64,000 nucleotides of DNA. It comes from a bacterium. Lineage in GTDB: Bacteria > Bacteroidota > Ignavibacteria > UBA10030. The stretch covers positions 128,001 through 192,000 of the forward strand of contig JAZDJN010000087.1 in the NCBI GenBank assembly GCA_043803945.1, read 5' to 3'. Positions within the stretch are counted from its first letter, which is position 1. Every line of letters begins with the position of its first letter. The notes beneath the pieces are model-generated. The model saw nothing but the letters and a program-made list of their open reading frames with translations. It made no database searches and was not told the DNA's origin. A program made the translations under genes and the position numbers. This document shows positions 1 through 64,000 of the stretch, piece by piece.

Positions 1-349
1 AATACTTTACCAAACCGCGAATCGTGCCAATCCACAGAATCCCAGTGCTGTCTTCAACTATTGAGATAATCTCGTTGTGGGTAAATGCGGGTGTGTTTTT
101 TTGATCGAACGTCTCAAAACGGACACCGTCAAAACGAACCAGGCCTTCCTGTGTTCCAAACCAGACATACCCATCTCTTGTCTGGCACATTGTCTTAATC
201 TTATTATTTGGAAGCCCGTCTTTCGTTGACCAACTGACCAGATTGTATTGTGCCAGCGGGACAGCAGGTTTGACCTGGGAATGCGAGAGGTGGATTCCTA
301 TTACAGGGAACAATGAGAGGAGAAAAATTCTTACGGGATGTGAAACCAT
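1..349 (-). CDS. 5' part of a two-component regulator beta-propeller (Reg_prop) sensor protein, runs off the window edge
   Basis: Manual translation from ATG 349: signal peptide, then WSTKDGLPNNKIKTMCQTRDGYVWFGTQEGLVRFDG and IVEDSTGILWIG, typical Reg_prop repeats. Confidence 0.8.
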   Translation of the reverse strand, partial: MVSHPVRIFLLSLFPVIGIHLSHSQVKPAVPLAQYNLVSWSTKDGLPNNKIKTMCQTRDGYVWFGTQEGLVRFDGVRFETFDQKNTPAFTHNEIISIVEDSTGILWIGTIRGLVKY

Positions 350-495
350 ACGCTGATACCGTTTCTGCAACAAGCCGGGGGGCGACAAATTGATGCCCTG
401 GGAGTCGTTCGCCTAAAAGTAGAGAAACGATGAGAAGAAAGCAAATAGATGGAGCGCTACTGCAGCATTCGAGAAAATCTGTGAGAAGAATCGAA

Positions 496-1221
496 TCATT
501 TCTTCTTCATTTCATCCAAAAGAGAATCATGGTTCCTATCTGTCAAGGTGCTCTTCAAGAATCTTTCTTTTCGCCACTGCGAAATCTGATACCAACCGAG
601 CCCTCCGTAGAACAGAAATCCCCAGGTGATCGAATCGATCATCGGTGTTTCGCTGCTCGTCTCTACACCTCCCCGAGTGAGGAGATCTTTATAGTATGAA
701 TTGACCTCATCGGTAATACCAAGCTGCGGCATCGGGATAAAGCCGGTAACAAGCCCGCCGCCGATGAACAGTGCGGCAGAGAGCACCAATCGTTCAAACA
801 CCTTTTCCTTTTCCGGGCCCTGAGCAGGAAGGTAATACATGGTATGAGCGACTTGTGCCAGGTTCCGGATCCAGTACACAACCATGATCCAGGTCGTACC
901 AATCTGGTATGCCACCACAGAGCCAAGGAGTGCATAGAGGCTGCAATGAAGAAAGAAGATTCTATTCTGTCTCCCTCTGCTCATGGATTTTTCACGAAGC
1001 GAGAGTGCTGCACCCGTCAGAACGATGATGAAAAATTCAAGCAGGATAAATGCAAGGGAGCTGAGAATATATTCATCGCTGAATCTTGATGGAGCAATCC
1101 AGATCGCGAGATAGGATACAGCCATCGCGAGATCGGCATAGGCCTGTGAGAGAAAATAATAGTTGCCAAGCCAGGTGCGGCTTTGTGTCAGGACCCATCC
1201 TTCTCTTGAATTACTCTTCAT
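496..1221 (-). CDS. Hypothetical multi-pass membrane protein
   Basis: 241 aa ORF with about 6 hydrophobic segments. Confidence 0.7.
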   Translation of the reverse strand: MKSNSREGWVLTQSRTWLGNYYFLSQAYADLAMAVSYLAIWIAPSRFSDEYILSSLAFILLEFFIIVLTGAALSLREKSMSRGRQNRIFFLHCSLYALLGSVVAYQIGTTWIMVVYWIRNLAQVAHTMYYLPAQGPEKEKVFERLVLSAALFIGGGLVTGFIPMPQLGITDEVNSYYKDLLTRGGVETSSETPMIDSITWGFLFYGGLGWYQISQWRKERFLKSTLTDRNHDSLLDEMKKK

Positions 1222-1547
1222 ACCACTATAGAAAGAGGCACTGTGGACGTGATCGTTACTTACTCGAAATTACGGTCGTTCAAATAAGAATCTTGCTCAA
1301 TGTGATAGAGGAACACAGGGATCATTGTACCAAAGTACATTATCAATTCCCACAAAAAAGAACCGTCATTGAATATTCAATTTCTCGAGAAAAGATGTCA
1401 ACACCAATGGGAACATTTGCTTCTTCGGCTTATCTGTTGCAGACAACATTAATAGATGCTATATTCTTTCGAGTTGAATCTTGCTCTGCGGGATTACCTG
1501 CAGATTAACATCATAACCAATGCAGTAATATACCGATGTTGTTCTCC

Positions 1548-1643
1548 GGGGATGAATGAGGACCTGGTGGCCTTCGCGGACTTCAAATCCGTTGTCCCGC
1601 CCCGAGAGGGGTGGGAGGTGGGTTCGATTCCTACCCGTCCCCG
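1548..1643 (+). tRNA. selC: tRNA-Sec (anticodon UCA)
   Basis: Acceptor stem GGGGATGA/CCGTCCCC with discriminator G; long D-stem with TGGT loop; anticodon arm GCGGA-CT TCA AA-TCCGT (TCA at 1583-1585); 9-bp variable arm TCCCGCCCC-GAGA-GGGGTGGGA; T arm GTGGG-TTCGATT-CCTAC; CCA not encoded. Confidence 0.95.
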
Positions 1644-1707
1644 CTAAGATTACTCTGCGATGGGACGAGGCTCGTCCGCCGAAGGCGAGACGGCCCGTCC
1701 CCGCTAA
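1634..1707. repeat. 14-bp direct repeat of the tRNA-Sec 3' end flanking a 46-nt palindromic segment
   Basis: CCCGTCCCCGCTAA at 1634-1647 and again at 1694-1707. Confidence 0.75.
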
Positions 1708-1870
1708 AAGAATCGCCGCCAAGTTCGCCAAGAACTAAGAGAGTGGAAGAGTGGAGGGTGCACACGATATACAAGCGTATTCTGTTAGAATCGTGAGACT
1801 TTACAATAGCTCTTTTATTTCTTTGTGTTCTTGGCGCCTTGGCGGCACACTATAGAGGAGGAACCAATCG

Positions 1871-2398
1871 ATGAAACAATATCATCTCTTGTTTATCGCT
1901 CTCCTGTTCCTTCTGCCTGCCTGTTCAAGCGAGCCTGAACACCCCGATCTGGAACAGGCAGCAAAGGCAGTCGAGTACCTCGTCGCACCATTCAGTGCCC
2001 CGAAGGTCTCCTTTTTTGCGGTACTGCCGAATGGCACTCCCAAACAATTTGTCAGTTGGTTTTTCTCTTCCATGGGGAGCGCCGATTGGCCGCCGATAGA
2101 GGGAACGTCTGAATTTTCACCGGATGAGCTTGCCTCCATGCGGCAAATCGGCATTCCGCTGCGGCCGAAGGATGTGTTCTACCGGCATACGCAGCCTGAT
2201 CCAAACATTCAGAAACAGATCGTTCTGAAATGGAACGACACCGAAGGGACGGTGATTCTTGAAGGGTATATTGATCCCAAACAATCCGCCGTCTTGACAC
2301 GATCGTTCAAACTCCCCAAAGGAGTGATCCCCAACGAGATGGCACGGCTTGTGGTACAATCGAACCTCGAAAGCGGGATGCGGTATCAATCGTTTTGA
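1871..2398 (+). CDS. Hypothetical lipoprotein
   Basis: GAGGAGG RBS; signal peptide ending in lipobox LPAC. Confidence 0.8.
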   Translation: MKQYHLLFIALLFLLPACSSEPEHPDLEQAAKAVEYLVAPFSAPKVSFFAVLPNGTPKQFVSWFFSSMGSADWPPIEGTSEFSPDELASMRQIGIPLRPKDVFYRHTQPDPNIQKQIVLKWNDTEGTVILEGYIDPKQSAVLTRSFKLPKGVIPNEMARLVVQSNLESGMRYQSF

Positions 2399-5300
2399 TT
2401 TCTAAAATCGCCCTCATCAACCACACGCACATCAAGACCATGAAAGCGTGCGATATTCATCCCCTAGGCACTATTCGCTTCCGGCTCATTCTCCTTCTCC
2501 AACTGACAGTTGCACTTCTGCATGCTCAACAGTATCTCTTCAAGACATACAACCGCGCCTCGGGCCTTCCCAGCGATTATATTCTCTGCATCTACCAAGA
2601 TCGGGATGGGTTTTTCTGGTTTGGGACAGACCGCGGCGCATGCCGGTATGATGGTAAAACATATATCATCTATACCACGACGGATGGGCTGGGAAGCAAT
2701 TTTGTGATATCGATTTTTCAGGACCATAGCGGTGCGATGTGGTTCGGACTGTACGAAGGAGGCGTGACGAAACTCGATCGGCATGGATGTGTGACATTCA
2801 ATAAGAACCATGGATTTCCGGGAAAAAGCGTGATCAACATTCTTCAGGACAGCTTTGAACGCCTCTACTTCGATACGGACGAAGGAATTTGCGTGTTGCA
2901 TCATGATACTGTTACGTGTCTCCCTTTTCACAGCCAAAGCCGATTGCTTGCTCTGGTGAAAGACGGAAGCGTTTTGATTGAAGACTCATTGTCATTCTCC
3001 CTTATTCAACCATCGGCTGACTGTACTCTCCGGCTGAAAAGCGTTCAATTACCTTCTCATGTAAGGGATTTTTTTAAACTGAGATTTGGTCCTCGACATG
3101 CCATACTGCGGAAAAATGGAAATGTCTGCCTTGTGGGTATTCCCGGCTTAATCGAGCTCACAGGCATAACGAGCCGCTATCCATCGGCGGTAACAGAACT
3201 CTCCAATATTTCAATCGAATCCATCGTTGAGGACAGCGAGGAGACTATCTGGTGTGGAACGGAGCTTTCCGGCATCATCAAGATTGCGGCGAGGGGGAAG
3301 ACTTCTTATATGACCGTCAAGGGCGTTACACAAAAAAGAATCAGCGCTACCCTTTGTGACTATGAGGGAAATCTCTGGTTCGGTACGATGGGAGAAGGAG
3401 TACACAAATTGCTCGGCACACATGTTCTTGCATACGACGCTCAAAGCGGACTCCCTTCTTCCGATGTCACAACGATCTTTCAAGATTCCCAACACAATAC
3501 CTGGTTTGGAACCCGCGTCGGCATTGCGATCATCAACAATAATCGACCGCTGAAGCTCCCCCCGTATTATGCAACAATGAAAGAGGTCCGGGCTATCGGG
3601 GAAAGTGCGGCTGGATATTACATCGGCACATTCGAGCAACTCATTGGGCCGCAAACTCTCTCCAACCTGAGATCATTTTCGCCTCCTCCCTTTCGATGGG
3701 TCGGCTACGGCACATCATCACTCTATATTGATCAATCACACTCTCCTTCGGTCGTATGGCTTTCCACTTATGGCGGCGGCACGTTTCGCTTTTCCGAACA
3801 TGATACAATGCAGTACTTCGAGAGGAATGACAAGTTCTTTGTCAAAGGCAATATTGTCAGCGAGATGATTGAAGGGATCGTTCCGGGATATAACTCGCTG
3901 TGGTTCCTTTCGCGTAACCTTGGCGCAAGCAGGTACAAAAACGGATCGTTTGAAAATTATTCAACGCTGAATGGCCTTCCCTCCAACGCGGTATATTCTG
4001 TCTATGAACAGGAAGATGGTGTACTGTGGTTTGGAACCGATGCGGGCGTTGCCCGTTTGACTCCTCATGGGACACAACTGTTTTCAAGTAAGGAGGGCTT
4101 AAAGGGGAAGTATGTTTTGGCAATCATACCCGTGCAGGCGGGGAAGGCGTTCACCGATTCGAAGGGTGAGTACTGGATCGTCAGTGATCAATCGCTCCAT
4201 AAATATACTCGAGGAACACTGAAGAGTTACGGCAGTTATCATATCCTGCCATCTCCTGAAGCGAGTATGAACAGTGTGTGCCCCGTGAACGGAGGCTCCA
4301 CACTCTGGCTCGCGACAACCGAGGGAGGTATGAAAGTGGATCTCTCGAAAATTCATGACCGGTCAATTCCGCCCCGAATTTCAATTACAAGCGCACACCA
4401 CGACAGCGTTCCCTTTTTCAGTACAATACCGGGCTCTGTCGCGCACGATAACGGCACTCCTATCACACTTGCCTCAGACCAAAACCGTGTCTCAATTTCA
4501 TTTTCAGGATTGAGCTTTTATAATGAAAAATATGTGTCGTATGCTTACAAGCTCTCCGGCTTAACCGAGAATTGGTCCAGACCGATCGAAGAACGCATTG
4601 TCAGATTTCACAACCTTGATCCGGGCCAGTATGAGTTTGCCGTTGTGGCGATCAATCCGGATGGTGTTCGTTCTTTGGAACCGGCGAGAATCGCTTTTGT
4701 CATCACACCCCCATTCTGGAGCAAAGCATGGTTTTTTGCACTTCTTTCGCTGGCCTTTCTTGGAATGCTTTCCGGTTCAGTTCGTTATCTTTCCACCCAA
4801 AAATTGCGGAAGAAAGTTGTACGGCTGGAGCGAGAACGAGAGCTCCAACTTGAACGGGAGCGGACACGGTCGCACATTGCACGCGATCTCCATGACGACA
4901 TCTCGTCAACGCTGGGAAGCATTGCCCTCTATTCAGAATCGCTAAAACGGCAATCCCATCAGCTCTCAGAACGGCAGCGTTCCATGCTTGAACGAATCGG
5001 CTCTCTCGCTTCGGAAGCCGTCGATCATATGGGTGATATTGTCTGGTCGGTGGATCCGGGGCATGATACCTTCAATGATTTATTGTCACGCATGCGCAAC
5101 CTCGCTGTGGAACTGTGCAGCATTAATAAGATGGAATACGAGATTGACGTGCAAGCCGCTCCTACAGATTTTTCACTGGCGGAAGATGTCCGGAGAAATA
5201 TCTATCTCACATTTAAAGAAGCATTGAACAACATTATCAAACACTCCCGTGCATCCAGGGTAACCATTTCTGCCCATCTGCACGAAGGACTTTTTGAGAT

Positions 5301-5496
5301 GATGATCGAGGACGACGGGAATGGATTCAGGCTGACAGACACAGCCAGCCCCGCAAAACGGGGAGCGAAACAGGTACGGCCGGGGCATGGATTGCGCAAT
5401 CTAAAACAGCGAGCGGCAGAAATTGGTGCAAACCTCGAAATCAATTCGGTACCTGGTAAGGGAACAACAATCACCTTCAGAAAAAGAATGACATAG
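2395..5496 (+). CDS. Sensor histidine kinase (Reg_prop propellers, Y_Y_Y domain, TM helix, HisKA_3, HATPase); start may be ATG 2440
   Basis: IARDLHDDISSTL H-box, EALNNIIKHS N-box, DDGNGF and GHGLRNL G-boxes; DxxGxxWFGT repeats. Confidence 0.92.
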   Translation: MISKIALINHTHIKTMKACDIHPLGTIRFRLILLLQLTVALLHAQQYLFKTYNRASGLPSDYILCIYQDRDGFFWFGTDRGACRYDGKTYIIYTTTDGLGSNFVISIFQDHSGAMWFGLYEGGVTKLDRHGCVTFNKNHGFPGKSVINILQDSFERLYFDTDEGICVLHHDTVTCLPFHSQSRLLALVKDGSVLIEDSLSFSLIQPSADCTLRLKSVQLPSHVRDFFKLRFGPRHAILRKNGNVCLVGIPGLIELTGITSRYPSAVTELSNISIESIVEDSEETIWCGTELSGIIKIAARGKTSYMTVKGVTQKRISATLCDYEGNLWFGTMGEGVHKLLGTHVLAYDAQSGLPSSDVTTIFQDSQHNTWFGTRVGIAIINNNRPLKLPPYYATMKEVRAIGESAAGYYIGTFEQLIGPQTLSNLRSFSPPPFRWVGYGTSSLYIDQSHSPSVVWLSTYGGGTFRFSEHDTMQYFERNDKFFVKGNIVSEMIEGIVPGYNSLWFLSRNLGASRYKNGSFENYSTLNGLPSNAVYSVYEQEDGVLWFGTDAGVARLTPHGTQLFSSKEGLKGKYVLAIIPVQAGKAFTDSKGEYWIVSDQSLHKYTRGTLKSYGSYHILPSPEASMNSVCPVNGGSTLWLATTEGGMKVDLSKIHDRSIPPRISITSAHHDSVPFFSTIPGSVAHDNGTPITLASDQNRVSISFSGLSFYNEKYVSYAYKLSGLTENWSRPIEERIVRFHNLDPGQYEFAVVAINPDGVRSLEPARIAFVITPPFWSKAWFFALLSLAFLGMLSGSVRYLSTQKLRKKVVRLERERELQLERERTRSHIARDLHDDISSTLGSIALYSESLKRQSHQLSERQRSMLERIGSLASEAVDHMGDIVWSVDPGHDTFNDLLSRMRNLAVELCSINKMEYEIDVQAAPTDFSLAEDVRRNIYLTFKEALNNIIKHSRASRVTISAHLHEGLFEMMIEDDGNGFRLTDTASPAKRGAKQVRPGHGLRNLKQRAAEIGANLEINSVPGKGTTITFRKRMT

Positions 5497-5540
5497 ATAT
5501 GTCATTGAAAAAATGAACTCCTCTGTTCATCTTCTCTTGA

Positions 5541-6191
5541 GTGATTGATAGGAGCGACCTGGTGCCGATACATGTGATCATAGTCGAAGACCACGAAGAC
5601 TTCCGTGAAGGGCTGTATCACATGCTGCAAAGCACGGAAGGGTTTCGTTGCACCGGCAGATTCGATTCCATGGAAGATGCACTGCAGAGACTTCCTCAGG
5701 CAGATGTCGTCCTGCTCGACATTGGACTGCCCGGGAAATCCGGCATTCAGGGTATCCCTGAAATACGGAAGCGGCTTCCGAAAACCCAGATTGTCATGCT
5801 CACCGGTCGTGATGACGACAAGCTTGTGTTCCAGTCTATTCTCGCCGGTGCAAATGGGTATCTGCTGAAGAAAACGCCTCCTGCCCGCCTGTTGCATGCA
5901 ATCGAAGATGCCGCTTCGGGCGGTATGCCGATGACGCCGGTAATCGCTAAGAAAGCCTTTGAAATGTTCAAGAAATGGGTTCCTTTGCCTACCGAGCAGA
6001 TCACGCTCACGCAGCGGGAAGAAGAAATCCTCGCTCTCCTTGCCGAGGGAATGAACTACAATATGATCGGTGAGAAGCTCTACATCAGTCTCGATACCGT
6101 CCGCAACCACATCCGGCATATCTACGAGAAACTCCATGTCCATTCCAAATCCGAAGCCGTCGCCAAAGCACTGAGGCAGGGATTGATCTAA
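5541..6191 (+). CDS. NarL/LuxR-family response regulator
   Basis: REC domain (IVEDH, LLDIGLPG, GYLLK) plus LuxR HTH (LTQREEEIL...TVRNHIRHIYEKL). Confidence 0.95.
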   Translation: MIDRSDLVPIHVIIVEDHEDFREGLYHMLQSTEGFRCTGRFDSMEDALQRLPQADVVLLDIGLPGKSGIQGIPEIRKRLPKTQIVMLTGRDDDKLVFQSILAGANGYLLKKTPPARLLHAIEDAASGGMPMTPVIAKKAFEMFKKWVPLPTEQITLTQREEEILALLAEGMNYNMIGEKLYISLDTVRNHIRHIYEKLHVHSKSEAVAKALRQGLI

Positions 6192-6365
6192 CCCTAATAT
6201 AATTCTCTCGTTGTCTTGTTCCACACCGTTTTTCTTTCGTCATCTCTTGCGTCCATAGCCAAGATGACATTCCTATGTCATTGTTACTCTTCATGGAAGT
6301 GAATAGTTTTGTTCAGAAAAAATTCTTTTCGGATGCGAATCCATATGTGATTACTTGGAGTATCT

Positions 6366-6640
6366 ATGAAAACAAACGAACAACGTTATGTGGAGCCCTC
6401 TTGATCGCCACGGTGATGGTATCAACCAGTATGGTGTATTCTCAAACCGCCTTTTGGAAACAAATCAATGTGCCAGGCAGCAGTGATGTAAATGCTCTTG
6501 CGGTGAATTCCAAAATGGATTTACAAGTATGAATGTTACAGCGCTTGCAGTGAATAAGAGCGGTGTCTTATTGGCAGGGACATTTGCCACTAGGGTATTC
6601 CGTTCAATGGACAATGGTTTTACGAGTAAAGAATGGTCTT
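6366..6640 (+). pseudogene. Remnant of a secreted BNR/propeller gene (frameshifted and internally deleted)
   Basis: Signal-like KRTTLCGALLIATVMVSTSMVYSQTAFWKQ..VNALAVNS in one frame; NVTALAVNKSGVLLAGTFATRVFRSMDNG in another; no intact continuation. Confidence 0.55.
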
Positions 6641-6773
6641 CAGAATTATTCATCATACTTCATCTGTGACTATCAGTGCGTTTCTTGTGTTATCGGTGTT
6701 CTATTCTTGGTTTTTCGTATGTATAAAATTGCTATCTGAGTTACCAATAAACTTTAAGTATATAGAGGTGGAT

Positions 6774-8840
6774 ATGAAAAAGTTATTCTTCCTCTCGTTG
6801 ATAATCACACAAACCGTATTTGCTCAATGGTTCTGGCAAAATCCCCTTCCGTTAAGTCATATACTCCAAAGTGTCCACTTCACCGATGCCAATACAGGAA
6901 CGGCTGTGGGGTTTGGCGGCTCAATTCTACGTACTACGAATGGAGGTATAAGCTGGACGATTCAGTTTTTCAACAATGAGCTTATTTTCAATAGCGTCTT
7001 CTTCATAGATGCAAATAATGGAACAGCAGTGGGAGTTCCTGGTGTCATTTATCGTACCACCAATGGCGGTGCAAAGTGGACGAGCCAAACCAGCGGAACG
7101 ACAAATAACCTCAATGGTGTCTTCTTCACCGATCCCAACACGGGAACAGCGGTGGGAGATGGCGATAAAATTCTCCGCACGACCAATGGTGGTGCAACCT
7201 GGACGAGTCAAACGAGCGGAATAACAAGCGCTCTCAGAAGTGTTTTCTTCACTGATGCCAATACTGGGACAGTGGTTGGAAATAGTGGAACCATTCTTCG
7301 CACTACGAATGGTGGAGCGACCTGGGTGAGCCAAACAAGTGGAACAACGACTGGCTTTTCAAATATCTTCTTCACCAACGCCAATGTTGGAACAGCCGTT
7401 GGCGGTGGTGGAAAAATTCTCCGCACTACTGATGCCGGTGCCACCTGGACGAGCCAAACAAGCGGAACAACCAGACCACTTATGTGCGTCTTCTTCACCG
7501 ATACTAACACAGGAACGGCGGTGGGAGAAAGTGGCACAATTCTTCGGACCACCAATGGAGGTGCCGCATGGACAAGTCAATCAAGCGGTACAATTTATAC
7601 ACTCTATGGTGCCTTCTTCACTAATGCGAACACTGGAATAGTGGTCGGAATGTACGGTACGATTCTTCGCACCACTGACAGTGGTGCAAGTTGGGTGAAC
7701 CAATTATCTGGAAATTCAAGCCAGATCTTTGGTGTCGCCTTCACCAGTGCCACGACAGGAACAGCGGTGGGAGCAGGGACAATTCTTCGTACCACCACTG
7801 GCGGCGCAAGCTGGACAAGCCAATCTGTCGGAGTAACTGTCGGACTCAATGGTGTATCGTTCACCGACGCCAATATAGGAACAGCGGTGGGAACAGGCGG
7901 TGCAATATTTCGCACTACCAATGGGGGAACAACATGGACGCTCCAGACAAGTGGAACAAAGACTGATCTCAATAGTGTCTCCTTTACCGATGCTAATAGA
8001 GGAACAGCGGTGGGATGGTATGGCACAATCCTTCGCACAAACGATGGTGGTGCAACCTGGACGAGCCAGACTAGCGGAATCACAACCACGCTCTATGGCG
8101 TCTTTTTCACCGATGCCAACATAGGAACCGCAGTTGGAGATGGCACGGCAATATTACGCACAACAAATGGCGGAGCAAGCTGGACAAAACAGTCAATGAT
8201 GTACAATCTCCGGGGCGTTTATTTTAGCGATACCAATACAGGAACTGTGGTAGGAGAAAGTGGCAGAATTTTTCGTACTACCGATGGCGGCACAACATGG
8301 ACAAGGCAAACAAGTGGAACGGTATTTAATCTTTATGGCGTCTCCTTCATCGGTACCAACATAGGAGTTGCAGTAGGAACCTGGGGCACAATTCTACGCA
8401 CTACCAATGGTGGTTCAAGTTGGACAATCCAATCAAGCGGAACGACGAATGGGCTGCGCGCTGTCTCTTTCACCGATGCGAATACAGGAACAGCGGTTGG
8501 AGAAATCGGGACAATTCTTCGCACCACCAATGGCGGGATTACTGCGGTTGAAGAGTCTGTCGGTACGACAATCCCTGCAGGTTTTTCGTTACTGCAGAAC
8601 TACCCGAACCCATTTAATCCGAGTACAATAATCAGTTATCAGTTGCCGGTTCAAAGTTTTGTTAATTTAAAGGTGTTCGATGTGATTGGTCGAGAAGTGG
8701 AAACTCTTGTGAACGAAAGTCAATCTCCAGGTTTCTATCAAGTCCCATGGCAACCGAAATTTCTTTGTAGCGGGATATACTTTTATCGCATGACCACCGA
8801 TCGGTATTCACTTGTTAGGAAGATGATACTTCAGAGATAA
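6774..8840 (+). CDS. Secreted YCF48-like repeat beta-propeller protein with T9SS-type C-terminal domain
   Basis: GAGGTG RBS then MKKLFF signal; about 14 near-identical 41-aa repeats (VxFTDANTGTAVGxxGTILRTTNGGATWTSQTSG); QNYPNPFNPST tail. Confidence 0.92.
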   Translation: MKKLFFLSLIITQTVFAQWFWQNPLPLSHILQSVHFTDANTGTAVGFGGSILRTTNGGISWTIQFFNNELIFNSVFFIDANNGTAVGVPGVIYRTTNGGAKWTSQTSGTTNNLNGVFFTDPNTGTAVGDGDKILRTTNGGATWTSQTSGITSALRSVFFTDANTGTVVGNSGTILRTTNGGATWVSQTSGTTTGFSNIFFTNANVGTAVGGGGKILRTTDAGATWTSQTSGTTRPLMCVFFTDTNTGTAVGESGTILRTTNGGAAWTSQSSGTIYTLYGAFFTNANTGIVVGMYGTILRTTDSGASWVNQLSGNSSQIFGVAFTSATTGTAVGAGTILRTTTGGASWTSQSVGVTVGLNGVSFTDANIGTAVGTGGAIFRTTNGGTTWTLQTSGTKTDLNSVSFTDANRGTAVGWYGTILRTNDGGATWTSQTSGITTTLYGVFFTDANIGTAVGDGTAILRTTNGGASWTKQSMMYNLRGVYFSDTNTGTVVGESGRIFRTTDGGTTWTRQTSGTVFNLYGVSFIGTNIGVAVGTWGTILRTTNGGSSWTIQSSGTTNGLRAVSFTDANTGTAVGEIGTILRTTNGGITAVEESVGTTIPAGFSLLQNYPNPFNPSTIISYQLPVQSFVNLKVFDVIGREVETLVNESQSPGFYQVPWQPKFLCSGIYFYRMTTDRYSLVRKMILQR

Positions 8841-8933
8841 CTGGATTGTTAACGAAATGGATGATGTAGTAGTACGACAGATTTCTAGAAAGAATAGTTC
8901 ATGTTAATTCGGTTTTCGATAAGGGGAACCTAT

Positions 8934-10280
8934 ATGAAAAAGTTTTTCTCTTGCCTGCTACCGTTGATCATAACTGCATTAGCTTTGGTTGGAGAGACTT
9001 CACCTCTCAAAGCGCAAACCCCAGGCTGGAGTGTTTCGCTCTGTAAGGTATGTTTCACCCCACAACAAAAAGAAGGGTATTGTGTAGGATGTAAAGAGTA
9101 CAAGAGCTTAACAAATGAAGAAGCTAAAATATGTACACATTGTTATGTAAAAACTGATATGTATATAAAGAATTGTTGTTATGTATGTTCAAGTAACGCT
9201 GGAAGAGGCGGTTTTGCACGATTATGCCGAAGTTGTGCTAAAAAAAATCAATGTATTGATTGCAGAAAATATTTAGGCAGCGGTAATGCTCCTGACGAAA
9301 CAGGAGACACTCGAAAAGTGATAGAACGGTACACCGTGAGAATTACAATCCCTGGTCAAAAAGAAATATTCATGAGTAGCTTCAATAAAGGAGTTGAAGC
9401 TCTCGGGAACAAAGAATACGAAGAAGCGATAAAATATTTCGATATAGAAATTAAGGAGGATCCTGACTACTACGAAGCCTATTATCAAAAGGCATCAACT
9501 CTGATTTCATTAAAGAGAGAGGAAGAAGCTGGACCCTTCCTAAAAAAAGCGATTGATCTTAACGTTCCTTATAGTAATTCCTATCTAGTCTATGCCGGCA
9601 TTTGTGAATTATATCATAAAGATTATGAGCAGGCAATAAAATACTATGAACTGGGATTCGAGCTTAAACCAGAGGAAACTGGTTTTAGAGGGAATCTTAT
9701 CGGTCTTTATCAACAATTAGGCAAACTTGATGATGCATTAAAGCATGCCAACATATTGTGCACTCTTTTGCCTAATAGTGCTGAAGCGTTATCTCAAAAA
9801 GCGGAGTTGCTATTTAACTCTAAGAAGTGGAATGAGGCGATACCGATCTATGAGCAAATAATATCAATGGATCCGGACCATGCAATTGGTGCTTACTATT
9901 ACTTGGGACTTTCTCTATATCAGGTGGATCAATTTGAAAACGCCAGAGAGAATTGGAAAAAGTTTGCTGAGATTGACGAAAAGAAAAGATCCGATCCTTA
10001 TGCTTTACTTGCCGTTTGTGAAATGAAATTAAATAATCCTATTGAAGCAGAAAAGTACTGTGAAACAACTCTTGAGCTATTGAAGGATGAGAATCCGTCT
10101 GTTTTTTACAACCTTGCATGTGCCTATTCGTTGTTAAACAAAGTTGATAAAGGCTTAGAACTTTTAGAAAAAGCGTTGAAGACCGGACAAGTAAATATTC
10201 CTTATATGGAATCGGATAAGGATTTAATAAATGTAAGACAAACCGAGGGCTACAAAGAGCTGATATCTAAATATAAATAG
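8934..10280 (+). CDS. Exported TPR protein with N-terminal cysteine-rich (6 x CxxC) domain
   Basis: MKKFF signal peptide; CKVC, CVGC, CTHC, CYVC, CRSC, CIDC; TPR repeats ending YNLACAYSL...SDKDL. Confidence 0.85.
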   Translation: MKKFFSCLLPLIITALALVGETSPLKAQTPGWSVSLCKVCFTPQQKEGYCVGCKEYKSLTNEEAKICTHCYVKTDMYIKNCCYVCSSNAGRGGFARLCRSCAKKNQCIDCRKYLGSGNAPDETGDTRKVIERYTVRITIPGQKEIFMSSFNKGVEALGNKEYEEAIKYFDIEIKEDPDYYEAYYQKASTLISLKREEEAGPFLKKAIDLNVPYSNSYLVYAGICELYHKDYEQAIKYYELGFELKPEETGFRGNLIGLYQQLGKLDDALKHANILCTLLPNSAEALSQKAELLFNSKKWNEAIPIYEQIISMDPDHAIGAYYYLGLSLYQVDQFENARENWKKFAEIDEKKRSDPYALLAVCEMKLNNPIEAEKYCETTLELLKDENPSVFYNLACAYSLLNKVDKGLELLEKALKTGQVNIPYMESDKDLINVRQTEGYKELISKYK

Positions 10281-10363
10281 CACTTGGTTATAGAGAAAAT
10301 AATGTGAGCGAATGAATCTAACCCTAAGATGTCTATCAACAATACCATAAAGGAGTGACCACA

Positions 10364-11131
10364 ATGAGAAAGCTATCACTCATTATTCTCATGCTGCTGC
10401 CATTCATGATTTCGACAGCACAGTATCAGGATGAATTTTACAACAACGGGACTGCCATCGGTGTCTGTTATACTTCTATTGGACATAATATGACTCCAGT
10501 CAGAGGAAAAGTCACTACGAGCGATGGAGAGAGACCCTATAAATCAAGCGGAAGCATGTTTGGCTTCACACTGTTTACCGAATGGAATCAAACAGGTGCA
10601 TGGAAGTATAATTGGAGTTACAAATCGCACTTTATCGATGATTTCGTTGCCATCCTGCAAGCTATCAAGAATATGAACGACGCTAACAAAGAGGCATCGC
10701 CATGGTTCTATTGTTTTCTTGAAGCCAATAACGGGCTGAATGTGTATTACGATCGATCAACAAGGGTTGCTGCCGGTTTATCGTTCAACATTTTTCAGCT
10801 CGAATTTTGGGCAAGCAATGGAGAGTATAATGCCCAGCGCGGCCTCTATTTTAATTTCGGACCCTATGTGAACGGTGACTATATGCTCTCGAATGACCTT
10901 CTCTTGAAAATGGGGTTTTCGACCACCTTTCCTGTGAGCGGCGTCAAGGGTGCAAAAAAACCGGTCTTTATAAACTTTACGCCCGGAATTATGATGAATA
11001 ACGGGCTGTACTTCGGCATCGATTACACCATCATCAGCGGGTTGGAAGATTCTGCACCGGGTAAAACCGGCACAAGCTTAAGCGGCTCTCGATTTGAATT
11101 AAAGTTCGCTCTGTTTACCGATATTCTGTAA
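10364..11131 (+). CDS. Putative outer-membrane beta-barrel protein
   Basis: AAGGAG RBS; signal peptide; alternating aromatic/hydrophobic strands. Confidence 0.6.
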   Translation: MRKLSLIILMLLPFMISTAQYQDEFYNNGTAIGVCYTSIGHNMTPVRGKVTTSDGERPYKSSGSMFGFTLFTEWNQTGAWKYNWSYKSHFIDDFVAILQAIKNMNDANKEASPWFYCFLEANNGLNVYYDRSTRVAAGLSFNIFQLEFWASNGEYNAQRGLYFNFGPYVNGDYMLSNDLLLKMGFSTTFPVSGVKGAKKPVFINFTPGIMMNNGLYFGIDYTIISGLEDSAPGKTGTSLSGSRFELKFALFTDIL

Positions 11132-11193
11132 CTACTTCAGCAATCGAAGCATGACCCAACCCACGAACCATTATTACGCAGGAGGATCTATTC

Positions 11194-13656
11194 ATGAAAC
11201 CCAGATTGATTGTTCTTTCGCTGTTCCTCGTCATCGTTACCATCTCAGCCCAACAAGTACCCAAGTGGGCGCTTGAATTAGACGATCCGATAGAAGGTTA
11301 TAGTTTTTTGCGTGATGGAAATTTCCTTTTTCTCAGGGCTGCAGAAAATGCCTACCTTTATGATGCGACTTCCGGTCAGAAAGTGTATGCCCTCAATGTC
11401 GATGGGTATGAAGCAAAAGGTGTACACGAGCTTGTCGGAGAGAAGTATCTTGTAAGCACGAGCGATAATCTTCGATGCTATGATGCAATGATAGGCAAAT
11501 TGCTCTGGGAAAAAGAATACAAGGATATCGATCAGGATGAATTCACAGAGCTTCGGTTTATCGGGGATATCTGTGTTTTGCGTTATGGGTTGAATCACGT
11601 TGCCATTAACCTGACTGCCGGAAACGAGATCTGGCGCCAGCGCCTTTCGTACAACAAAGACGTATCCGATAAAGGCGGTTGGAACATCCTGTCGCTCGAT
11701 AAGCAAAAGAAGCTATTGGTATTACTCGATTCAGATGCACTCGGGCTGTATAATTATTCAGATGGAAAAGAAACGTTATATCAAAAAGATATTGAAATAG
11801 ACGGAGACCTTGTTGAGAAGAAGCAACAATGGTGTTACATCTCGCAGGATCAACGCTATGTTCTCTTCACTCTCGATGGCGCTGTGGCTATTATTGATGT
11901 CCAGGGGAATAAGGAAATATTCAGAAAGAAAACCTCGTTCGACGATGAAAAGGGGGCAGTTTTTCCTACGGAGAGCGGGTGCGCTGTGCTCGGCAAGGAA
12001 GCGGTGGTGTTCCTCGATCAAAATACCGGAAAGGTCGCAGAAGTTGATGTATCGATAGATGATTTTCGAACATTTGAAATTATGAAGGTCGGCAACCAGG
12101 AAATTCTCTTTGCCGGCCTGAAACATGAAATGTTTGCTGTCGACCTTGCAGCAGGAATAGTTCTCTGGAGATCGAAGAAAGATGATCCTCAGTTCAAGGG
12201 ATATGCCCATCGGTACATTAAGATGGATGGCAACGCTCTGATCGTTACCTATACCTGGACTGGTGGTAACGGTTGTGATCTCTTTCTCATGAGTATCGAT
12301 GCTCTCACAGGAAAAGTAAATTACCGAACACCGTCATTAAGCAACTGTCCCTATGCAACTGCAGATTGGGCACGATCGATTTTTGGCGGGCTGTCAAAAT
12401 TCCTCGGCGCAAAAGACGTTGCCCGATCCCTGGGATGGGATAATATCGGGTACAATTACATTGTGGAAGAGTTTGAGGGAAATCTCGTGTTCGGTGTTCT
12501 TTCTATAAGTCCGCTGCGGAATCCTCAGACCGAAGAATCGGCTGGCGACGGCATTGCCATTATTAATCCCAAGACCGGTGAAGTAGTGTTCAAAGATTAC
12601 CTGCGCTTGAGTGATTACTCCCTTTTGTCTGTTGGTGCAATACGCTATGCCGATATGATGCCCTACATCGATGGCAACATTGCCTATCTGATAGGAGATG
12701 AAAATATCGCAGCGTACGATCTCAAAGCAAAGAAGCGACTGTGGCTGAACAAGGAAACCATCAAAGCGATCCCGAGAGAGGCCATGGTGGTTGATGGTGT
12801 TCTGTTTGTTAAATTCGGAGAATACAAATTCAATGTCTCTGTCACCGAGCCAGCCATACCGCCATTTGATTCCCCCTCGATGACGATACAGGATAAATGG
12901 GACAAAGATCCCTATGGCTTTGCTGCCTACGATGCATCGACCGGGGCACTGCTCTGGCGCATTGAAACAGAAGTCGATCCCAGCTTTTTGACGCCAAACT
13001 TTTCATTGAAGAACAATTACGATCCGGCGACAAAACGGTTGTACTACGGTGATGAGGAAAATATTTATGCATTACAGATGCGGCGCGATGGAGGGAAGTT
13101 CGACTACACTTTCAATTTGAGTAAGAATAATCTTGGAGAAATGTCTTTCAAAAAAACCTATGCAATCTCAGAATGGCCCATCGGCAGCGTGCGATATGGA
13201 TTCTATGATACCTATACGGAAGTAACCACCACGGTTGGGGGAAAAGAATTTGGCAGATTCATTTCAGCAGCAGAAGAAGCAGATGCGACAACAAGTTATT
13301 CTTTCTTCTTTACGGTGTGGGGCGTCGCAGCAAAGAAATGTCTCAGGGTCGTGTATGATCAGAATGCAATCTTCACCATGGCAAAGGAAGGAATTGCTCT
13401 CATTAATGCTGCGGATGGTAAACCCCGGTGGGTCCATCCATGGGAGTACGATCAGGATAATGTTCAATATTCCCCGGTAATCATCGGCGATAAACTCGTG
13501 TATTGTATTGAACGACAGCTCACATCTGTTGATATGAAAACCGGAAAGACTCTCTGGCAGTCAAAGGAATCAAAACGACCAATCGTCCTGATATCACCGA
13601 ATGAGAAATATATCTATACGATCGATAAAGAACTGATCAAAGGATATCAACTCTAA
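11194..13656 (+). CDS. Exported PQQ-like (BamB-type) beta-propeller repeat protein
   Basis: Signal peptide; repeated A.DA.TG...W motifs. Confidence 0.8.
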   Translation: MKPRLIVLSLFLVIVTISAQQVPKWALELDDPIEGYSFLRDGNFLFLRAAENAYLYDATSGQKVYALNVDGYEAKGVHELVGEKYLVSTSDNLRCYDAMIGKLLWEKEYKDIDQDEFTELRFIGDICVLRYGLNHVAINLTAGNEIWRQRLSYNKDVSDKGGWNILSLDKQKKLLVLLDSDALGLYNYSDGKETLYQKDIEIDGDLVEKKQQWCYISQDQRYVLFTLDGAVAIIDVQGNKEIFRKKTSFDDEKGAVFPTESGCAVLGKEAVVFLDQNTGKVAEVDVSIDDFRTFEIMKVGNQEILFAGLKHEMFAVDLAAGIVLWRSKKDDPQFKGYAHRYIKMDGNALIVTYTWTGGNGCDLFLMSIDALTGKVNYRTPSLSNCPYATADWARSIFGGLSKFLGAKDVARSLGWDNIGYNYIVEEFEGNLVFGVLSISPLRNPQTEESAGDGIAIINPKTGEVVFKDYLRLSDYSLLSVGAIRYADMMPYIDGNIAYLIGDENIAAYDLKAKKRLWLNKETIKAIPREAMVVDGVLFVKFGEYKFNVSVTEPAIPPFDSPSMTIQDKWDKDPYGFAAYDASTGALLWRIETEVDPSFLTPNFSLKNNYDPATKRLYYGDEENIYALQMRRDGGKFDYTFNLSKNNLGEMSFKKTYAISEWPIGSVRYGFYDTYTEVTTTVGGKEFGRFISAAEEADATTSYSFFFTVWGVAAKKCLRVVYDQNAIFTMAKEGIALINAADGKPRWVHPWEYDQDNVQYSPVIIGDKLVYCIERQLTSVDMKTGKTLWQSKESKRPIVLISPNEKYIYTIDKELIKGYQL

Positions 13657-13712
13657 TCAGCGATAGTATGTTGAGCAGTAAACTTCTTCTGTTAGAATTG
13701 ATCTGACACAGA

Positions 13713-13750
13713 ATGGGGACAATTCAATTCTCTTGAAATTGTTCCCCCAT
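13713..13750. repeat. GGGGACAA...TTGT(T)CCCC palindromic element (copy 1)
   Basis: ATGGGGACAATTCAA-ttctc-TTGAAATTGTTCCCCCAT. Confidence 0.55.
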
Positions 13751-13766
13751 AGAGAGGGGATTATCT

Positions 13767-16700
13767 ATGCGTTCACTCCTTCGAATATTCACGTTTATCC
13801 TTACTACAGCTGTTACCCTTGCACAGGTTCCAACCATTACATCATTCTCACCTCGCTCTGGTCCTATGGAAACCATGGTAACAATACAAGGCACAAATTT
13901 CAGCACAGTACCAAGCGAGAATATCGTCTACTTTGGCGGCGTGCGGGCAACCGTAACTTCGGCAACTTCGACATCCCTCGGAGTTGCCGTTCCGCCAGGT
14001 GCGATGCTCGCACCTGTGACAGTCACTGTCGGCGGTCTCACTGCTGCCTCAACGTTGCCATTTATCACAACATTCGCAGGCAGTCAAAGCATTGACAATT
14101 CCTCCTTTGCTCCAAAGGCCGACTTTTCAACGCAGGTACCTTCTGAGATCGTTCACACTGCCGATCTGAATAGTGATGGCAAACTTGACATCATTACAAG
14201 CTATAATATTCTGCGTAACACCAGCTCAACCGCCCTCTCGTTCGCCGCAGGTGTTCCACATACGTTGGGACTGGGGGCTTTTGGTACCGATATGGCTGCC
14301 GACGACTTTGATGGCGATGGCAAACTTGACTTATGGGGGTACTCTCAAAGCAGCGGATTTCTTTACATCGCTCGAAATACATCCTCAGGCGATGGTATTT
14401 CTTTTACCACTCCAATCAGCATATTAATATCTTCTATTCGATCTCTTTCCATAGGGGATCTCGATTTCGATGGGAAACCTGATATTCTTGTTTGTGCTGG
14501 CATAACAATTGGAGTCTATCGCAATACCAGCACGAAAGGATCTATCTCCTTTGCGCCGCTTACTACAATCAGCACATGGATTACCTCGTTTCCATCAAGC
14601 GCTGTGCTTTCCGATCTTGACAATGACGGTAAGAATGAGGTGGTCGTTTCTAGTGGTGATAATTCAATGGTGGTCTTTAAGAATTCAAGCACGCCGGGAA
14701 ACTTCTCCTTCCCATCGCCCACAACGATCCCTGTGAATGCGACAGGATTTCGGATGACCTCCGCTGATCTGGATAATGACGGGACAATTGATCTGATGCT
14801 CGAACGAAATAATGTGATCTCGGTACTCCGGAATACGACAACGCCCGGCTCGTTCTCGTTCGCTGCACCATTCACTCTACAACTCAACTCGACCGCAGTG
14901 CAGAATTATGACCTTGGAGATCTGAATGGCGACGGCAAGATCGATCTTGTCATCGTCAATCAAAACGATGTACGGATCATTCTCAATAAAAGCACCTCAG
15001 GAAATCTCTCATTCTCGCCTGTTGTCAACATTGAACTTGGTGTTCAATTATGGCCTTTTGGGGTTGCAGTCGGTGATTTCGATAATGATGGACGTTCGGA
15101 TATCGCATCTGCAAATAAGTACTCTATGTCCACATCAGTATTTCGCAACGTGGTAACACCACCGCCTCAAAATGTCCTCACAATCACATCGGTAAGCCCG
15201 TTGTCGGGTCCCATCGGAACCACGGTGACAATTACAGGCAGCAATTTCAATGTAACTCCTTTGAACAATGTCGTCTACTTTGGCGCGACTCGTGCAACTG
15301 TGGTTACCGCCTCCTCTGTTTCCCTGACAGTAACCGTTCCTCTGGGTGCGACCCATGAACCGATTACTCTAGTGACTAATGGCATGATGACGCATTCGGC
15401 TTCGGAATTCAACGTAACCTTTCCGAGTCAGAATGTAATCCACACCGGCGCATTCTTCCGTAACATCGATATACCAACCGCAAAGAAGCCTATCGATATG
15501 GTCGTTAACGATTTTGATAACAACGGAAAATCTGATATCGCTTTGATCGGACGGGCAGATACGATGATTCAGATATTCAGGAATACAAGCGATTACGGCA
15601 CGCCGCCCTTCACGAAACATCTGGAACTGCCAGCCATACGTTCGGGAAAGGGATTAACAGATTTCTTCATCTACAGCCTTTGCGGCGGTGATGTCAACAG
15701 CGATGGCAAATTGGATCTCATAGCAATCTGCTACGACACAATTGTGGTTTATCCAAACACCAGCACGGCTGGATCAATATCCTTTGGCACCAAGGTGAGC
15801 TTTCCGGCGGAGGGGATCCAGTGGGGTGATGCTGCACTTGGCGATCTGGATGCCGATGGAAAGCTTGATCTTGCCGTGATAAAAACCGATGCAACACTCT
15901 CCATCATGCGCAATCTCAGCTCAGGCTCAACCATTCTCTTTGGATCACCCAGTCCAGTCGCAGCAGCGGTTGCCCACGACATTAAGGTCATCGACCTTGA
16001 TGCGGATGGACGACCTGAAATCATCGTACGCGGCGGTGAAACCAACATTCAGGTTTTCCGCAATACGAGCACACCAGGTGCAATTTCATTTGCCTCGCCA
16101 CTTATATTCACAACAGATCTGAACGCTACCTCGCTCGACATCGCCGATATCAACAACGATGGGAAACAGGATATCGTTGTTGCCTGTTGGGGCGGATTTT
16201 CGGTTTTCCTGAACTCCAGCAGTGCTGGCACATTGTCGTTAGCTCCAAAACAAACGATTACGCCTGCCATGGGAATCGAAGTTCAAGCATTAGCCTTCAG
16301 TGATATTGACGGTGATGGAAAACCCGATATGGTCGTAACCTGGTACAGCGTTCAAGGCTATGGCTCCTTCTTCAAAGTACTGAAGAACACCAGCTCCGGC
16401 AGCACAGTATCGTTTTCTTCTGCAGTGAATTTCATGACCCCGGATCGCTGCAACCCATTTTTCGTTGCCGATCTGGACAATGATTCGAAGCCCGATATTC
16501 TTATCCCCAATCCAGCGAAGAATACATTCTCGCTCTATTGGAACACCGTCTGGCCGCCGCAAATCAGCAAGCCGGTGATTCAATCCATCTCGCCCACAAC
16601 CGGTCAAATGGGAACAAAATTTACAATCACCGGCTCTGGCTTCGATCCAACACCAACGAAAAACAATGTCTATTTCGGTGGTGCGCGGGCAGAGATTCTC

Positions 16701-18266
16701 ACCGCATCACCATCAACGCTGTATATGCGAGTGCCGGCTGGTGCATTCAGTGGACCGGTTACCGTGACCCAGTATGGATTGACTGCAAAATCCAGCACAC
16801 CATTTCAGATCCTTCTGCCGGGCAGTCATGGATTCGACTCCACCTCATTTAATTTTGCCGCCAACCTTACGGTGACGTATAACAATGTCAGTTATCCCTA
16901 TACTACGGAATCCATCAAAGTTGCCGATTTCAATTGCGATGGAAAGCTCGAAGTAATGGCTTCACTCACCACCACACAAACACACCAGCTCATCACCTGG
17001 CTCAATGCAGGTATAAAAGATTCACTCAAATTCTCTATAAGTGGAAGCGGGGGCATGGCCGGTATGATTTCCATTAATGATTATGATGGAGATGGAAGAT
17101 TAGATATTGCCACGGGGGGGCTTGATGTGTGTCAGAATATCTCGCAGGGGCAGGAATCGGTCTTTGGCTATGTTAGCTATTTGACAGGGAATGCTCCAAA
17201 GGGAGTTGCCTCTGGAGATTTTGACGACGATGGGAAACCCGATATCGCTACGGTTGATAATACCGCGAATATACTCTCCGTTTTTCGAAATACCAGCATC
17301 CCAGGCACTATCTCTTTCGAGAAGAAAATTGATTATGCCACGGGCAGTGGCCCTTACTGCGTCGCCGTGGGCGATCTTACCGGTGACGGGAAACTCGATA
17401 TTGCCGTGACAAACCGAATGGCGAGCACCGTCTCACTCTATCGTAATACAAGTTCATCAGGAACAATTTCCTTCGCCTCGAAAGTAGACCTTGCTGCAGG
17501 AACATCCCCATGGGGTGTTGAAATAGCTGACATCAACAATGATGGAATTCCCGATCTGGTCGTAGCATGCACCTCCGATCGAGTGGTAACCATTTACCGC
17601 AATCTTGGTTCAGGCAGTACATTCAGCTTTGCTCCCAGGGTATCTTTCACTGCCGGCACCAGCACCAGCGGTCCTTTGGGACTCTCTCTTGCTGACCTTG
17701 ACGGCGACGGAAAACTCGATATCGGTGTGGCAATCAGTATTTACAATGTCAAGATGTTTTCACTGTTTCGAAATATCAGTACATTATCAGAGATTAAATT
17801 CGAATCTCGTCTCGATTTTTCGATGTCGACCTCGATCAACGCTTACGAAATTGCACTGGCAGACGTTGACCTCGACGGCAAGGTCGATGTTCTCTATGGC
17901 GGGTACGGCACCGGAGGAATCTCAATTTTCAAGAACATGCTTCCAGTCGTTGTTGGTGTGGAACAGGAACAAACCGGTATGCCGGCTGAATTTCGACTCG
18001 AACAGAATTACCCGAACCCCTTTAATCCTGCGACCTTCATTCGTTATCAACTTCCGGCAGCGTCAAGGGTTTCCATTAAAATTTTTAATGTGCTCGGCCA
18101 GGAAGTGGCTACGCTTGTGAACGGGGAACAGGATGCCGGTTCATATTCCATACAATGGAATGCAACCGCACCAAGCGGAATCTACTTCTGCCAAATGAGA
18201 GCATGGCCTGCTACAGGACAGAGGTCGGGGTTTGTCAAAACAAACAAAATGGTTTTACTCCATTAA
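13767..18266 (+). CDS. Large secreted protein: 3 x (IPT/TIG + FG-GAP/VCBS propeller) with T9SS-type C-terminal domain
   Basis: PTITSFSP..G..VTI.G.NF TIG starts three times; many DLDGDGKLDI motifs; QNYPNPFNPAT tail. Confidence 0.92.
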   Translation: MRSLLRIFTFILTTAVTLAQVPTITSFSPRSGPMETMVTIQGTNFSTVPSENIVYFGGVRATVTSATSTSLGVAVPPGAMLAPVTVTVGGLTAASTLPFITTFAGSQSIDNSSFAPKADFSTQVPSEIVHTADLNSDGKLDIITSYNILRNTSSTALSFAAGVPHTLGLGAFGTDMAADDFDGDGKLDLWGYSQSSGFLYIARNTSSGDGISFTTPISILISSIRSLSIGDLDFDGKPDILVCAGITIGVYRNTSTKGSISFAPLTTISTWITSFPSSAVLSDLDNDGKNEVVVSSGDNSMVVFKNSSTPGNFSFPSPTTIPVNATGFRMTSADLDNDGTIDLMLERNNVISVLRNTTTPGSFSFAAPFTLQLNSTAVQNYDLGDLNGDGKIDLVIVNQNDVRIILNKSTSGNLSFSPVVNIELGVQLWPFGVAVGDFDNDGRSDIASANKYSMSTSVFRNVVTPPPQNVLTITSVSPLSGPIGTTVTITGSNFNVTPLNNVVYFGATRATVVTASSVSLTVTVPLGATHEPITLVTNGMMTHSASEFNVTFPSQNVIHTGAFFRNIDIPTAKKPIDMVVNDFDNNGKSDIALIGRADTMIQIFRNTSDYGTPPFTKHLELPAIRSGKGLTDFFIYSLCGGDVNSDGKLDLIAICYDTIVVYPNTSTAGSISFGTKVSFPAEGIQWGDAALGDLDADGKLDLAVIKTDATLSIMRNLSSGSTILFGSPSPVAAAVAHDIKVIDLDADGRPEIIVRGGETNIQVFRNTSTPGAISFASPLIFTTDLNATSLDIADINNDGKQDIVVACWGGFSVFLNSSSAGTLSLAPKQTITPAMGIEVQALAFSDIDGDGKPDMVVTWYSVQGYGSFFKVLKNTSSGSTVSFSSAVNFMTPDRCNPFFVADLDNDSKPDILIPNPAKNTFSLYWNTVWPPQISKPVIQSISPTTGQMGTKFTITGSGFDPTPTKNNVYFGGARAEILTASPSTLYMRVPAGAFSGPVTVTQYGLTAKSSTPFQILLPGSHGFDSTSFNFAANLTVTYNNVSYPYTTESIKVADFNCDGKLEVMASLTTTQTHQLITWLNAGIKDSLKFSISGSGGMAGMISINDYDGDGRLDIATGGLDVCQNISQGQESVFGYVSYLTGNAPKGVASGDFDDDGKPDIATVDNTANILSVFRNTSIPGTISFEKKIDYATGSGPYCVAVGDLTGDGKLDIAVTNRMASTVSLYRNTSSSGTISFASKVDLAAGTSPWGVEIADINNDGIPDLVVACTSDRVVTIYRNLGSGSTFSFAPRVSFTAGTSTSGPLGLSLADLDGDGKLDIGVAISIYNVKMFSLFRNISTLSEIKFESRLDFSMSTSINAYEIALADVDLDGKVDVLYGGYGTGGISIFKNMLPVVVGVEQEQTGMPAEFRLEQNYPNPFNPATFIRYQLPAASRVSIKIFNVLGQEVATLVNGEQDAGSYSIQWNATAPSGIYFCQMRAWPATGQRSGFVKTNKMVLLH

Positions 18267-18354
18267 GGCTCGACCATAGACGACCGTATCTCCATCGTCA
18301 TGGCCGTTTATTGAAGTGCGCCGTATTACAAACCCCCTTCCAGCACACCGAAAC

Positions 18355-18386
18355 GGGGACAAGCTCAAACGCTTGAATTTGTCCCC
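18355..18386. repeat. GGGGACAA...TTGTCCCC palindromic element (copy 2)
   Basis: GGGGACAAGCTCAA-acgc-TTGAATTTGTCCCC. Confidence 0.55.
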
Positions 18387-18436
18387 TTCTTTTTGTTCTT
18401 TTATACAGAACAAGTTGGTTATTCCTCTCTCCCTCA

Positions 18437-18667
18437 ATGAAAAACAAACTCATCGATACCGTTCTTGTCCTTGTCTACATTACTGCCCTCTTCTCTATAG
18501 GTTTTTCTTTTTCGAGTTGTGTCTCTTCCGAACTTGCTCTCCAAATGGAAACCTCGGTCAACTGTCCGTTAATGAAGAATCTTCAGGACAACGACGAAGA
18601 TCTCTTTCAAATTGAAGACGGCATTGGCGCCGTTGGGGAGGCCTCAGCCTGCCCCACGTGAGGGTAG
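18437..18667 (+). CDS. Small DUF4266-like lipoprotein, predicted selenoprotein ending C-P-T-U-G (76 aa, Sec75)
   Basis: Lipobox FSSC; TGC CCC ACG TGA GGG TAG at 18650-18667; SECIS-like hairpin starting 11 nt after the TGA; lies upstream of a DUF3570-like barrel and a TlpA. Confidence 0.75.
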
Positions 18668-18671
18668 GTCC

Positions 18672-18691
18672 TATGTTTCAGGTGAAACATA
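18672..18691 (+). promoter_or_regulatory. SECIS-like hairpin for TGA 18659
   Basis: Perfect 8-bp stem TATGTTTC-AGGT-GAAACATA, loop at +19; the stem contains the likely ATG (18673) of the next gene. Confidence 0.75.
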
Positions 18692-19707
18692 CGAATACTA
18701 TCTCTCGAGTTCGCATCCTCTTCGGAGTGCTGGTTGCGGCTATACTGTTCTCTCCCTCACCTGTTACTGCGCAAGGATATGACGATGCTTTCGAAATGAG
18801 AAGCAAGCTCAAGGTAGAGGTACAATATGCCGACTATGGGGAGTACGAATACCCTGAGCCAATCCTTTACCAGTATGGTCTCTCACCCTATCAACAACGT
18901 TATCCTTACATCGTCAATTTTCCTGAGCGGCGGGGACTCATCAAATTCAGCAGATTGGTGAGTAGTGAGACGGTTCTTGGATTCAAATATCAATTCTCCG
19001 ATCTCCGTGAAGATGTCAAGCAGCATCTCTTCGAAACAAAACTGACGAAAACACTGGATATCGGAATTATCGGTATAGCTGCGGCACAGCTTCTTCGTGA
19101 TTCCCGGGGATTTTCTGCGGTTCAATACGGAACAGGAATAAGCTGGGAGCCAAACGCAATCACATTGTTCCAGGGAGACATCCAGTATTATTATCGAGGA
19201 GATGCTGCTAGTAGTGTGGGCGGAAGATTAGGAACTGCCAATGCACGTTTGAAGTTCAGACAAGTCTTAACGCTTTCAACCGCCCTGCAAGCCGAGTATA
19301 GTTTCTATAACGCAGCGGGCAACTCGTTGAAGTTCAACTCGCAGAGCCTGGCACTGTGGCTCAGCCAATTTTTCAAGACACAAACAGCTATTCATGTCAA
19401 TGGCCGGTTCTATACAAACACGATGGGCATTCAATCCTTCTCCCCCTCTCTGGAAATTGCTCAATATATCGACTGGGCGACCGTTCTCTGGCTGAAGTTC
19501 CGGTACTATACAAACGAGAGCAGGAATGTCTCCTTCGGTGAGCAGGGTGTCTATATCCCCAACGGTTTAAGATCGACCTCGGTGAGCGCGCAGGTAAATC
19601 ATGAACTAACTCCCTCTCTGCTGGTTTACGGGAAATATCGGTACTACAAGAGTAACCTAAACATCCAGATGAATACCTATCTCACTGGATTGGTCTATTC
19701 CTTTTAG
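18673..19707 (+). CDS. DUF3570-like outer-membrane beta-barrel
   Basis: Signal peptide; C-terminal Phe (LVYSF); RFYTNTMGIQSFSPSLE...FRYYTNES resembles the recalled DUF3570 pattern RYYxDxWGIxSHT...YRYYxQ. Confidence 0.65.
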   Translation: MFQVKHTNTISRVRILFGVLVAAILFSPSPVTAQGYDDAFEMRSKLKVEVQYADYGEYEYPEPILYQYGLSPYQQRYPYIVNFPERRGLIKFSRLVSSETVLGFKYQFSDLREDVKQHLFETKLTKTLDIGIIGIAAAQLLRDSRGFSAVQYGTGISWEPNAITLFQGDIQYYYRGDAASSVGGRLGTANARLKFRQVLTLSTALQAEYSFYNAAGNSLKFNSQSLALWLSQFFKTQTAIHVNGRFYTNTMGIQSFSPSLEIAQYIDWATVLWLKFRYYTNESRNVSFGEQGVYIPNGLRSTSVSAQVNHELTPSLLVYGKYRYYKSNLNIQMNTYLTGLVYSF

Positions 19708-19836
19708 ACCACTGATTATCGCTGATTAACACTGATTATCACTGAGAAAAGTAAGTAGGTTGAGATCTTGTTCGAAGAAATAGCAAATAGAATCTTTGTC
19801 TGCGTTCGGGGCTGACTAAAAAGAGAACTCGCGGAC

Positions 19837-19985
19837 TGTCATTCCGGCAATCTTCTAGCCGCCTGCCTGACGAAGTGTTCGTCACGCAGGCAGGGAATCC
19901 AGACAAAGGCTAAATCAATACACTGGACACCGGATTGAAGTTCCGCTGTACGGGATGCCGTAAAGCGGCACATTCCGGTGTGACG
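19837..19985. repeat. Nested REP-like palindromic element
   Basis: TGTCATTCCGG...GGAATCCAG...CTGGACACCGG...CATTCCGGTGTGAC, with an inserted CCTGCC-TGACGAA..TTCGTCA-CGCAGGCAGG hairpin; related copy near 49600-49686. Confidence 0.6.
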
Positions 19986-20051
19986 CGTCATTTCTTTTTA
20001 GACGACCCCAAATTGGCGTGCCATCGGTGGAGAATTTACTTAATTACAGCA

Positions 20052-20825
20052 ATGAACAGAACTCGCGCTATAGGATTGTTGCTCTTTCTTCTCTCCTGGT
20101 TCTTGCTGCAGCAGTGCGGCGAGGCTCCTCCGACAATTCCGGAACTGTTTACCGGATCGCTTAAAATAACGGCATCTGATCCGGCAATCAAATCTCTGGC
20201 AATCGACCTTGACGACATAAAGCTTGGTCTCTTTCCGAATCCGGCATTGGTATCAGATCTTACAATCGGCACTCATAAACTTCTGGTCACCGGAGACAAT
20301 AAGGCTTCATCAGTACTACTCGTAACCATCGCACGAAATCAGCAAACCAATATTGTTCTCGAATTGCTGGCCGAAGGTGCGTTTCTAGGACAGAAAGCTC
20401 CAGATTTTGCTGTGACGACTATCCTGAATGAGCGATTCTCCCTTGAGTCGCAGAAAGGCAAAGTGGTGCTTCTTGCCTTTTTTGAACATACCTGACTGGA
20501 GTGCATTCAGGCGGAGTTGCCGTCTGTGCAATGGGTTGTCGGAGCAGCATTCTCGCCCGAGCAGTTGACGATATTGGGCGTGAATACTACATCCTCAACT
20601 GAGTGGTTGTTGAATTATCGCACCCAGTCGGGTATCACATTCCCATTCGCGTACGATCAGAAGAGCGAATTGTTTACCAAGTACAAAATCGGCGGAACGT
20701 ATGGATACTATCCGCCGACGTATATCATCATCGATCAGAACGGTATTGTCCGGTACAGAATTGACAACACCTTTAAACGAGCAGTGGAAATGGCAACTTG
20801 CATAAAAGGATTACTCACAAACTAA
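20052..20825 (+). CDS. Lipoprotein with PEGA-like domain and TlpA/AhpC-TSA thioredoxin domain; selenoprotein with UxxC (257 aa, Sec148)
   Basis: ORFs 19935..20495 and 20517..20825 are in frame; KAPDF...KGKVVLLAFFEHT-TGA-LECIQAELP puts TGA at the first Cys of the CxxC. Confidence 0.9.
20502..20530 (+). promoter_or_regulatory. SECIS-like hairpin for TGA 20493
   Basis: TGCA-tt-CAGGCGG-AGTTG-CCGTCTG-TGCA; loop at +20 with G in position 2. Confidence 0.8.
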
Positions 20826-20851
20826 CCAAGGCAAACCTTGATGGAGGCGCT

Positions 20852-23161
20852 ATGAAAACGAAAGTGAGTATTATAATTCTGCTGATCCCGGTGATGATTG
20901 TGTCACAGAGCAAATCTTGGGAAGCGATGGGTCCAGAGGGGGGAAGAATTGCTGCGTTCGCCCAGGATCCTCAAAACGGCGCCATCTTGTACACAACAAC
21001 CTATGGATATCCCAGCAAAATCTTTAAGTCTTCAACTCACGGACAACAATGGAACGTGGTTGGATCGATCAACGATTATATCAGTGGATTTGCTATTGAT
21101 CCACGTATAAGCGCAATCATCTATGTGTTCTCCTCGAGCCGGCTCTATCGAAGCACAAATGGCGGGCAGATCTGGTCATCGATTCCGTTGCCGGCGAATT
21201 ATTACCTCTATGACATTTGCCTCGATCCGATAAAATCCAACACGATTCATGCAAGCGGCTATCATTACGTCTCCGGCACAACATACCAGTCGTACGTCGC
21301 TTATCTGAACAGCACGAACGCCGGTGCATCCTGGACAACAAACGATATTCTGCTGACGTTGAGCTACAATGAGGGATATGGGCGAGCCATCGCTGTCGAT
21401 AGTTCTGATAATCAAACAATCCTCATTGGGGGTTACGTCTATGTACTCTCTGGCAGTTTGTACAACGGATATGGCAAACTCCTTCGCAGCACAAACAGCG
21501 GCGTTAGTTTTTCCGACGTGACACCATCGGGTTCAGGGTATTTCTACGATGTTGCTATCGATCCGAAAAATTCCGGGAAGGCCTACGCAGCATCGTCGGG
21601 TGGTGTCTATCGAACAACAGACAAGGGATTAACCTGGCTGCGGAATAATGGTTTTGTGGGCATCTGTTACTATCTTTCCCTCGATAAGGCGAATCCCAAT
21701 AACCTTCTCGCTCAATCATACGGCCAACTCTACCGGAGCACTGACGCTGGAATCAACTGGCTTCAATCACTTACGACCGGGTCGGGGTATTCGGGGATCA
21801 TCATGGAGAACTCTCCATCGCAGTACATGTTTTATGCCAACGACGCCGGCATTTTCCAATCCAGCAACCGCGGCAACACCTGGGAACCCTGCAATCGCGG
21901 TATTACCTCTGCAAATATCACCTCACTGTATACTCCATCTTCCTCGATGCCAATCCTGTATGCAGGATTCCAATACAATACAGTATTCAAAACCACGGCT
22001 GCAACTAACCCGTCGGTATCGTGGCAGATGCTGGATCGATTTTACACATGCACCAATATCAACGCAATACTCTCATTGCCGGAAGATCCGAACAAGCTTT
22101 ATGCTCTGGAGGGCGGCGGCTGAGGTAACTCTGGGCTCTATATGAGCACAAACGGCGGCGCCGCTTGGAAACAACTCAACCAGACGCTTGATGAAGGATA
22201 CGCAGTTGTCACTGTCCCCGGAAGTGTTTTTACCGGAGGATGTCTTGTCGATAGTGCGCTTTCAAAGATGGCTGTTATCAAACTCACCATTGATGGTACG
22301 CTAACCAACACATCGATCCTGAGTTCTGAAGCCGGTGAGGTGAAGGCCATGGCTGTCCATCCCATAAATTCTTCTATCGTGTATGCGGGTGGAACCTATC
22401 GTGATATTTCATACTATAACTGCAGTCGATTATATAAAACGATAAATGGCGGAAGCAGTTGGTTTGAAATCGGTAAAACTAGTTTCAACATCAAAAACGA
22501 TGGAGTGTACGGTCTCTGTGTCGATCCATCGAATCCGGCTAAACTTCTTGCCGCAACAAACCTTGGTGTTCTTGTCAGTGAAAACGAGGGTACGACATGG
22601 AGCTCGGCAGCGCAGAAATTAAATTGCACCTCGCTTCTCCCCGACCCTTTAACGCCCAACCGGTATTTTCTCGGAACAAGAACCGGCGTCTATATCAGCA
22701 TTGATGGCGGGAAGTCCTGGCAGCAACTCGGGGGCCAATTAACTGCAACACCGGTTCTCTCGCTCGCTTATGATAAAATAGCAAAGGTCCTTTATGCCGG
22801 GACAGAAGGGCAGGGTGTTTACCGCTATAGCCTCTCGACAACAAATGTTGCTTCAGCACCCTTTGATGTGCCCGACGAATTTGCGCTGTACCAGAATTAT
22901 CCCAACCCGTTTAATCCATTGACAATAATCGATTTTCAATTGCCGATTACCACAATGGTGACACTTAGTGTTTTTGACCTTCTCGGCCGCGAGGTGGCAA
23001 TACTGGTGAATGAAGAAAAAACGGCGGGAAGGTACTCCGTTTCATGGAATGCATCGAACACTCCGAGCGGTATTTATTTTTACAGACTGTTGACCGGCGA
23101 CGCCAACCATGAACCAAGGGCAAGTCTCTGTCAGACAAAAAGAATGATCATCCTGAGATAA
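20852..23161 (+). CDS. Secreted BNR/Asp-box beta-propeller selenoprotein with T9SS-type tail (769 aa, Sec424)
   Basis: ORFs ending 22123 and starting 22142 are in frame: LYALEGGG-TGA-GNSGLYMSTNGG completes one blade; signal peptide only in the first half, QNYPNPFNP only in the second. Confidence 0.85.
22135..22167 (+). promoter_or_regulatory. Conserved double-hairpin candidate SECIS for TGA 22121
   Basis: GCTC-TATAT-GAGC then CAAACGGC-GGC-GCCGCTTG; same structure follows TGA 29121 and TGA 33188. Confidence 0.65.
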
Positions 23162-23211
23162 TTTTTCGAATCTACTGTCTCTTCAAGCAGGACTATTATC
23201 GGACGGAAAGT

Positions 23212-24084
23212 TTGAGTACCTTGCTTTTATCCTATCACTTTGCAGCGACAATGATCCTTGCCCCAATGACTCCCTTACTGGCACAGCGACTCTGTGCTGC
23301 ACTTCACTGCAGCCTCCCCACAAAAAAAATGGTCGACGATATTTATCGGGCTGCACCAGTAAAACTTGCACCGCAGCCTATCCCCCCCAGCGGTGCCATG
23401 ATAACGGTGCCCGTGTTTGCCGCTCATAATGATTCGGTGCGACAATAACGCTCTGCTTCATTATCACAATTTCCCCTGGGTGTTCTGATAGGCGGAACAA
23501 AGAAGGATGTAATTATCTCAAACAGAATTTATACCAACCTAAAAATAAATGTCCCCAAGCCGGTCGTGATTTATGGATGGCATAAGCTCGATGGAACACC
23601 GATACAACCCGTCTATAACGGCCACGAGCAGACCTACGCCGATTACAGCCATGGCATTCGCCTTGTGAAGGATACCGTGCTGGTTGATGGTATCCCGAGA
23701 TTTCTCTCTTCGGTGCTTGCTGATCCGGTGTATCATCTTCTCTTGAGCGACGAAGGAATCATTTCCATTCCCTATTACACTTTATCTACCCATGTATTAC
23801 CCGAAGAGGTTCCACCGCCCTATCAATTTCAACTCCATCAAAACTATCCAAATCCATTCAACCCAATTACAACAATCTGTTTTACTGTGTCATCTTCTGG
23901 TAAGTATCAGCTCAGGGTGTACACCTTAACAGGAAAGGAAGTTAGCGTACTTGAATATCAGGAGTTGTATGCGGGTAATCAGACGGTTCGGTATGATGCT
24001 CGTGATCTGCCCTCGGGAACATATTTCTACAAATTAGAGAGCAAGAACGGTGCACTCATCAGAAAAATGACGCTGGTGAAATGA
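23212..24084 (+). pseudogene. Disrupted secreted protein with T9SS-type tail (5' truncated, in-frame TAA at 23446)
   Basis: ORFs 23212..23448 and 23566..24084 share a frame and read as one domain across the TAA (..HNDSVRQ*RSASLSQFPLGVLIGGTKKD..IYGWH..IQP..H..YADYSHGIRLV); no signal peptide. Confidence 0.65.
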
Positions 24085-24417
24085 AAGATCCTGAGATGGG
24101 AGAGAGTTCCGCCAATCCGCCAAAAAGATGGCGGACAAGTCCACCCCCGACATTAAAGCGTTGAACTGCCGGTCATCCGCCTGAATAGACCTAATCGTTC
24201 GCTGCTCAGCGAAATCTGATAGAAAGCGAATGAACTTTCACGGCGAGATTACTCTCTCTTTCGTTGCCGAAAGATATGGTTCGGGTATTTATCATTACCA
24301 CATTTAAAAGGTGAGCAGCATTTTCACGCGCAGAGTATTTTTTTGAAAGACCATTTTCCCAAACCATGTGATGGTTGCCTTTCACCTGAAACTCGTGTAG
24401 CTTTAATTCACTGAGGG

Positions 24418-24452
24418 TTGAATCCCCCGCTGCTTGCGGCGGGGAGCTTCAT
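24418..24452. repeat. Short palindrome resembling an IS200/IS605-type end (no transposase nearby)
   Basis: TTGAATCCCCCGCTGC-TT-GCGGCGGGGAGCTTCA. Confidence 0.4.
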
Positions 24453-24500
24453 TTTTATCACTGTTCTTTTTTTATCATCTGCCTGAAAGCTCCTGCCGAT

Positions 24501-26933
24501 ATGCCAAGAATAATGCTGCTTGTTTTTCTCCTTGCTGCGTCTACACTCCAGGCTCAGGTGGCGCTGGATACTCTTTCTTCGTTCCCTGTGGCACCCGGTG
24601 TAATCCATACCACCATCGTTGCCCCGTCTGTTCCATGGACAATCAACCTGCTCCAGATCGACCTTACCAATCCCCTCATTAGCGTCAAAACGGTCAAAGC
24701 GAACGACCGCATGGCGGGTCTGGAACGAACAAGCTCCATGGCGGCACGGAATAGCCGCGAAGGTCACCTGGTTGCAGCCGCAGTTAATGGAGATGCTTAT
24801 GCGGCCGGTGGTATTCCCACCAACATGCAACTGGTCGACGGTGAGCCTGTTCACAAAGAGGTCGACAACGTCTGTATCGGGCTCGACCTGACCAAGAAAC
24901 CGATGATGAAGATGGTGAATTTCGACGGCGAAGTCCGGACCGCAAAGGAGGTCTATCATTTTTCCAGCATCAATCAGGCACGAGGATCCGATCAGCTTGT
25001 GCTCTTCAACCGCTTCTACGGAAACTCAACAGGTACCGATGCCAACGGTGCAGAGGCGCTTTTGACGCCTCTGTCGGAATGGTATGCCAATGGCCTCGTG
25101 GCATGCCGGGTCGATACAATTGTCAACGGCGCAGGGAACACGTCATTTCCCTCTTCAAAAGTTATCCTTTCAGGTCATGGCGCCGCTCGAACATTTCTAA
25201 CATCACGAATACAACAAGGTGACACGCTCCATCTCTTTCTCGGCCTGTCGCCCTCTCTAAAAAAAATGAAACAGATGATTGGGGGATTTTCTATCCTCGT
25301 GTCCGAGGGAAAAGTTAATACTACGCGTATCACGGTCCGTGAGCCGCGCACCATTGCAGGTTTCTCTGCCGACAGCACAAAACTCTATCTTGCGACCATC
25401 GATGGACGGTCGGCATCGAGTCTCGGGATGACTTACTTTGAGCTTGCCGATTTTATGCTCCAGATGGGGATGGCTTTCGGCATTAACCTGGACGGCGGCG
25501 GATCGACCACAATGGTCGTCCGGGATCAAATAACCAACCGCCCGTCAGACGGCCAGGAGCGAATGGTAGGCAATTCCATCGTCGTCGTTTCCACCGCGCC
25601 GAAAGGTCAGTTGACAAAGATTCAGATACTGCCGAATCGGGCAAAAGTTTTTATCGGAGATACGTTTCAGTTCTCGGCGCAGGGTGTTGATGAATATTTT
25701 AATCCGTATCAGCTCGATCCTTCCCTAATCACTTTTTCCGTTCATCCCTCCCTGGGAACGATATCCCCGACGGGACTTTTCAAACCGAGCGGGTTAAAAG
25801 AAAGCGGATTTGTCTACATCTCTTATGGATCGCTTATCGATTCCGCAGCAGTGTTGCTCCGAACGATCCGGCGAATAGCGATAACACCGAAATTTGCTGT
25901 CACCGATCTTTCCCGCCCAATTCCTTTTTCGCTGAATGGATTTGACGAGGACGGTATGGCACATAAACCCGGCCTTTATCAAATTCAATGGAGGCTCACG
26001 AATCCTTCGCTTGGACAGATTTCGCCGGAAGGCGTTTTTACTCCACAGGCCAGGGGAATCTCGCTTCTTATTGCCTCCATGAACAATACGGCAGCAGACA
26101 CAGCGCTGATCCGGGTGGAGACAGGAAGCGGAACGCTCGTGATCGATTCATTGGAATCGAGAGGGAACTGGAAAATCTCTATGTTGAATATCGAACAGGC
26201 CGCCGTGAGTATTGCTCCAACTGTCAGTTCATTAGGCCGGTTTTCTCTGCAAATCGATTATTCATACCGGTATGATTCAAGCGTCCCCTCGTACATCTAC
26301 ATCGATTCTTTGTTTTCGTTATACGGTGTACCGGATTCACTCTCGGTTGACTGCCGCGCCGATAGTGCACGGTACCGTCTCTATTTCATTGTCGAGGATG
26401 ACAACAGGGAATTATTCCGTTTCTTCGGGCATACATTTGCTGATCAGCCAAACATCTTCAAACAGATTCGGGCATCGACTGCTACTCCTCAGATGGTTGG
26501 CACCTCGGGAGTTTTCAATTTTCCTATCACGCTGAAACGTATCGAAATACAGTTGATGGGAACGGGAAAATTTTCAGGGACTCATTACAATGGTACGTTG
26601 TATCTGGATAATCTCACCGTTCATTATCCGGGAATTCCCACCGTTGCAGAACGGGAGATCTCTCCTCCTCGAACTTTTTCTCTTCTGCAAAACTTCCCCA
26701 ATCCCTTCAATCCGACAACGACCATCCGGTTTACGGTTCCTCACAATGGCCTATACCGCTTGACCGTTCATAACCTGCTGGGTCAGGAAGTGATTATGGT
26801 ACTGCACAAGACTCTTTCAGCAGGGTATTATTCGGTACTGTTCGATGCAGAGCAGTTAAGCTCGGGTATGTACGTTTACAAGCTCGAAGGGGGTGCGTTA
26901 ACCCTTACGAAGAAAATGCTGATCGTGAAGTAA
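24501..26933 (+). CDS. Secreted phosphodiester glycosidase (NAGPA-like) family protein with Ig-like domains and T9SS-type tail
   Basis: AAVNGD, EPRTIAG, IDGR, GINLDGGGSTTMVV, NRPSDGQER motifs; QNFPNPFNP. Confidence 0.88.
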   Translation: MPRIMLLVFLLAASTLQAQVALDTLSSFPVAPGVIHTTIVAPSVPWTINLLQIDLTNPLISVKTVKANDRMAGLERTSSMAARNSREGHLVAAAVNGDAYAAGGIPTNMQLVDGEPVHKEVDNVCIGLDLTKKPMMKMVNFDGEVRTAKEVYHFSSINQARGSDQLVLFNRFYGNSTGTDANGAEALLTPLSEWYANGLVACRVDTIVNGAGNTSFPSSKVILSGHGAARTFLTSRIQQGDTLHLFLGLSPSLKKMKQMIGGFSILVSEGKVNTTRITVREPRTIAGFSADSTKLYLATIDGRSASSLGMTYFELADFMLQMGMAFGINLDGGGSTTMVVRDQITNRPSDGQERMVGNSIVVVSTAPKGQLTKIQILPNRAKVFIGDTFQFSAQGVDEYFNPYQLDPSLITFSVHPSLGTISPTGLFKPSGLKESGFVYISYGSLIDSAAVLLRTIRRIAITPKFAVTDLSRPIPFSLNGFDEDGMAHKPGLYQIQWRLTNPSLGQISPEGVFTPQARGISLLIASMNNTAADTALIRVETGSGTLVIDSLESRGNWKISMLNIEQAAVSIAPTVSSLGRFSLQIDYSYRYDSSVPSYIYIDSLFSLYGVPDSLSVDCRADSARYRLYFIVEDDNRELFRFFGHTFADQPNIFKQIRASTATPQMVGTSGVFNFPITLKRIEIQLMGTGKFSGTHYNGTLYLDNLTVHYPGIPTVAEREISPPRTFSLLQNFPNPFNPTTTIRFTVPHNGLYRLTVHNLLGQEVIMVLHKTLSAGYYSVLFDAEQLSSGMYVYKLEGGALTLTKKMLIVK

Positions 26934-27007
26934 CGGATGATTCTTTTAGAGAAATTGGTTATCATTAGACCAGAGCTTAAGAAAGCGATTGCCAGAAAGA
27001 ATCCAGC

Positions 27008-27514
27008 ATGGTCCGTCCAAATATCAGAACTCTAGCAACCCTGTTTATTCTTTTCGTTGTACCATCGTTGATCTCCCATGCACAGGAAGGCCTCAAAGCA
27101 GGAATGAAAGCACCAGACTTCGAGCTCTCCGACATTAACGGAAACAAGGTTTCTCTCTCTTCCTTCCTCAATAAAAACATCGTCGTCATTCACTTCTGGA
27201 AATCGAAGTGAAGAGAATGCCAGGCGGAGTTTCCGTCTCTCATCGATCTGCAGGAAGAAATTAAAGAAGTAAAAGTCCTCTCCATCAACACCATTGACAT
27301 GGCGAGAAGGGTACAGTCCGATGCCAGAGCTTTCGGCCTCCCCTTCGATGTCCTTGTCGGCAGGGATTCGAACATCCTTACCGTTTACAAAGTCACAAAA
27401 CTCCCCCGGGTGCTTATTGTCGGAAAGAAGGGGACTGTTGTCTTCACCGAAAAGTTTGCCTCCTATGAAAAGCTCAAAGAAGAAGTTGAAAAAGCATTGA
27501 AGAAGGGATTATAG
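27008..27514 (+). CDS. Exported TlpA/AhpC-TSA thioredoxin-like selenoprotein with UxxC (168 aa, Sec68)
   Basis: ORFs 27008..27211 and 27299..27514 are in frame; KAPDFEL...VVIHFWKSK-TGA-RECQAEFP...LPR (cis-Pro loop). Confidence 0.9.
27222..27238 (+). promoter_or_regulatory. SECIS-like hairpin for TGA 27209
   Basis: AGGCGG-AGTTT-CCGTCT, nearly identical to the hairpin at 20509-20525; loop at +17. Confidence 0.8.
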
Positions 27515-27535
27515 CAATATCATACTCAGCCAATA

Positions 27536-27782
27536 AGTGCCACAAAGAAAAAAGAAAACTATAAAGAGTTCTTTCTTCGTGTAGCTTCGTGCCTCCTTCG
27601 TGCTCTTCGTGTAACGCTATTAAAAACTTTACACTAAGTGACACGAAGGAAAAGAGAAGACACAGAGGCGTAAAATAACGAGTGTTAATAATTGTCGTAA
27701 AGCAAGATAGAATAGAATCCATACATTAAGTCATCATAATCCTGTAAGTGTTTCACTTGGTGCCTTATAGACTTCGTGGCAC
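27536..27782. repeat. CTTCGTG/CACGAAG-type short repeat cluster
   Basis: cttcgtgtagcttcgtgcctccttcgtgctcttcgtg with complementary acacgaag; related motifs at about 1715-1850, 34770-34810 and 37940. Confidence 0.55.
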
Positions 27783-27815
27783 ATTTTTCGTCGAGAACTA
27801 AGTAAGGAGAATCAC

Positions 27816-29852
27816 ATGAATCTCATCACCAGAAGAATTTCAGGGTGCATCGTTTTGATGTTCCTGTTTTGCGGGCTCCTTTTCTGTCAGAAAGCTCAAT
27901 GGGAGTCTCTCGGTCCCGACGGCGGTATGATTCAAAGCCTCCTCAAAGATCCGGGTAATGGTAACATTCTTTACTGTGCCGCTCAGGGGAAACCATACCG
28001 CATCTTCCGCTCGACAGACGGAGGGAACCACTGGTCGCAGGTTTCGAAGATCGACGATCAAGTGCTCGCCTTTGGGAATCATCCCACAGTGAAATCGATG
28101 CTCTATGTGCTCGCCTACAAAGTGAGCACAGACAATACACGACCGACACGGGAGAACACACTCTACATCAGCACGGATGGCGGAACAAGCTGGCTGACTA
28201 AAGAGCTTCCGGAGCAGACATTTATTTCAAAGATTGCTCTTGATCCGGTAAGCCCGACAATTATCCACGCAATGGGATTGCTGCAGCCGGATTATAAGCG
28301 GGCATACTTTAAAAGCACGGATGAGGGAAAGAGCTGGACTCAAACCATCATTGCATCGGGGCGTGGTTCTGCAAGCGTCCTTGGAATCGATCCAAAGAAT
28401 CCCAACATCATCTATGTCGGCGGTTATACCCTGAATGATTCCAACAAACTCGTGCCCGCATTCTATAAGAGTGTCGATGGCGGAGCACATTTCGAGCAGA
28501 TGTCCCTGAAGATCACCACTCCCGCAGTTGCCATCATTTCAGATATTGCCATCGACCCCACGGCCTCCGGCAGGCTCTTCATTTCAATTTCCAATGCCGT
28601 CTATCGAAGCACCAACGGCGGCGAATCATGGGAAAAGAACAGCAGTACAATCCTCGCAGTGCAGCGGCTCTGGCTCGACCCGAATGATTCGAACCATCTC
28701 TTTGCCGCAACTTCTCCGGGGATTATCGAGAGCAAGGATGGCGGCGTAACGTGGAAATCGCTCACCGGCAAATATCCCGGCCGAACAACGAATGGTCTCA
28801 TGTTCAAGTCAAAGCCAATGCCCACGGTGCTTGTTACCAACTCCTCCGGTATCTGGCGAACGGTGGATGGAGGAAAAACATGGAAGTCAAGCCACAGTGG
28901 CATTCTCGGTACAACGGTCACGGCGTTAAGTATCGCCCCATCGTCACCGAACATTTTATATTCCGATGTAAAGTTCAATGCGCTCTATAAAACAACAGTC
29001 GCTGCAAAACCAACTGTTGTATGGAAACAGCTTCCGGTTTTCTATACGTGTACAGAGTTAAGCAGCCTGATGATCTCGGAGAAAGATCCCGATAAAATCA
29101 TCGCCCTCGAAGGCGGTGGCTGAGGAAACTCAGGGCTCTTTGTGAGCACAGACGGCGGCGCCGTTTGGAACGAACAGGATAAGACACTTGATGACGGATT
29201 TGCACTTGCATTGGGATCGGCCCTCTATCAGGCGGGCAGTTGGAAACCGGATCCGAAGAATACGCTGATTCGAATGGCGGTCTTTAAGAGTTCTGACAAG
29301 GGCGAAACCTGGCAGCATAAAACACTCAGCGACAGCGCAGGGGTGGTCAAGGCGCTGGTGGTTCACCCTACAAACAAGAACATTCTCTTTGCCGGCGGGA
29401 CAGTCTGGTGGAACCGGTTTATGAAAAACGCTGTCACTAAAAGCGTTCTCTACGCTACTCAGGACGCTGGAGAAACCTGGATAGAAATCGAAGGATTGAA
29501 CGGCAAGTCGGATTGTATTAACGGCCTTGTCTTTGAACCAGGCAATCCTAATCGACTGCTTGCTGCCATGAACAATGGTGTTGCCATCAGCGAAGATGGA
29601 GGAAAGATATGGAAGCTGCCATCGCAGCAGGTAGCGGCACTTTGTATTGTTGCCGACCAGCTTCAAAAAGGGCGCTTTTTCATTGGCGGCCCGAAGGGTG
29701 CCTGGAGGAGCGATGACGGCGGAATCACGTGGAAAGAACTCAATGAGGGCTTGACCATTCGCTCGATTCTCTGTCTGACATATGATTCGAAAAATTCGAT
29801 ACTGTATGCCGGCACTGAAAGCGGCGGCACAGTACGGTTGCACCTGAAATAA
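27816..29852 (+). CDS. Exported BNR beta-propeller selenoprotein (678 aa, Sec436)
   Basis: In-frame ORF pair; FYTC...IIALEGGG-TGA-GNSGLFVSTDGG; AAGGAG RBS and signal peptide. Confidence 0.85.
29135..29167 (+). promoter_or_regulatory. Double-hairpin candidate SECIS for TGA 29121
   Basis: GCTC-TTTGT-GAGC then CAGACGGC-GGC-GCCGTTTG (8 pairs). Confidence 0.7.
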
Positions 29853-30134
29853 CCCGATATGGTCGGGAGCAGACTTGTCCCGACGTTTTTGTCGGGAGCT
29901 CCCTCCCAGATACCGAACCGTTCTCTCCTTCCGGTGTTCATAGAGAAGGGAACGGTTCGTTTCGTACTATCGCTTTACAGTAATCAAGAGACTTCGTACA
30001 TTGTACTTGCCTGCCGGGAGAATGTGGGGAAGGTTCGGGCTGCGCGATGTGTAACGCACATCGCGCGATCATCAACACGTTCAGGACATCGTTCTCACAT
30101 GTTTATTCCACACAGCACAATCAGAGAGGTACAA

Positions 30135-31769
30135 ATGAAACCGTTCATTGTTGCTCTTGCTCTTCTTTTTGCGTTCTCCCTCCGCGCACAGGAAACGATC
30201 ATCACCGGCACACTGCTTGGTTATGACGGCAAACCGATGCAGATGACAAACATTCATCTTCAAAAACCGGGACAAAAACCAAAAGAAACTGTCCGGGCAG
30301 AGAAGGATGGTTCGTTCAAACTGATCGTTAAGGATACCGGCATTGTTCTTATCAAGTTTGCCGGACTCTTTCATCTGTCGGAAGATATTCCCTTTCTCAT
30401 CAAGCAACCGTCTACCATCAAGCTTTCGCTTCAGTTAGGGACATACCATTGCAATAAAAAACCACTAGACCCAAAGATTCTTGGAAGTTTTAATAATTGG
30501 AACTTATCGAAGCCTTTCGACCTGAAAGAAGAAAAGGATGGGACATATTCCGCGGAATTTGAAACAGCAGAAAAGGAATTTTCCTATCAGGTTCAGGGTT
30601 TTGAATCAACCGGTCGAACCGTTAACGGTACGCTTTCCGAACGGTATGAATACGACGGCGACGGTGATTATCGATCGATTGTGACACCAAAGGATGGAAA
30701 GATAAAAATTGTTTTTGATCCCTCTAAGGTTCTTGTCTCTTCCGCCCTGCCAAAACTCCAATTCGACGATCCCGGAAGCCGTGCGGCTCGCTATAGCACT
30801 TACCGCTTCGATGTCCTACGGTTGATACGGGAACGCTCATGGGCTCTCCTCGACTTTATTAACTCCGGAGGTGAGTCTAAAGACTTCAAGTTCGACAAGG
30901 ATTATTCGTCTGAGATGACCGCCTGCGCACAAGAAATAAAGAAGGAGAGTGATCCGCTGCTTCGTGATTTACTCTTTTTAAAATATTTTTACTACCCGCC
31001 TGAGAAAGGAGATATTGAAATTGCCAGACTCTACTTGAAGGTACTTCCCGACTTAATGAAACATCAACCTAGCGCGGGTGAGATCTCAGTTTTCTCTTCA
31101 CTTCTCTCGATCGGTAAAATGATGCAGTATAACGATGAATACATGAGCTCCTTTTTCGAGATCATTGATAATTCCAAAAGTGCAATTCTAAATTACAATT
31201 TGATCAATAATGTAATGAGAAATTTGAAGACACAGAACGATGCTGCGGCAGTAAAAGCATTCTACACGAAAGCGTTGGAAAAACTGGAAGGCACATCGTG
31301 GCTAAGGTCTTTCAAACAGCAATATGCTCCGAAAGCAGTAATTGCCGCAGGCGAAGCGGTTCCCTCTTTCTTAGTCAAGTCGCTGGAAGACAATACAAAA
31401 ATCTACACCAATCAAACAATGAAAGGCAAAGTGTACCTGGTACACTTCTGGGCGTCATGGTCCGAACCATCGTTGAAAGAGATGGAGAATCTTCACAAAA
31501 CGTATGAACAGTACAAAACAAAGAACTTTGAAATTCTCAGTCTCTCAGTTGATGCTTCACCGGAAGAGGGAACAGCGTTTCGTAAAAAGAAATGGGCGAT
31601 GCCCTGGCTCCATGCCTTTGCATCGACGGAGAAGAATTTGTTGGCCGACTTTGGGGTGCTTGCACCGCCAAAATTGATACTGATCGATACAAAGGGGATT
31701 GTCGTCGCAATGGACGCAGAGCTTCAGGGTGCAGCGTTGGGACAAACGCTTGCTCGTATTCTAAAATGA
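30135..31769 (+). CDS. Exported protein with C-terminal TlpA-like domain lacking both active-site cysteines
   Basis: GAGG RBS then MKPFIVAL signal; KGKVYLVHFWASWSEPSLKEM in place of WASWCxPC. Confidence 0.85.
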   Translation: MKPFIVALALLFAFSLRAQETIITGTLLGYDGKPMQMTNIHLQKPGQKPKETVRAEKDGSFKLIVKDTGIVLIKFAGLFHLSEDIPFLIKQPSTIKLSLQLGTYHCNKKPLDPKILGSFNNWNLSKPFDLKEEKDGTYSAEFETAEKEFSYQVQGFESTGRTVNGTLSERYEYDGDGDYRSIVTPKDGKIKIVFDPSKVLVSSALPKLQFDDPGSRAARYSTYRFDVLRLIRERSWALLDFINSGGESKDFKFDKDYSSEMTACAQEIKKESDPLLRDLLFLKYFYYPPEKGDIEIARLYLKVLPDLMKHQPSAGEISVFSSLLSIGKMMQYNDEYMSSFFEIIDNSKSAILNYNLINNVMRNLKTQNDAAAVKAFYTKALEKLEGTSWLRSFKQQYAPKAVIAAGEAVPSFLVKSLEDNTKIYTNQTMKGKVYLVHFWASWSEPSLKEMENLHKTYEQYKTKNFEILSLSVDASPEEGTAFRKKKWAMPWLHAFASTEKNLLADFGVLAPPKLILIDTKGIVVAMDAELQGAALGQTLARILK

Positions 31770-31840
31770 TTATTGATTAATGCTCTCTAGAGAATGATAT
31801 TGAACTTGTTATTCACTCACTACTATGTGGAGGTGACTCA

Positions 31841-33898
31841 ATGAACCTTAACTCACGTATGATCTTCCCGGCGATTGTGCTGCTTCTCCTTCTGCCGCTG
31901 CTGCTGGCCGGGCAAACCCGCCTGCCATTGAAGACCACTTCAAGCGGGCAGGGCGGAACGTGGGAGCCAATTGGACCTGAAGGAGGAAGTATGACTGCAC
32001 TCATTCAGGATCCGGGAAATGCACTGACGCTCTATGCTGCAGCCTCGGGAAATCCATGCCGAATCTACAAATCGGTCGACTTCGGCAAGAAATGGTCGCT
32101 TGTATCGATCATCGATAACAACATCCTTGGCCTCGGCTTCCACCCTCTCAAAAAATCGCTGCTCTACGCCTATTCAAGTACCTCCAATTACGATTCATCG
32201 GATCCGCTGGAGCAGTCCAAATTAAAAGCACCTCTGCTTTACACAAGTGCAGATGGCGGAAAGACATGGACATCAAAGGCCCTTCCTCCATTGTATTCCG
32301 TGTCGAAAATTCAATTCGATCCTGTGAATTCATCGACCATCCATGCACTTGCTTCTTCAACCGGGCTTGCGGGAAGTGTCTACCTCAAGAGCACCAATGA
32401 CGGCGAGACGTGGAATGTGACTGTGATTCTCAACGAACAGTCGTACGCTTCAGCAATGGATGTTGATCCTGATGATCCCAACCACATCATCATCGGAGCA
32501 TACAGTTACTCATTCACCACAACAACCAATGTCCTCTATGAAAGCACAGATGGCGGGAGCCATTTCTCTCCGATCACTTTGAAAAACAGATCGATCTCTC
32601 CTCCCAATGATATTATGTTCGGCCCCAAGGGCTCCAGGTTGGTATTCTTTTCGATGTATGGAGGAATCTATAAAAGTACCGACCGTGGAAAGAACTGGGA
32701 GAAGAACAAGGGAACCATCGATCTGGCACAACGGATATGGATGAATCCTACAAATGCAAATCACATGGTTGGGACACAGTATCGCGGCTTAATGCAAAGC
32801 GAAGATGGCGGCGTAACGTGGAAAACGGCTCCTGGAAAATTACTGGGTAATGTTTCCGACGGACTGATTGTCGGAGCGGGAACCAAGCCGGAAATTCTCA
32901 TCACCACTTCGGCAGGGATTTTCCGAACAGCGGATTATGGAAAGAGCTGGAAGGCAAGCCATAAGGGAATTGTTGCCACTCAGGTGATGTCGCTGCGTGT
33001 CGCGCCTTCGTCAACTTCTACACTGTTTGCTGCTCTGATGTCAAATGCTGTATATAAGACAAAAGCCGCTGCGGCTGGAACTGTCGGCTGGGAGCAGTTG
33101 CCGGTATTTTATACCTGTGTCAACATCAACGACATCCTCATCGACGAGAAGGACCCGAATAAAATTCTGGCCCTCGAAGGGGGCGGCTGAGGAAACTCAG
33201 GGCTCTTTATGAGCACAAGTGGCGGCGCCACTTGGAAAGAGATTGATAAAACGATGGACGATGGTTATGCACTGGCCCATGGTTCTTTCTATGCTGTGGG
33301 ATGTATGCTCGACGCAGCAACGCAGTCGAGAAAGATGGTTATCTATAAGAGTGTTGATGATGGAAAAACCTGGAAGAAGAATACGCTGGGCGACAAAGAA
33401 GGTTACCTGAAAGCCATTGCTGTGCATCCATCCGACAAGAACATTCTCCTTGCCGGCGGGCAATGCACGGTGCGCGATGGTATTCAGAGCAAGTTGTATA
33501 AAAGTACCAATGCCGGGGAAACCTGGAATGAGATACTTGCCATGGAAATTTCAAAGAACTCTATCACCGCGCTGCAGTATGATCCATTAAAGCCGGAGCG
33601 TGTACTCGCTGCAACACGAACCGGACTGTTCCTCAGCGAAGATGGGGCATCGTCATGGTCGAAGGCGAAGGAGAATATCGCTGTAACATCGTTGGTGGCC
33701 GATGCCAAAAAGCCCGGGCGCTTCTTTGCCGGAACACCAAAAGGTGTGCTGGCCAGCGAGGATGGCGGAAAATCCTGGAGCGAAATGAATAAGGGCTTGA
33801 CGGTAAAATCTGTGCTGTGCCTGGAGTTTGATTCAAAGAATTCTATTCTCTACGCAGGCACCAGCAATGGCGGCGTGATGAGGATGAATCTGAAGTAA
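31841..33898 (+). CDS. Exported BNR beta-propeller selenoprotein (685 aa, Sec450)
   Basis: In-frame ORF pair; FYTC...ILALEGGG-TGA-GNSGLFMSTSGG; GGAGGT RBS and signal peptide. Confidence 0.85.
33202..33234 (+). promoter_or_regulatory. Double-hairpin candidate SECIS for TGA 33188
   Basis: GCTC-TTTAT-GAGC then CAAGTGGC-GGC-GCCACTTG (8 Watson-Crick pairs). Confidence 0.7.
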
Positions 33899-33910
33899 GC
33901 TTGTCTCATG

Positions 33911-34164
33911 CTGGGAGGGAGCGGTGCTCCCGACCTGGATTTGTTGCGTTCATATCTAACCGTTCGCTGATACATGAAATCTATGCGAAGCGAACGGTTA
34001 GATGCAGTTTCCCATCCCCTTGCCTCCATAGCCAGATTTAATTACTTTTGGCTTACTACATTTTCTGAACTGTTCGGTTTATTCAGAAGTCCGTCTTTTT
34101 ACAAAGATTAATCACTGGCAAAAGACGGACTTCTCCACACACAACGTAGCGAACGGTTAAACGC
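33911..34164. repeat. Cluster of intergenic inverted repeats
   Basis: CTAACCGTTCGCT/AGCGAACGGTTAG; AGAAGTCCGTCTTTT/AAAAGACGGACTTCT; CTGGGAGGGAGC..GCTCCCGAC is the inverse of the element at 29862-29909. Confidence 0.6.
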
Positions 34165-34192
34165 ATTCACAAACCAGCAGATTACTCGATCT

Positions 34193-34735
34193 ATGCCAAT
34201 ACGTAGAAGTGCCGCTATCGTTCTCTTCCTTCTTCTTATAACTATCGGAGCTTTTGGACAGCAACCGGATTCCTCAAGTATGGTTCGCTCCTGGCTCGTT
34301 CTTCAAACCGTACCGAGCATAACCCTCTTTTCAAATCCATCGGATATACCGTTTGCATTCGAGTGGGAAGCGGCTCCCCTGCTCTACTCCTTTGGTATGA
34401 CGAAATTGATCTCACCCTGGCATGTATTTATCGTGATGCCCCCGGCACGATTTTCCGGTTCCATTGAACTAAAGGTCACCGGAGCTTTTCATACGCGAAA
34501 AATAGGCTCTTCGTACTTCGGCAGCTCGGTGCAGCTCATCGGACACATCCCGTTGATGGAGCGGGGCGAATATCTCGGAATGAATATCGGTGTCGCCAAA
34601 TACGCTTATGCCGGATCGTCACCCTTCTTCACTGTCATTGGTGTCTCTACGCTCTTTGGATTTGCGGAGTTCAACCTCAAACATAGCACCGATCCGGCAC
34701 TGTGGGTGGGTTCGCTGGATCTTCGTTTCTTTTAA
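34193..34735 (+). CDS. Hypothetical exported protein, possibly a small beta-barrel
   Basis: Signal peptide; C-terminal LRFF. Confidence 0.65.
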   Translation: MPIRRSAAIVLFLLLITIGAFGQQPDSSSMVRSWLVLQTVPSITLFSNPSDIPFAFEWEAAPLLYSFGMTKLISPWHVFIVMPPARFSGSIELKVTGAFHTRKIGSSYFGSSVQLIGHIPLMERGEYLGMNIGVAKYAYAGSSPFFTVIGVSTLFGFAEFNLKHSTDPALWVGSLDLRFF

Positions 34736-34808
34736 TGGAGAAGATCACTGGTGACATTCTTGCAAAGCCTTCACCACAAAGGGCACTGAGAACACAAAGA
34801 ACATAGAG

Positions 34809-35891
34809 ATGTTTATAAATCCCAAGTTTAAATATCCATTATCTAATCGACGTTCCCCTTTCGCAGTTTGGCGTGCTTGCCCGCCTGCCAATGTGATTTC
34901 TTTTCGACGGGCAGGGCGATTAGAAAATTCGCGAAGGCTTTTCATCGTAAGTAACAGATATGCCATTCGGATATTACTCATTCCTCTCATACTGTTCTCT
35001 CTCTCATTTCAGGGATGCGATTCAATAGCGGGCCGTTTCTTCTCACGCACAGTTGAACGCTTTGGCGAACCTACGCTCGCTATCTCCCACAAAAACTCAA
35101 ATCCAATTCTCTCCAATGTTGAGCTCGCTGTCCTGTGGATCGGACACTCAACCATGCTCATCCAGATACACGATAAAATTTTTCTCACCGATCCTGTCTT
35201 CACGCACACCATTGGCCTCATCTCGGGACGGCAGGTGGAACCCGGCCTCGATCCGGCTTCGCTGACAAAAGTTGATTATGTTTTGATCTCCCATCTCCAT
35301 TTCGACCACTTCAACTTTGGCAGCCTGGACATGCTTCCGAAGCAGGGGTGTCTGGTACTTCCGCCGGGCGGTGCAGCTTATTCACCGGAATTCCATTTTG
35401 CAGAAACGATCGAACTGGAGCAGTGGAAACCGTACGAAGCAGATGGTGTCCGTATCACCGCCGTTCCGGTAAAACACTTCAGCGGACGGTACGGGTTTGA
35501 TGCATGGTGGTCTGGAGACCGCGGTTACACCGGATATATAATCGAATACAAAGGCAAAACCGTTTTCATCGGCGGCGATACAGCGTATAACTCGACCTTG
35601 TTCAAAACGATCGGATCACGCTATACTATCGATCTCGCGTGTCTCCCAATCGCACCGATCGAACCGCGGCAATATATGCAGCGCTTCCACACCGATCCGA
35701 ATGAAGCAATTCGCGTGATGGAGGATCTGGGGGCAAAAGTGATGGTCCCTATACACCATCGCACACTCTTCCTCGGCCTCGAAGCGAAAGAAACATCCGC
35801 ACAGGAACTGCTTCAAACACTGATTCAGCAAAAACGGTATCAAAAGCGAATAAGGATCCTCGACATTGGAGAACAGATCATTCTTGAATAG
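34809..35891 (+). CDS. MBL-fold metallohydrolase (NAPE-PLD/UlaG-like), probable lipoprotein; true start uncertain
   Basis: WIGHST, TDPVF, SHLHFDH, GDTAY, PIHH motifs. Confidence 0.85.
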   Translation: MFINPKFKYPLSNRRSPFAVWRACPPANVISFRRAGRLENSRRLFIVSNRYAIRILLIPLILFSLSFQGCDSIAGRFFSRTVERFGEPTLAISHKNSNPILSNVELAVLWIGHSTMLIQIHDKIFLTDPVFTHTIGLISGRQVEPGLDPASLTKVDYVLISHLHFDHFNFGSLDMLPKQGCLVLPPGGAAYSPEFHFAETIELEQWKPYEADGVRITAVPVKHFSGRYGFDAWWSGDRGYTGYIIEYKGKTVFIGGDTAYNSTLFKTIGSRYTIDLACLPIAPIEPRQYMQRFHTDPNEAIRVMEDLGAKVMVPIHHRTLFLGLEAKETSAQELLQTLIQQKRYQKRIRILDIGEQIILE

Positions 35892-36831
35892 TAAGAGAGT
35901 TGTCGTACTTCCATCTTTCCTCCTGCTCATTTTGCTATTACTATCAGGCTGTGGGCCGCTCAACACAGGTTTAATGAGCCGCTTTCTGGATGGCATGTTC
36001 AACTCGGCTCAGATGGTCAAGCCAACGGTCACTCAACCAATTCTCCCGACGGTCGGCCTGTCTGCTCTCTGGATCGGGCACTCCAGTGTGCTGGTTCAGA
36101 TTGAGGACAAAGTGTTTCTCACCGACCCTGTCTTCTCCAATACCATTGGAATGCTGGCACCACGGGCATACAGCGCAGGCCTCGACCCGCGCTCCATCTC
36201 CAAGGTGGACGTTGTCCTGATCTCACACCTTCATATGGATCACTTTGCGTTTGGAAGCATCGATCAACTTCCAAAACATGGAATGCTCGTGCTGCCTCCG
36301 GGCGGTTCTGTGTACTCGCCTGATTTCGGTTTCAAAGAAACTGTTGAATTAAAGACATGGACTGTGTATGAACAGGATGGTATTCGCATTACAGCCGTGC
36401 CGGTCATGCATTTCAGCGGGCGATATGGATTCGATTCACAGTGGCAAAGCGAACCGGGGTATGGAGGCTACGTTGTAGAATATAAGGGTAGATCGTTCTT
36501 TTATCCCGGCGATACCGGCTACCGCCAAAATTTCTTTCAGGAAATCGGTGAGCGATTCAGAATTGATCTCGCAATTCTTCCGATCGGTCCAGCCGGATCT
36601 GCTGATCGGATTGCATCACGGATTCATGCGGGGCCGCTTGGCGCATTGGAAATTCTCAAGGAGGTCAAAGGAAAGTATATGATTCCGGTACACTATATGG
36701 CTTTCTTTCAGGGGTTTGAGGCAACGCCTACCCGACCAAGAGAGGTTCTTGATAAAACCGTGAAGGAGCGGGGCATGCAGGAGCGTGTCTTCATCCTGGA
36801 GATTGGAGAGCAAAAAATAATAATACCATAA
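35866..36831 (+). CDS. MBL-fold metallohydrolase, tandem paralog, lipoprotein
   Basis: LSGC lipobox; SHLHMDH, GDTGY, PVHY motifs. Confidence 0.88.
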   Translation: MENRSFLNSKRVVVLPSFLLLILLLLSGCGPLNTGLMSRFLDGMFNSAQMVKPTVTQPILPTVGLSALWIGHSSVLVQIEDKVFLTDPVFSNTIGMLAPRAYSAGLDPRSISKVDVVLISHLHMDHFAFGSIDQLPKHGMLVLPPGGSVYSPDFGFKETVELKTWTVYEQDGIRITAVPVMHFSGRYGFDSQWQSEPGYGGYVVEYKGRSFFYPGDTGYRQNFFQEIGERFRIDLAILPIGPAGSADRIASRIHAGPLGALEILKEVKGKYMIPVHYMAFFQGFEATPTRPREVLDKTVKERGMQERVFILEIGEQKIIIP

Positions 36832-36970
36832 TAAGCTGAAATGAAAGAGTAGAAAGGGACAAGAATACGTACACTATGCAGAGAATGCCCCGTAAGGGGC
36901 AGAATGTTTATAGCTTAACCAAATAACGATGAATGATCTCCGTTAGGAGCGAAATACTTAAAAGGAAAAT

Positions 36971-37927
36971 TTGGCCATGCAAATATGCATGAGAATGTCT
37001 TCAACAATTATCGCGTTAAGTCTCTTCATACTGTTTACAGTACCGGCAACAGAATCGTTTTCTAAGGAGACTCGAGATCGAACATTGCAGCGTAAACTCG
37101 AGCAGCTTGTGAAGGGATTCAGGGGAGATGTTGGAATATACGTTCGGAATTTGAAGACCGGAAAAAGTGCCGCCATCAATGCCGACTCCCTTTTCCCGGC
37201 AGCAAGCCTTGTGAAGATACCAATTCTTTTTTCTCTCTTCGAGAAAATCGAAAACGGAGAACTGCAGTATGGAGCAACATTGGTATACCGTGATTCTCTT
37301 CTTTATCCTGGAGACGATATTCTCGGAGCATTCAAGGATACAGCAACAATCACCTTGAGCAAGGTGGTAATGTTGACGCTCACAACCAGCGATAATACGG
37401 CGAGCCTCTGGCTGCAGCAACTGGCTGGAACCGGGCTTGCCATCAATGCGTGGCTGGAGAAAAATAATTTCCGCCAGTCGCGTGTGAATTCAAGAACACC
37501 CGGACGGGAAGAGAACCGCAGACAATATGGCTGGGGACAGACCACACCGCGTGAAATGGCGGAGATGCTGGTAATGATTCGCCAGGGACGGGCTATCAGT
37601 AAAGCGGCGAGTGATGAGATGTACCGCTGCCTTTCCCGAACCTATTGGGACCAGGAGGCCTGTTCAGAAATACCTCCGTACATCCATGTTACATCGAAAC
37701 AGGGTGCTGTTGATCAATCGCGGTCAGAAGTTCTTCTTGTTAGTGCACCCTCAGGAGATTATGTGTTTTCTGTTATCACAAAGAACCAGCAGCATACAAG
37801 CTGGAAGGAGGACAACGAAGGATTTGTGTTGTTGCGAAGTGTCTCGAAGCTGCTCTGGAAATACTACGAGCCAAAATCGAAGTGGAAACCCGCAGAGGGG
37901 AAAGAGAAGTACGGGAAAGAATATTAA
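36971..37927 (+). CDS. Class A beta-lactamase-like serine hydrolase
   Basis: FPAASLVK (SxxK), SDN and KQG motifs. Confidence 0.85.
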   Translation: MAMQICMRMSSTIIALSLFILFTVPATESFSKETRDRTLQRKLEQLVKGFRGDVGIYVRNLKTGKSAAINADSLFPAASLVKIPILFSLFEKIENGELQYGATLVYRDSLLYPGDDILGAFKDTATITLSKVVMLTLTTSDNTASLWLQQLAGTGLAINAWLEKNNFRQSRVNSRTPGREENRRQYGWGQTTPREMAEMLVMIRQGRAISKAASDEMYRCLSRTYWDQEACSEIPPYIHVTSKQGAVDQSRSEVLLVSAPSGDYVFSVITKNQQHTSWKEDNEGFVLLRSVSKLLWKYYEPKSKWKPAEGKEKYGKEY

Positions 37928-37974
37928 GGAAGAACATTAGCCGCCGAGACGCCAAGGATATGGTGGGTGTTTTA

Positions 37975-38421
37975 CTAGTACTGCCTAAACTTTGTTTTTG
38001 AGATCCCGCTGAGAGAAAAAAAATAGGATTTCAATGTGGCGATAAATCCAACTGAAAGGGCACAGGTCACAACGATAACCTGGATGATAACTCCGGTAGA
38101 GTTCTCTAATTGCTGAGCATACCACATCAATGCAGTTACGAGAACCATTGGAATGACAAGCTTTCGTTCAAGTTCCCACTCCAATTTCATAGGTAATTCT
38201 TCCCGTTCCTTCTCAATAGTTTTTATAGATGCGATGAGCTGCTGTGATGGTACAACAATAGGAATACTTTGAAGATCCTGATGAATCCTGAGTATCTCTT
38301 CCTTATAGAGTCCACAGTGGGCACACTCTGCCAGGTGGCTTTCCATTTCAGCGGACAAATCCTCAGAGGATTCTGATGCGAGCAAACGATTCAATTGCTC
38401 TTTAAAATCATCACAGGTCAT
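37975..38421 (-). CDS. Zinc-finger (zf-HC2) membrane anti-sigma factor
   Basis: MTC...HLAECAHC motif, two C-terminal TM helices, overlaps the sigma stop codon. Confidence 0.85.
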   Translation of the reverse strand: MTCDDFKEQLNRLLASESSEDLSAEMESHLAECAHCGLYKEEILRIHQDLQSIPIVVPSQQLIASIKTIEKEREELPMKLEWELERKLVIPMVLVTALMWYAQQLENSTGVIIQVIVVTCALSVGFIATLKSYFFSLSGISKTKFRQY

Positions 38422-38942
38422 ACCATTACCTTTCTCTTCATAACCATTGTTCTCAATCGCTCTCGGCCTCGATGAAGTGCTGTACCGACTGTACCCACTG
38501 GAATTTCTAAGATCATAGCAATTTCATTATAATCCATTCCTTCAAGATAGAAGAGCGTAATTGCAGACGCTTCACCATCTGGAAGCCGGGCAATGAGATC
38601 TGCCAGTATTTGTCTCTCCTCTTGTTGGATGAGCAGGGTCTCCGGGGTAGCGTGCTCCAGTGGAAGAGACTCTGTGTCCATGACCTGATTATTCTCAAGG
38701 GAAACAACAGGAAGCACTTTTTTTGCCCTTCTCGACAGGCAAATATTTGTGGTAATTTTCCAGATCCAGGTGGAAAGCTGTGCTTCTTGACGAAAATGAG
38801 GAAGCCCTTGATGGACACGGAGAAAGACATCGAATACCGCTTCTTCAGCGTCCAAACAGTTTCCCAACATTCTTAATGCATGGTTATAAACATGTGTAGA
38901 AAAATCATCCACAATATTTTGAAATTCCCTGGAAGCGAGCAC
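38418..38942 (-). CDS. ECF RNA polymerase sigma factor
   Basis: DAEEAVFDVFL...LSTWIWKITTN (region 2); EGMDYNEIAMILEIPVGTVGTALHRGR (region 4). Confidence 0.92.
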   Translation of the reverse strand: MLASREFQNIVDDFSTHVYNHALRMLGNCLDAEEAVFDVFLRVHQGLPHFRQEAQLSTWIWKITTNICLSRRAKKVLPVVSLENNQVMDTESLPLEHATPETLLIQQEERQILADLIARLPDGEASAITLFYLEGMDYNEIAMILEIPVGTVGTALHRGRERLRTMVMKRKVMV

Positions 38943-39008
38943 GAGTTATGTCTCACGTATTATTATTAACGCGAACCCATAGTCTGTTCTGAGCTGTTCC
39001 TCCATGAG

Positions 39009-39070
39009 TTAGACTCATCTAATATAGTATTTCTTTCAAGTGAAAGAAAAATAATCTTGATCGAGTCTAA
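39009..39070. promoter_or_regulatory. Back-to-back twin ECF-type promoters, TGAAAG-N18-GTCTAA on each strand
   Basis: Plus strand: TGAAAG 39041-39046 and GTCTAA 39065-39070; minus strand: TGAAAG 39038-39033 and GTCTAA 39014-39009. Confidence 0.75.
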
Positions 39071-39098
39071 GTACATACACGAAGAAGGAGATTAATCT

Positions 39099-39461
39099 AT
39101 GGAGCTCTTCGCTCAGACTGCACAAATAACAATATTCACAGTTGCTATAACGCTTGCCACAATTTGGGAATATTCGAAACGTGAGCGTATACACAAGGAA
39201 AAAATGCTCTATCTATCGAAACTCACCGAATTGCCTGAAATACTGCCAGATATTGATCTTCCTAAAATATTAATCACAGGCCTCGTAGCGCTTTTTGCGT
39301 TTGCCGGCGGCATTAGTGTTATTGTCATGATGGTTGTGTTCATGTTGTCGACAACGTTCATTGCACTCTATATTGCATGTTCATTATTTATGATTTCACT
39401 CTTTCTTATGCTGATTGTACTCCGGGATTATCAGCTTTACTTAAAAGAACGAAAAGGGTAG
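39099..39461 (+). CDS. Small membrane protein
   Basis: AAGGAG RBS; 3 hydrophobic segments; downstream of the ECF-type promoter. Confidence 0.7.
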   Translation: MELFAQTAQITIFTVAITLATIWEYSKRERIHKEKMLYLSKLTELPEILPDIDLPKILITGLVALFAFAGGISVIVMMVVFMLSTTFIALYIACSLFMISLFLMLIVLRDYQLYLKERKG

Positions 39462-39469
39462 GACACAAT

Positions 39470-39853
39470 ATGGTTACTATACTATTATTTGAAGCATTGA
39501 TCGCGGGCTGGATCCTCATGAGGCAAGAACGGCGCCATGCTATGGAAGAACGGTACTACTTAAAACAATTAGGAATGCCGGACCCGTCACCAAAACCAAC
39601 ACTTCTAGTGTTCGAATCCTGGCTGACAGTGACAACCGGGGCTGCGCTTTTTGTTGGAGGTGTCTGGTTATTATCGATTTTCCTGCCTCATCTCGGGAAA
39701 TTTATGAAGATGCCTCATGGAGCAATATCCTTGTTCATGCCGATTCTTTTGGTGGCAGTTGGTTTTGCGCTTCTATTCCTTGGAATAAAATCTCTCCTCA
39801 CCCACAAAAAAGTCCGTGAAGAATCTTTTTCCCATGTTGAACGTTATCCCTGA
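39470..39853 (+). CDS. Small membrane protein, architecture similar to the upstream gene
   Basis: TM-ERRH.ME..YL..L-TM-TM parallels TM-ERIHKE..YL..L-TM-TM. Confidence 0.65.
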   Translation: MVTILLFEALIAGWILMRQERRHAMEERYYLKQLGMPDPSPKPTLLVFESWLTVTTGAALFVGGVWLLSIFLPHLGKFMKMPHGAISLFMPILLVAVGFALLFLGIKSLLTHKKVREESFSHVERYP

Positions 39854-40138
39854 TTTAGAATGGACAATGAAAACCAGAATTATGGAGAATCATTTCTGCA
39901 AGGAGAAAATGCCCCACTAAGGGCAGTATGTACCGCATTGAACCTTCCGAAGGTTTCTAGGATTAATCGCCGATACCTTCGGAAGGTCACGTTTTTCTAA
40001 CCGCAGGCGATGCTAAGGATTTTAACACAATCGCATTTTCCATTTTCCTTTTTGCCTTGGTGATTCTACTGTTTTTCTAATGACTTTTTACCTTTCATTG
40101 CGTACCATCGGTAAGTAAGAATTCATCAAGGATCATCT

Positions 40139-40732
40139 ATGCCTCCGATTCTTTCATTTCTCCTTCTCATCGGCGGCACATATTTATACAGCTCCTGGCA
40201 GATGAGAAGATTGAAAGCACAGCTCACCGGGCAGGAATTCCCCAAAGAGTGGCAGCGAAACCTGTTCAATTATGGAGCATTGATTTCCATTGTCCTCGTG
40301 ATCAACGCGGTGAGCTATATGAAGATGCGAGAATTTGACATGACGATGATGATGTACCAAGAGGTCGTAATGCCGGATGGCACCATTGGTGAACCTACGT
40401 CTTCGGGATTGTTCATCGGACAGCTTGAAGTCGTCGGCGGAACACTCTCCCTGCTTGCCCTGGTCTGGGGAACCATCCAGAGAAAGGTGGAGACACTCAA
40501 TCCAAAGGATCAAACATCCACGCTCCAGGTGATGGCTGCCGTAACACAAAGTCTGCTTGCGCCATTTTGGCTTGCAACTCTCGGCATCGGATCACTGTTC
40601 GGTATCTCTTCTGGTTTCGGATTGAGGGATATTATCCGCCACGCTGAGCTTATCATGGGCCCTCCTCTCATCATGGCACTTGAACTCACCGCTATTTGGG
40701 CATTTCTGAAATTCGGTGTTACACGGGAATAG
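40139..40732 (+). CDS. Hypothetical membrane protein
   Basis: 197 aa with about 5 hydrophobic segments. Confidence 0.65.
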   Translation: MPPILSFLLLIGGTYLYSSWQMRRLKAQLTGQEFPKEWQRNLFNYGALISIVLVINAVSYMKMREFDMTMMMYQEVVMPDGTIGEPTSSGLFIGQLEVVGGTLSLLALVWGTIQRKVETLNPKDQTSTLQVMAAVTQSLLAPFWLATLGIGSLFGISSGFGLRDIIRHAELIMGPPLIMALELTAIWAFLKFGVTRE

Positions 40733-40967
40733 AATTTACATTAGCCTTGTGGTACGGTTGGACCGTGCCACCGTACACAAGAGTGTTTATCCACTTCCAT
40801 ATAAATCAACAAAAACAGGCTTCTGACTCTCCGGATTCGCAATTAGTGGCTTGCGCTTCATTCAGCTATTTTGTTTCTTTACTACTACTGCATCCTTCAC
40901 CGAGCATCTTATGAGGGCAAATCCTCATGAGATGACTCCATCTCTCAAACTGTAAGAGGTTATCCTT

Positions 40968-51649: not shown

Positions 51650-52675
51650 ATGGTAGAACAAAAACCAATTTCTATTATTGGGGCTTCGGGGTATTCAGGA
51701 GCGGAGTTGCTCAGGTTTCTGCTCAAGCACAAAGGTATTCATATCGAAAAAATCTTTGCCGCCAGTTCTGCAGGGAAGCGAGTTGATGAACTCTACCCAT
51801 GGTTTAGCGGTGCAACAGAACTTGTCTATGAACAGTACTCGCCCGATGCGATCAAATCGAGCGATCTGGTATTCATCGCACTTCCTTCTGGTGAGGCAAT
51901 GAATATTGTTCCAGAGTTGCTCAGCCGCGGCAAGCGGGTGATCGATCTTGGCGGCGATTACCGGTTGAAAGATGATTCTCTCTATACGCGGTACTACAAG
52001 CATGAGCATACATCAAAAGACCTTCTTCAGCAGGCAGTGTATGGATTGCCGGAGTGGAACCGTGAAAAAATCAAATCAGCACAATTAGTTGCCAACCCGG
52101 GATGCTACCCAACCAGCGCGATTCTTCCGCTCGCTCCTCTCTTGAAAGATGGATTCATTGAACGGAATGGTATTACAATCAACTCACTCTCCGGAACATC
52201 CGGTGCAGGGCGAAGTGCCGGTCTCGACCTTTCCTTTGCTGAAGTCAATGAAACGGTGAAGGCGTACAAAGTCGGCAATCATCAACACATTCCGGAAATC
52301 ATTTCTTTGCTTAAGGAGTTCTCCTCCGGCAGTGTGAATCTTACGTTCGTTCCTCATCTTCTCCCGATTACAAGGGGCATATACACAAGTATTTCTGCAA
52401 CACTCGTTAATGGGTCGAAGCAGCTCGACATTCTCAGCACGTACGACAAATATTATGCTTCGGATTATTTTGTTCGGTATTCCGACTCTGTTATTCCCGA
52501 GATGAAGCATGTGAATTATACCAACTTCATTAACATCGGCTTTCGCCTATATCCAGAGAGTAATCAGATTATTGTTCTCTCAGCCATCGACAACCTGATA
52601 AAAGGTGCAGCCGGACAGGCGATACAGAATATGAATATCATGTTTGGATTTACCGAAACGGAAGGATTACTGTGA
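51650..52675 (+). CDS. argC: N-acetyl-gamma-glutamyl-phosphate reductase
   Basis: IIGASGYSG, ANPGCYPT, SGTSGAGR, DNLIKGAAGQAIQN. Confidence 0.96.
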   Translation: MVEQKPISIIGASGYSGAELLRFLLKHKGIHIEKIFAASSAGKRVDELYPWFSGATELVYEQYSPDAIKSSDLVFIALPSGEAMNIVPELLSRGKRVIDLGGDYRLKDDSLYTRYYKHEHTSKDLLQQAVYGLPEWNREKIKSAQLVANPGCYPTSAILPLAPLLKDGFIERNGITINSLSGTSGAGRSAGLDLSFAEVNETVKAYKVGNHQHIPEIISLLKEFSSGSVNLTFVPHLLPITRGIYTSISATLVNGSKQLDILSTYDKYYASDYFVRYSDSVIPEMKHVNYTNFINIGFRLYPESNQIIVLSAIDNLIKGAAGQAIQNMNIMFGFTETEGLL

Positions 52676-53886
52676 TGACGAATTTCGTGGAATGCGGAAG
52701 CGGCGTAACTGCTCCAAAAGGATTTCTTGCTTCGGGCCTCTATTGCGGGATACGAAAAGCAAAAAAGGATATTGCTTTGATCTATTCGGAAACACCGGCA
52801 TCCGTTGCTGCGGTTTTTACGTTGAATAAAACTCAGGCCGCTCCGATTCTTGTCGACAAGATCCAATTGAAACGATCATCGCTCTGCTCTGCGGTTCTCG
52901 TCAACAGCGGCAATGCAAATGCCTGTACAGGGGAACGCGGTTTAAACGATGCCTGGCAGATGGTGCGAACAGCGGCAGAAGTACTTGCGATTCCCGAGGA
53001 ACAGGTCATGGTCTCCTCCACAGGCATCATCGGTCAATATCTTCCGATGGAAAAGATCACCGCTTCAGTACCGGAGTTGAAGAACACCCTTCGTCGTGAC
53101 GGTTCCCAGTATGCAGCGGATGCTATCATGACCACCGATACATTCTCCAAACAGGTTGCCGTTCAGTTTTCGCTTGGCAATTCCATTGTCACCATTGGCG
53201 GCATGGCAAAAGGCTCCGGAATGATTGCTCCCAATATGGCCACAATGCTCGGTTTTATCACCACCGACGCATTGATTCCTCAACTCTTATTAATGAAGGC
53301 TCTTCAATCGTCGAACAGAAAATCGTTCAACCGGATTTCTGTCGATGGTGATATGAGCACAAATGATCAGGTCATTTTGCTCGCCAATGGCATGGCTCAG
53401 AATCCGCCCATCGCTCAAGATTCTGAAGAGTACGCTCTCTTTTGCTCCGCTCTCGATTACGTTCTCATAAAGCTGGCGAAGATGATTGCCCGGGATGGCG
53501 AGGGTGCAACAAAACTCATCGAAATTATTGTCAAGGGTGCTGCCTCAGAAGGAGAGGCGGAGCAGGCGGCACGCTCGGTCGCAAATTCCAACCTTGTGAA
53601 AACTGCCATTCATGGTGCCGATGCAAACTGGGGACGTATCATTGCCGCGGTCGGTTATTCGGGGATCGAGATGGACCCGAATAATGTAGAGGTGTCATTC
53701 GGCGACCTTCAGATCCTCAAGAAAAATTATGAGATCCTGCTTGATGAAGATCGTGCAAAAGAAATCCTCACACGGGATTTCGTGGTGATTACTATCAATC
53801 TGAATAATGGCGGTCACGCCGTACGATTCTGGACATGCGATCTAACGAAAGAGTATGTTCATATCAATGCTAGTTATCGTTCGTAG
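52672..53886 (+). CDS. argJ: Ornithine acetyltransferase / N-acetylglutamate synthase
   Basis: NSGNANACTG, KGSGMIAPNMATML, DGDMSTND, RDGEGATK. Confidence 0.96.
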   Translation: MMTNFVECGSGVTAPKGFLASGLYCGIRKAKKDIALIYSETPASVAAVFTLNKTQAAPILVDKIQLKRSSLCSAVLVNSGNANACTGERGLNDAWQMVRTAAEVLAIPEEQVMVSSTGIIGQYLPMEKITASVPELKNTLRRDGSQYAADAIMTTDTFSKQVAVQFSLGNSIVTIGGMAKGSGMIAPNMATMLGFITTDALIPQLLLMKALQSSNRKSFNRISVDGDMSTNDQVILLANGMAQNPPIAQDSEEYALFCSALDYVLIKLAKMIARDGEGATKLIEIIVKGAASEGEAEQAARSVANSNLVKTAIHGADANWGRIIAAVGYSGIEMDPNNVEVSFGDLQILKKNYEILLDEDRAKEILTRDFVVITINLNNGGHAVRFWTCDLTKEYVHINASYRS

Positions 53887-53901
53887 AGGAACCTCATTGG
53901 A

Positions 53902-54780
53902 ATGATCGATTATTCAACGAAAGAAGAAGTTCTTATTGAAGCGTTGCCATACATCCAGAAGTACGAAGGAAAAACTTTTGTCATCAAGTATGGCGGCGCG
54001 GCAATGACCAACGAATTATTAAAGCACACCTTTGCCAAGGATGTCACGATCCTCCGCAAAATTGGTATCAATATCGTGATTGTCCATGGCGGCGGAAAAG
54101 AAATCACCGAGACCGCACAGGCGCTCGGTGTTGAGACTCGATTCGTCGACGGGCAGCGGTATACCGATGAAAAGATGATCCATGTTGTCCTGATGGTCCT
54201 GGCGGGAAAGGTGAATAAAGAGATTGTCAACCTTATCAATACCAACGGGGGGAATGCTGTTGGACTTTGCGGTGTTGATAACAGCCTGCTCAAAGCGCAT
54301 ATCTTAACAAGCGGTGACAAGGATCTTGGCTTGGTTGGGGAAATTACCCTGGTGAACAGTCAATACATTTCTCAAATGCTGCAGAACGGCATGATGCCGG
54401 TCATCGCACCACTGGCCATGGGTGAACAGGGGAGTATTTTAAATGTCAATGCCGATCTCGCCGCCGGCGCAATTGCAGCGTCGCTTCAGGCAGAAAAGCT
54501 GGTTTACCTCAGCGACATCGAGGGTGTTCTGGTAAACAAGGAGCTTGTCTCTACGTTGACACGCCAAAATGCGCACGAGATGATTCAACAGAGTGCAATC
54601 TCTGGAGGGATGATTCCCAAGGTGACCTCCGCATTCGAGACACTTGAATCCGGAGTAAACAAGGTGCACATTATTGACGGTCGCATCAAACACTCCCTGT
54701 TACTCGAAATTTTCACCGACGAGGGCATCGGTACACAAATAGTACACGATGAAGACATACTGCTTGCTGGACAAGCTTGA
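53902..54780 (+). CDS. argB: Acetylglutamate kinase
   Basis: VIKYGGAAM, VHGGG, NVNAD, GGMIPK, LLEIFTDEGIGT. Confidence 0.96.
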   Translation: MIDYSTKEEVLIEALPYIQKYEGKTFVIKYGGAAMTNELLKHTFAKDVTILRKIGINIVIVHGGGKEITETAQALGVETRFVDGQRYTDEKMIHVVLMVLAGKVNKEIVNLINTNGGNAVGLCGVDNSLLKAHILTSGDKDLGLVGEITLVNSQYISQMLQNGMMPVIAPLAMGEQGSILNVNADLAAGAIAASLQAEKLVYLSDIEGVLVNKELVSTLTRQNAHEMIQQSAISGGMIPKVTSAFETLESGVNKVHIIDGRIKHSLLLEIFTDEGIGTQIVHDEDILLAGQA

Positions 54781-54842
54781 AACAACGGAGTGTCGATGCG
54801 TGAGAACTTGACACGAAAATCTCACGAACACTCCAGGTACGT

Positions 54843-55304
54843 ATGAAAAAACAAGGTCGACAATTTTCCATCAAAGAGATCATCACCAAACAGGTGATCG
54901 CAAACCAGGAAGAGCTCTGCAGAGCCCTTCAGAAGGCCGGGTATGATGTGACGCAAGCGACCCTTTCGCGCGACCTCAAGGAGCTTGGAATTGCCCGGGT
55001 GAATACATCGGATGGTCTGCGGTATATGCTCCACGGCGAGAGTGAAGAGCAGCGGCTCAAACCGTTCATCGGTCGGGAAGTCGAGACAATCGATGCGAAC
55101 GAAACGATGGTTGTCATTAAAACACTGCCTGGGCGAGCACAGGGCGTTGCCGAGATTATCGACAGCATGCATCATATGGCGATCCTCGGAACGCTTGCCG
55201 GCGACAATACAATTTTTGTCACACCCTCATCGGTTAACAGAACCGATGAGGTACTCAAGCTCCTCCACAGCTTAATGACCGAGAAGAAACAGGAAATCGC
55301 CTGA
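54843..55304 (+). CDS. argR: Arginine repressor
   Basis: TQATLSRDLKELG, TLPGRA, GTLAGDNTIF. Confidence 0.95.
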   Translation: MKKQGRQFSIKEIITKQVIANQEELCRALQKAGYDVTQATLSRDLKELGIARVNTSDGLRYMLHGESEEQRLKPFIGREVETIDANETMVVIKTLPGRAQGVAEIIDSMHHMAILGTLAGDNTIFVTPSSVNRTDEVLKLLHSLMTEKKQEIA

Positions 55305-55441
55305 TCGTTGCCCTTGAATGGGATTGAGGTTTTGACGATCGATGCGGTGCGAAGAGTGGTTCCCGGTTTTGTGAAGAGGAAAAAGACGATCGAAAACCCA
55401 TGGTATTATTTATCTCATTCACGGAAGGCAAGGATTAGAAA

Positions 55442-56713
55442 TTGAAGAAAGAACGAATTGCTGTTGCTTACTCCGGAGGCCTTGATACTTCTGTTATTGT
55501 GAAGTGGCTTCAGGAACACCACAATGCCGAAATTATTACCGTCACCGGAAATCTCGGTCAGAAAAAAGAACTGATCGGCGTACCGGAAAAAGCATACAAA
55601 ACTGGTGCAAAAAAAGTCTATGTGCAGGATCTCCGCAAGGAGTTTGTTGAAGAGTATATCTTCCCTGCGTTGAAGGCGGGAGCGTTGTATGAACACTCTT
55701 ACCCCATGGCCACCTCTATTGGCCGGCCGTTATTGGCAAAAGCTCTTGTGGATGTTGCACTGCGTGAGAATTGTACAGCCGTAGCGCATGGCTGCACGGG
55801 AAAAGGAAACGATCAGGTACGGTTCGAAGCCTCGGTGGCTGCGCTTGCTCCTCACTTAAAGGTGATCGCTCCCCTCAGGGAGTGGGAGTTTAAATCACGT
55901 GAAGACGAAATCGCATACTGCGAACAACACGATATCCCGGTAAAGGCAACAAAAGAAAGCCCGTACTCAATTGATGAAAATCTTTGGGGGACAGCCATCG
56001 AGTGCGGTATTTTGGAAGACCCAACGGTTGAGCCTCCCGAGGATGCTTTTTTGAGAACCGTCTCACCGTTGGATGCCCCGGATTCTCCCGCGTATGTGAG
56101 TATCGGATTTCACGAAGGCGTTCCTGTAGCTCTTAATGGAAAAAAGATGGGCGGTGTTGAACTTATCGAATCATTGAATGACCTTGCTGGCGCGAACGGT
56201 ATCGGCCGTCTCGATCTTATTGAGAACCGTCTCGTCGGTATTAAGTCCCGCGAAATTTACGAAGCCCCGGCCGCCACGGCCCTTCATTTTGCTCATCGTG
56301 AACTTGAACGCCTCACACTGGACAAGGAAGTTTCTCACTACAAGGCAAAAGTCTCCCACGATTATGCCGATCTCATTTATAATGGGCTCTGGTTTACACC
56401 GCTCCGCGAAGCATTGGATTCATTTATCAATGAAACACAGAAGTGTGTTACTGGTACTGTCAAGCTGAAGTTTTACAAAGGAAACATCGACATCTCTTCC
56501 CGCACATCGCCATATTCCCTTTATGATACAAAGCTTGCAACTTACACCAGTGAAGATACGTTCGATCACCGTGCCAGTGCAGGATTTATCAAGATATATT
56601 CTCTGCCAATGAAAACTTTTTATCAGGTCAACAGGAAGCGATTCTTAAAGAATGGCAAGTCGAAACACAACGGTAACCGGATACAGAAAGTGTTCAAAAA
56701 GGTAAAGGCATAG
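55442..56713 (+). CDS. argG: Argininosuccinate synthase
   Basis: [39 protein letters not shown]. Confidence 0.97.
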
Positions 56714-56738
56714 ATCAGACGCTCTGTTCTCAATTGTC

Positions 56739-56770
56739 AAAGCCGGTGCTAACGTGCCGGCTTTTTTATT
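56739..56770 (+). terminator. Rho-independent terminator of the arg operon
   Basis: AAAGCCGGTGC-TAAC-GTGCCGGC-TTTTTTATT. Confidence 0.85.
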
Positions 56771-56908
56771 TGATAACTGACGTTATGCTAGACGACGACT
56801 CTACTTGGACAAAGTGATTAAATGGTTGAAAGGGGCCAAACGATTTTCCAGGAATCGTTACCCTCGAAACTAGTCTAAACACCTCAATTTTCTCTATCTT
56901 AACACCGT

Positions 56909-57033
56909 TACTTGCCATTATCACCGGAATCTCGTAATATTGTTCGAGAAATCTGAATACACGGCAAGTAGAACTTGCTAATCCTTTCTATCTCTCATAG
57001 AAATAGTCGATAAACAAACGAAAATGGCAAGTA
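56909..57033. promoter_or_regulatory. Putative AbiEi autoregulatory inverted repeats
   Basis: TACTTGCCAT 56909; ACGGCAAGTA 56961; ACTTGCTA 56973; ATGGCAAGTA 57024 overlapping the start codon. Confidence 0.5.
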
Positions 57034-57833
57034 GCGATAAAAAAATAATTGTGTTTTTAGAAACGCATCCTTTATTTACCATTGAAGAATTGCGAGAATA
57101 TTTTTCACTTCCTAGTGGAAGCCGGGAAGCTTCCGATATTCTTCTACACAATAAACGGATGGGACGAATAGGTGTCGTAAAGACTGGGTTGTATTATGTC
57201 GTTCGTCCTGGAAGCACGGACATTTCAACACAAGTCGATCCATTTCTTTTAGCGGCTAAATTAGCAATTGATGCGGTGTTGTCTTTTCACACGGCATTGA
57301 ATCTATTAGGATTCGGTCATAGTATGTTCAACTCCTATTATTACTATTCCCATCGTTTCCGTCCGGCCATACGATTTCGAAACGATCATTTCCGTTGTGT
57401 TCTCCTGCCAGAAACAATGCAAAAGAAGTCATCGGCAATGCTTGGCACGGAAAAACTTGAGCGGTCCGGTGTCAAGGTTGTTGTAACCGGAAAAGAACGA
57501 ACGCTTGTCGATGTGCTTGAGCGACCGCAGTATTGCGGCGGTTTTGAGGAGATGTTCCGCTCTCTTGAAAAAATGCCTTATGTCCAAACGGAACTCATTC
57601 TGAAATATTTGAATTTGCGTGGACAGAAAAATCTCTTCGCACGCGTTGGCTTCTTTCTCGAACAGCATCGCGAACAGTTTCACATCGAAGAATCATTTTT
57701 GCAAACACTTGAGCGCCATAAGCCAGCACAGCCTCTGTATTGGGATCGCTCTCGGAAAGGTGGAGTAATCAAGAACCGTTGGAATCTTATCGTTCCGGAA
57801 GCAGTCGACCAGCGTAAGTGGGAGGAGTTTTAA
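57024..57833 (+). CDS. Type IV toxin-antitoxin AbiEi-like antitoxin
   Basis: N-terminal wHTH-like region (GLYY), SFHTAL..LG, ERTLVDVLERP..CGG; coupled to the toxin by TAATG. Confidence 0.85.
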   Translation: MASSDKKIIVFLETHPLFTIEELREYFSLPSGSREASDILLHNKRMGRIGVVKTGLYYVVRPGSTDISTQVDPFLLAAKLAIDAVLSFHTALNLLGFGHSMFNSYYYYSHRFRPAIRFRNDHFRCVLLPETMQKKSSAMLGTEKLERSGVKVVVTGKERTLVDVLERPQYCGGFEEMFRSLEKMPYVQTELILKYLNLRGQKNLFARVGFFLEQHREQFHIEESFLQTLERHKPAQPLYWDRSRKGGVIKNRWNLIVPEAVDQRKWEEF

Positions 57834-58794
57834 TGTTTTCAAAGGAATACCTCACTAAGCTTGCCGAACAAACGGGTTTTCGTGTTGATAGCTTGCAGAA
57901 GCAGATGACCTTGCTCGACCTTCTTCGAGAGATCTATCGCCATCCGCTTCTTAAAAAGCAATTTGCACTGAAGGGCGGAAGCGCCATTAACCTGTTTTGG
58001 TTTCAGTTGCCCCGCTTGTCTGTCGATATCGATTTGAATTACATCGGCAGCGAAGACCGCGAGACGATGGTAAAGGACCGTCTGAAATTAGAACAAGAGA
58101 TGAAGAAACTTATTGAGTCCAGAGGCATATCAGTAAGGAATGCTCCGGCAGAACATGTTGCGCAAAGTGGCGATTACAGGCACCGAGCGCTTTTGGCGGG
58201 ACATTCAGTCTTGAAATCGATCTCAATTTTATTATGAGAATTCCGGTGTGGGGTGTCGAATCCAAATCTCCGTTTCCCCTGGATGAAGATTATCTCTTTG
58301 AATGCAATATGTTATCATTTGAAGAACTATTCGGAGGAAAAATCAAGGCATTGATGGATCGCTCTACAGCGAGAGACCTCTATGATGTCTACAAGTTGTC
58401 TCAAGTGCGCGACTCGTTTGATATGTCAAAACTAAGGAAAAACTTAATTCTTTTCGGAATCACCTGTGATGATGATTGGAGAAAGAAGGATTTACGCACG
58501 GTAGATGGTATCGATCAGAAAATGGTCGACGAACAACTATCACCATTGCTACGCTCCACTGATTCCGTCGATTTAAAATCAATGAAGAAAACCGTAAAAG
58601 ACTTTCTTGCTGAATTAATAAAATATAGCAAAGATGATAAGCGTTTTATTAACAGATTTTTAGATGACGGCATTTACGAATCCTCACTATTATTCACTGA
58701 TAAGAAACAGGCAAAACTTCTTGAGAAACATCCAGCCGTTCTCTGGAAATTGCAGAATCACCGTCAGTATTTAGGACTTGATAAAAAACCCTAG
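57833..58794 (+). pseudogene. AbiEii-like nucleotidyltransferase toxin with frameshift near 58160
   Basis: LKGGSAINL...RLSVDIDL in the first frame; KWRL...EIDLNF, KIKAL..R..ARDLYD in the second. Confidence 0.82.
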
Positions 58795-58799
58795 TCATT

Positions 58800-59172
58800 A
58801 TGAAACAAACCAGGATTACGCTCTCACAACTCGAAGGCTTTCTAGCCAAAGCGGCCGATTTGCTCTACGGCAAAATAGATGCATCTGATTATAAAGAATA
58901 CATTTTCGGAATGCTGTTCCTCAAACGTTTGTCGGATGTATTCGATGAGAAACGTGATCAATTACGCAAGCAAGATTACAAGCATCTCAATACGGGTAAG
59001 CCGGAAGACGAACAACTTCTTGCAGATATTCTTGAGGATAAACAAAGCTATGGTGTGATTTTTTTTCGTTCCAAAACGAGCGCGATGGAACGAGGGCTTT
59101 AAGGATGAAAATGGTGACCTGCAGCCGCCAATCTGTAATCTAAACGAAAATATCGGAGAAATGCTCAAGTAA
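58800..59172 (+). pseudogene. hsdM: Truncated type I restriction-modification M subunit (N-terminal fragment)
   Basis: [38 protein letters not shown]; frameshift at the T8 run near 59058, then truncated. Confidence 0.8.
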
Positions 59173-59266
59173 ATAATCTACAAATTCGAGCATCGGCACA
59201 TCTTGCACCTTACCTCATTTCTTAATTCCTTTGTTCAGCTATCATTCACCTTATGGACTCCATACA

Positions 59267-61051
59267 ATGAAAAATTCTGCCTTCTTGCTGCTGTCTCTCC
59301 TGTTTCCAGTGCAACTCTTCGGACAACTCTTTATCCGGTCGGAAAAGGATACAACATTCTTTCTTCGGATTATTGTACCGGAAAAAGACACCGTTCGCAC
59401 CGGAGCGCCGCGCTATCGGGTTTCCGCCAGCACAACACCGACTGCAAAAGCTTTCATCAATGAGAAGGAGGTCAAAGTCTATGCCTCTGGTGCATTTGCA
59501 GGATTTCCGCAGATTGGTACGGGCGCAAGCACCATACGATTAACAGTGATCTCGGCAGCAGGTGATTCGCTCACAAAAGAATTTATCTTTGTCCGGCCTG
59601 AAGCTGGAAAATCAATCCCGCGAGATCCTGTGACAATCAATGCCGGTTCTGTTTCACCTTCTCAGGATCTTTGGCTGGGGAAGGATGATATCCTTGAGGT
59701 TAGTTTCAAGGGAAGCGCAGGTTATGATGCCTCCTTTTCCATCGACGGCGTTGAATCTGGAATTCCGATGAAAGAGCAAAGCGAAGGAATGTATATCGGG
59801 CGATATCAGATGAAAGAGACCGATGAAGCGAAGGAAGTGCCGATCAAAGTTCGGTTGCGAAAAAGTTTCTGGAGCAGCGAGGTGGCGTATTCAAAAGGGA
59901 AAGTCTCCCTCCTTCCCCAAGAGCTTCCACGGGTTGCTGAGATTACCGGCCGGAGACCATTTCTCAATGCCGGGCTCGGTGCCGATCGCCTCGGCGGTGC
60001 AAAGCTTGGATTTCTCTCTGCAGGTGTGAAGGTGGTTGTTACCGGAAAAACAGGAAGGCAGTACCGTGTCCGCCTTTCCGAATCGATGAGTGGTTGGCTG
60101 CCTGAAGATTTTGCCAAACTGCTTCCGATAGAAACACCGTTACCCCGTTCTCTCGTCGGTTCTATTCTTGTGACCGGAAGCGGTGGAGAAGATATCATTA
60201 CCGTCTCACTGAGTCAGCGGCTTCTTTATCTCTCCGATCAGGTTGTCGAGCCTGCTGCAATTATTGTGGACATCTTTGGAGCAACATCGAATACCAACTG
60301 GATTACCCATCATCTGACAGCAAAGGGAATTGAGAGTGTGATCTGGGATCAGGTTGGAACCGAGCATTACCGTCTGAGCATATCGTTGGCATCCGATCAG
60401 CATTGGGGGTATGATGTCGGTTACGATGCCGGAACAACGTTGCGCATTCGCGTACGGCGGCCACCCCTGATCAAAGAGCCTGACCAGGTACTCAAGGGAA
60501 TGATCTTTGCCGTCGATGCTGGCCATGGCGGGAATTCCGATGGCGCTCTTGGCTCAACCGGTGTACGGGAGAAAGATGTCAACATGGCAATTGTCAGGCA
60601 TCTCGATTCGCTCCTCCTGCAACGGGGTGCCAAGGTGGTGCTGACACGCAGTAACGATTCCGATATTTCTATGGCAACCCGCACCGATACGATTATCAAT
60701 TCCGGCGCAAGGATTCTCATCAGTGTCCATTGTAACTCGATCGGCGAAACATCCAATCCCGAGACTGTCAACGGAACTAGCACCTACTATCGGCATCTGG
60801 GGTTTAAGACGCTTGCGGACATTATGTATGGCAAGATGCTTTCCCTGGGATTGGATCAATTCGGTGTTGTGGGGAGCTTCAATTTTTCACTGAGTGCGCC
60901 GACACAATTGCCGAACGTTTTGGTTGAGACTGCCTTTCTCTCCAACCCGGAAGATGAAATGAAATTGCTTAATGACGGATTCCGGAGATCGGTAGCAGAG
61001 AAGATAGTAGAGGGATTGGAGGAGTTTATCCTTGCTTCTGGGATTCGATAG
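59267..61051 (+). CDS. Exported N-acetylmuramoyl-L-alanine amidase (Amidase_3)
   Basis: VDAGHGG, REKDVN, LTR, ISVHCNS, VLVETAFLSNPED. Confidence 0.92.
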   Translation: MKNSAFLLLSLLFPVQLFGQLFIRSEKDTTFFLRIIVPEKDTVRTGAPRYRVSASTTPTAKAFINEKEVKVYASGAFAGFPQIGTGASTIRLTVISAAGDSLTKEFIFVRPEAGKSIPRDPVTINAGSVSPSQDLWLGKDDILEVSFKGSAGYDASFSIDGVESGIPMKEQSEGMYIGRYQMKETDEAKEVPIKVRLRKSFWSSEVAYSKGKVSLLPQELPRVAEITGRRPFLNAGLGADRLGGAKLGFLSAGVKVVVTGKTGRQYRVRLSESMSGWLPEDFAKLLPIETPLPRSLVGSILVTGSGGEDIITVSLSQRLLYLSDQVVEPAAIIVDIFGATSNTNWITHHLTAKGIESVIWDQVGTEHYRLSISLASDQHWGYDVGYDAGTTLRIRVRRPPLIKEPDQVLKGMIFAVDAGHGGNSDGALGSTGVREKDVNMAIVRHLDSLLLQRGAKVVLTRSNDSDISMATRTDTIINSGARILISVHCNSIGETSNPETVNGTSTYYRHLGFKTLADIMYGKMLSLGLDQFGVVGSFNFSLSAPTQLPNVLVETAFLSNPEDEMKLLNDGFRRSVAEKIVEGLEEFILASGIR

Positions 61052-61139
61052 ACAAATATCAGCACATCAACTGTGGACACCATGACCAATTACCATGTCG
61101 TGACCCCATGCTAAGCCATCTCTCCACAGCATGGAAAGA

Positions 61140-61171
61140 GCTTCAATCCACGCTCCCACGTGGAGTACAAC
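61140..61171 (-). repeat. Single degenerate type I-C-like CRISPR repeat (32 bp)
   Basis: Minus strand GTTGTACTCCACGTGGGAGCGTGGATTGAAGC resembles the I-C consensus GTCGC....GCGTGGATTGAAAC. Confidence 0.65.
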
Positions 61172-61179
61172 ACTATCTA

Positions 61180-61757
61180 CGGTTCATCCCCGCACGCACG
61201 GGGAACACTAACATCTACAAAATCGAACTTTTAGTGCGGACGGTTCATCCCCGCACGCACGGGGAACACTATCATTTCCATAATCAATTGCCGTTGGAAC
61301 ACGGTTCATCCCCGCACGCACGGGGAACACAGTAGAACGCTTGCGCTCTGAAATAAGGAAGGCGGTTCATCCCCGCACGCACGGGGAACACGCATAGATG
61401 GAAATGACCATCAATATATTCTTCGGTTCATCCCCGCACGCACGGGGAACACCATGCGAATTTCTCAGAGACGGTTTCATAGGACGGTTCATCCCCGCAC
61501 GCACGGGGAACACTACTATCGTCACCGTCGCTCCGGTGAGCTTGTCGGTTCATCCCCGCACGCACGGGGAACACAATATCCCAGGGGATAGGCACGCCTT
61601 TCCAAACGGTTCATCCCCGCACGCACGGGGAACACAATGAATTGGTATTCATGCCCCGAGTGACTATCGGTTCATCCCCGCACGCACGGGGAACACGAAA
61701 TCGAAAATCTCGACCTATCTGATGATCCCGGTTCATCCCCGCACGCACGGGGAACAC
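61180..61757 (-). CRISPR. Type I-E CRISPR array: 10 identical 29-bp repeats and 9 spacers of 32 bp
   Basis: GTGTTCCCCGTGCGTGCGGGGATGAACCG (minus strand) with 61-bp period; likely leader 61758-61825. Confidence 0.97.
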
Positions 61758-61825
61758 ACTTCTTCCACTGCCCTGTAACTATTGTACAAAATCGATGTTC
61801 CTCAACCTACCAATAAAAAATTCTC

Positions 61826-62927
<1,102 letters not shown>

Positions 62928-62954
62928 TCGTATGTCTCCTCTCTGTTCAACAAG

Positions 62955-63022
62955 TTACTTGATACGCCTAACCATCATCAGTCCGCAACCGAAGCCTTTG
63001 GCAGGGCCGATGCTGAAATCAT
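62955..63022 (-). pseudogene. cas6e: Cas6e remnant (start codon plus last about 19 codons only)
   Basis: ATG ATT TCA GC joined out of frame to IGPAKGFGCGLMMVRRIK*, the Cas6e glycine-rich loop. Confidence 0.78.
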
Positions 63023-63027
63023 GTATC

Positions 63028-63708
63028 CTAACGATTCTCGGATGCTTGCCACGTTCGCACTCTTCTTGGCGAAAATAATCTCCGCTCCGTGGCGAAGGAT
63101 ACCGGTGTATCAGGAATAGAATCGCGCCCCTCGGCAAAGTCTTCGACCTCCTCTTGCCGAGTGAAAGATTCAAGCGGCTTTTCTCCAATGAGGAGGCGAA
63201 GCGCATCGTCCCGATTGTCCTTCAAACCGGCAAGAACCGGCGCCGACGGAATACAGGTCTTGCGTCCCAACCAAATCCCCCATTTTGGCTCAGCAAGACC
63301 AGCGGCAATTCCACTCAACAACATTGACTCTCCTTTCAGGAGTACGCCGAAGGCTGCGTCCGTTAAGTACTGGCGATGAGTTAAGACGCAATCATTGTTG
63401 ATCGTACCGCTCGCACGTCTTGTATTCTGAACGGTATGATAATCCTGCAACCGTTTAACCGGAAGTTCTTTTTCCCTTACGTATCGAGGTATGGCAATCG
63501 CAGTCATCTGCACTTTTTGAAACAATGCAAGAAAATTCTGCTCCTGTTCGCTTCCACGCGGATAGCCAAGCGCAGCACAGCATATGCCCGCGATGGCGCT
63601 CTTCGTCGGCATCAGGCCCGTATTGCGGCGGTTGTATTGGCTGTCGAACCCCCAGGATTGAAGAGGACCCTCTAGACGAAGAGCCAGAAATTTGTTATCA
63701 GATGACAT
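63028..63708 (-). CDS. cas5e: Type I-E Cas5 (CasD)
   Basis: LRLEGPLQSWG, PTKSAIAG..CAALG, DYHTV, RQYLTDAAF, WLGRKTCIPS. Confidence 0.93.
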   Translation of the reverse strand: MSSDNKFLALRLEGPLQSWGFDSQYNRRNTGLMPTKSAIAGICCAALGYPRGSEQEQNFLALFQKVQMTAIAIPRYVREKELPVKRLQDYHTVQNTRRASGTINNDCVLTHRQYLTDAAFGVLLKGESMLLSGIAAGLAEPKWGIWLGRKTCIPSAPVLAGLKDNRDDALRLLIGEKPLESFTRQEEVEDFAEGRDSIPDTPVSFATERRLFSPRRVRTWQASENR

Positions 63709-64000
63709 GGGCCACCATCCCGTCGATGAGGTCATTCAAAGAAACAACTTCTAGTCCATCAACAGTCTTGGCGTCAGTTGTGTTCGGTTCAGGTTTCTTG
63801 TTCAGATGCTCGCTCAAAGACTTTCTGATTGTCGCCTTCGCAGTTCCTTCAATACCCCAAGTTTCTTTCAGGTCCGCATACTCAGCGTTCAGCCGTCTTA
63901 TCGCTTCTACTGCATGGCCTTGACTCGACCTGATTGGGCTCTCAAAGGCATTCACCAGTTGAACGGGATGCCCTTTTTCTCGGACAACCCCAAGTACATA
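63698..64000 (-). CDS. cas7e: 3' end of type I-E Cas7 (CasC), partial
   Basis: PVQLVNAFESPI motif; overlaps the cas5e start. Confidence 0.78.
   Translation of the reverse strand, partial: YVLGVVREKGHPVQLVNAFESPIRSSQGHAVEAIRRLNAEYADLKETWGIEGTAKATIRKSLSEHLNKKPEPNTTDAKTVDGLEVVSLNDLIDGMVAHVI

Follow-up and report, generated by a model that had tools for sequence, protein, structure and literature searches.

Introduction

DUF3570 proteins have been shown to be flavinylated, and the CXC tail of DUF4266 proteins has been proposed to cycle between redox states (Meheust et al. 2021, eLife 10:e66878, PMC8238504). In the DsbD-type flavinylation-associated cluster described in that work, ApbE, DUF3570 (PF12094), a thioredoxin-like protein and DUF4266 (PF14086) are encoded together; hundreds of clusters were counted (PMC8238504), and the DUF4266/DUF3570 system is a widespread one. 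A different kind of tail is found in SaoC, 3 of whose 52 members end in C-U, with a UGA-UAG ending and a hairpin (Haft and Gwadz bioRxiv 2022). A SECIS element placed 3′ of the stop codon supports the incorporation of a penultimate selenocysteine (Sec) in E. coli (PMC11431864).

Here, we describe a locus in which a small lipoprotein with a putative Sec tail is encoded directly upstream of an outer-membrane β-barrel and a thioredoxin-fold lipoprotein. We think it rather probable that the locus belongs to a Sec-dependent, flavin-free branch of the DUF4266/DUF3570/thioredoxin systems that works as a relay. The text of PMC8238504 contains no occurrence of selenium, selenocysteine or selenoprotein, lipoprotein, BNR, sortilin and propeller occur 0 times in a 2026 review (PMC13188914), and literature matches for the motifs CPTUG, CPTU and PTUG were, among the matches listed, unrelated only. 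A Sec-tailed family of the DUF4266/DUF3570 type seems not to have been reported in print as far as the DUF3570/DUF4266 and selenoprotein literature searched goes, although it may be listed there under another name.

Results

The small lipoprotein gene and its conserved TGA codon

The locus lies in the window, i.e., the whole 64,000-nt stretch of DNA that was analysed, and all features given with window coordinates below are on its + strand. The earlier note had placed here the genes of a small lipoprotein, a barrel and a UxxC TlpA lipoprotein, and each of the three was located where it had put them. The small gene (18437-18667, 76 codons plus TAG) was assigned as divergent DUF4266-like from its translation, from homologues 5′ of the barrel and from the profile alignments described below. 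Its open reading frame (18437-18661) reads ...EDGIGAVGEASACPT, followed by TGA, GGG and TAG (18665-18667); the TGA-GGG-TAG ending noted earlier can thus be read directly in the sequence. The signal peptide ends in a lipobox-like FSSC, and the mature protein of ~49 residues carries a flexible, acidic, glycine-rich tail with the C-terminus ...GEASACPT-Sec-Gly, so that the last residues would be Cys-Pro-Thr-Sec-Gly. NCBIfam release 20.0 returned no match to the small protein at E <= 1.

Neither the small protein nor the barrel gave a convincing match in the genomes of the 40 nearest relatives. The module is patchy within the family, and large protein and contig collections were searched instead. 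The survey set comprised 81 related loci retrieved via the barrel, 15 from genomes and 66 from metagenomes, with some contigs counted twice. A homologue of the small gene is present upstream of the barrel in 71 of the 81 loci, and its product falls into two tail subtypes: type A, C-P-T-U-G, to which the window's own protein belongs, and its sister, type B, C-P-T-U. Five loci (L025, L027, L028, L091 and L092) have the barrel and thioredoxins and no small gene within the available flank; the barrel is thus apparently able to work without the small lipoprotein.

The codon that follows CPT is TGA in all 71 homologous small genes. The next stop varies (TAG, TAA or TGA) and is located 0 or 1 codon later, one locus excepted. 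A survey for alternative tails, which the earlier note had suggested, returned no homologue with a stop other than TGA after CPT (71/71), and no Cys-tailed form of the small protein was seen among the homologues surveyed. Database homologues stop short at ...CPT in 30 cases out of 30.

SECIS-like hairpins and the Sec machinery

The TGA at 18659-18661, when read as Sec, specifies the penultimate residue of the lipoprotein. Beyond the stop codon that follows, there is a SECIS-like hairpin (18672-18691) with a stem of 7-8 bp, the loop AGGU and the barrel ATG within its 5′ arm. In an alignment of 13 sequences, compensatory changes were found at 4 of its 7 pairs, a score that none of 500 shuffles reached. 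A stem of at least 5 bp was detected in 61 of 64 unique segments downstream of the TGA, compared to 34% of shuffles, and was missing in 3. The 5′ arms come in 36 different sequences, and the distance between the U of UGA and the beginning of the loop is 17-27 nt. The fold of the lipoprotein hairpin as a single sequence is not significant (z -1.88; 13 of 200 shuffles fold equally well), and an Rfam scan of 18300-23300 at E <= 10 gave no match. The TlpA-like gene described below has a SECIS-like hairpin of its own (20508-20526; 7 bp, loop AGUUG). It matches the lipoprotein hairpin in geometry, 4 of its 7 pairs are likewise compensatory, and its covariation score is attained by 0 of 500 shuffles.

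The barrel match of type B loci begins ~15 to ~380 nt downstream of the small gene, at a distance of tens to hundreds of nt in most of them. Because of this gap, the hairpin there goes with the UGA and not with the barrel start. In type A, the barrel starts 5 nt after the end of the small gene in the window and the hairpin overlaps the barrel start codon. A function in translational coupling, be it in addition to or in place of Sec decoding, is thus conceivable for the type A hairpin. A scan for promoters and terminators gave site numbers no higher than in shuffles.

A tRNA-Sec gene with the anticodon tca was identified by ARAGORN at 1548-1644, and selA, selB and selD are present on the same contig as the module, 6-12 kb before the first base of the window. 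All three score over the cut-off (selD 324 bits, selB 377 bits, selA 594 bits). The earlier note had read the tail as CxxU-G with a penultimate Sec, and this reading is borne out by the invariant TGA, the variable true stop, the co-varying SECIS-like hairpin, the Sec machinery and the profile links presented in the next section. Judging from the sequence, the UGA of the small lipoprotein is very probably a genuine Sec codon.

The barrel, the small protein and their canonical relatives

The gene at 18673-19707 encodes a protein with a signal peptide and a C-terminal Phe, which AlphaFold2 models as an outer-membrane β-barrel of 16 strands (pLDDT 83.4, pTM 0.75). A Foldseek search with this model retrieved generic outer-membrane barrels only, the top match being 4y25 (E 6.2e-9). 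The N-terminal part of the barrel protein includes a conserved segment rich in Tyr and acidic residues (residues 34-91). With Pfam DUF3570 (PF12094), the window barrel scores 12.7 bits (E 0.056), under the threshold of 25. The same family was matched at E <= 1 by 22 of 25 barrel relatives (best 5.3e-6) and any other barrel family by at most 3; a precomputed PF12094 label is carried by 3 of 78 barrel homologues. Profile-profile comparison by hhalign linked the barrel-family alignment to bona fide DUF3570 (97.85%, E 6.7e-13, 249 columns), and phmmer linked the family to a true DUF3570 protein, P0102 (E 3.8e-5). Module barrels are only 26-63% identical. We regard the barrel of the module as a distant relative of DUF3570 in which the loops that bear the ApbE flavinylation motifs have been lost.

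For the small protein, Pfam DUF4266 (PF14086) gave no match at E <= 1 either with the window protein or with 4 relatives. Mature type B proteins were aligned by hhalign with DUF4266 at 94.1% (E 1.3e-7, score 36.4, 45 columns), and the maximum score in 100 column shuffles was 16.1. Mature type A proteins, the window's own subtype, match it weakly (63.8%, E 6.6e-5, 22 columns); the DUF4266 link thus runs through the sister type B. An initial hhalign match of the small protein to DUF4266 at 95% was rejected as due to the signal peptide and lipobox, the mature parts of the small alignments giving 9.5%. The tail is CxxU and not the CxC expected of DUF4266, the protein being small and lipidated nonetheless. 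The earlier note had looked to Pfam or profile comparison for both proteins: neither reached the Pfam thresholds, and profile-profile comparison linked the barrel to DUF3570 and the small protein, through type B and weakly in type A, to DUF4266.

Canonical DUF3570 loci of the same phylum were analysed alongside. A small lipoprotein ending in GGGCGC(N/G/AK) was found directly upstream of the barrel in 22 of 25 such loci, and Pfam DUF4266 matched all 14 of the upstream lipoproteins tested, with up to 85 bits. An ApbE gene was present nearby (1.5-kb flanks) in 18 of the 25. The association of GGGCGCN-ending DUF4266 lipoproteins with DUF3570 and often ApbE, which the earlier note had described, was thus recovered. 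The module has the same gene order as the canonical loci, and its TGA is 1-2 residues off the second Cys of the canonical CGC tail. ApbE was found near 0 of 81 module loci, and the [ST]GA[ST] flavinylation motif was found in 0 of 25 module barrels compared to 8 of 13 canonical ones. In this genome, a single ApbE match was obtained, on contig C38 and not on the module's contig, in agreement with the absence of apbE from the window noted before. On the strength of these alignments and gene neighbourhoods, the module is likely a flavin-free relative of the DUF4266/DUF3570 module.

Thioredoxin-like proteins and other neighbours

The third gene (20052-20825) encodes a TlpA/ResA-like thioredoxin-fold lipoprotein with an LLQQC lipobox and the active site T-U-L-E-C, where an in-frame TGA (20493-20495) is read in the context FFEHT-TGA-LEC. 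Its Pfam scores are 65.5 bits for AhpC-TSA and 41.1 bits for Redoxin, above the respective cut-offs of 26 and 26.6. Its active-site codon is TGA in all 48 loci in which the site could be aligned. A second exported thioredoxin-like selenoprotein, HFWKSK-U-REC, is predicted at 27008-27514 (TGA at 27209-27211). In other loci it belongs to the core of the module, and in the window it lies 4 kb downstream; its active-site codon is TGA in 32 loci out of 32.

Directly after the TlpA-like gene, a BNR/Sortilin-type propeller with a T9SS sorting tail and the motif EGGG-U-G is encoded (20852-23161, TGA at 22121-22123). The propeller is an accessory member that occurs in type A loci only, with TGA in 15 of 17 aligned loci; type B loci encode FG-GAP proteins with GPYDUCHG. 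In 11 loci, a NapH-like gene is located 3′ of the module, and this genome has one directly upstream of selA; a gene of a GltD-like NAD(P)H oxidoreductase is present in many loci. The module is often linked to selD, to the NapH-like electron-input protein and to T9SS-secreted selenoproteins. A small Sec peptide adjoining the NapH-like gene was considered as TsoA (LULAXC); this assignment was unsupported, NCBIfam giving a weak match to the CD1871A family alone.

Discussion

A proposed selenol relay and its alternatives

Comparison of the sequences shows that the small gene encodes a lipid-anchored peptide of ~49 residues, its UGA very probably being decoded as Sec with the help of a SelB-binding hairpin that is placed past the true stop and overlaps the start of the barrel gene. 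We propose that the CxxU tail would be held reduced by the two exported UxxC thioredoxin-fold selenoproteins through thiol/selenol exchange and would act at or inside the barrel as a redox-active group, in the role that the covalent flavin plays in canonical systems. Electrons would come from the cytoplasm via the NapH-like membrane iron-sulfur protein, joined in many loci by the GltD-like NAD(P)H oxidoreductase, and would be spent at the outer membrane or cell surface on a substrate that may be the co-encoded T9SS-secreted selenoproteins. We give about an even chance to such a relay, an obligately selenium-dependent thiol/selenol exchange at the outer membrane.

A bolder version, which we put forward tentatively and consider unlikely as it stands, makes the Cys-x-x-Sec tail a selenol "wire" threaded through or into the flavin-less barrel, with electrons running from NAD(P)H through the GltD-like and NapH-like proteins and the two periplasmic UxxC thioredoxins to surface selenoenzymes. 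Candidates for the latter are the EGGGUG propellers of type A loci and, in type B loci, the GPYDUCHG FG-GAP proteins. If true, the wire would be a new, protein-only and selenium-based form of electron transfer across the outer membrane, and it would supply T9SS-secreted surface selenoenzymes that otherwise have no extracellular reductant.

The relay has to be weighed against a role in selenium acquisition, which we hold to be improbable. The barrel would then admit selenium species, and the exported Sec/Cys proteins would reduce them, carry them on the CxxU tail as an adduct of the selenotrisulfide or selenopersulfide type and hand them on for the synthesis of selenophosphate by SelD. Of the 81 loci, many of them short-flanked, 18 do have a bona fide selD (TIGR00476, 335.6 bits, cut-off 125) 5′ of the module, the NapH-like partner gene adjoins selA both in this genome and in locus L123, and here the whole set is contained within ~30 kb of selA, selB, selD and tRNA-Sec. 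However, selenoprotein genes commonly cluster with sel genes simply through dependence on them. The loci showed no inner-membrane selenium importer, uptake that relied on four selenoproteins would face a bootstrap problem, and the canonical Cys/flavin relatives have no known selenium link, "selenium" occurring 0 times in PMC8238504.

Less credible still is that the Cys-x-x-Sec tail is a ligand of a soft metal or metalloid (Hg, As, Cu, Te or similar) and that the module binds, detoxifies or transports this element at the outer membrane. Small lipoproteins ending in CC or CU, such as SaoC, have been proposed as metal handlers (Haft and Gwadz bioRxiv 2022), and the 2026 review (PMC13188914) notes a tie to metal or metalloid resistance for many of the bacterial selenoproteins discovered recently. 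Yet mer, ars, cop and P-type ATPase genes were not seen in the annotated loci, and the constant partners, two thioredoxin-fold oxidoreductases and the NapH-like and GltD-like electron-transfer proteins, point to redox turnover.

It is highly improbable that the TGA is an ordinary stop after CPT, where every gene caller terminates the protein, and that the hairpin and the GAGG-like bases merely couple barrel translation to the small gene (in type A, where the hairpin sequesters the barrel ATG, the TGAGGG 9 nt upstream of this ATG could also act as a Shine-Dalgarno-like site): the TGA is kept in 71 of 71 genes even though the barrels are just 26-63% identical and the second stop varies, an immediate second in-frame stop would be superfluous after a true one, the type B hairpin holds its distance to the TGA though the barrel match is mostly tens to hundreds of nt further, the TGA is displaced by 1-2 residues relative to the second Cys in the canonical CGC tail, and an invariant TGA is present in every other redox gene of the cluster as well.

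The branch can be regarded as a natural experiment, in which covalent flavin and ApbE are gone and the second tail cysteine and both thioredoxin sites are invariably predicted to be Sec. This combination points to the tail residue as a reactive, catalytic redox centre and not a structural or lipidation feature, and the Sec branch would give a direct biochemical handle on both the flavin and the flavin-free branches. An unrecognised selenoprotein family, every database entry of which is shortened by gene callers (30/30), would be added. For Ignavibacteria-like bacteria, the module also indicates that the Sec trait serves to a major extent for extracytoplasmic and secreted selenoproteins.

Comparison with known systems

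The closest described system, the cluster of Meheust et al., has the same order of small lipoprotein, barrel and exported thioredoxin-fold protein, in a set that is wholly extracytoplasmic. The build of the small protein is also the same: the lipid-bearing Cys and an N/S-D-P-I-M-like motif are joined by a spacer to a Gly-rich tail, at the very C-terminus of which there are two redox residues. The tail itself differs, being C-P-T-U(-G) here and C-G-C there, and the module has neither barrel flavinylation motifs nor a nearby ApbE. There are two UxxC thioredoxins of the TlpA/ResA type here and one PF13899 thioredoxin there. No DsbD is located near the module, its place being taken in 11 loci by NapH-like and GltD-like genes. 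Finally, the module is linked to sel genes and T9SS-secreted selenoproteins, and both its barrel and its small protein are sub-threshold in Pfam.

The C-terminal arm of mammalian thioredoxin reductase (TXNRD) is Gly-Cys-Sec-Gly. It shares with the small lipoprotein a penultimate Sec followed by Gly on a flexible arm, with a nearby Cys able to form a selenylsulfide. The two are not homologous, and the likeness is a positional analogy (Sec-Gly-COOH): Sec directly follows Cys in TXNRD but is separated from it by two residues in the module protein, and TXNRD is a cytosolic flavoenzyme, whereas the module protein is a 49-residue lipopeptide without a flavin domain. The SECIS beyond the stop, which was engineered for TXNRD expression in E. 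coli (PMC11431864), would have its natural counterpart in the module.

The module thioredoxins resemble known UxxC TlpA/ResA selenoproteins ("UGC-containing TlpA", WAxxUGC; PMC13188914) in the thioredoxin fold, in being exported or lipid-anchored and in having Sec as the first residue of the CxxC motif. They differ in their motifs, T-U-x-x-C and K-U-R-E-C, in the invariance of Sec and in that no curated NCBIfam model matches over the cut-off; the first of them also has an extra N-terminal domain of ~85 residues.

With SaoC and the NCBIfam "star" families (such as KCU-star and UXX-star, names from a table in PMC13188914), the small lipoprotein has in common a UGA followed by a near-immediate true stop and a hairpin in the untranslated region. 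Like SaoC, which is mostly lipidated, it is a small exported protein. By NCBIfam at E <= 1, it has no sequence relation to these families, and SaoC mostly has Cys at this place and Sec rarely, while Sec is invariant in the module lipoprotein. SaoC is partnered by an ABC transporter or MerB-like enzymes, whereas the partner in the module is an outer-membrane barrel.

A Probable Sec Codon and Its Hairpin in the Small Lipoprotein Gene

The small lipoprotein gene (18437-18667, forward strand) encodes MKNKLIDTVLVLVYITALFSIGFSFSSC...EDGIGAVGEASACPT, followed by TGA (18659-18661), GGG and TAG. Related loci were fetched from barrel alignments (15 from genomes and 66 from metagenomes, some contigs being counted twice), and a homologue of the small gene was found in 71 of the 81. 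The codon 3′ of Cys-Pro-Thr is TGA in all 71. In type A, the subtype to which the window's own gene belongs (barrels 51-64% identical to that of the window), this TGA is followed by GGN and then TAG, TGA or TAA; in type B (barrels 26-49% identical), TAG, TAA or TGA follows directly. Since the TGA is invariant while the true stop behind it varies, we take it to be a recoded codon. All 30 database homologues of the small protein end at ...CPT, and a CPTC-ending form was found in none of them. A single type B locus, L128 (position 439), is an exception: its frame stays open past CPT-TGA for 13 further codons (KVGDRQDGDSDAQ).

The window carries a tRNA-Sec gene (1548-1644). The same contig, 6-12 kb ahead of the window's first base, also encodes selA, selB and a selD that itself contains Sec, all scoring above NCBIfam cut-offs.

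A hairpin, AUGUUUC-AGGU-GAAACAU (18673-18690), is located 3′ of the TGA. Folded as a single sequence it is unremarkable (z -1.88); in an alignment of 13 loci, compensatory changes affect four of its seven pairs, and the covariation score was equalled in none of 500 shuffles. Of 64 unique downstream segments, 61 form a stem of 5 bp or more whose loop begins 17-27 nt from the U of UGA; among shuffles, the share is 34%. The 5′ arms come in 36 distinct sequences, and the loops are chiefly AGGU, GAU, GGUC, GGAC or AGUU. The hairpin of the TlpA-like gene has identical geometry and comparable covariation; Rfam holds no family matching these hairpins. In E. coli, a penultimate Sec is supported by a SECIS located past the stop codon (PMC11431864). 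By comparative evidence, the UGA of the small gene is very probably a Sec codon with a hairpin of its own.

Distribution of the Module

The module was absent from the 40 nearest relatives searched. A large protein collection contained 78 barrel homologues, and a search of 1.84 billion representatives yielded only 25 representative clusters at E <= 0.001. Among the ten loci without a small gene, three (L114, L127 and L129) have <200 nt of upstream sequence, and in two (L101 and L112) the gene was looked for and none was seen. In the other five (L025, L027, L028, L091 and L092), selD is immediately 5′ of the barrel, and the barrel is followed by the TlpA-like and second thioredoxin genes, both with U, the small gene being absent from the available flank; here the barrel may function without the small lipoprotein, or the small gene may sit elsewhere.

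Relation to DUF4266/DUF3570 and Apparent Loss of the Flavin Apparatus

The barrel gene begins at 18673 on the same strand, five bases past the small gene, and encodes 344 residues, starting with a signal peptide and ending in Phe. The protein scored 12.7 bits against Pfam DUF3570, short of the cut-off of 25. At E <= 1, DUF3570 was matched by 22 of 25 barrel relatives and any other barrel family by at most three, and profile-profile comparison with DUF3570 gave 97.85% (E 6.7e-13, 249 columns). AlphaFold2 predicts 16 strands (pLDDT 83.4), and the PDB matches of the model are generic outer-membrane barrels. Tyr and acidic residues are abundant in the most conserved stretch of the family, QGYDD.FE..K.KVE.QYADYGEYEYPEP...PYI.NFPE.R (18772-18945, residues 34-91), with pLDDT < 50 at 28-37, 57-68 and 70-76; this stretch could bind a partner or ligand.

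The small protein had no Pfam or NCBIfam match (NCBIfam 20.0 has no model for it). A first profile match to DUF4266, at 95%, was owed to the signal peptide. With mature peptides alone, type B matched at 94.1% (E 1.3e-7, score 36.4, 45 columns; best of 100 column shuffles, 16.1), in an alignment spanning the lipid Cys, a common D-P-I-M motif and the sequence up to the first tail Cys. Type A peptides reached 63.8%; the two types are linked by synteny, alignment and the common CPTU tail.

According to the earlier note, DUF4266 lipoproteins ending in GGGCGCN accompany DUF3570 barrels, often with ApbE. This was borne out by 25 canonical DUF3570 loci of the same phylum: a lipoprotein ending in GGGCGC(N/G/AK) is directly 5′ in 22, the Pfam DUF4266 family was matched in 14 of 14 tested, and ApbE lies within 1.5 kb in 18. 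By sequence comparison, the present module is shown to be a probable homologue of this system.

Meheust et al. 2021 (PMC8238504) demonstrated flavinylation of DUF3570 by ApbE at [S/T]GA[S/T] motifs and proposed redox cycling of the CXC tail of DUF4266. The motif is present in 8 of 13 canonical barrels, whereas none of 25 barrels of the Sec-linked branch has it, the loop that would carry it being deleted in the profile alignment with DUF3570. Neither ApbE nor a DsbD homologue was found in the 81 module loci (378 kb in total); the window's genome has a single ApbE gene and two DsbD genes, all on other contigs. These comparisons show an apparent loss of the flavin apparatus in the Sec-linked branch.

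Thioredoxin Partners and Secreted Selenoproteins

In the core of the module, the small gene comes first, then the barrel, the TlpA-like gene and the second thioredoxin; all members carry export signals. The TlpA-like lipoprotein (20052-20825, forward strand) contains FFEHT-TGA-LEC and matches Pfam AhpC-TSA at 65.5 bits (cut-off 26); its T-U-x-x-C site has TGA in all 48 loci where it could be aligned. The second exported thioredoxin, in the window 4 kb downstream of the module (27008-27514), has TGA at (W/M)-(K/E)-x-x-U-x-x-C in 32 of 32. Judged by this conservation across loci, both partners are shown to be, as predicted proteins, obligately Sec.

Barrel and TlpA-like gene are separated in the window by 345 nt (19708-20051), whereas most type A loci have about 15-160 nt there; the window's gap starts with three CTGATTA-type repeats and may be a small insertion. 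Further downstream, a large exported protein (29853-31769, forward strand) has a C-terminal thioredoxin/Redoxin domain with the active site WASWSEPS, which is probably redox-dead because both cysteines are gone.

In type A loci only, a BNR/Sortilin-type propeller is inserted in the module (20852-23161 in the window, forward strand, EGGG-TGA-G), with the TGA present in 15 of 17 aligned loci. Two paralogues follow on the same strand (27816-29852 and 31841-33898). All three contain ALEGGG-TGA-GNSGL (TGA at 22121, 29121 and 33188), the first alone having a T9SS sorting tail; they look like an undescribed family of exported or secreted selenoproteins. In type B loci, genes for T9SS-sorted FG-GAP proteins precede the module, and some of these genes contain an in-frame TGA (GPYDUCHG), as immediately 5′ of the modules of L030 (1927-3531), L031, L125 and L139. 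L123 (685-3030) encodes a different T9SS-sorted protein with CPG-U-GGG. The upstream T9SS-sorted FG-GAP protein of the window is without Sec.

Proposed Electron Path and Alternatives

In 11 loci, a gene for a NapH/MauN-like membrane iron-sulfur protein is 3′ of the module; its matches, at E 1e-17 to 1e-20, fall short of the curated cut-off. In many cases a GltD-like NAD(P)H oxidoreductase precedes this protein or is fused to it. A NapH-like gene with 48% identity occurs in the window's genome outside the window, directly 5′ of selA (115252-116355 of the same contig), with a short hydrophobic peptide containing two in-frame TGAs (TLULDCIGIGU) ahead of it in the same frame. The same pair, with GLULECIGVGU, is 3′ of the module in L123 and L030; the peptide weakly matches only the NCBIfam CD1871A CXXC family. 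PMC8238504 counts NapH-like proteins among the transmembrane electron-transfer classes of its flavinylated systems.

Electrons could enter via NapH-like proteins. The two UxxC thioredoxins would reduce a selenylsulfide in the lipoprotein tail, and this tail would take the role of flavin, either at the barrel or inside it. The sink would lie at the outer membrane or on the cell surface, with the secreted selenoproteins as possible acceptors.

It is unlikely that the module instead serves selenium acquisition for SelD, whose bona fide gene lies upstream in 18 of the 81 loci, with a Sec codon in all 14 aligned. Handling of a metal or metalloid is somewhat less likely still. That the TGA is an ordinary stop and the hairpin a translational coupling element is very improbable. 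In type A, where the barrel start codon lies within the hairpin, the hairpin may have a coupling role; in type B it stays behind the TGA even though the barrel match is ~15 to ~380 nt from the small gene end, tens to hundreds of nt in most loci.

Comparison with Known Systems

In the literature covered, neither a DUF4266-like lipoprotein with a Sec tail nor a DUF3570 branch that is linked to Sec and free of flavin was found, and the same holds for a Sec propeller. The canonical DUF4266/DUF3570 system and UxxC TlpA-like selenoproteins are already published, and a terminal Sec with a hairpin past the stop is known from SaoC (Haft and Gwadz) and from the 'star' families in the table of a 2026 review.

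Follow-up and report, generated by a model that had tools for sequence, protein, structure and literature searches.

Tandem beta-propellers with a conserved in-frame UGA: a probable, apparently undescribed selenoprotein family encoded beside selenium-containing helper enzymes

Three beta-propeller genes lying in a 64,000-nucleotide stretch of bacterial DNA (hereafter the window) carry a TGA triplet at the same internal codon, very probably read as selenocysteine (Sec), and belong to a widespread, apparently undescribed selenoprotein family encoded beside selenium-containing helper enzymes. We are highly confident that these paralogs (par1 to par3) and their homologs form a genuine selenoprotein family, though no direct proof exists that the protein contains selenium. 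Our reading of their role, to which we assign a probability of about 0.6, is that the proteins present an exported Cys-Sec redox site that is served by co-encoded thioredoxin-fold selenoproteins and acts on an unidentified substrate.

Gene calling with translation table 11 breaks each propeller gene into two open reading frames: 20798..22123 and 22142..23161 for par1, 27816..29123 and 29142..29852 for par2, 31841..33190 and 33209..33898 for par3. When TGA is read as U, each gene becomes a single frame (770, 678 and 685 residues, respectively) containing exactly one U, at positions 425, 436 and 450. All three lie on the plus strand. par1 (20852..23161) encodes a signal peptide, a tandem BNR/Asp-box propeller with Sec (TGA, 22121..22123) and a C-terminal T9SS sorting domain (type A); its partner Cys codon (TGC, 22049..22051) lies 24 codons 5′ of the Sec codon. 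par2 (27816..29852; TGA at 29121..29123, Cys codon TGT at 29049-29051) and par3 (31841..33898; TGA at 33188..33190, Cys codon TGT at 33116-33118) likewise encode a signal peptide and a tandem propeller with Sec, the par2 product having no T9SS domain; the par3 protein was used for structure modelling. The proteins share the sequence FYTC-x23-U within LEGGGUGNSG, the Cys codon lying 72 nt (24 residues) 5′ of the TGA in each case. A sequence-only reading of this DNA had drawn attention to the coincidence of TGA and upstream Cys in three diverged paralogs, and the reading frames, coordinates and identities (36-45% overall; 45% and 36% in the comparisons with par2) confirm it. The same reading held that read-through completes a blade ending in an Asp-box and that the downstream halves lack signal peptides. 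Indeed, the residues following U make up a strand and the Asp-box S-T-x-G-G-A-x-W, and the downstream halves, taken alone, would begin in the middle of a blade. The 5.5 Mb genome contains only these three copies, the next match scoring 69 bits. TGA is not generally reassigned: of 13 long window ORFs examined, two terminate at TGA, and the three paralogs themselves end in TAA.

The genome contains tRNA-Sec, SelA, SelB and SelD, all of the protein matches exceeding curated cut-offs. The tRNA gene (anticodon TCA; 1548..1644, plus strand) was identified by ARAGORN and matches Rfam RF01852 with 62.9 bits (gathering score 47). The genes selA (593.6 bits, cut-off 267.9), selB (377 bits, cut-off 242) and selD (324.4 bits, cut-off 125) are on the window's own contig, 6-12 kb upstream of the window, and selD itself carries a TGA, within the motif CAG-U-AGK. 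The Sec-type propeller gene and selA co-occur: genomes G000 and G258 have both, and selA was not found in four tested genomes carrying only non-Sec homologs, nor in any of 40 relatives, which have no close homolog at E <= 1e-40.

Every one of the 40 distinct homologous sites collected from metagenomes and genomes has TGA, with no instance of TAA or TAG, which excludes chance as the origin of the TGAs in par1 to par3. U occupies the aligned position in 44 of 92 homologous ORFs that span the site (25-59% identity); in one further homolog, L042, it is one residue off. For each of the 37 long homologs, the alignment with par3 is one HSP that runs across the codon, and each contains exactly one U. 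The codon seven positions past U is AAG, CAG or AGG in most homologs; as none of these is a start codon, a two-gene reading fails. Five other database protein clusters (50% identity) stop exactly one residue before U.

A conserved two-hairpin element, a putative SECIS, begins 11 nt past the UGA. Its plus-strand coordinates are 22135..22167 in par1 (hairpin 1, 22135-22147; hairpin 2, 22149-22167, with apical loop GGC), 29135..29167 in par2 (29135-29147 and 29149-29167) and 33202..33234 in par3 (33202-33214 and 33216-33234). Hairpin 2, which has an apical GGY loop, is formed by the codons of the next Asp-box. Pairing is found in 91.7% of cells, a value reached in none of 500 shuffles, as against 85.3% after shuffling, and sliding the partners yields 42.9% at most. 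Compensatory changes occur at four of the eight pairs of helix 2 (35 cells versus 14.1 ± 2.6). Seven or eight of the eight pairs can form in 31 of 38 post-U Asp-boxes, whereas none of the other Asp-boxes of the same ORFs (n = 188) exceeds six (mean 3.45). In helix 1, Leu is encoded by CTC in 35/36 sequences and Ser by AGC in 36/36, the background in the same ORFs being 34% CTC for Leu and 26% AGC for Ser. A covariance model gives 63.9 bits to the site of an independent genome (G258, L103) and no more than 31.7 bits to the loci of non-Sec homologs. A stem-loop with covariation is thus present downstream of the propeller UGA, as expected of a SECIS, but farther from the codon than in the remaining Sec genes of this genome: counted from the UGA, the propeller apical loop is at +37-39, as compared to +21-28 in the TlpA-type genes (see below) and selD, whose hairpins are likewise of the CGG-loop-CCG type.

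These data bear on the possibility that the TGAs are real stops, marking split genes, pseudogenes or a programmed truncation, or are read through by a standard tRNA, no selenocysteine being inserted in either case. Gene callers do split these genes, N-terminal fragments are stored as separate proteins in public databases, and no direct protein evidence speaks to the matter. Even so, we regard this explanation as very improbable, considering that the codon is invariably TGA, that homology crosses it in every long homolog, that most homologs lack a start codon downstream, that the downstream pieces start mid-blade without signal peptides, that the covarying hairpin is specific to the post-U Asp-box, that a complete Sec machinery adjoins the genes, and that the Sec-type gene tracks selA. 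The proposal that the three TGAs are Sec codons rather than independent nonsense mutations is therefore strongly supported by the same-contig machinery, the TGA-only sites, the homology across the codon and the covarying hairpin. Homologs encoded as two genes with variable stop codons would have refuted it; none of this was seen, the stop being TGA only and the homology unbroken.

The Cys is conserved together with the Sec. It is found 21-26 residues before U in 43 of 44 Sec forms, the sole exception being the second copy in L024, which has an adjacent U-C dyad. Only C426, G449, U450, G451 and T459 (par3 numbering) are conserved specifically in the Sec group, and the Sec-type alignment contains no other invariant residue of catalytic type besides the Cys/Sec pair. 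The Glu of the E-G-x-G-U motif is frequent; some clades have Ala in its stead or a Glu at a shifted position. Hardly any homologs carry Cys in place of Sec: among the non-Sec forms from metagenome ORFs, one in 48 shows Cys in both aligned columns, spaced differently; none of 118 near-length database homologs has a Cys/Cys pair; and P0068 (FDYC...NICGADV) is the one clear case. Such near-absence is atypical for redox selenoproteins. In a quick tree, relatives without Cys and Sec are nested among the Sec forms, well-supported branches forcing at least four changes; the fold, and perhaps a basal function as well, therefore does not require the pair. To judge from the alignments, Cys and Sec are retained or lost jointly.

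The AlphaFold model of par3 (pLDDT 89, pTM 0.88) is a tandem propeller in which C426 and U450 lie in loops flanking strands 429-434, 442-446, 453-458 and 466-472. The Cys precedes strand A by three residues, in the D-A loop, and the Sec lies in that blade's B-C loop, which is rich in glycine. From this model and from co-conservation we infer that Sec is placed at the tip of the B-C loop (E-G-x-G-U-G) and the invariant Cys in the preceding D-A loop, on the same face; the blade is predicted to be about the ninth of roughly 14 and to belong to the C-terminal propeller. The model topology agrees with the earlier suggestion that Cys and Sec sit on neighbouring loops of one propeller face.

No Pfam or NCBIfam model, and no paper in the searchable literature, describes the family. 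Its closest structural relatives are the GH74 xyloglucanases (PDB 6p2n, 5fkq, 2cn3, 4lgn), tandem BNR/Asp-box propellers of similar length. They account for the top ~20 Foldseek matches (E 2e-25 to 1e-19, TM 0.60-0.64), which satisfy the GH74 feature of tandem seven-bladed propellers forming a cleft, and in profile searches against sequences of known structure they also score best (E 3e-45). Identity to the propellers is only 14-18%, however, and the HMM alignments run repeat to repeat, out of register. GH74 is defined by a conserved pair of catalytic Asp residues; with the Asp-boxes set aside, the alignment of 38 Sec-type sequences has no acidic column at 85% conservation or more that might supply such a pair. 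To our knowledge, GH74 enzymes have neither Sec nor an equivalent Cys pair. The NCBIfam model NF045728 (F510_1955 family glycosylhydrolase, cut-off 175) scores 179 bits with par2, 207.3 with par3 and 135.5 with par1, its 246 positions aligning as 5-7 separate stretches, a similarity at the level of the repeats. Public sources label homologs "photosystem II stability/assembly factor-like" (a COG-style name), and the Pfam PSII_BNR and Sortilin-Vps10 models match all three paralogs. Among the Ycf48/HCF136-like BNR propellers, Ycf48 has just one propeller, with seven blades and ~330 residues, and sortilin has a ten-bladed one; we know of no report of either as a selenoprotein. The Sortilin/Vps10 fold was rejected (TM 0.23-0.28, versus 0.62 to GH74; PF15902 matched in 4-6 partial stretches).

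In the window's clade the propeller gene is part of a conserved module, all on the plus strand here, with the order outer-membrane barrel, TlpA1(U), propeller(U), TlpA2(U). The first gene (18658..19707) encodes a beta-barrel of no known family, with nothing better than E 0.025 against Pfam and NCBIfam; its model has 16 long strands (pLDDT 68.6), and porins and outer-membrane channels are its top Foldseek matches. Orthologs with 56-67% identity lie directly 5′ of TlpA1 in L023, L028, L031, L039, L095 and L103. TlpA1 (20052..20825; TGA at 20493-20495 in FEHT-U-LEC) is an exported thioredoxin-fold selenoprotein of the ResA/TlpA/AhpC-TSA-like type (Pfam AhpC-TSA 65.1 bits, Redoxin 40.6 bits; NCBIfam ResA-like), with a hairpin 3′ of the TGA. 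TlpA2 (27008..27514; TGA at 27209-27211 in FWKSK-U-REC) is a second such protein (AhpC-TSA 71.5 bits), its TGA followed by a hairpin with a GUU loop. The stop is found at the UxxC position in 7/7 orthologs of each. A further gene, 30135..31769, encodes an exported protein whose C-terminal domain is thioredoxin-like (Pfam Thioredoxin_8, Redoxin); it is not a selenoprotein, its motif being a degenerate W-S-E-P-S, which reads W-A-G-P-C in the L021 ortholog (48% identity). The module order recurs in L023, L031, L039 and G258, and partially in L021, L025, L027, L028 and L095; in three genomes the module lies within a selenium-machinery island. In the collection scans, TlpA-type neighbours were detected at only six of 37 Sec-type loci (L021-L101), plus G258; the largest clades yielded none, though many contigs there are short. 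No CcdA/DsbD gene was found among the window ORFs scanned.

TlpA1 and TlpA2 are UxxC selenoproteins of a known kind (ResA/TlpA/Prx-like; WAxxUGC_long, redoxin_TUGYCR, PrxU): in both, the redox motif starts with an in-frame TGA, a hairpin follows, and there is a signal for export. The propeller has a wholly different fold, and its Sec stands outside any CxxC-type motif, with the Cys 24 residues off. Extracytoplasmic reducing pathways exist in which a dedicated client has its own TlpA/ResA-type thioredoxin, as with ResA/CcmG in cytochrome c maturation or Msr with a TlpA-like domain. Here too an exported TlpA-like oxidoreductase is encoded beside its presumed client, and the neighbours are weakly matched by NCBIfam ResA, DsbE, TlpA and bifunctional Msr models; unlike in those pathways, Sec is present in thioredoxins and client alike, the latter being a beta-propeller that is often T9SS cargo. 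Mammalian thioredoxin reductase has a flexible, glycine-flanked C-terminal Gly-Cys-Sec-Gly arm in which Sec forms a selenenylsulfide with Cys. The propeller Sec is also glycine-flanked and accompanied by a Cys, and the L024 second copy has its U-C dyad, but the two proteins are not homologous, the propeller lacks a flavin domain, and its Cys and Sec usually stand 24 residues apart on two loops.

That Cys and Sec act as a redox pair is, in our judgement, somewhat favoured, without data on their distance or on Se-S chemistry. Instead, the pair, perhaps with the Glu of E-G-x-G-U, might be a binding site whose ligand is a soft metal, a metalloid or some form of sulfur or selenium, the propeller being an extracellular or periplasmic binder or carrier, the barrel a channel and the UxxC proteins handlers of the same ligand. 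We think this unlikely, though several features fit it: the family-specific residues reduce to Cys, Sec and flanking glycines, with no further catalytic residues; a flexible Gly-rich loop suits ligand capture; the outer-membrane channel is the best conserved module member; and the module sits in a selenium-machinery island in three genomes. A 2022 preprint also argues that clustered CU/UxxC selenoproteins of another system bind heavy-metal species. Two ligands are nonetheless few for a metal, with no conserved His, Asp or Met alongside and a Glu that is not kept in all clades, and the neighbours have a thiol:disulfide-oxidoreductase-type fold that classically acts on disulfides.

A purely structural Se-S bond is another candidate. 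Selenenylsulfides have a lower reduction potential; a low-potential cross-link between the two loops could withstand conditions that reduce an ordinary disulfide and so keep a secreted protein stable in anoxic habitats, with the UxxC proteins as its dedicated folding catalysts. Most members are T9SS cargo, that is, surface or extracellular proteins, the pair joins adjacent loops of one blade, and the joint loss of both residues in some relatives is what a dispensable cross-link would show. We nevertheless find this idea improbable: one cross-link in a ~650-residue propeller is a weak reason to keep Sec decoding, Cys/Cys variants would be expected to be common in oxic lineages, yet are almost absent, and the Gly-rich, exposed Sec loop resembles a reactive arm.

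Returning to the redox reading, the UGA is very probably decoded as Sec, which gives a full-length exported tandem propeller of ~680-770 residues, in which Cys and Sec, to go by the model topology and co-conservation, would form a redox-active centre (selenenylsulfide/selenol-thiol). TlpA1 and TlpA2 may reduce or form the Cys-Sec bond; such a relay is inferred from gene linkage in one clade and remains a tentative proposal that we hold at less than even confidence. On the same linkage, TlpA1, TlpA2, the propeller and the outer-membrane barrel would constitute a selenium-based redox module of the cell envelope or surface. The sorting domain of par1 (residues 684-752, 22898-23104; TIGR04183, 33.5 bits, cut-off 23; PF18962, 35.1 bits, cut-off 27) lies past U425, which bears out the earlier claim that the T9SS tail is made only after read-through; neither par2 nor par3 has a T9SS domain. 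Por_Secre_tail is located 3′ of the UGA in 18 of the 25 homolog tails that are complete. The placement of the domain in par1 leads us to infer that secretion of this protein would depend on selenium, an inference that extends to those 18 tails: in par1 and most homologs, delivery to the surface would be limited to the Sec-containing product.

When read with the standard code, the three propeller genes (par1, 20852-23161; par2, 27816-29852; par3, 31841-33898; all on the + strand) each appear as two ORFs abutting at a TGA. Reading this TGA as selenocysteine (U) produces single frames of 770, 678 and 685 residues, each with one U (U425, U436 and U450; TGA at 22121, 29121 and 33188, respectively) and each ending at a TAA stop. 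A Cys codon lies exactly 24 codons 5′ of the TGA in all three genes, the common motif being FYTC-x23-U inside LEGGGUGNSG, and the residues past U finish a beta-strand and an Asp-box. These data confirmed in every detail the sequence-only reading, which had described three diverged paralogs sharing a TGA at one codon and a Cys 24 residues upstream. No other copy was found in a search of the 5.5 Mb genome: the other two paralogs match par2 with 45% and 36% identity, with one TGA within each match, and the next best match scores 69 bits. A general reassignment of TGA (codes 4 or 25) was ruled out, as there is one in-frame TGA per gene, the lengths of other ORFs are unchanged when TGA is read as U, and TGA is an ordinary stop elsewhere in the window, ending 2 of the 13 long ORFs checked.

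The TGAs might still not encode selenocysteine and simply separate two genes, in which case homologs should occur as gene pairs with variable stop codons. Using an alignment of four close sequences as the query, a scan of GTDB genomes returned one locus (L021), and the best 80 loci of 434 relatives were taken from metagenomes. An exhaustive, profile-free search of 1.84 billion representatives gave five further clusters with proteins ending exactly one residue before U, as well as one C-terminal fragment. U occupies the aligned position in 44 (37 loci; 25-59% identity) of the 92 ORFs spanning the site, which come from 77 loci; in locus L042 it is one residue off register. All 40 distinct sites are TGA, none TAA or TAG. 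The alignment of par3 to long homologs runs across the codon as a single HSP, with exactly one U, in 37 of 37 cases. The codon seven after U, ATG or GTG in the window's paralogs, is AAG, CAG or AGG in most homologs, so that no downstream gene could start there. The selenocysteine reading was not refuted by this test; with the RNA signal and machinery described below, a non-selenocysteine reading of the TGAs is effectively excluded. Two loci have variant Sec sites. A second copy in L024 (around 8630) has the site G-U-C-D, an adjacent U-C dyad without an upstream Cys; in L042 the site is G-U-P-V-G, and a Cys precedes it by 29 residues. The propeller gene of L021 (around 6550) changes frame once in its N-terminal part, two frames covering the gene; an indel from the assembly is the probable cause, and the gene is intact from the Sec site onwards.

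Two hairpins 3′ of the UGA, H1 and H2, form a putative SECIS. Across 36 sequences, a stretch of 66 nt around the TGA can be aligned gap-free. H1 (GCUCU-nnn-AGAGC) begins 11 nt past the UGA; H2 has an 8-bp stem with a GGU or GGC apical loop (UGU in one clade) and is made of the codons for the Asp-box T-x-G-G-x-x-W. Standard pairs are found in 91.7% of cells, against 85.3% after shuffling (0 of 500 shuffles as high) and at most 42.9% with the partners slid. Compensatory changes affect four of the eight H2 pairs (35 cells versus 14.1 ± 2.6), and amino acids covary in ways that preserve H2 (D with V, T with S, S with T). H1 is invariant and its codons are frozen, Leu being CTC in 35 of 36 sequences and Ser AGC in 36 of 36, against a background in the same ORFs of 34% CTC among Leu codons and 26% AGC among Ser codons. 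Seven or eight of the eight H2-type pairs can form in 31 of 38 post-U Asp-boxes, whereas none of 188 other Asp-boxes from the same ORFs exceeds six (mean 3.45). Among the seven weaker post-U boxes are those of a subfamily with the motif A-G-G-U-G-x-D-D-[IV]-Y-R-S (L026, L029, L033, L034, L040), where a different hairpin with a GGUC loop lies directly at +16 to +33; we take this hairpin to resemble the fdhF SECIS of E. coli. A covariance model of H1 plus H2 scored 63.9 bits at the site of an independent genome, G258, and no more than 31.7 bits at non-Sec homolog loci.

In the window's genome, hairpins of the same CGG-loop-CCG type follow the TGAs of selD and of the two thioredoxin-fold genes TlpA1 and TlpA2 described below. 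Their loops lie at +21 to +28, compared with +37 to +39 in the propeller genes; H1 may be a spacer placing H2 within range, although this is an inference. No matching SECIS family was found in Rfam, tRNA-Sec alone reaching the gathering threshold. In this SECIS, which is built from Asp-box codons and has a conserved spacer hairpin, the same nucleotides clearly serve both a protein motif and an RNA signal.

The genome encodes the machinery for selenocysteine insertion. A tRNA-Sec gene was identified at 1548-1644 of the window by ARAGORN and Rfam (62.9 bits, gathering score 47), and selA (593.6 bits, cut-off 267.9), selB (377 bits, cut-off 242) and selD (324.4 bits, cut-off 125) lie 6-12 kb before the window on the same contig. 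The selD gene has a TGA of its own (contig C87, position 121300; motif CAG-U-AGK). The whole island, covering C87:115459-122316 and the tRNA-Sec gene, reads: 298-residue protein, selA, selB, 463-residue protein, selD, tRNA-Sec. Neither selA nor a close propeller homolog (E ≤ 1e-40) was found in any of 40 relatives from its own family or order. Among 401 genomes sampled across the phylum, Sec-type propellers (at least 616 bits, one TGA) occur only in the window's genome and in G258, where selA lies 12 kb from the propeller gene. Nine further genomes of the sample have non-Sec homologs (no more than 305 bits), and selA was not found in four genomes with non-Sec homologs only. L021 has selA and selB 1.2 kb downstream of its module. 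The machinery therefore accompanies the module in three genomes.

The propeller genes belong to a larger module. Directly 5′ of par1 and par2 are genes for exported thioredoxin-fold proteins of the ResA/TlpA/AhpC-TSA type, TlpA1 (20052-20825; motif FEHT-U-LEC) and TlpA2 (27008-27514; motif FWKSK-U-REC), in which the UxxC redox motif begins with an in-frame TGA; the stop is at the same position in all seven orthologs found of each. Upstream of TlpA1, a gene at 18658-19707 encodes a 349-residue protein of no known family whose predicted structure (pLDDT 68.6) is a 16-stranded barrel resembling porins and outer-membrane channels. Among the module's genes it is the most strongly conserved (56-67% identity in six loci); a weak Pfam hint to DUF3570 is not significant (E 0.059). 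The arrangement barrel, TlpA1(U), propeller(U), TlpA2(U) is found again in L023, L031, L039 and G258, and is partly kept in L021, L025, L027, L028 and L095. Altogether, 6 of the 37 Sec-type loci have a TlpA-type neighbour, and none was detected among them outside the window's clade, though many contigs are short; linkage to TlpA and the barrel is limited to that clade. Beyond the propeller and shadow ORFs, no neighbouring family recurs in more than a few Sec-type loci.

Other thioredoxin-like genes were seen near these loci. Proteins of this fold with CxxC neighbour the propeller in L021, L026, L033 and L040, and a 666-residue CxxC (not Sec) protein lies nearby in three loci of the A-G-G-U-G-x-D-D subfamily. 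L021 also encodes a candidate selenoprotein at 1790-3310 (506 residues; exported thioredoxin-like domain plus TPR; motif FFSPT-U-GGC), of which no ortholog was seen in the window; the ORF at 8901-10280 was considered and discarded as an unrelated TPR protein. The exported protein encoded at 30135-31769 has a C-terminal thioredoxin-like domain with both redox residues lost (W-S-E-P-S); in the L021 ortholog one Cys remains (W-A-G-P-C), and L022 has W-S-S-T-S. No CcdA/DsbD was found among the 20 window ORFs scanned. At 34809-37927, two tandem metallo-beta-lactamase-fold genes precede a gene whose product scores 157.6 bits with Pfam Beta-lactamase2 (class A-like).

In Pfam, the paralogs match Sortilin-Vps10, BNR and PSII_BNR repeats; the best NCBIfam model, NF045728, matches in five to seven pieces. 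From a 50-sequence alignment, AlphaFold2 modelled par3 with a pLDDT of 89.0 and a pTM of 0.88. All the model's best matches among solved structures are GH74 xyloglucanases (E 2e-25, TM 0.60-0.64, 14-18% identity), whereas sortilin is a poor match (TM 0.23-0.28). Absence of any conserved acidic residue outside the Asp-boxes in 38 Sec-type sequences argues against filing the family under GH74. Mapping the GH74 catalytic residues onto the Sec loop by HMM search of solved structures gave only out-of-register repeat matches and was unusable. Judging from the count of conserved Asp-box tryptophans, the Sec blade would be about the ninth of roughly 14, in the C-terminal propeller. Its modelled strands span residues 429-434, 442-446, 453-458 and 466-472, with C426 three residues ahead of strand A and U450 at the apex of the B-C loop, which is six residues long. 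In propeller blades, the D-A and B-C loops emerge side by side on one face. With C426 in the former and U450 in the latter, the predicted topology fits a Cys-Sec pair and agrees with the earlier proposal of neighbouring loops on one face, without distance data.

Only C426, G449, U450, G451 and T459 are conserved in the 38 Sec-type sequences without being shared by 12 non-Sec relatives. As that set was chosen with a pattern requiring the Cys, the independent count for its conservation is 43 of 44 Sec forms; the single exception has an adjacent U-C dyad. In full-length relatives without U, both Cys and Sec are missing. Cys occurs at both aligned positions in 1 of 48 non-Sec ORFs, with different spacing, and in one database protein (P0068); no Cys/Cys pair was found among 118 near-length homologs in a collection of 5.8 billion proteins. 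A quick maximum-likelihood tree has Sec and non-Sec forms interspersed, well-supported branches forcing at least four changes; on this tree alone, there have been repeated losses or gains of the pair, each affecting Cys and Sec jointly.

The type IX secretion (T9SS) sorting domain of par1 had been placed after U, as NCBIfam and Pfam matches bear out. Por_Secre_tail is present on 18 of 25 homologs with complete C-terminal tails, and one additional tail carries the CHU_C T9SS signal. T9SS cargo abounds in the surrounding regions at 6633-18266 and 24501-26933: a BNR protein resembling Ycf48, an FG-GAP/TIG protein of 1499 residues and a protein of the phosphodiester-glycosidase (NAGPA) type all have Por_Secre_tail and no in-frame TGA. 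An ORF of 172 residues (23566-24084), situated past par1 and before the NAGPA-like gene, encodes little beyond a sorting domain and may be a remnant.

The data establish the recoding signals, machinery and conservation, the fold and loop topology, the gene linkage and the sorting domains downstream of the UGA; function is inferred. Cys and Sec would constitute a redox-active centre, selenenylsulfide or selenol-thiol in nature, on a flexible loop, cycled by the co-encoded UxxC proteins, with the barrel connecting the system to the outer membrane and the T9SS secreting the Sec-containing product only. The same two residues could instead bind a soft metal or a chalcogen, or make a purely structural, low-potential cross-link; neither alternative is excluded. 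The boldest reading still compatible with the data, to which we give a probability of only about 0.3, goes further: no beta-propeller selenoenzyme, and no selenoprotein family made up mainly of T9SS cargo, would have preceded this one; the porin-like barrel, the two UxxC selenothioredoxins and the Cys-Sec propeller would together act as a surface selenium electron relay on an extracellular substrate; lineages would retain and transfer the whole Sec-decoding trait (selA, selB, selD, tRNA-Sec) as a single island chiefly for this module; and selenium supply would gate which protein is delivered to the surface.

The great majority of bacterial selenoproteins are oxidoreductases of a few folds, either cytoplasmic or exported by Tat, and are usually discovered through Cys-containing homologs. 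The present family is unlike them, being a large, exported, mostly T9SS-secreted GH74-like propeller unrelated to the thioredoxin fold. Cys counterparts being almost absent, screens for Sec/Cys pairs would tend to miss it; and because gene callers split it, databases hold only fragments of it, named "hypothetical" or "photosystem II stability/assembly factor-like"; the near-length homologs carry such names too. Full-text literature searches found no description of a BNR, Asp-box or propeller selenoprotein. The words BNR, propeller and sialidase are absent from the main texts of deep-Sep, BSepDB and a 2022 review (PMC12013277, PMC13326102, PMC9312934) and from passages of a 2022 preprint on new selenoprotein families (10.1101/2022.07.06.499078). 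Neither Pfam nor NCBIfam has a model that marks the family as selenoproteins. What appears new is known Sec recoding in a new fold, cellular location and operon context, with an unusual bipartite SECIS; the main caveat is that supplementary family lists (111 families in BSepDB; Table S2 of deep-Sep) were not covered and may hold the family under another name.

The family is widespread in metagenomes, with 40 distinct sites in the best 80 of 434 relatives alone, and annotation pipelines could rescue hundreds of mis-split genes. As one clade combines the propeller with two more selenoproteins in an operon-like module beside the Sec machinery, a trait seen in none of 40 relatives, it makes two questions directly testable: what selenium does outside the cytoplasm, and why Sec decoding is retained so sporadically.

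Follow-up and report, generated by a model that had tools for sequence, protein, structure and literature searches.

Propeller selenoprotein genes and the selenocysteine machinery

The window analysed here, a stretch of 64,000 nt, contains three neighbouring paralogous genes (W1, W2 and W3), each of which has an open reading frame that remains in frame on both sides of a TGA codon. These genes, their selenocysteine (Sec) codons and the tRNA-Sec gene of the window are located as follows:

1548..1642, + strand, tRNA-Sec gene (Rfam RF01852, 62.9 bits)
20798..23161, + strand, W1 propeller selenoprotein gene, a read-through ORF with one TGA and an uncertain start codon
22121..22123, + strand, W1 Sec-UGA, motif LEGGG-U-GNSG
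27816..29852, + strand, W2 propeller selenoprotein gene, a read-through ORF with Pfam matches
29121..29123, + strand, W2 Sec-UGA, an in-frame TGA
31841..33898, + strand, W3 propeller selenoprotein gene, a read-through ORF with Pfam matches
33188..33190, + strand, W3 Sec-UGA, an in-frame TGA

SelB is encoded on the same contig as tRNA-Sec (C87:117744-119609) and scores above the TIGR00475 cut-off. The W1 product is a tandem propeller of the BNR/Asp-box type that carries a T9SS sorting tail (Pfam Sortilin-Vps10 and Por_Secre_tail), and the Sortilin-Vps10 matches of the propeller proteins have E-values of 1e-28 to 1e-42. Both PF15902 and PF02012 were matched above their gathering scores, which places these proteins among the propellers of the BNR/Asp-box, Sortilin-Vps10 type. 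The AF2 model of W2 (pLDDT 91.9) has a chain that is unbroken across the Sec site. The best Foldseek matches of the propeller model were GH74 structures (TM about 0.60-0.65, E about 1e-25), and the W proteins share the tandem seven-bladed propeller fold of GH74 xyloglucanases; the likeness is one of fold, at a sequence identity of 14-19%. Unlike GH74, Sortilin-Vps10 and BNR propellers, the propeller selenoproteins possess a conserved Cys and Sec pair separated by 23 residues, and the peptide flanking the Sec is the best conserved portion of the protein. In six genomes the propeller genes are paired with a gene for a Sec-containing ResA/TlpA-like oxidoreductase. Literature searches found no selenoprotein of GH74-like tandem propeller fold, and these secreted proteins are apparently a family that has not been described before.

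Hairpins downstream of the Sec-UGA

The layout after each TGA is the same: an 11-nt spacer, a first hairpin (H1, GCUC-N5-GAGC), a single A, and a second hairpin (H2) of 8 bp with a GGC loop. The original prediction had placed H1 at +12 to +24 and H2 at +26 to +44, and the sequences of all three sites bear out these positions together with the arms and the loop:

22135..22147, + strand, W1 H1, GCUC-UAUAU-GAGC, +12 to +24
22149..22167, + strand, W1 H2, CAAACGGC-GGC-GCCGCUUG, one A.C mismatch, +26 to +44
29135..29147, + strand, W2 H1, GCUC-UUUGU-GAGC
29149..29167, + strand, W2 H2, CAGACGGC-GGC-GCCGUUUG
33202..33214, + strand, W3 H1, GCUC-UUUAU-GAGC
33216..33234, + strand, W3 H2, CAAGUGGC-GGC-GCCACUUG

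The GCTC-N5-GAGC pattern matches three times in the window, against 0.94 matches expected, and at least three matches occurred in 8 of 100 shuffles. When 55-nt stretches from the three sites were folded with RNAfold, the minimum free energy (MFE) structure comprised H1, H2 and a UGA-containing stem (H0) in every case, with z-scores of -1.94, -2.99 and -4.23. A codon alignment of the three copies is identical at 36 of the 45 nt after the TGA versus 623 of 1890 (33%) elsewhere, and the eight top-scoring of 633 sliding 15-codon windows all fall at the Sec site. Conservation of these 45 nt even at synonymous sites, as had been claimed, holds from +12 onward, while the 11-nt spacer varies (GGT/GGA/GGA and TCT/TCA/TCA). 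A search of the three sites against the curated covariance models of Rfam gave no match, whether at gathering score or with E-values up to 5 allowed.

Twelve further TGA-containing homologues were found in other genomes and metagenomes, giving 15 sites in all (G000, 3 copies; G427, 2; G573, 4; G576, G631, G627 and G258; and two metagenome contigs), with a pairwise protein identity of 36% at the median and 69% at most. The TGA occupies an identical aligned column in 15/15, with conserved residues on either side in one frame, and the order of spacer, H1, A and H2 is kept in 15/15 with no indels. H2 has 8 bp and a 3-nt loop in nine homologues and 7 bp and a 5-nt loop in the other six, the loop being GGC, GGU, GGA or CGGGU throughout, and 94% of its cells are paired. 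For the full structure 84% of cells pair; six slid registers reached no more than 48%. The compensatory changes proposed for H2 recur in this set, where pairs 4 (GC 10, CG 3, AU 1, AC 1) and 5 (UA 12, CG 3) covary, with the qualification that the homologues are mutually related and independent compensatory events are few. RNAalifold, which had been proposed as a check on homologous loci, returned exactly H1 and H2; the covariation score was reached by none of 500 shuffles, in a shuffle control that related sequences can exceed even when unstructured. The UGA-containing, GNRA-capped stem that had also been put forward is not conserved: it pairs in 64% of its cells and was dropped by RNAalifold. 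In a 138-nt context the predicted probability of H2 is below 0.6 in four of the 15 sequences (0.03 in W1); once the 5' part is masked, as a ribosome would do, the value is at least 0.9 in 12.

The four core pairs of H1 are invariant and for this reason contribute no covariation. Support for H1 comes instead from synonymous-site invariance, from a fifth pair (UA in five homologues, CG in one, unpaired in nine) and from one lineage, L114, in which the amino acids GL[FY][MV]S over H1 are altered to ALLRS and the stem is nonetheless retained and longer. The H1 loops are UAUAU, UUUGU, UUUAU, UUCAU, UUCGU, UCA and AUA, with 0/15 having a G at loop position 1 or 2. Within codons +1 to +15, three of the five degenerate columns whose amino acid is invariant are also codon-invariant (CTC, AGC and GGC), versus 0/19 outside (Fisher p=0.005); a 7-sequence version of the comparison gave 4/6 in the region versus 0/47 outside (p=5e-5). 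An ACA codon is present in 14/15 homologues. Synonymous sites are thus fixed in the stems and variable in the spacer and the loop, where all four codons of the H2 loop glycine occur. Non-synonymous changes that are compensatory were also found (AGU/ACU, ACU/AGU, AGC/GCU and GAC/GUU). L131 is alone among the homologues in having no stop codon across the site; it has neither the Cys nor the Sec, and both of its hairpins are missing (2/4 pairs of H1, 5/8 of H2). H1 and H2 are conserved and under RNA-level selection at all 15 homologous Sec sites.

H2 is written in the codons for the Asp-box following Sec. Among 74 S..GG..W motifs in the genome, at least 7 of the 8 pairs can form only at the three Sec sites and at one other motif. 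A canonical D...T, which would break H2 pairs 4 and 5, occurs in 0/15 of the Sec-adjacent Asp-boxes, where S/T, T/S, S/A, D/V or N/A are found instead, whereas D/T (22) and D/S (13) predominate in the other 56 Asp-boxes of the same proteins. Coding for an Asp-box does not by itself produce the hairpin structure, and this locus offers a case of an RNA structure dictating amino-acid choice within a well-known protein motif.

Spacing and published SECIS models

Five other Sec sites, each with a single hairpin and a loop at +17 to +20, had been proposed in addition to the propeller sites. The loop positions hold, and four of the five sites were confirmed in the window:

20493..20526, + strand, comparator Sec-UGA in a ResA/TlpA-like AhpC/TSA gene (19935..20825), motif U-LEC, single 7-bp hairpin with loop AGUUG from +20
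27209..27238, + strand, comparator Sec-UGA in a ResA/TlpA-like gene (27008..27514), motif U-REC, single 7-bp hairpin with loop GUU from +18
41091..41122, + strand, comparator Sec-UGA in a membrane protein gene (40968..42464), motif C-AGGG-U-G, loop GGUCU at +19 as read by analogy with 42606
42606..42636, + strand, comparator Sec-UGA in a paralogous membrane protein gene (42477..43967), 6-bp hairpin with loop GUC at +20

At 41091 the RNAfold MFE structure is a competing hairpin and not the one with the RGUCU loop. Two more Sec sites lie beyond the window, at C85:24187 (8 bp, GGU loop) and C91:26272 (7 bp, GGU loop), and in these six other sites of the genome the loops lie at +17 to +21 and the stems start at +11 to +14. 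The ResA-like Sec gene with its UGA at 27209 has six orthologues, which adjoin the propeller genes of five other genomes; each of them shares its hairpin, with the loop at +18. The single-hairpin elements of this genome and its five relatives resemble H2 in having 6-8 bp in the stem and a G[G/U]N loop, and are presumably served by the same SelB; they differ in having their loops at +17 to +21 and no hairpin in the spacer. With its loop at +34, H2 is 13-17 nt farther from the UGA than any other Sec site examined in these genomes, the comparator sites of this genome coming from a scan that required a hairpin and that atypical sites may escape. The 13-nt H1 accounts for this offset. The arrangement is that of an ordinary-looking insertion signal that lies unusually far downstream, with a small conserved hairpin taking up the additional distance.

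The bSECIS consensus (Zhang and Gladyshev's bSECISearch model, as summarised in a 2026 review, PMC13188914) has a hairpin in the coding region right after the Sec-UGA, as at the propeller sites. Its apical loop, of 3-9 nt, lies 16-37 nt from the UGA and has a G at position 1, position 2 or both (mostly G[G/U]N); the upper stem has 4-16 bp, and the MFE is -7.5 kcal/mol or lower. H2 lies 33 nt (GGN loop) or 32 nt (CGGGU loop) from the UGA, has 7-8 bp and a 3- or 5-nt loop, and carries the required G in 15/15. It folds alone at -9.1 to -12.3 kcal/mol in 14/15 homologues and at -7.1 in W1, and the whole +1 to +45 stretch at -12.8 to -19.5 kcal/mol in 15/15, so that the energy threshold is reached in 14/15 with H2 alone and in 15/15 with the full stretch. 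Since H2 alone satisfies this consensus, the propeller sites are not a new class under that model, and the "second SECIS architecture" of the original prediction is not required by it. The model as outlined in that review consists of one stem-loop and is silent on structure in the spacer, whereas the propeller sites add a strictly conserved 13-nt hairpin that begins where the other SECIS stems of this organism begin.

The minimal SECIS of E. coli fdhF, as described in PMC8659212, is a 17-nt stem-loop located 11 nt from the UGA, with a bulged U17 and G23/U24 in its loop. The propeller sites likewise have an 11-nt spacer before their first hairpin, and SelB-type machinery is present in this genome too. 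H1 differs from this element in having neither a bulge nor a G in loop positions 1-2, the G-rich loop being on the next hairpin.

Proposed roles of the two hairpins

To our knowledge, experimental knowledge of how far SelB tolerates changes in the UGA-SECIS distance comes mainly from E. coli. At this locus adjacent genes have their loops at +18 and at +34, a natural example, backed by phylogeny, of two geometries that a single SelB would serve. We favour, with moderate confidence, a two-part bacterial SECIS within 45 coding nucleotides, in which SelB would bind H2 and H1 would serve as a side arm that compensates for distance. H2, with its G+C-rich stem of 7-8 bp and its GGN (or CGGGU) loop made from Asp-box codons, would be the SelB-bound hairpin, SelB probably targeting its G-rich loop. 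H1, with 4-5 bp in 13 nt, begins 11 nt after the UGA and is joined to H2 by one A; once folded, it would bring the base of H2 to about 12-13 nt from the UGA, and the H2 loop would then be at the same spatial distance as the loops of the single-hairpin elements in this genome. Geometry and nucleotide counts make it plausible that H1 shortens the effective UGA-H2 distance in this way. More tentatively, the element may be a bipartite SECIS whose SelB hairpin arose by recruitment of Asp-box codons lying 26 nt downstream of the UGA and whose obligatory 13-nt adaptor folds the excess spacer away, such that SelB would measure distance in space and not in nucleotides, and the need of the RNA would have overwritten the Asp-box motif. 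Because the conserved small hairpin accounts for the difference in loop position, the spacing rule can be tested with few reporter constructs.

As H2 alone is within the 16-37 nt consensus spacing, correct spacing may not require H1. H2 could then be an ordinary, self-sufficient bSECIS of long spacing, with H1 selected for some other RNA-level role, which may be to keep G-rich upstream codons off H2 or to act as a brake on the ribosome at the channel entrance. This is rather unlikely, although H2 unaided agrees with all four parts of the consensus, and in-silico shuffling of the 13-nt H1 lowered the mean predicted probability of H2 in 11/15 sequences (from 0.95 to 0.52 in L114 and from 0.90 to 0.56 in L138). 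The same shuffling left the H2 probability equal or higher in 4/15, and such a role gives no account of the constant 13-nt length of H1, its constant start at +12 and its constant one-nucleotide link to H2, nor of the equality between the length of H1 and the offset from the +17 to +21 loops at all 12 comparator sites.

The assignment of the hairpins could also be reversed, with SelB binding H1 (stem from +12, loop at +16 to +20) and H2 in an accessory role as stabiliser or roadblock. In its position and its 5-nt loop H1 agrees with the other sites of the genome, and also with the 11-nt offset described for E. coli (PMC8659212), but this arrangement is improbable, given that H1 lacks the loop G[G/U] found at all of the genome's other Sec sites and folds weakly alone (-5.5 to -7.3 kcal/mol), and that it is H2 which has the GGN loop and shows most of the covariation. 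It is very improbable that the stretch has no RNA function and owes its conservation to constraint on the protein, to codon bias or to gene conversion between the three paralogues. The Sec-flanking peptide is indeed the most conserved part of the protein, but this reading was rejected as contradicted by the codon evidence (invariant columns confined to stems, free codon choice at the loop glycine), by the compensatory non-synonymous changes, and by both Asp-box controls; the presence of the same structure in 12 homologues of other genomes at a median identity of 36% excludes local gene conversion. Gene callers currently cut the propeller genes in two at the UGA, and the database proteins P0008, P0012, P0017, P0028, P0061 and P0085 end exactly ahead of the homologous position, but genuine stops separating two genes at each locus are extremely improbable in view of the single conserved TGA column within one frame, the tRNA-Sec and SelB genes on the same contig, the AF2 read-through model, which forms one continuous tandem propeller with a pLDDT of 93-97 around residue 436, and the joint loss of Cys and Sec in L131.

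Propeller selenoprotein genes, their homologues and their neighbourhood

Three paralogous propeller genes, termed here W1, W2 and W3, are present in the window, and each is interrupted by a single TGA:

20798 to 23161, + strand: propeller gene W1, one in-frame TGA at 22121
27816 to 29852, + strand: propeller gene W2, one in-frame TGA at 29121
31841 to 33898, + strand: propeller gene W3, one in-frame TGA at 33188

Their read-through products are BNR/Asp-box proteins of 678–787 residues with Pfam Sortilin-Vps10 matches (E 1e-28 to 1e-42) and, in W1, a T9SS sorting tail (Pfam). W2 and W3 share 36% and 38% identity with W1, respectively, and the best-conserved stretch of the proteins holds the selenocysteine (Sec): FYTC-(23 residues)-U-GNSGL[YF][MV]ST[NDS]GGA[AVT]W. 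The AlphaFold2 model of W2 (mean pLDDT 91.9) is unbroken across the Sec site and was matched by Foldseek (TM 0.60–0.65, 14–19% identity) to GH74 xyloglucanases, which have tandem seven-bladed propellers; the strand topology of this model suggests that the Cys and Sec may lie close together in the propeller. A tRNA-Sec gene is located inside the window (1548..1642), and a SelB gene lies on the same contig ~8 kb upstream of the window. A literature search limited to main articles returned no report joining selenoprotein, BNR and selenocysteine, and one for beta-propeller with bacterial selenoprotein or selenocysteine gave nothing relevant among the matches listed; the family is apparently undescribed.

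Secreted repeat and propeller proteins are abundant in the neighbourhood (6633..8840, 11194..13656, 13767..18266 and 24501..26933), among them PSII_BNR and PQQ-like proteins, an FG-GAP/TIG protein of 1499 residues and a NAGPA phosphodiester glycosidase, and T9SS sorting tails occur on several of them. The gene between W2 and W3 (29859..31769) contains no TGA, and its 636-residue product ends in a redoxin/AhpC-TSA domain. Downstream of the cluster, the stretch 34809..37927 contains two MBL-fold (Lactamase_B_2) ORFs and one class-A-type Beta-lactamase2 family ORF (36971..37927).

In a first sample of family- and order-level relatives, 0 of 40 genomes held an orthologue at E<=1e-30, and a six-frame search of a phylum sample found a TGA-containing orthologue in one of 400 other genomes (G258), with a C-terminal match lacking a stop codon in another (G018). 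A pattern scan of species-representative genomes identified one close relative, locus L031, in a MAG labelled 'uncultured Bacteroidetes bacterium' (G427); the remaining 79 of the 80 listed loci were generic Asp-box proteins captured by a second peptide pattern. Two further homologues, L111 and L112, came from a metagenome scan. An order sample centred on G427 contained TGA-bearing homologues in seven of 276 genomes (10 loci), including a second copy in G427, four copies in G573, and those of G576, G631 and G627, and stop-free matches in five more genomes. For L031 (1672..2256) and L111 (upstream of ~1931), the N-terminal part does not stay in frame and shows several in-frame TGAs, probably owing to indels in the assembly, and the analysis therefore kept just the in-frame part of each. 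In all 15 sequences the TGA occupies the same aligned position, at a median pairwise protein identity of 36% (maximum 69%). Six database proteins of 412–474 residues (P0008, P0012, P0017, P0028, P0061 and P0085) terminate immediately ahead of the homologous Sec position, in ...LAGG, ...MVGG, ...IEGDG or ...MASG directly after an FYRC-type motif. They presumably represent additional Sec-propeller genes, of another, more distant clade, whose gene calls were cut short; P0017 as a query against 400 genomes yielded no loci beyond those already in the set.

The two hairpins following the UGA

The original prediction described three structures around each propeller UGA, and all are present in W1–W3 at the positions proposed: H1, a GCUC-N5-GAGC hairpin at +12 to +24 (numbered in nt after the UGA), H2, a hairpin with a GGC loop at +26 to +44, and H0, a GNRA-capped stem that includes the UGA. 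The H1 pattern has three matches in the window versus 0.94 expected, and the RNAfold minimum free energy (MFE) structure of each 55-nt stretch consists of H0, H1 and H2 (z of -1.9, -3.0 and -4.2). Identity across the three genes after the TGA is 36 of 45 nt versus 33% elsewhere in the gene alignment, the best 15-codon windows of which all fall at the Sec site; conservation at synonymous sites, claimed for the whole 45 nt, does not extend to the 11-nt spacer after the TGA, where such sites vary. No Rfam family matches the element, and a covariance model of it found only the three W1–W3 sites in the 5.5-Mb genome. An alternative GAGC-tetraloop hairpin at +21 was rejected, as only W2 forms one.

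The layout of 11-nt spacer, H1, a single A and H2 is retained in 15 of 15 sequences with zero indels, and RNAalifold recovered H1 and H2 only. The predicted covariation of H2 persists in this larger alignment, with compensatory changes at its fourth pair (G-C in 10, C-G in three, A-U in one, A.C in one) and fifth pair (U-A in 12, C-G in three); pairs 2 and 3 each show one G.U, and the closing pair is C-G in nine and C.U in six, the latter giving a CGGGU loop. In H1 four pairs never vary, and a fifth is U-A in five sequences, C-G in one and unpaired in nine. Over the whole structure 84% of cells pair versus at most 48% in slid registers, and its covariation score was reached by 0 of 500 column shuffles, a result that relatedness alone can give. 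H0 was rejected as part of the element. All three window copies have it, yet it lacks conservation across the homologues: 64% of its cells are paired, just 4 of 15 homologues show it in their MFE fold, besides 3 bp of it in W1, and it was dropped by RNAalifold.

Spacing of H2 and the proposed role of H1

The bacterial SECIS consensus given in an excerpt of PMC13188914 comprises a loop of 3–9 nt, a stem of 4–16 bp, a G at loop position 1 or 2, a spacing of 16–37 nt and an MFE of -7.5 kcal/mol or lower. H2 alone fits the loop, stem, G and spacing values of that excerpt, as well as its MFE limit in 14 of 15 sequences (-7.1 kcal/mol in W1), and under that model it is therefore a SECIS of long-end spacing and not a new class. 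The "second SECIS architecture" originally proposed is not called for by that model; the spacing is unusual by comparison with other Sec sites within the genomes concerned. Five other Sec sites with a single hairpin had been predicted; four were confirmed in the window, with loops at +17 to +20, and the fifth was not found:

20493, + strand: Sec-UGA of a ResA/TlpA-like AhpC/TSA gene (19935 to 20825) adjoining W1
27209, + strand: Sec-UGA of a ResA/TlpA-like AhpC/TSA gene (27008 to 27514) near W2
41091, + strand: Sec-UGA of a predicted membrane protein (40968 to 42464), N-terminal C-x-GGG-U-G
42606, + strand: Sec-UGA of a paralogous predicted membrane protein (42477 to 43967), N-terminal C-x-GGG-U-G

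The two membrane proteins match no Pfam or NCBIfam family, and their GGG-U-G resembles the propeller Sec motif. TGAs at 34752, 39851, 24082, 31767, 58114, 18613, 13704/13734 and 49312/49324 were examined as possible Sec sites and gained no support; the MBL-fold gene at 34590, for instance, has an upstream extension that appears non-coding.

Besides the propeller sites, a scan of the genome gave six convincing Sec sites, the four above among them, with loops at +17 to +21 and stems starting at +11 to +14, two of which share the stem-plus-GGU-loop design of H2. One (C85:24187; locus L119 1346..2371) is an in-frame TGA in an FG-GAP repeat protein with the motif EGG-U-C, an 8-bp hairpin and a GGU loop at +21, and this protein appears to be a propeller-type selenoprotein of a second kind encoded by the genome; the other (C91:26272, minus strand; locus L120 1101..2423) is in a thioredoxin-like and TPR protein with a U-GFC active site, a 7-bp hairpin and a GGU loop at +19. 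A gene for a Sec-containing ResA/TlpA-like thiol-disulfide oxidoreductase (motif HFWKSK-U-RECQAEFPS) lies beside a Sec-propeller gene in the genome of the window and in five others (G427, twice, G573, G576, G627 and G631; loci L142–L147), and its loop is at +18 in 6 of 6 orthologues from these five. With ResA-like loops at about +18 and the H2 loop at +34, one SelB per genome would thus read both in adjacent genes. Conservation of this gene pair suggests a possible redox partnership.

The minimal E. coli SECIS hairpin is placed 11 nt from the UGA in an excerpt of PMC8659212. A passage of PMC5311926 describes SelB as tethered to the SECIS via domain 4 during tRNA delivery, so geometry should matter. 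H1 starts at +12, is 13 nt long and is joined to H2 by a one-nt linker; once folded, it would shorten the effective UGA-to-H2 distance, as originally proposed, and bring the base of H2 effectively to about +13. The spacing numbers agree well with such shortening, from which we infer the function. Alternatively, H2 could suffice by itself and H1 could be under selection for a different RNA role: when H1 is shuffled in silico, the predicted probability of H2 falls in 11 of 15 sequences, though not consistently across the set. H1 is unlikely to be the hairpin bound by SelB because its loops lack the G present at every other site. No bacterial SECIS with a double, tandem or second hairpin was found among the matches listed in a literature search. 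The element is most aptly viewed as a bacterial SECIS variant, in which a consensus-type hairpin formed from Asp-box codons is combined with a conserved spacer hairpin; the original observation is confirmed and extended, and its interpretation partly supported.

Selection at the RNA level

The most telling evidence of RNA-level selection is the synonymous-site pattern. Where the amino acid is invariant and degenerate, stem codons stay fixed (CTC, AGC and GGC in 15 of 15 sequences, ACA in 14 of 15), and the Gly codon forming the H2 loop occurs in all four forms. Beyond the element, codon invariance is seen in none of the 19 columns whose amino acid is likewise invariant and degenerate (Fisher p=0.005); a seven-sequence version of this test gave 4/6 in the element versus 0/47 outside. 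In G258 the peptide over H1 is changed to ALLRS and the H1 stem is retained and extended. Compensation in H2 takes the form of non-synonymous swaps between reverse-complement codons (AGU/ACU, ACU/AGU, AGC/GCU and GAC/GUU). A canonical D...T at the Sec-adjacent Asp-box would break H2 pairs 4 and 5, and is found in 0 of 15 such boxes; elsewhere in these proteins, D/T (22) and D/S (13) prevail among the remaining 56 Asp-box-like motifs. The genome has 74 S..GG..W motifs, and seven of eight pairs are reached by just four of them, namely the three Sec sites and an unrelated box. Protein or codon constraint alone, or gene conversion, as the source of the conservation is contradicted by both the synonymous-site pattern and the distant homologues.

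L131 (G571:C15), the sole homologue that reads across the site with no stop codon, lacks both hairpins; the canonical D is back in its Asp-box, Sec is replaced by Gly and the Cys is lost (FYTC to FLTA), a joint loss that fits a putative Cys-Sec redox pair.
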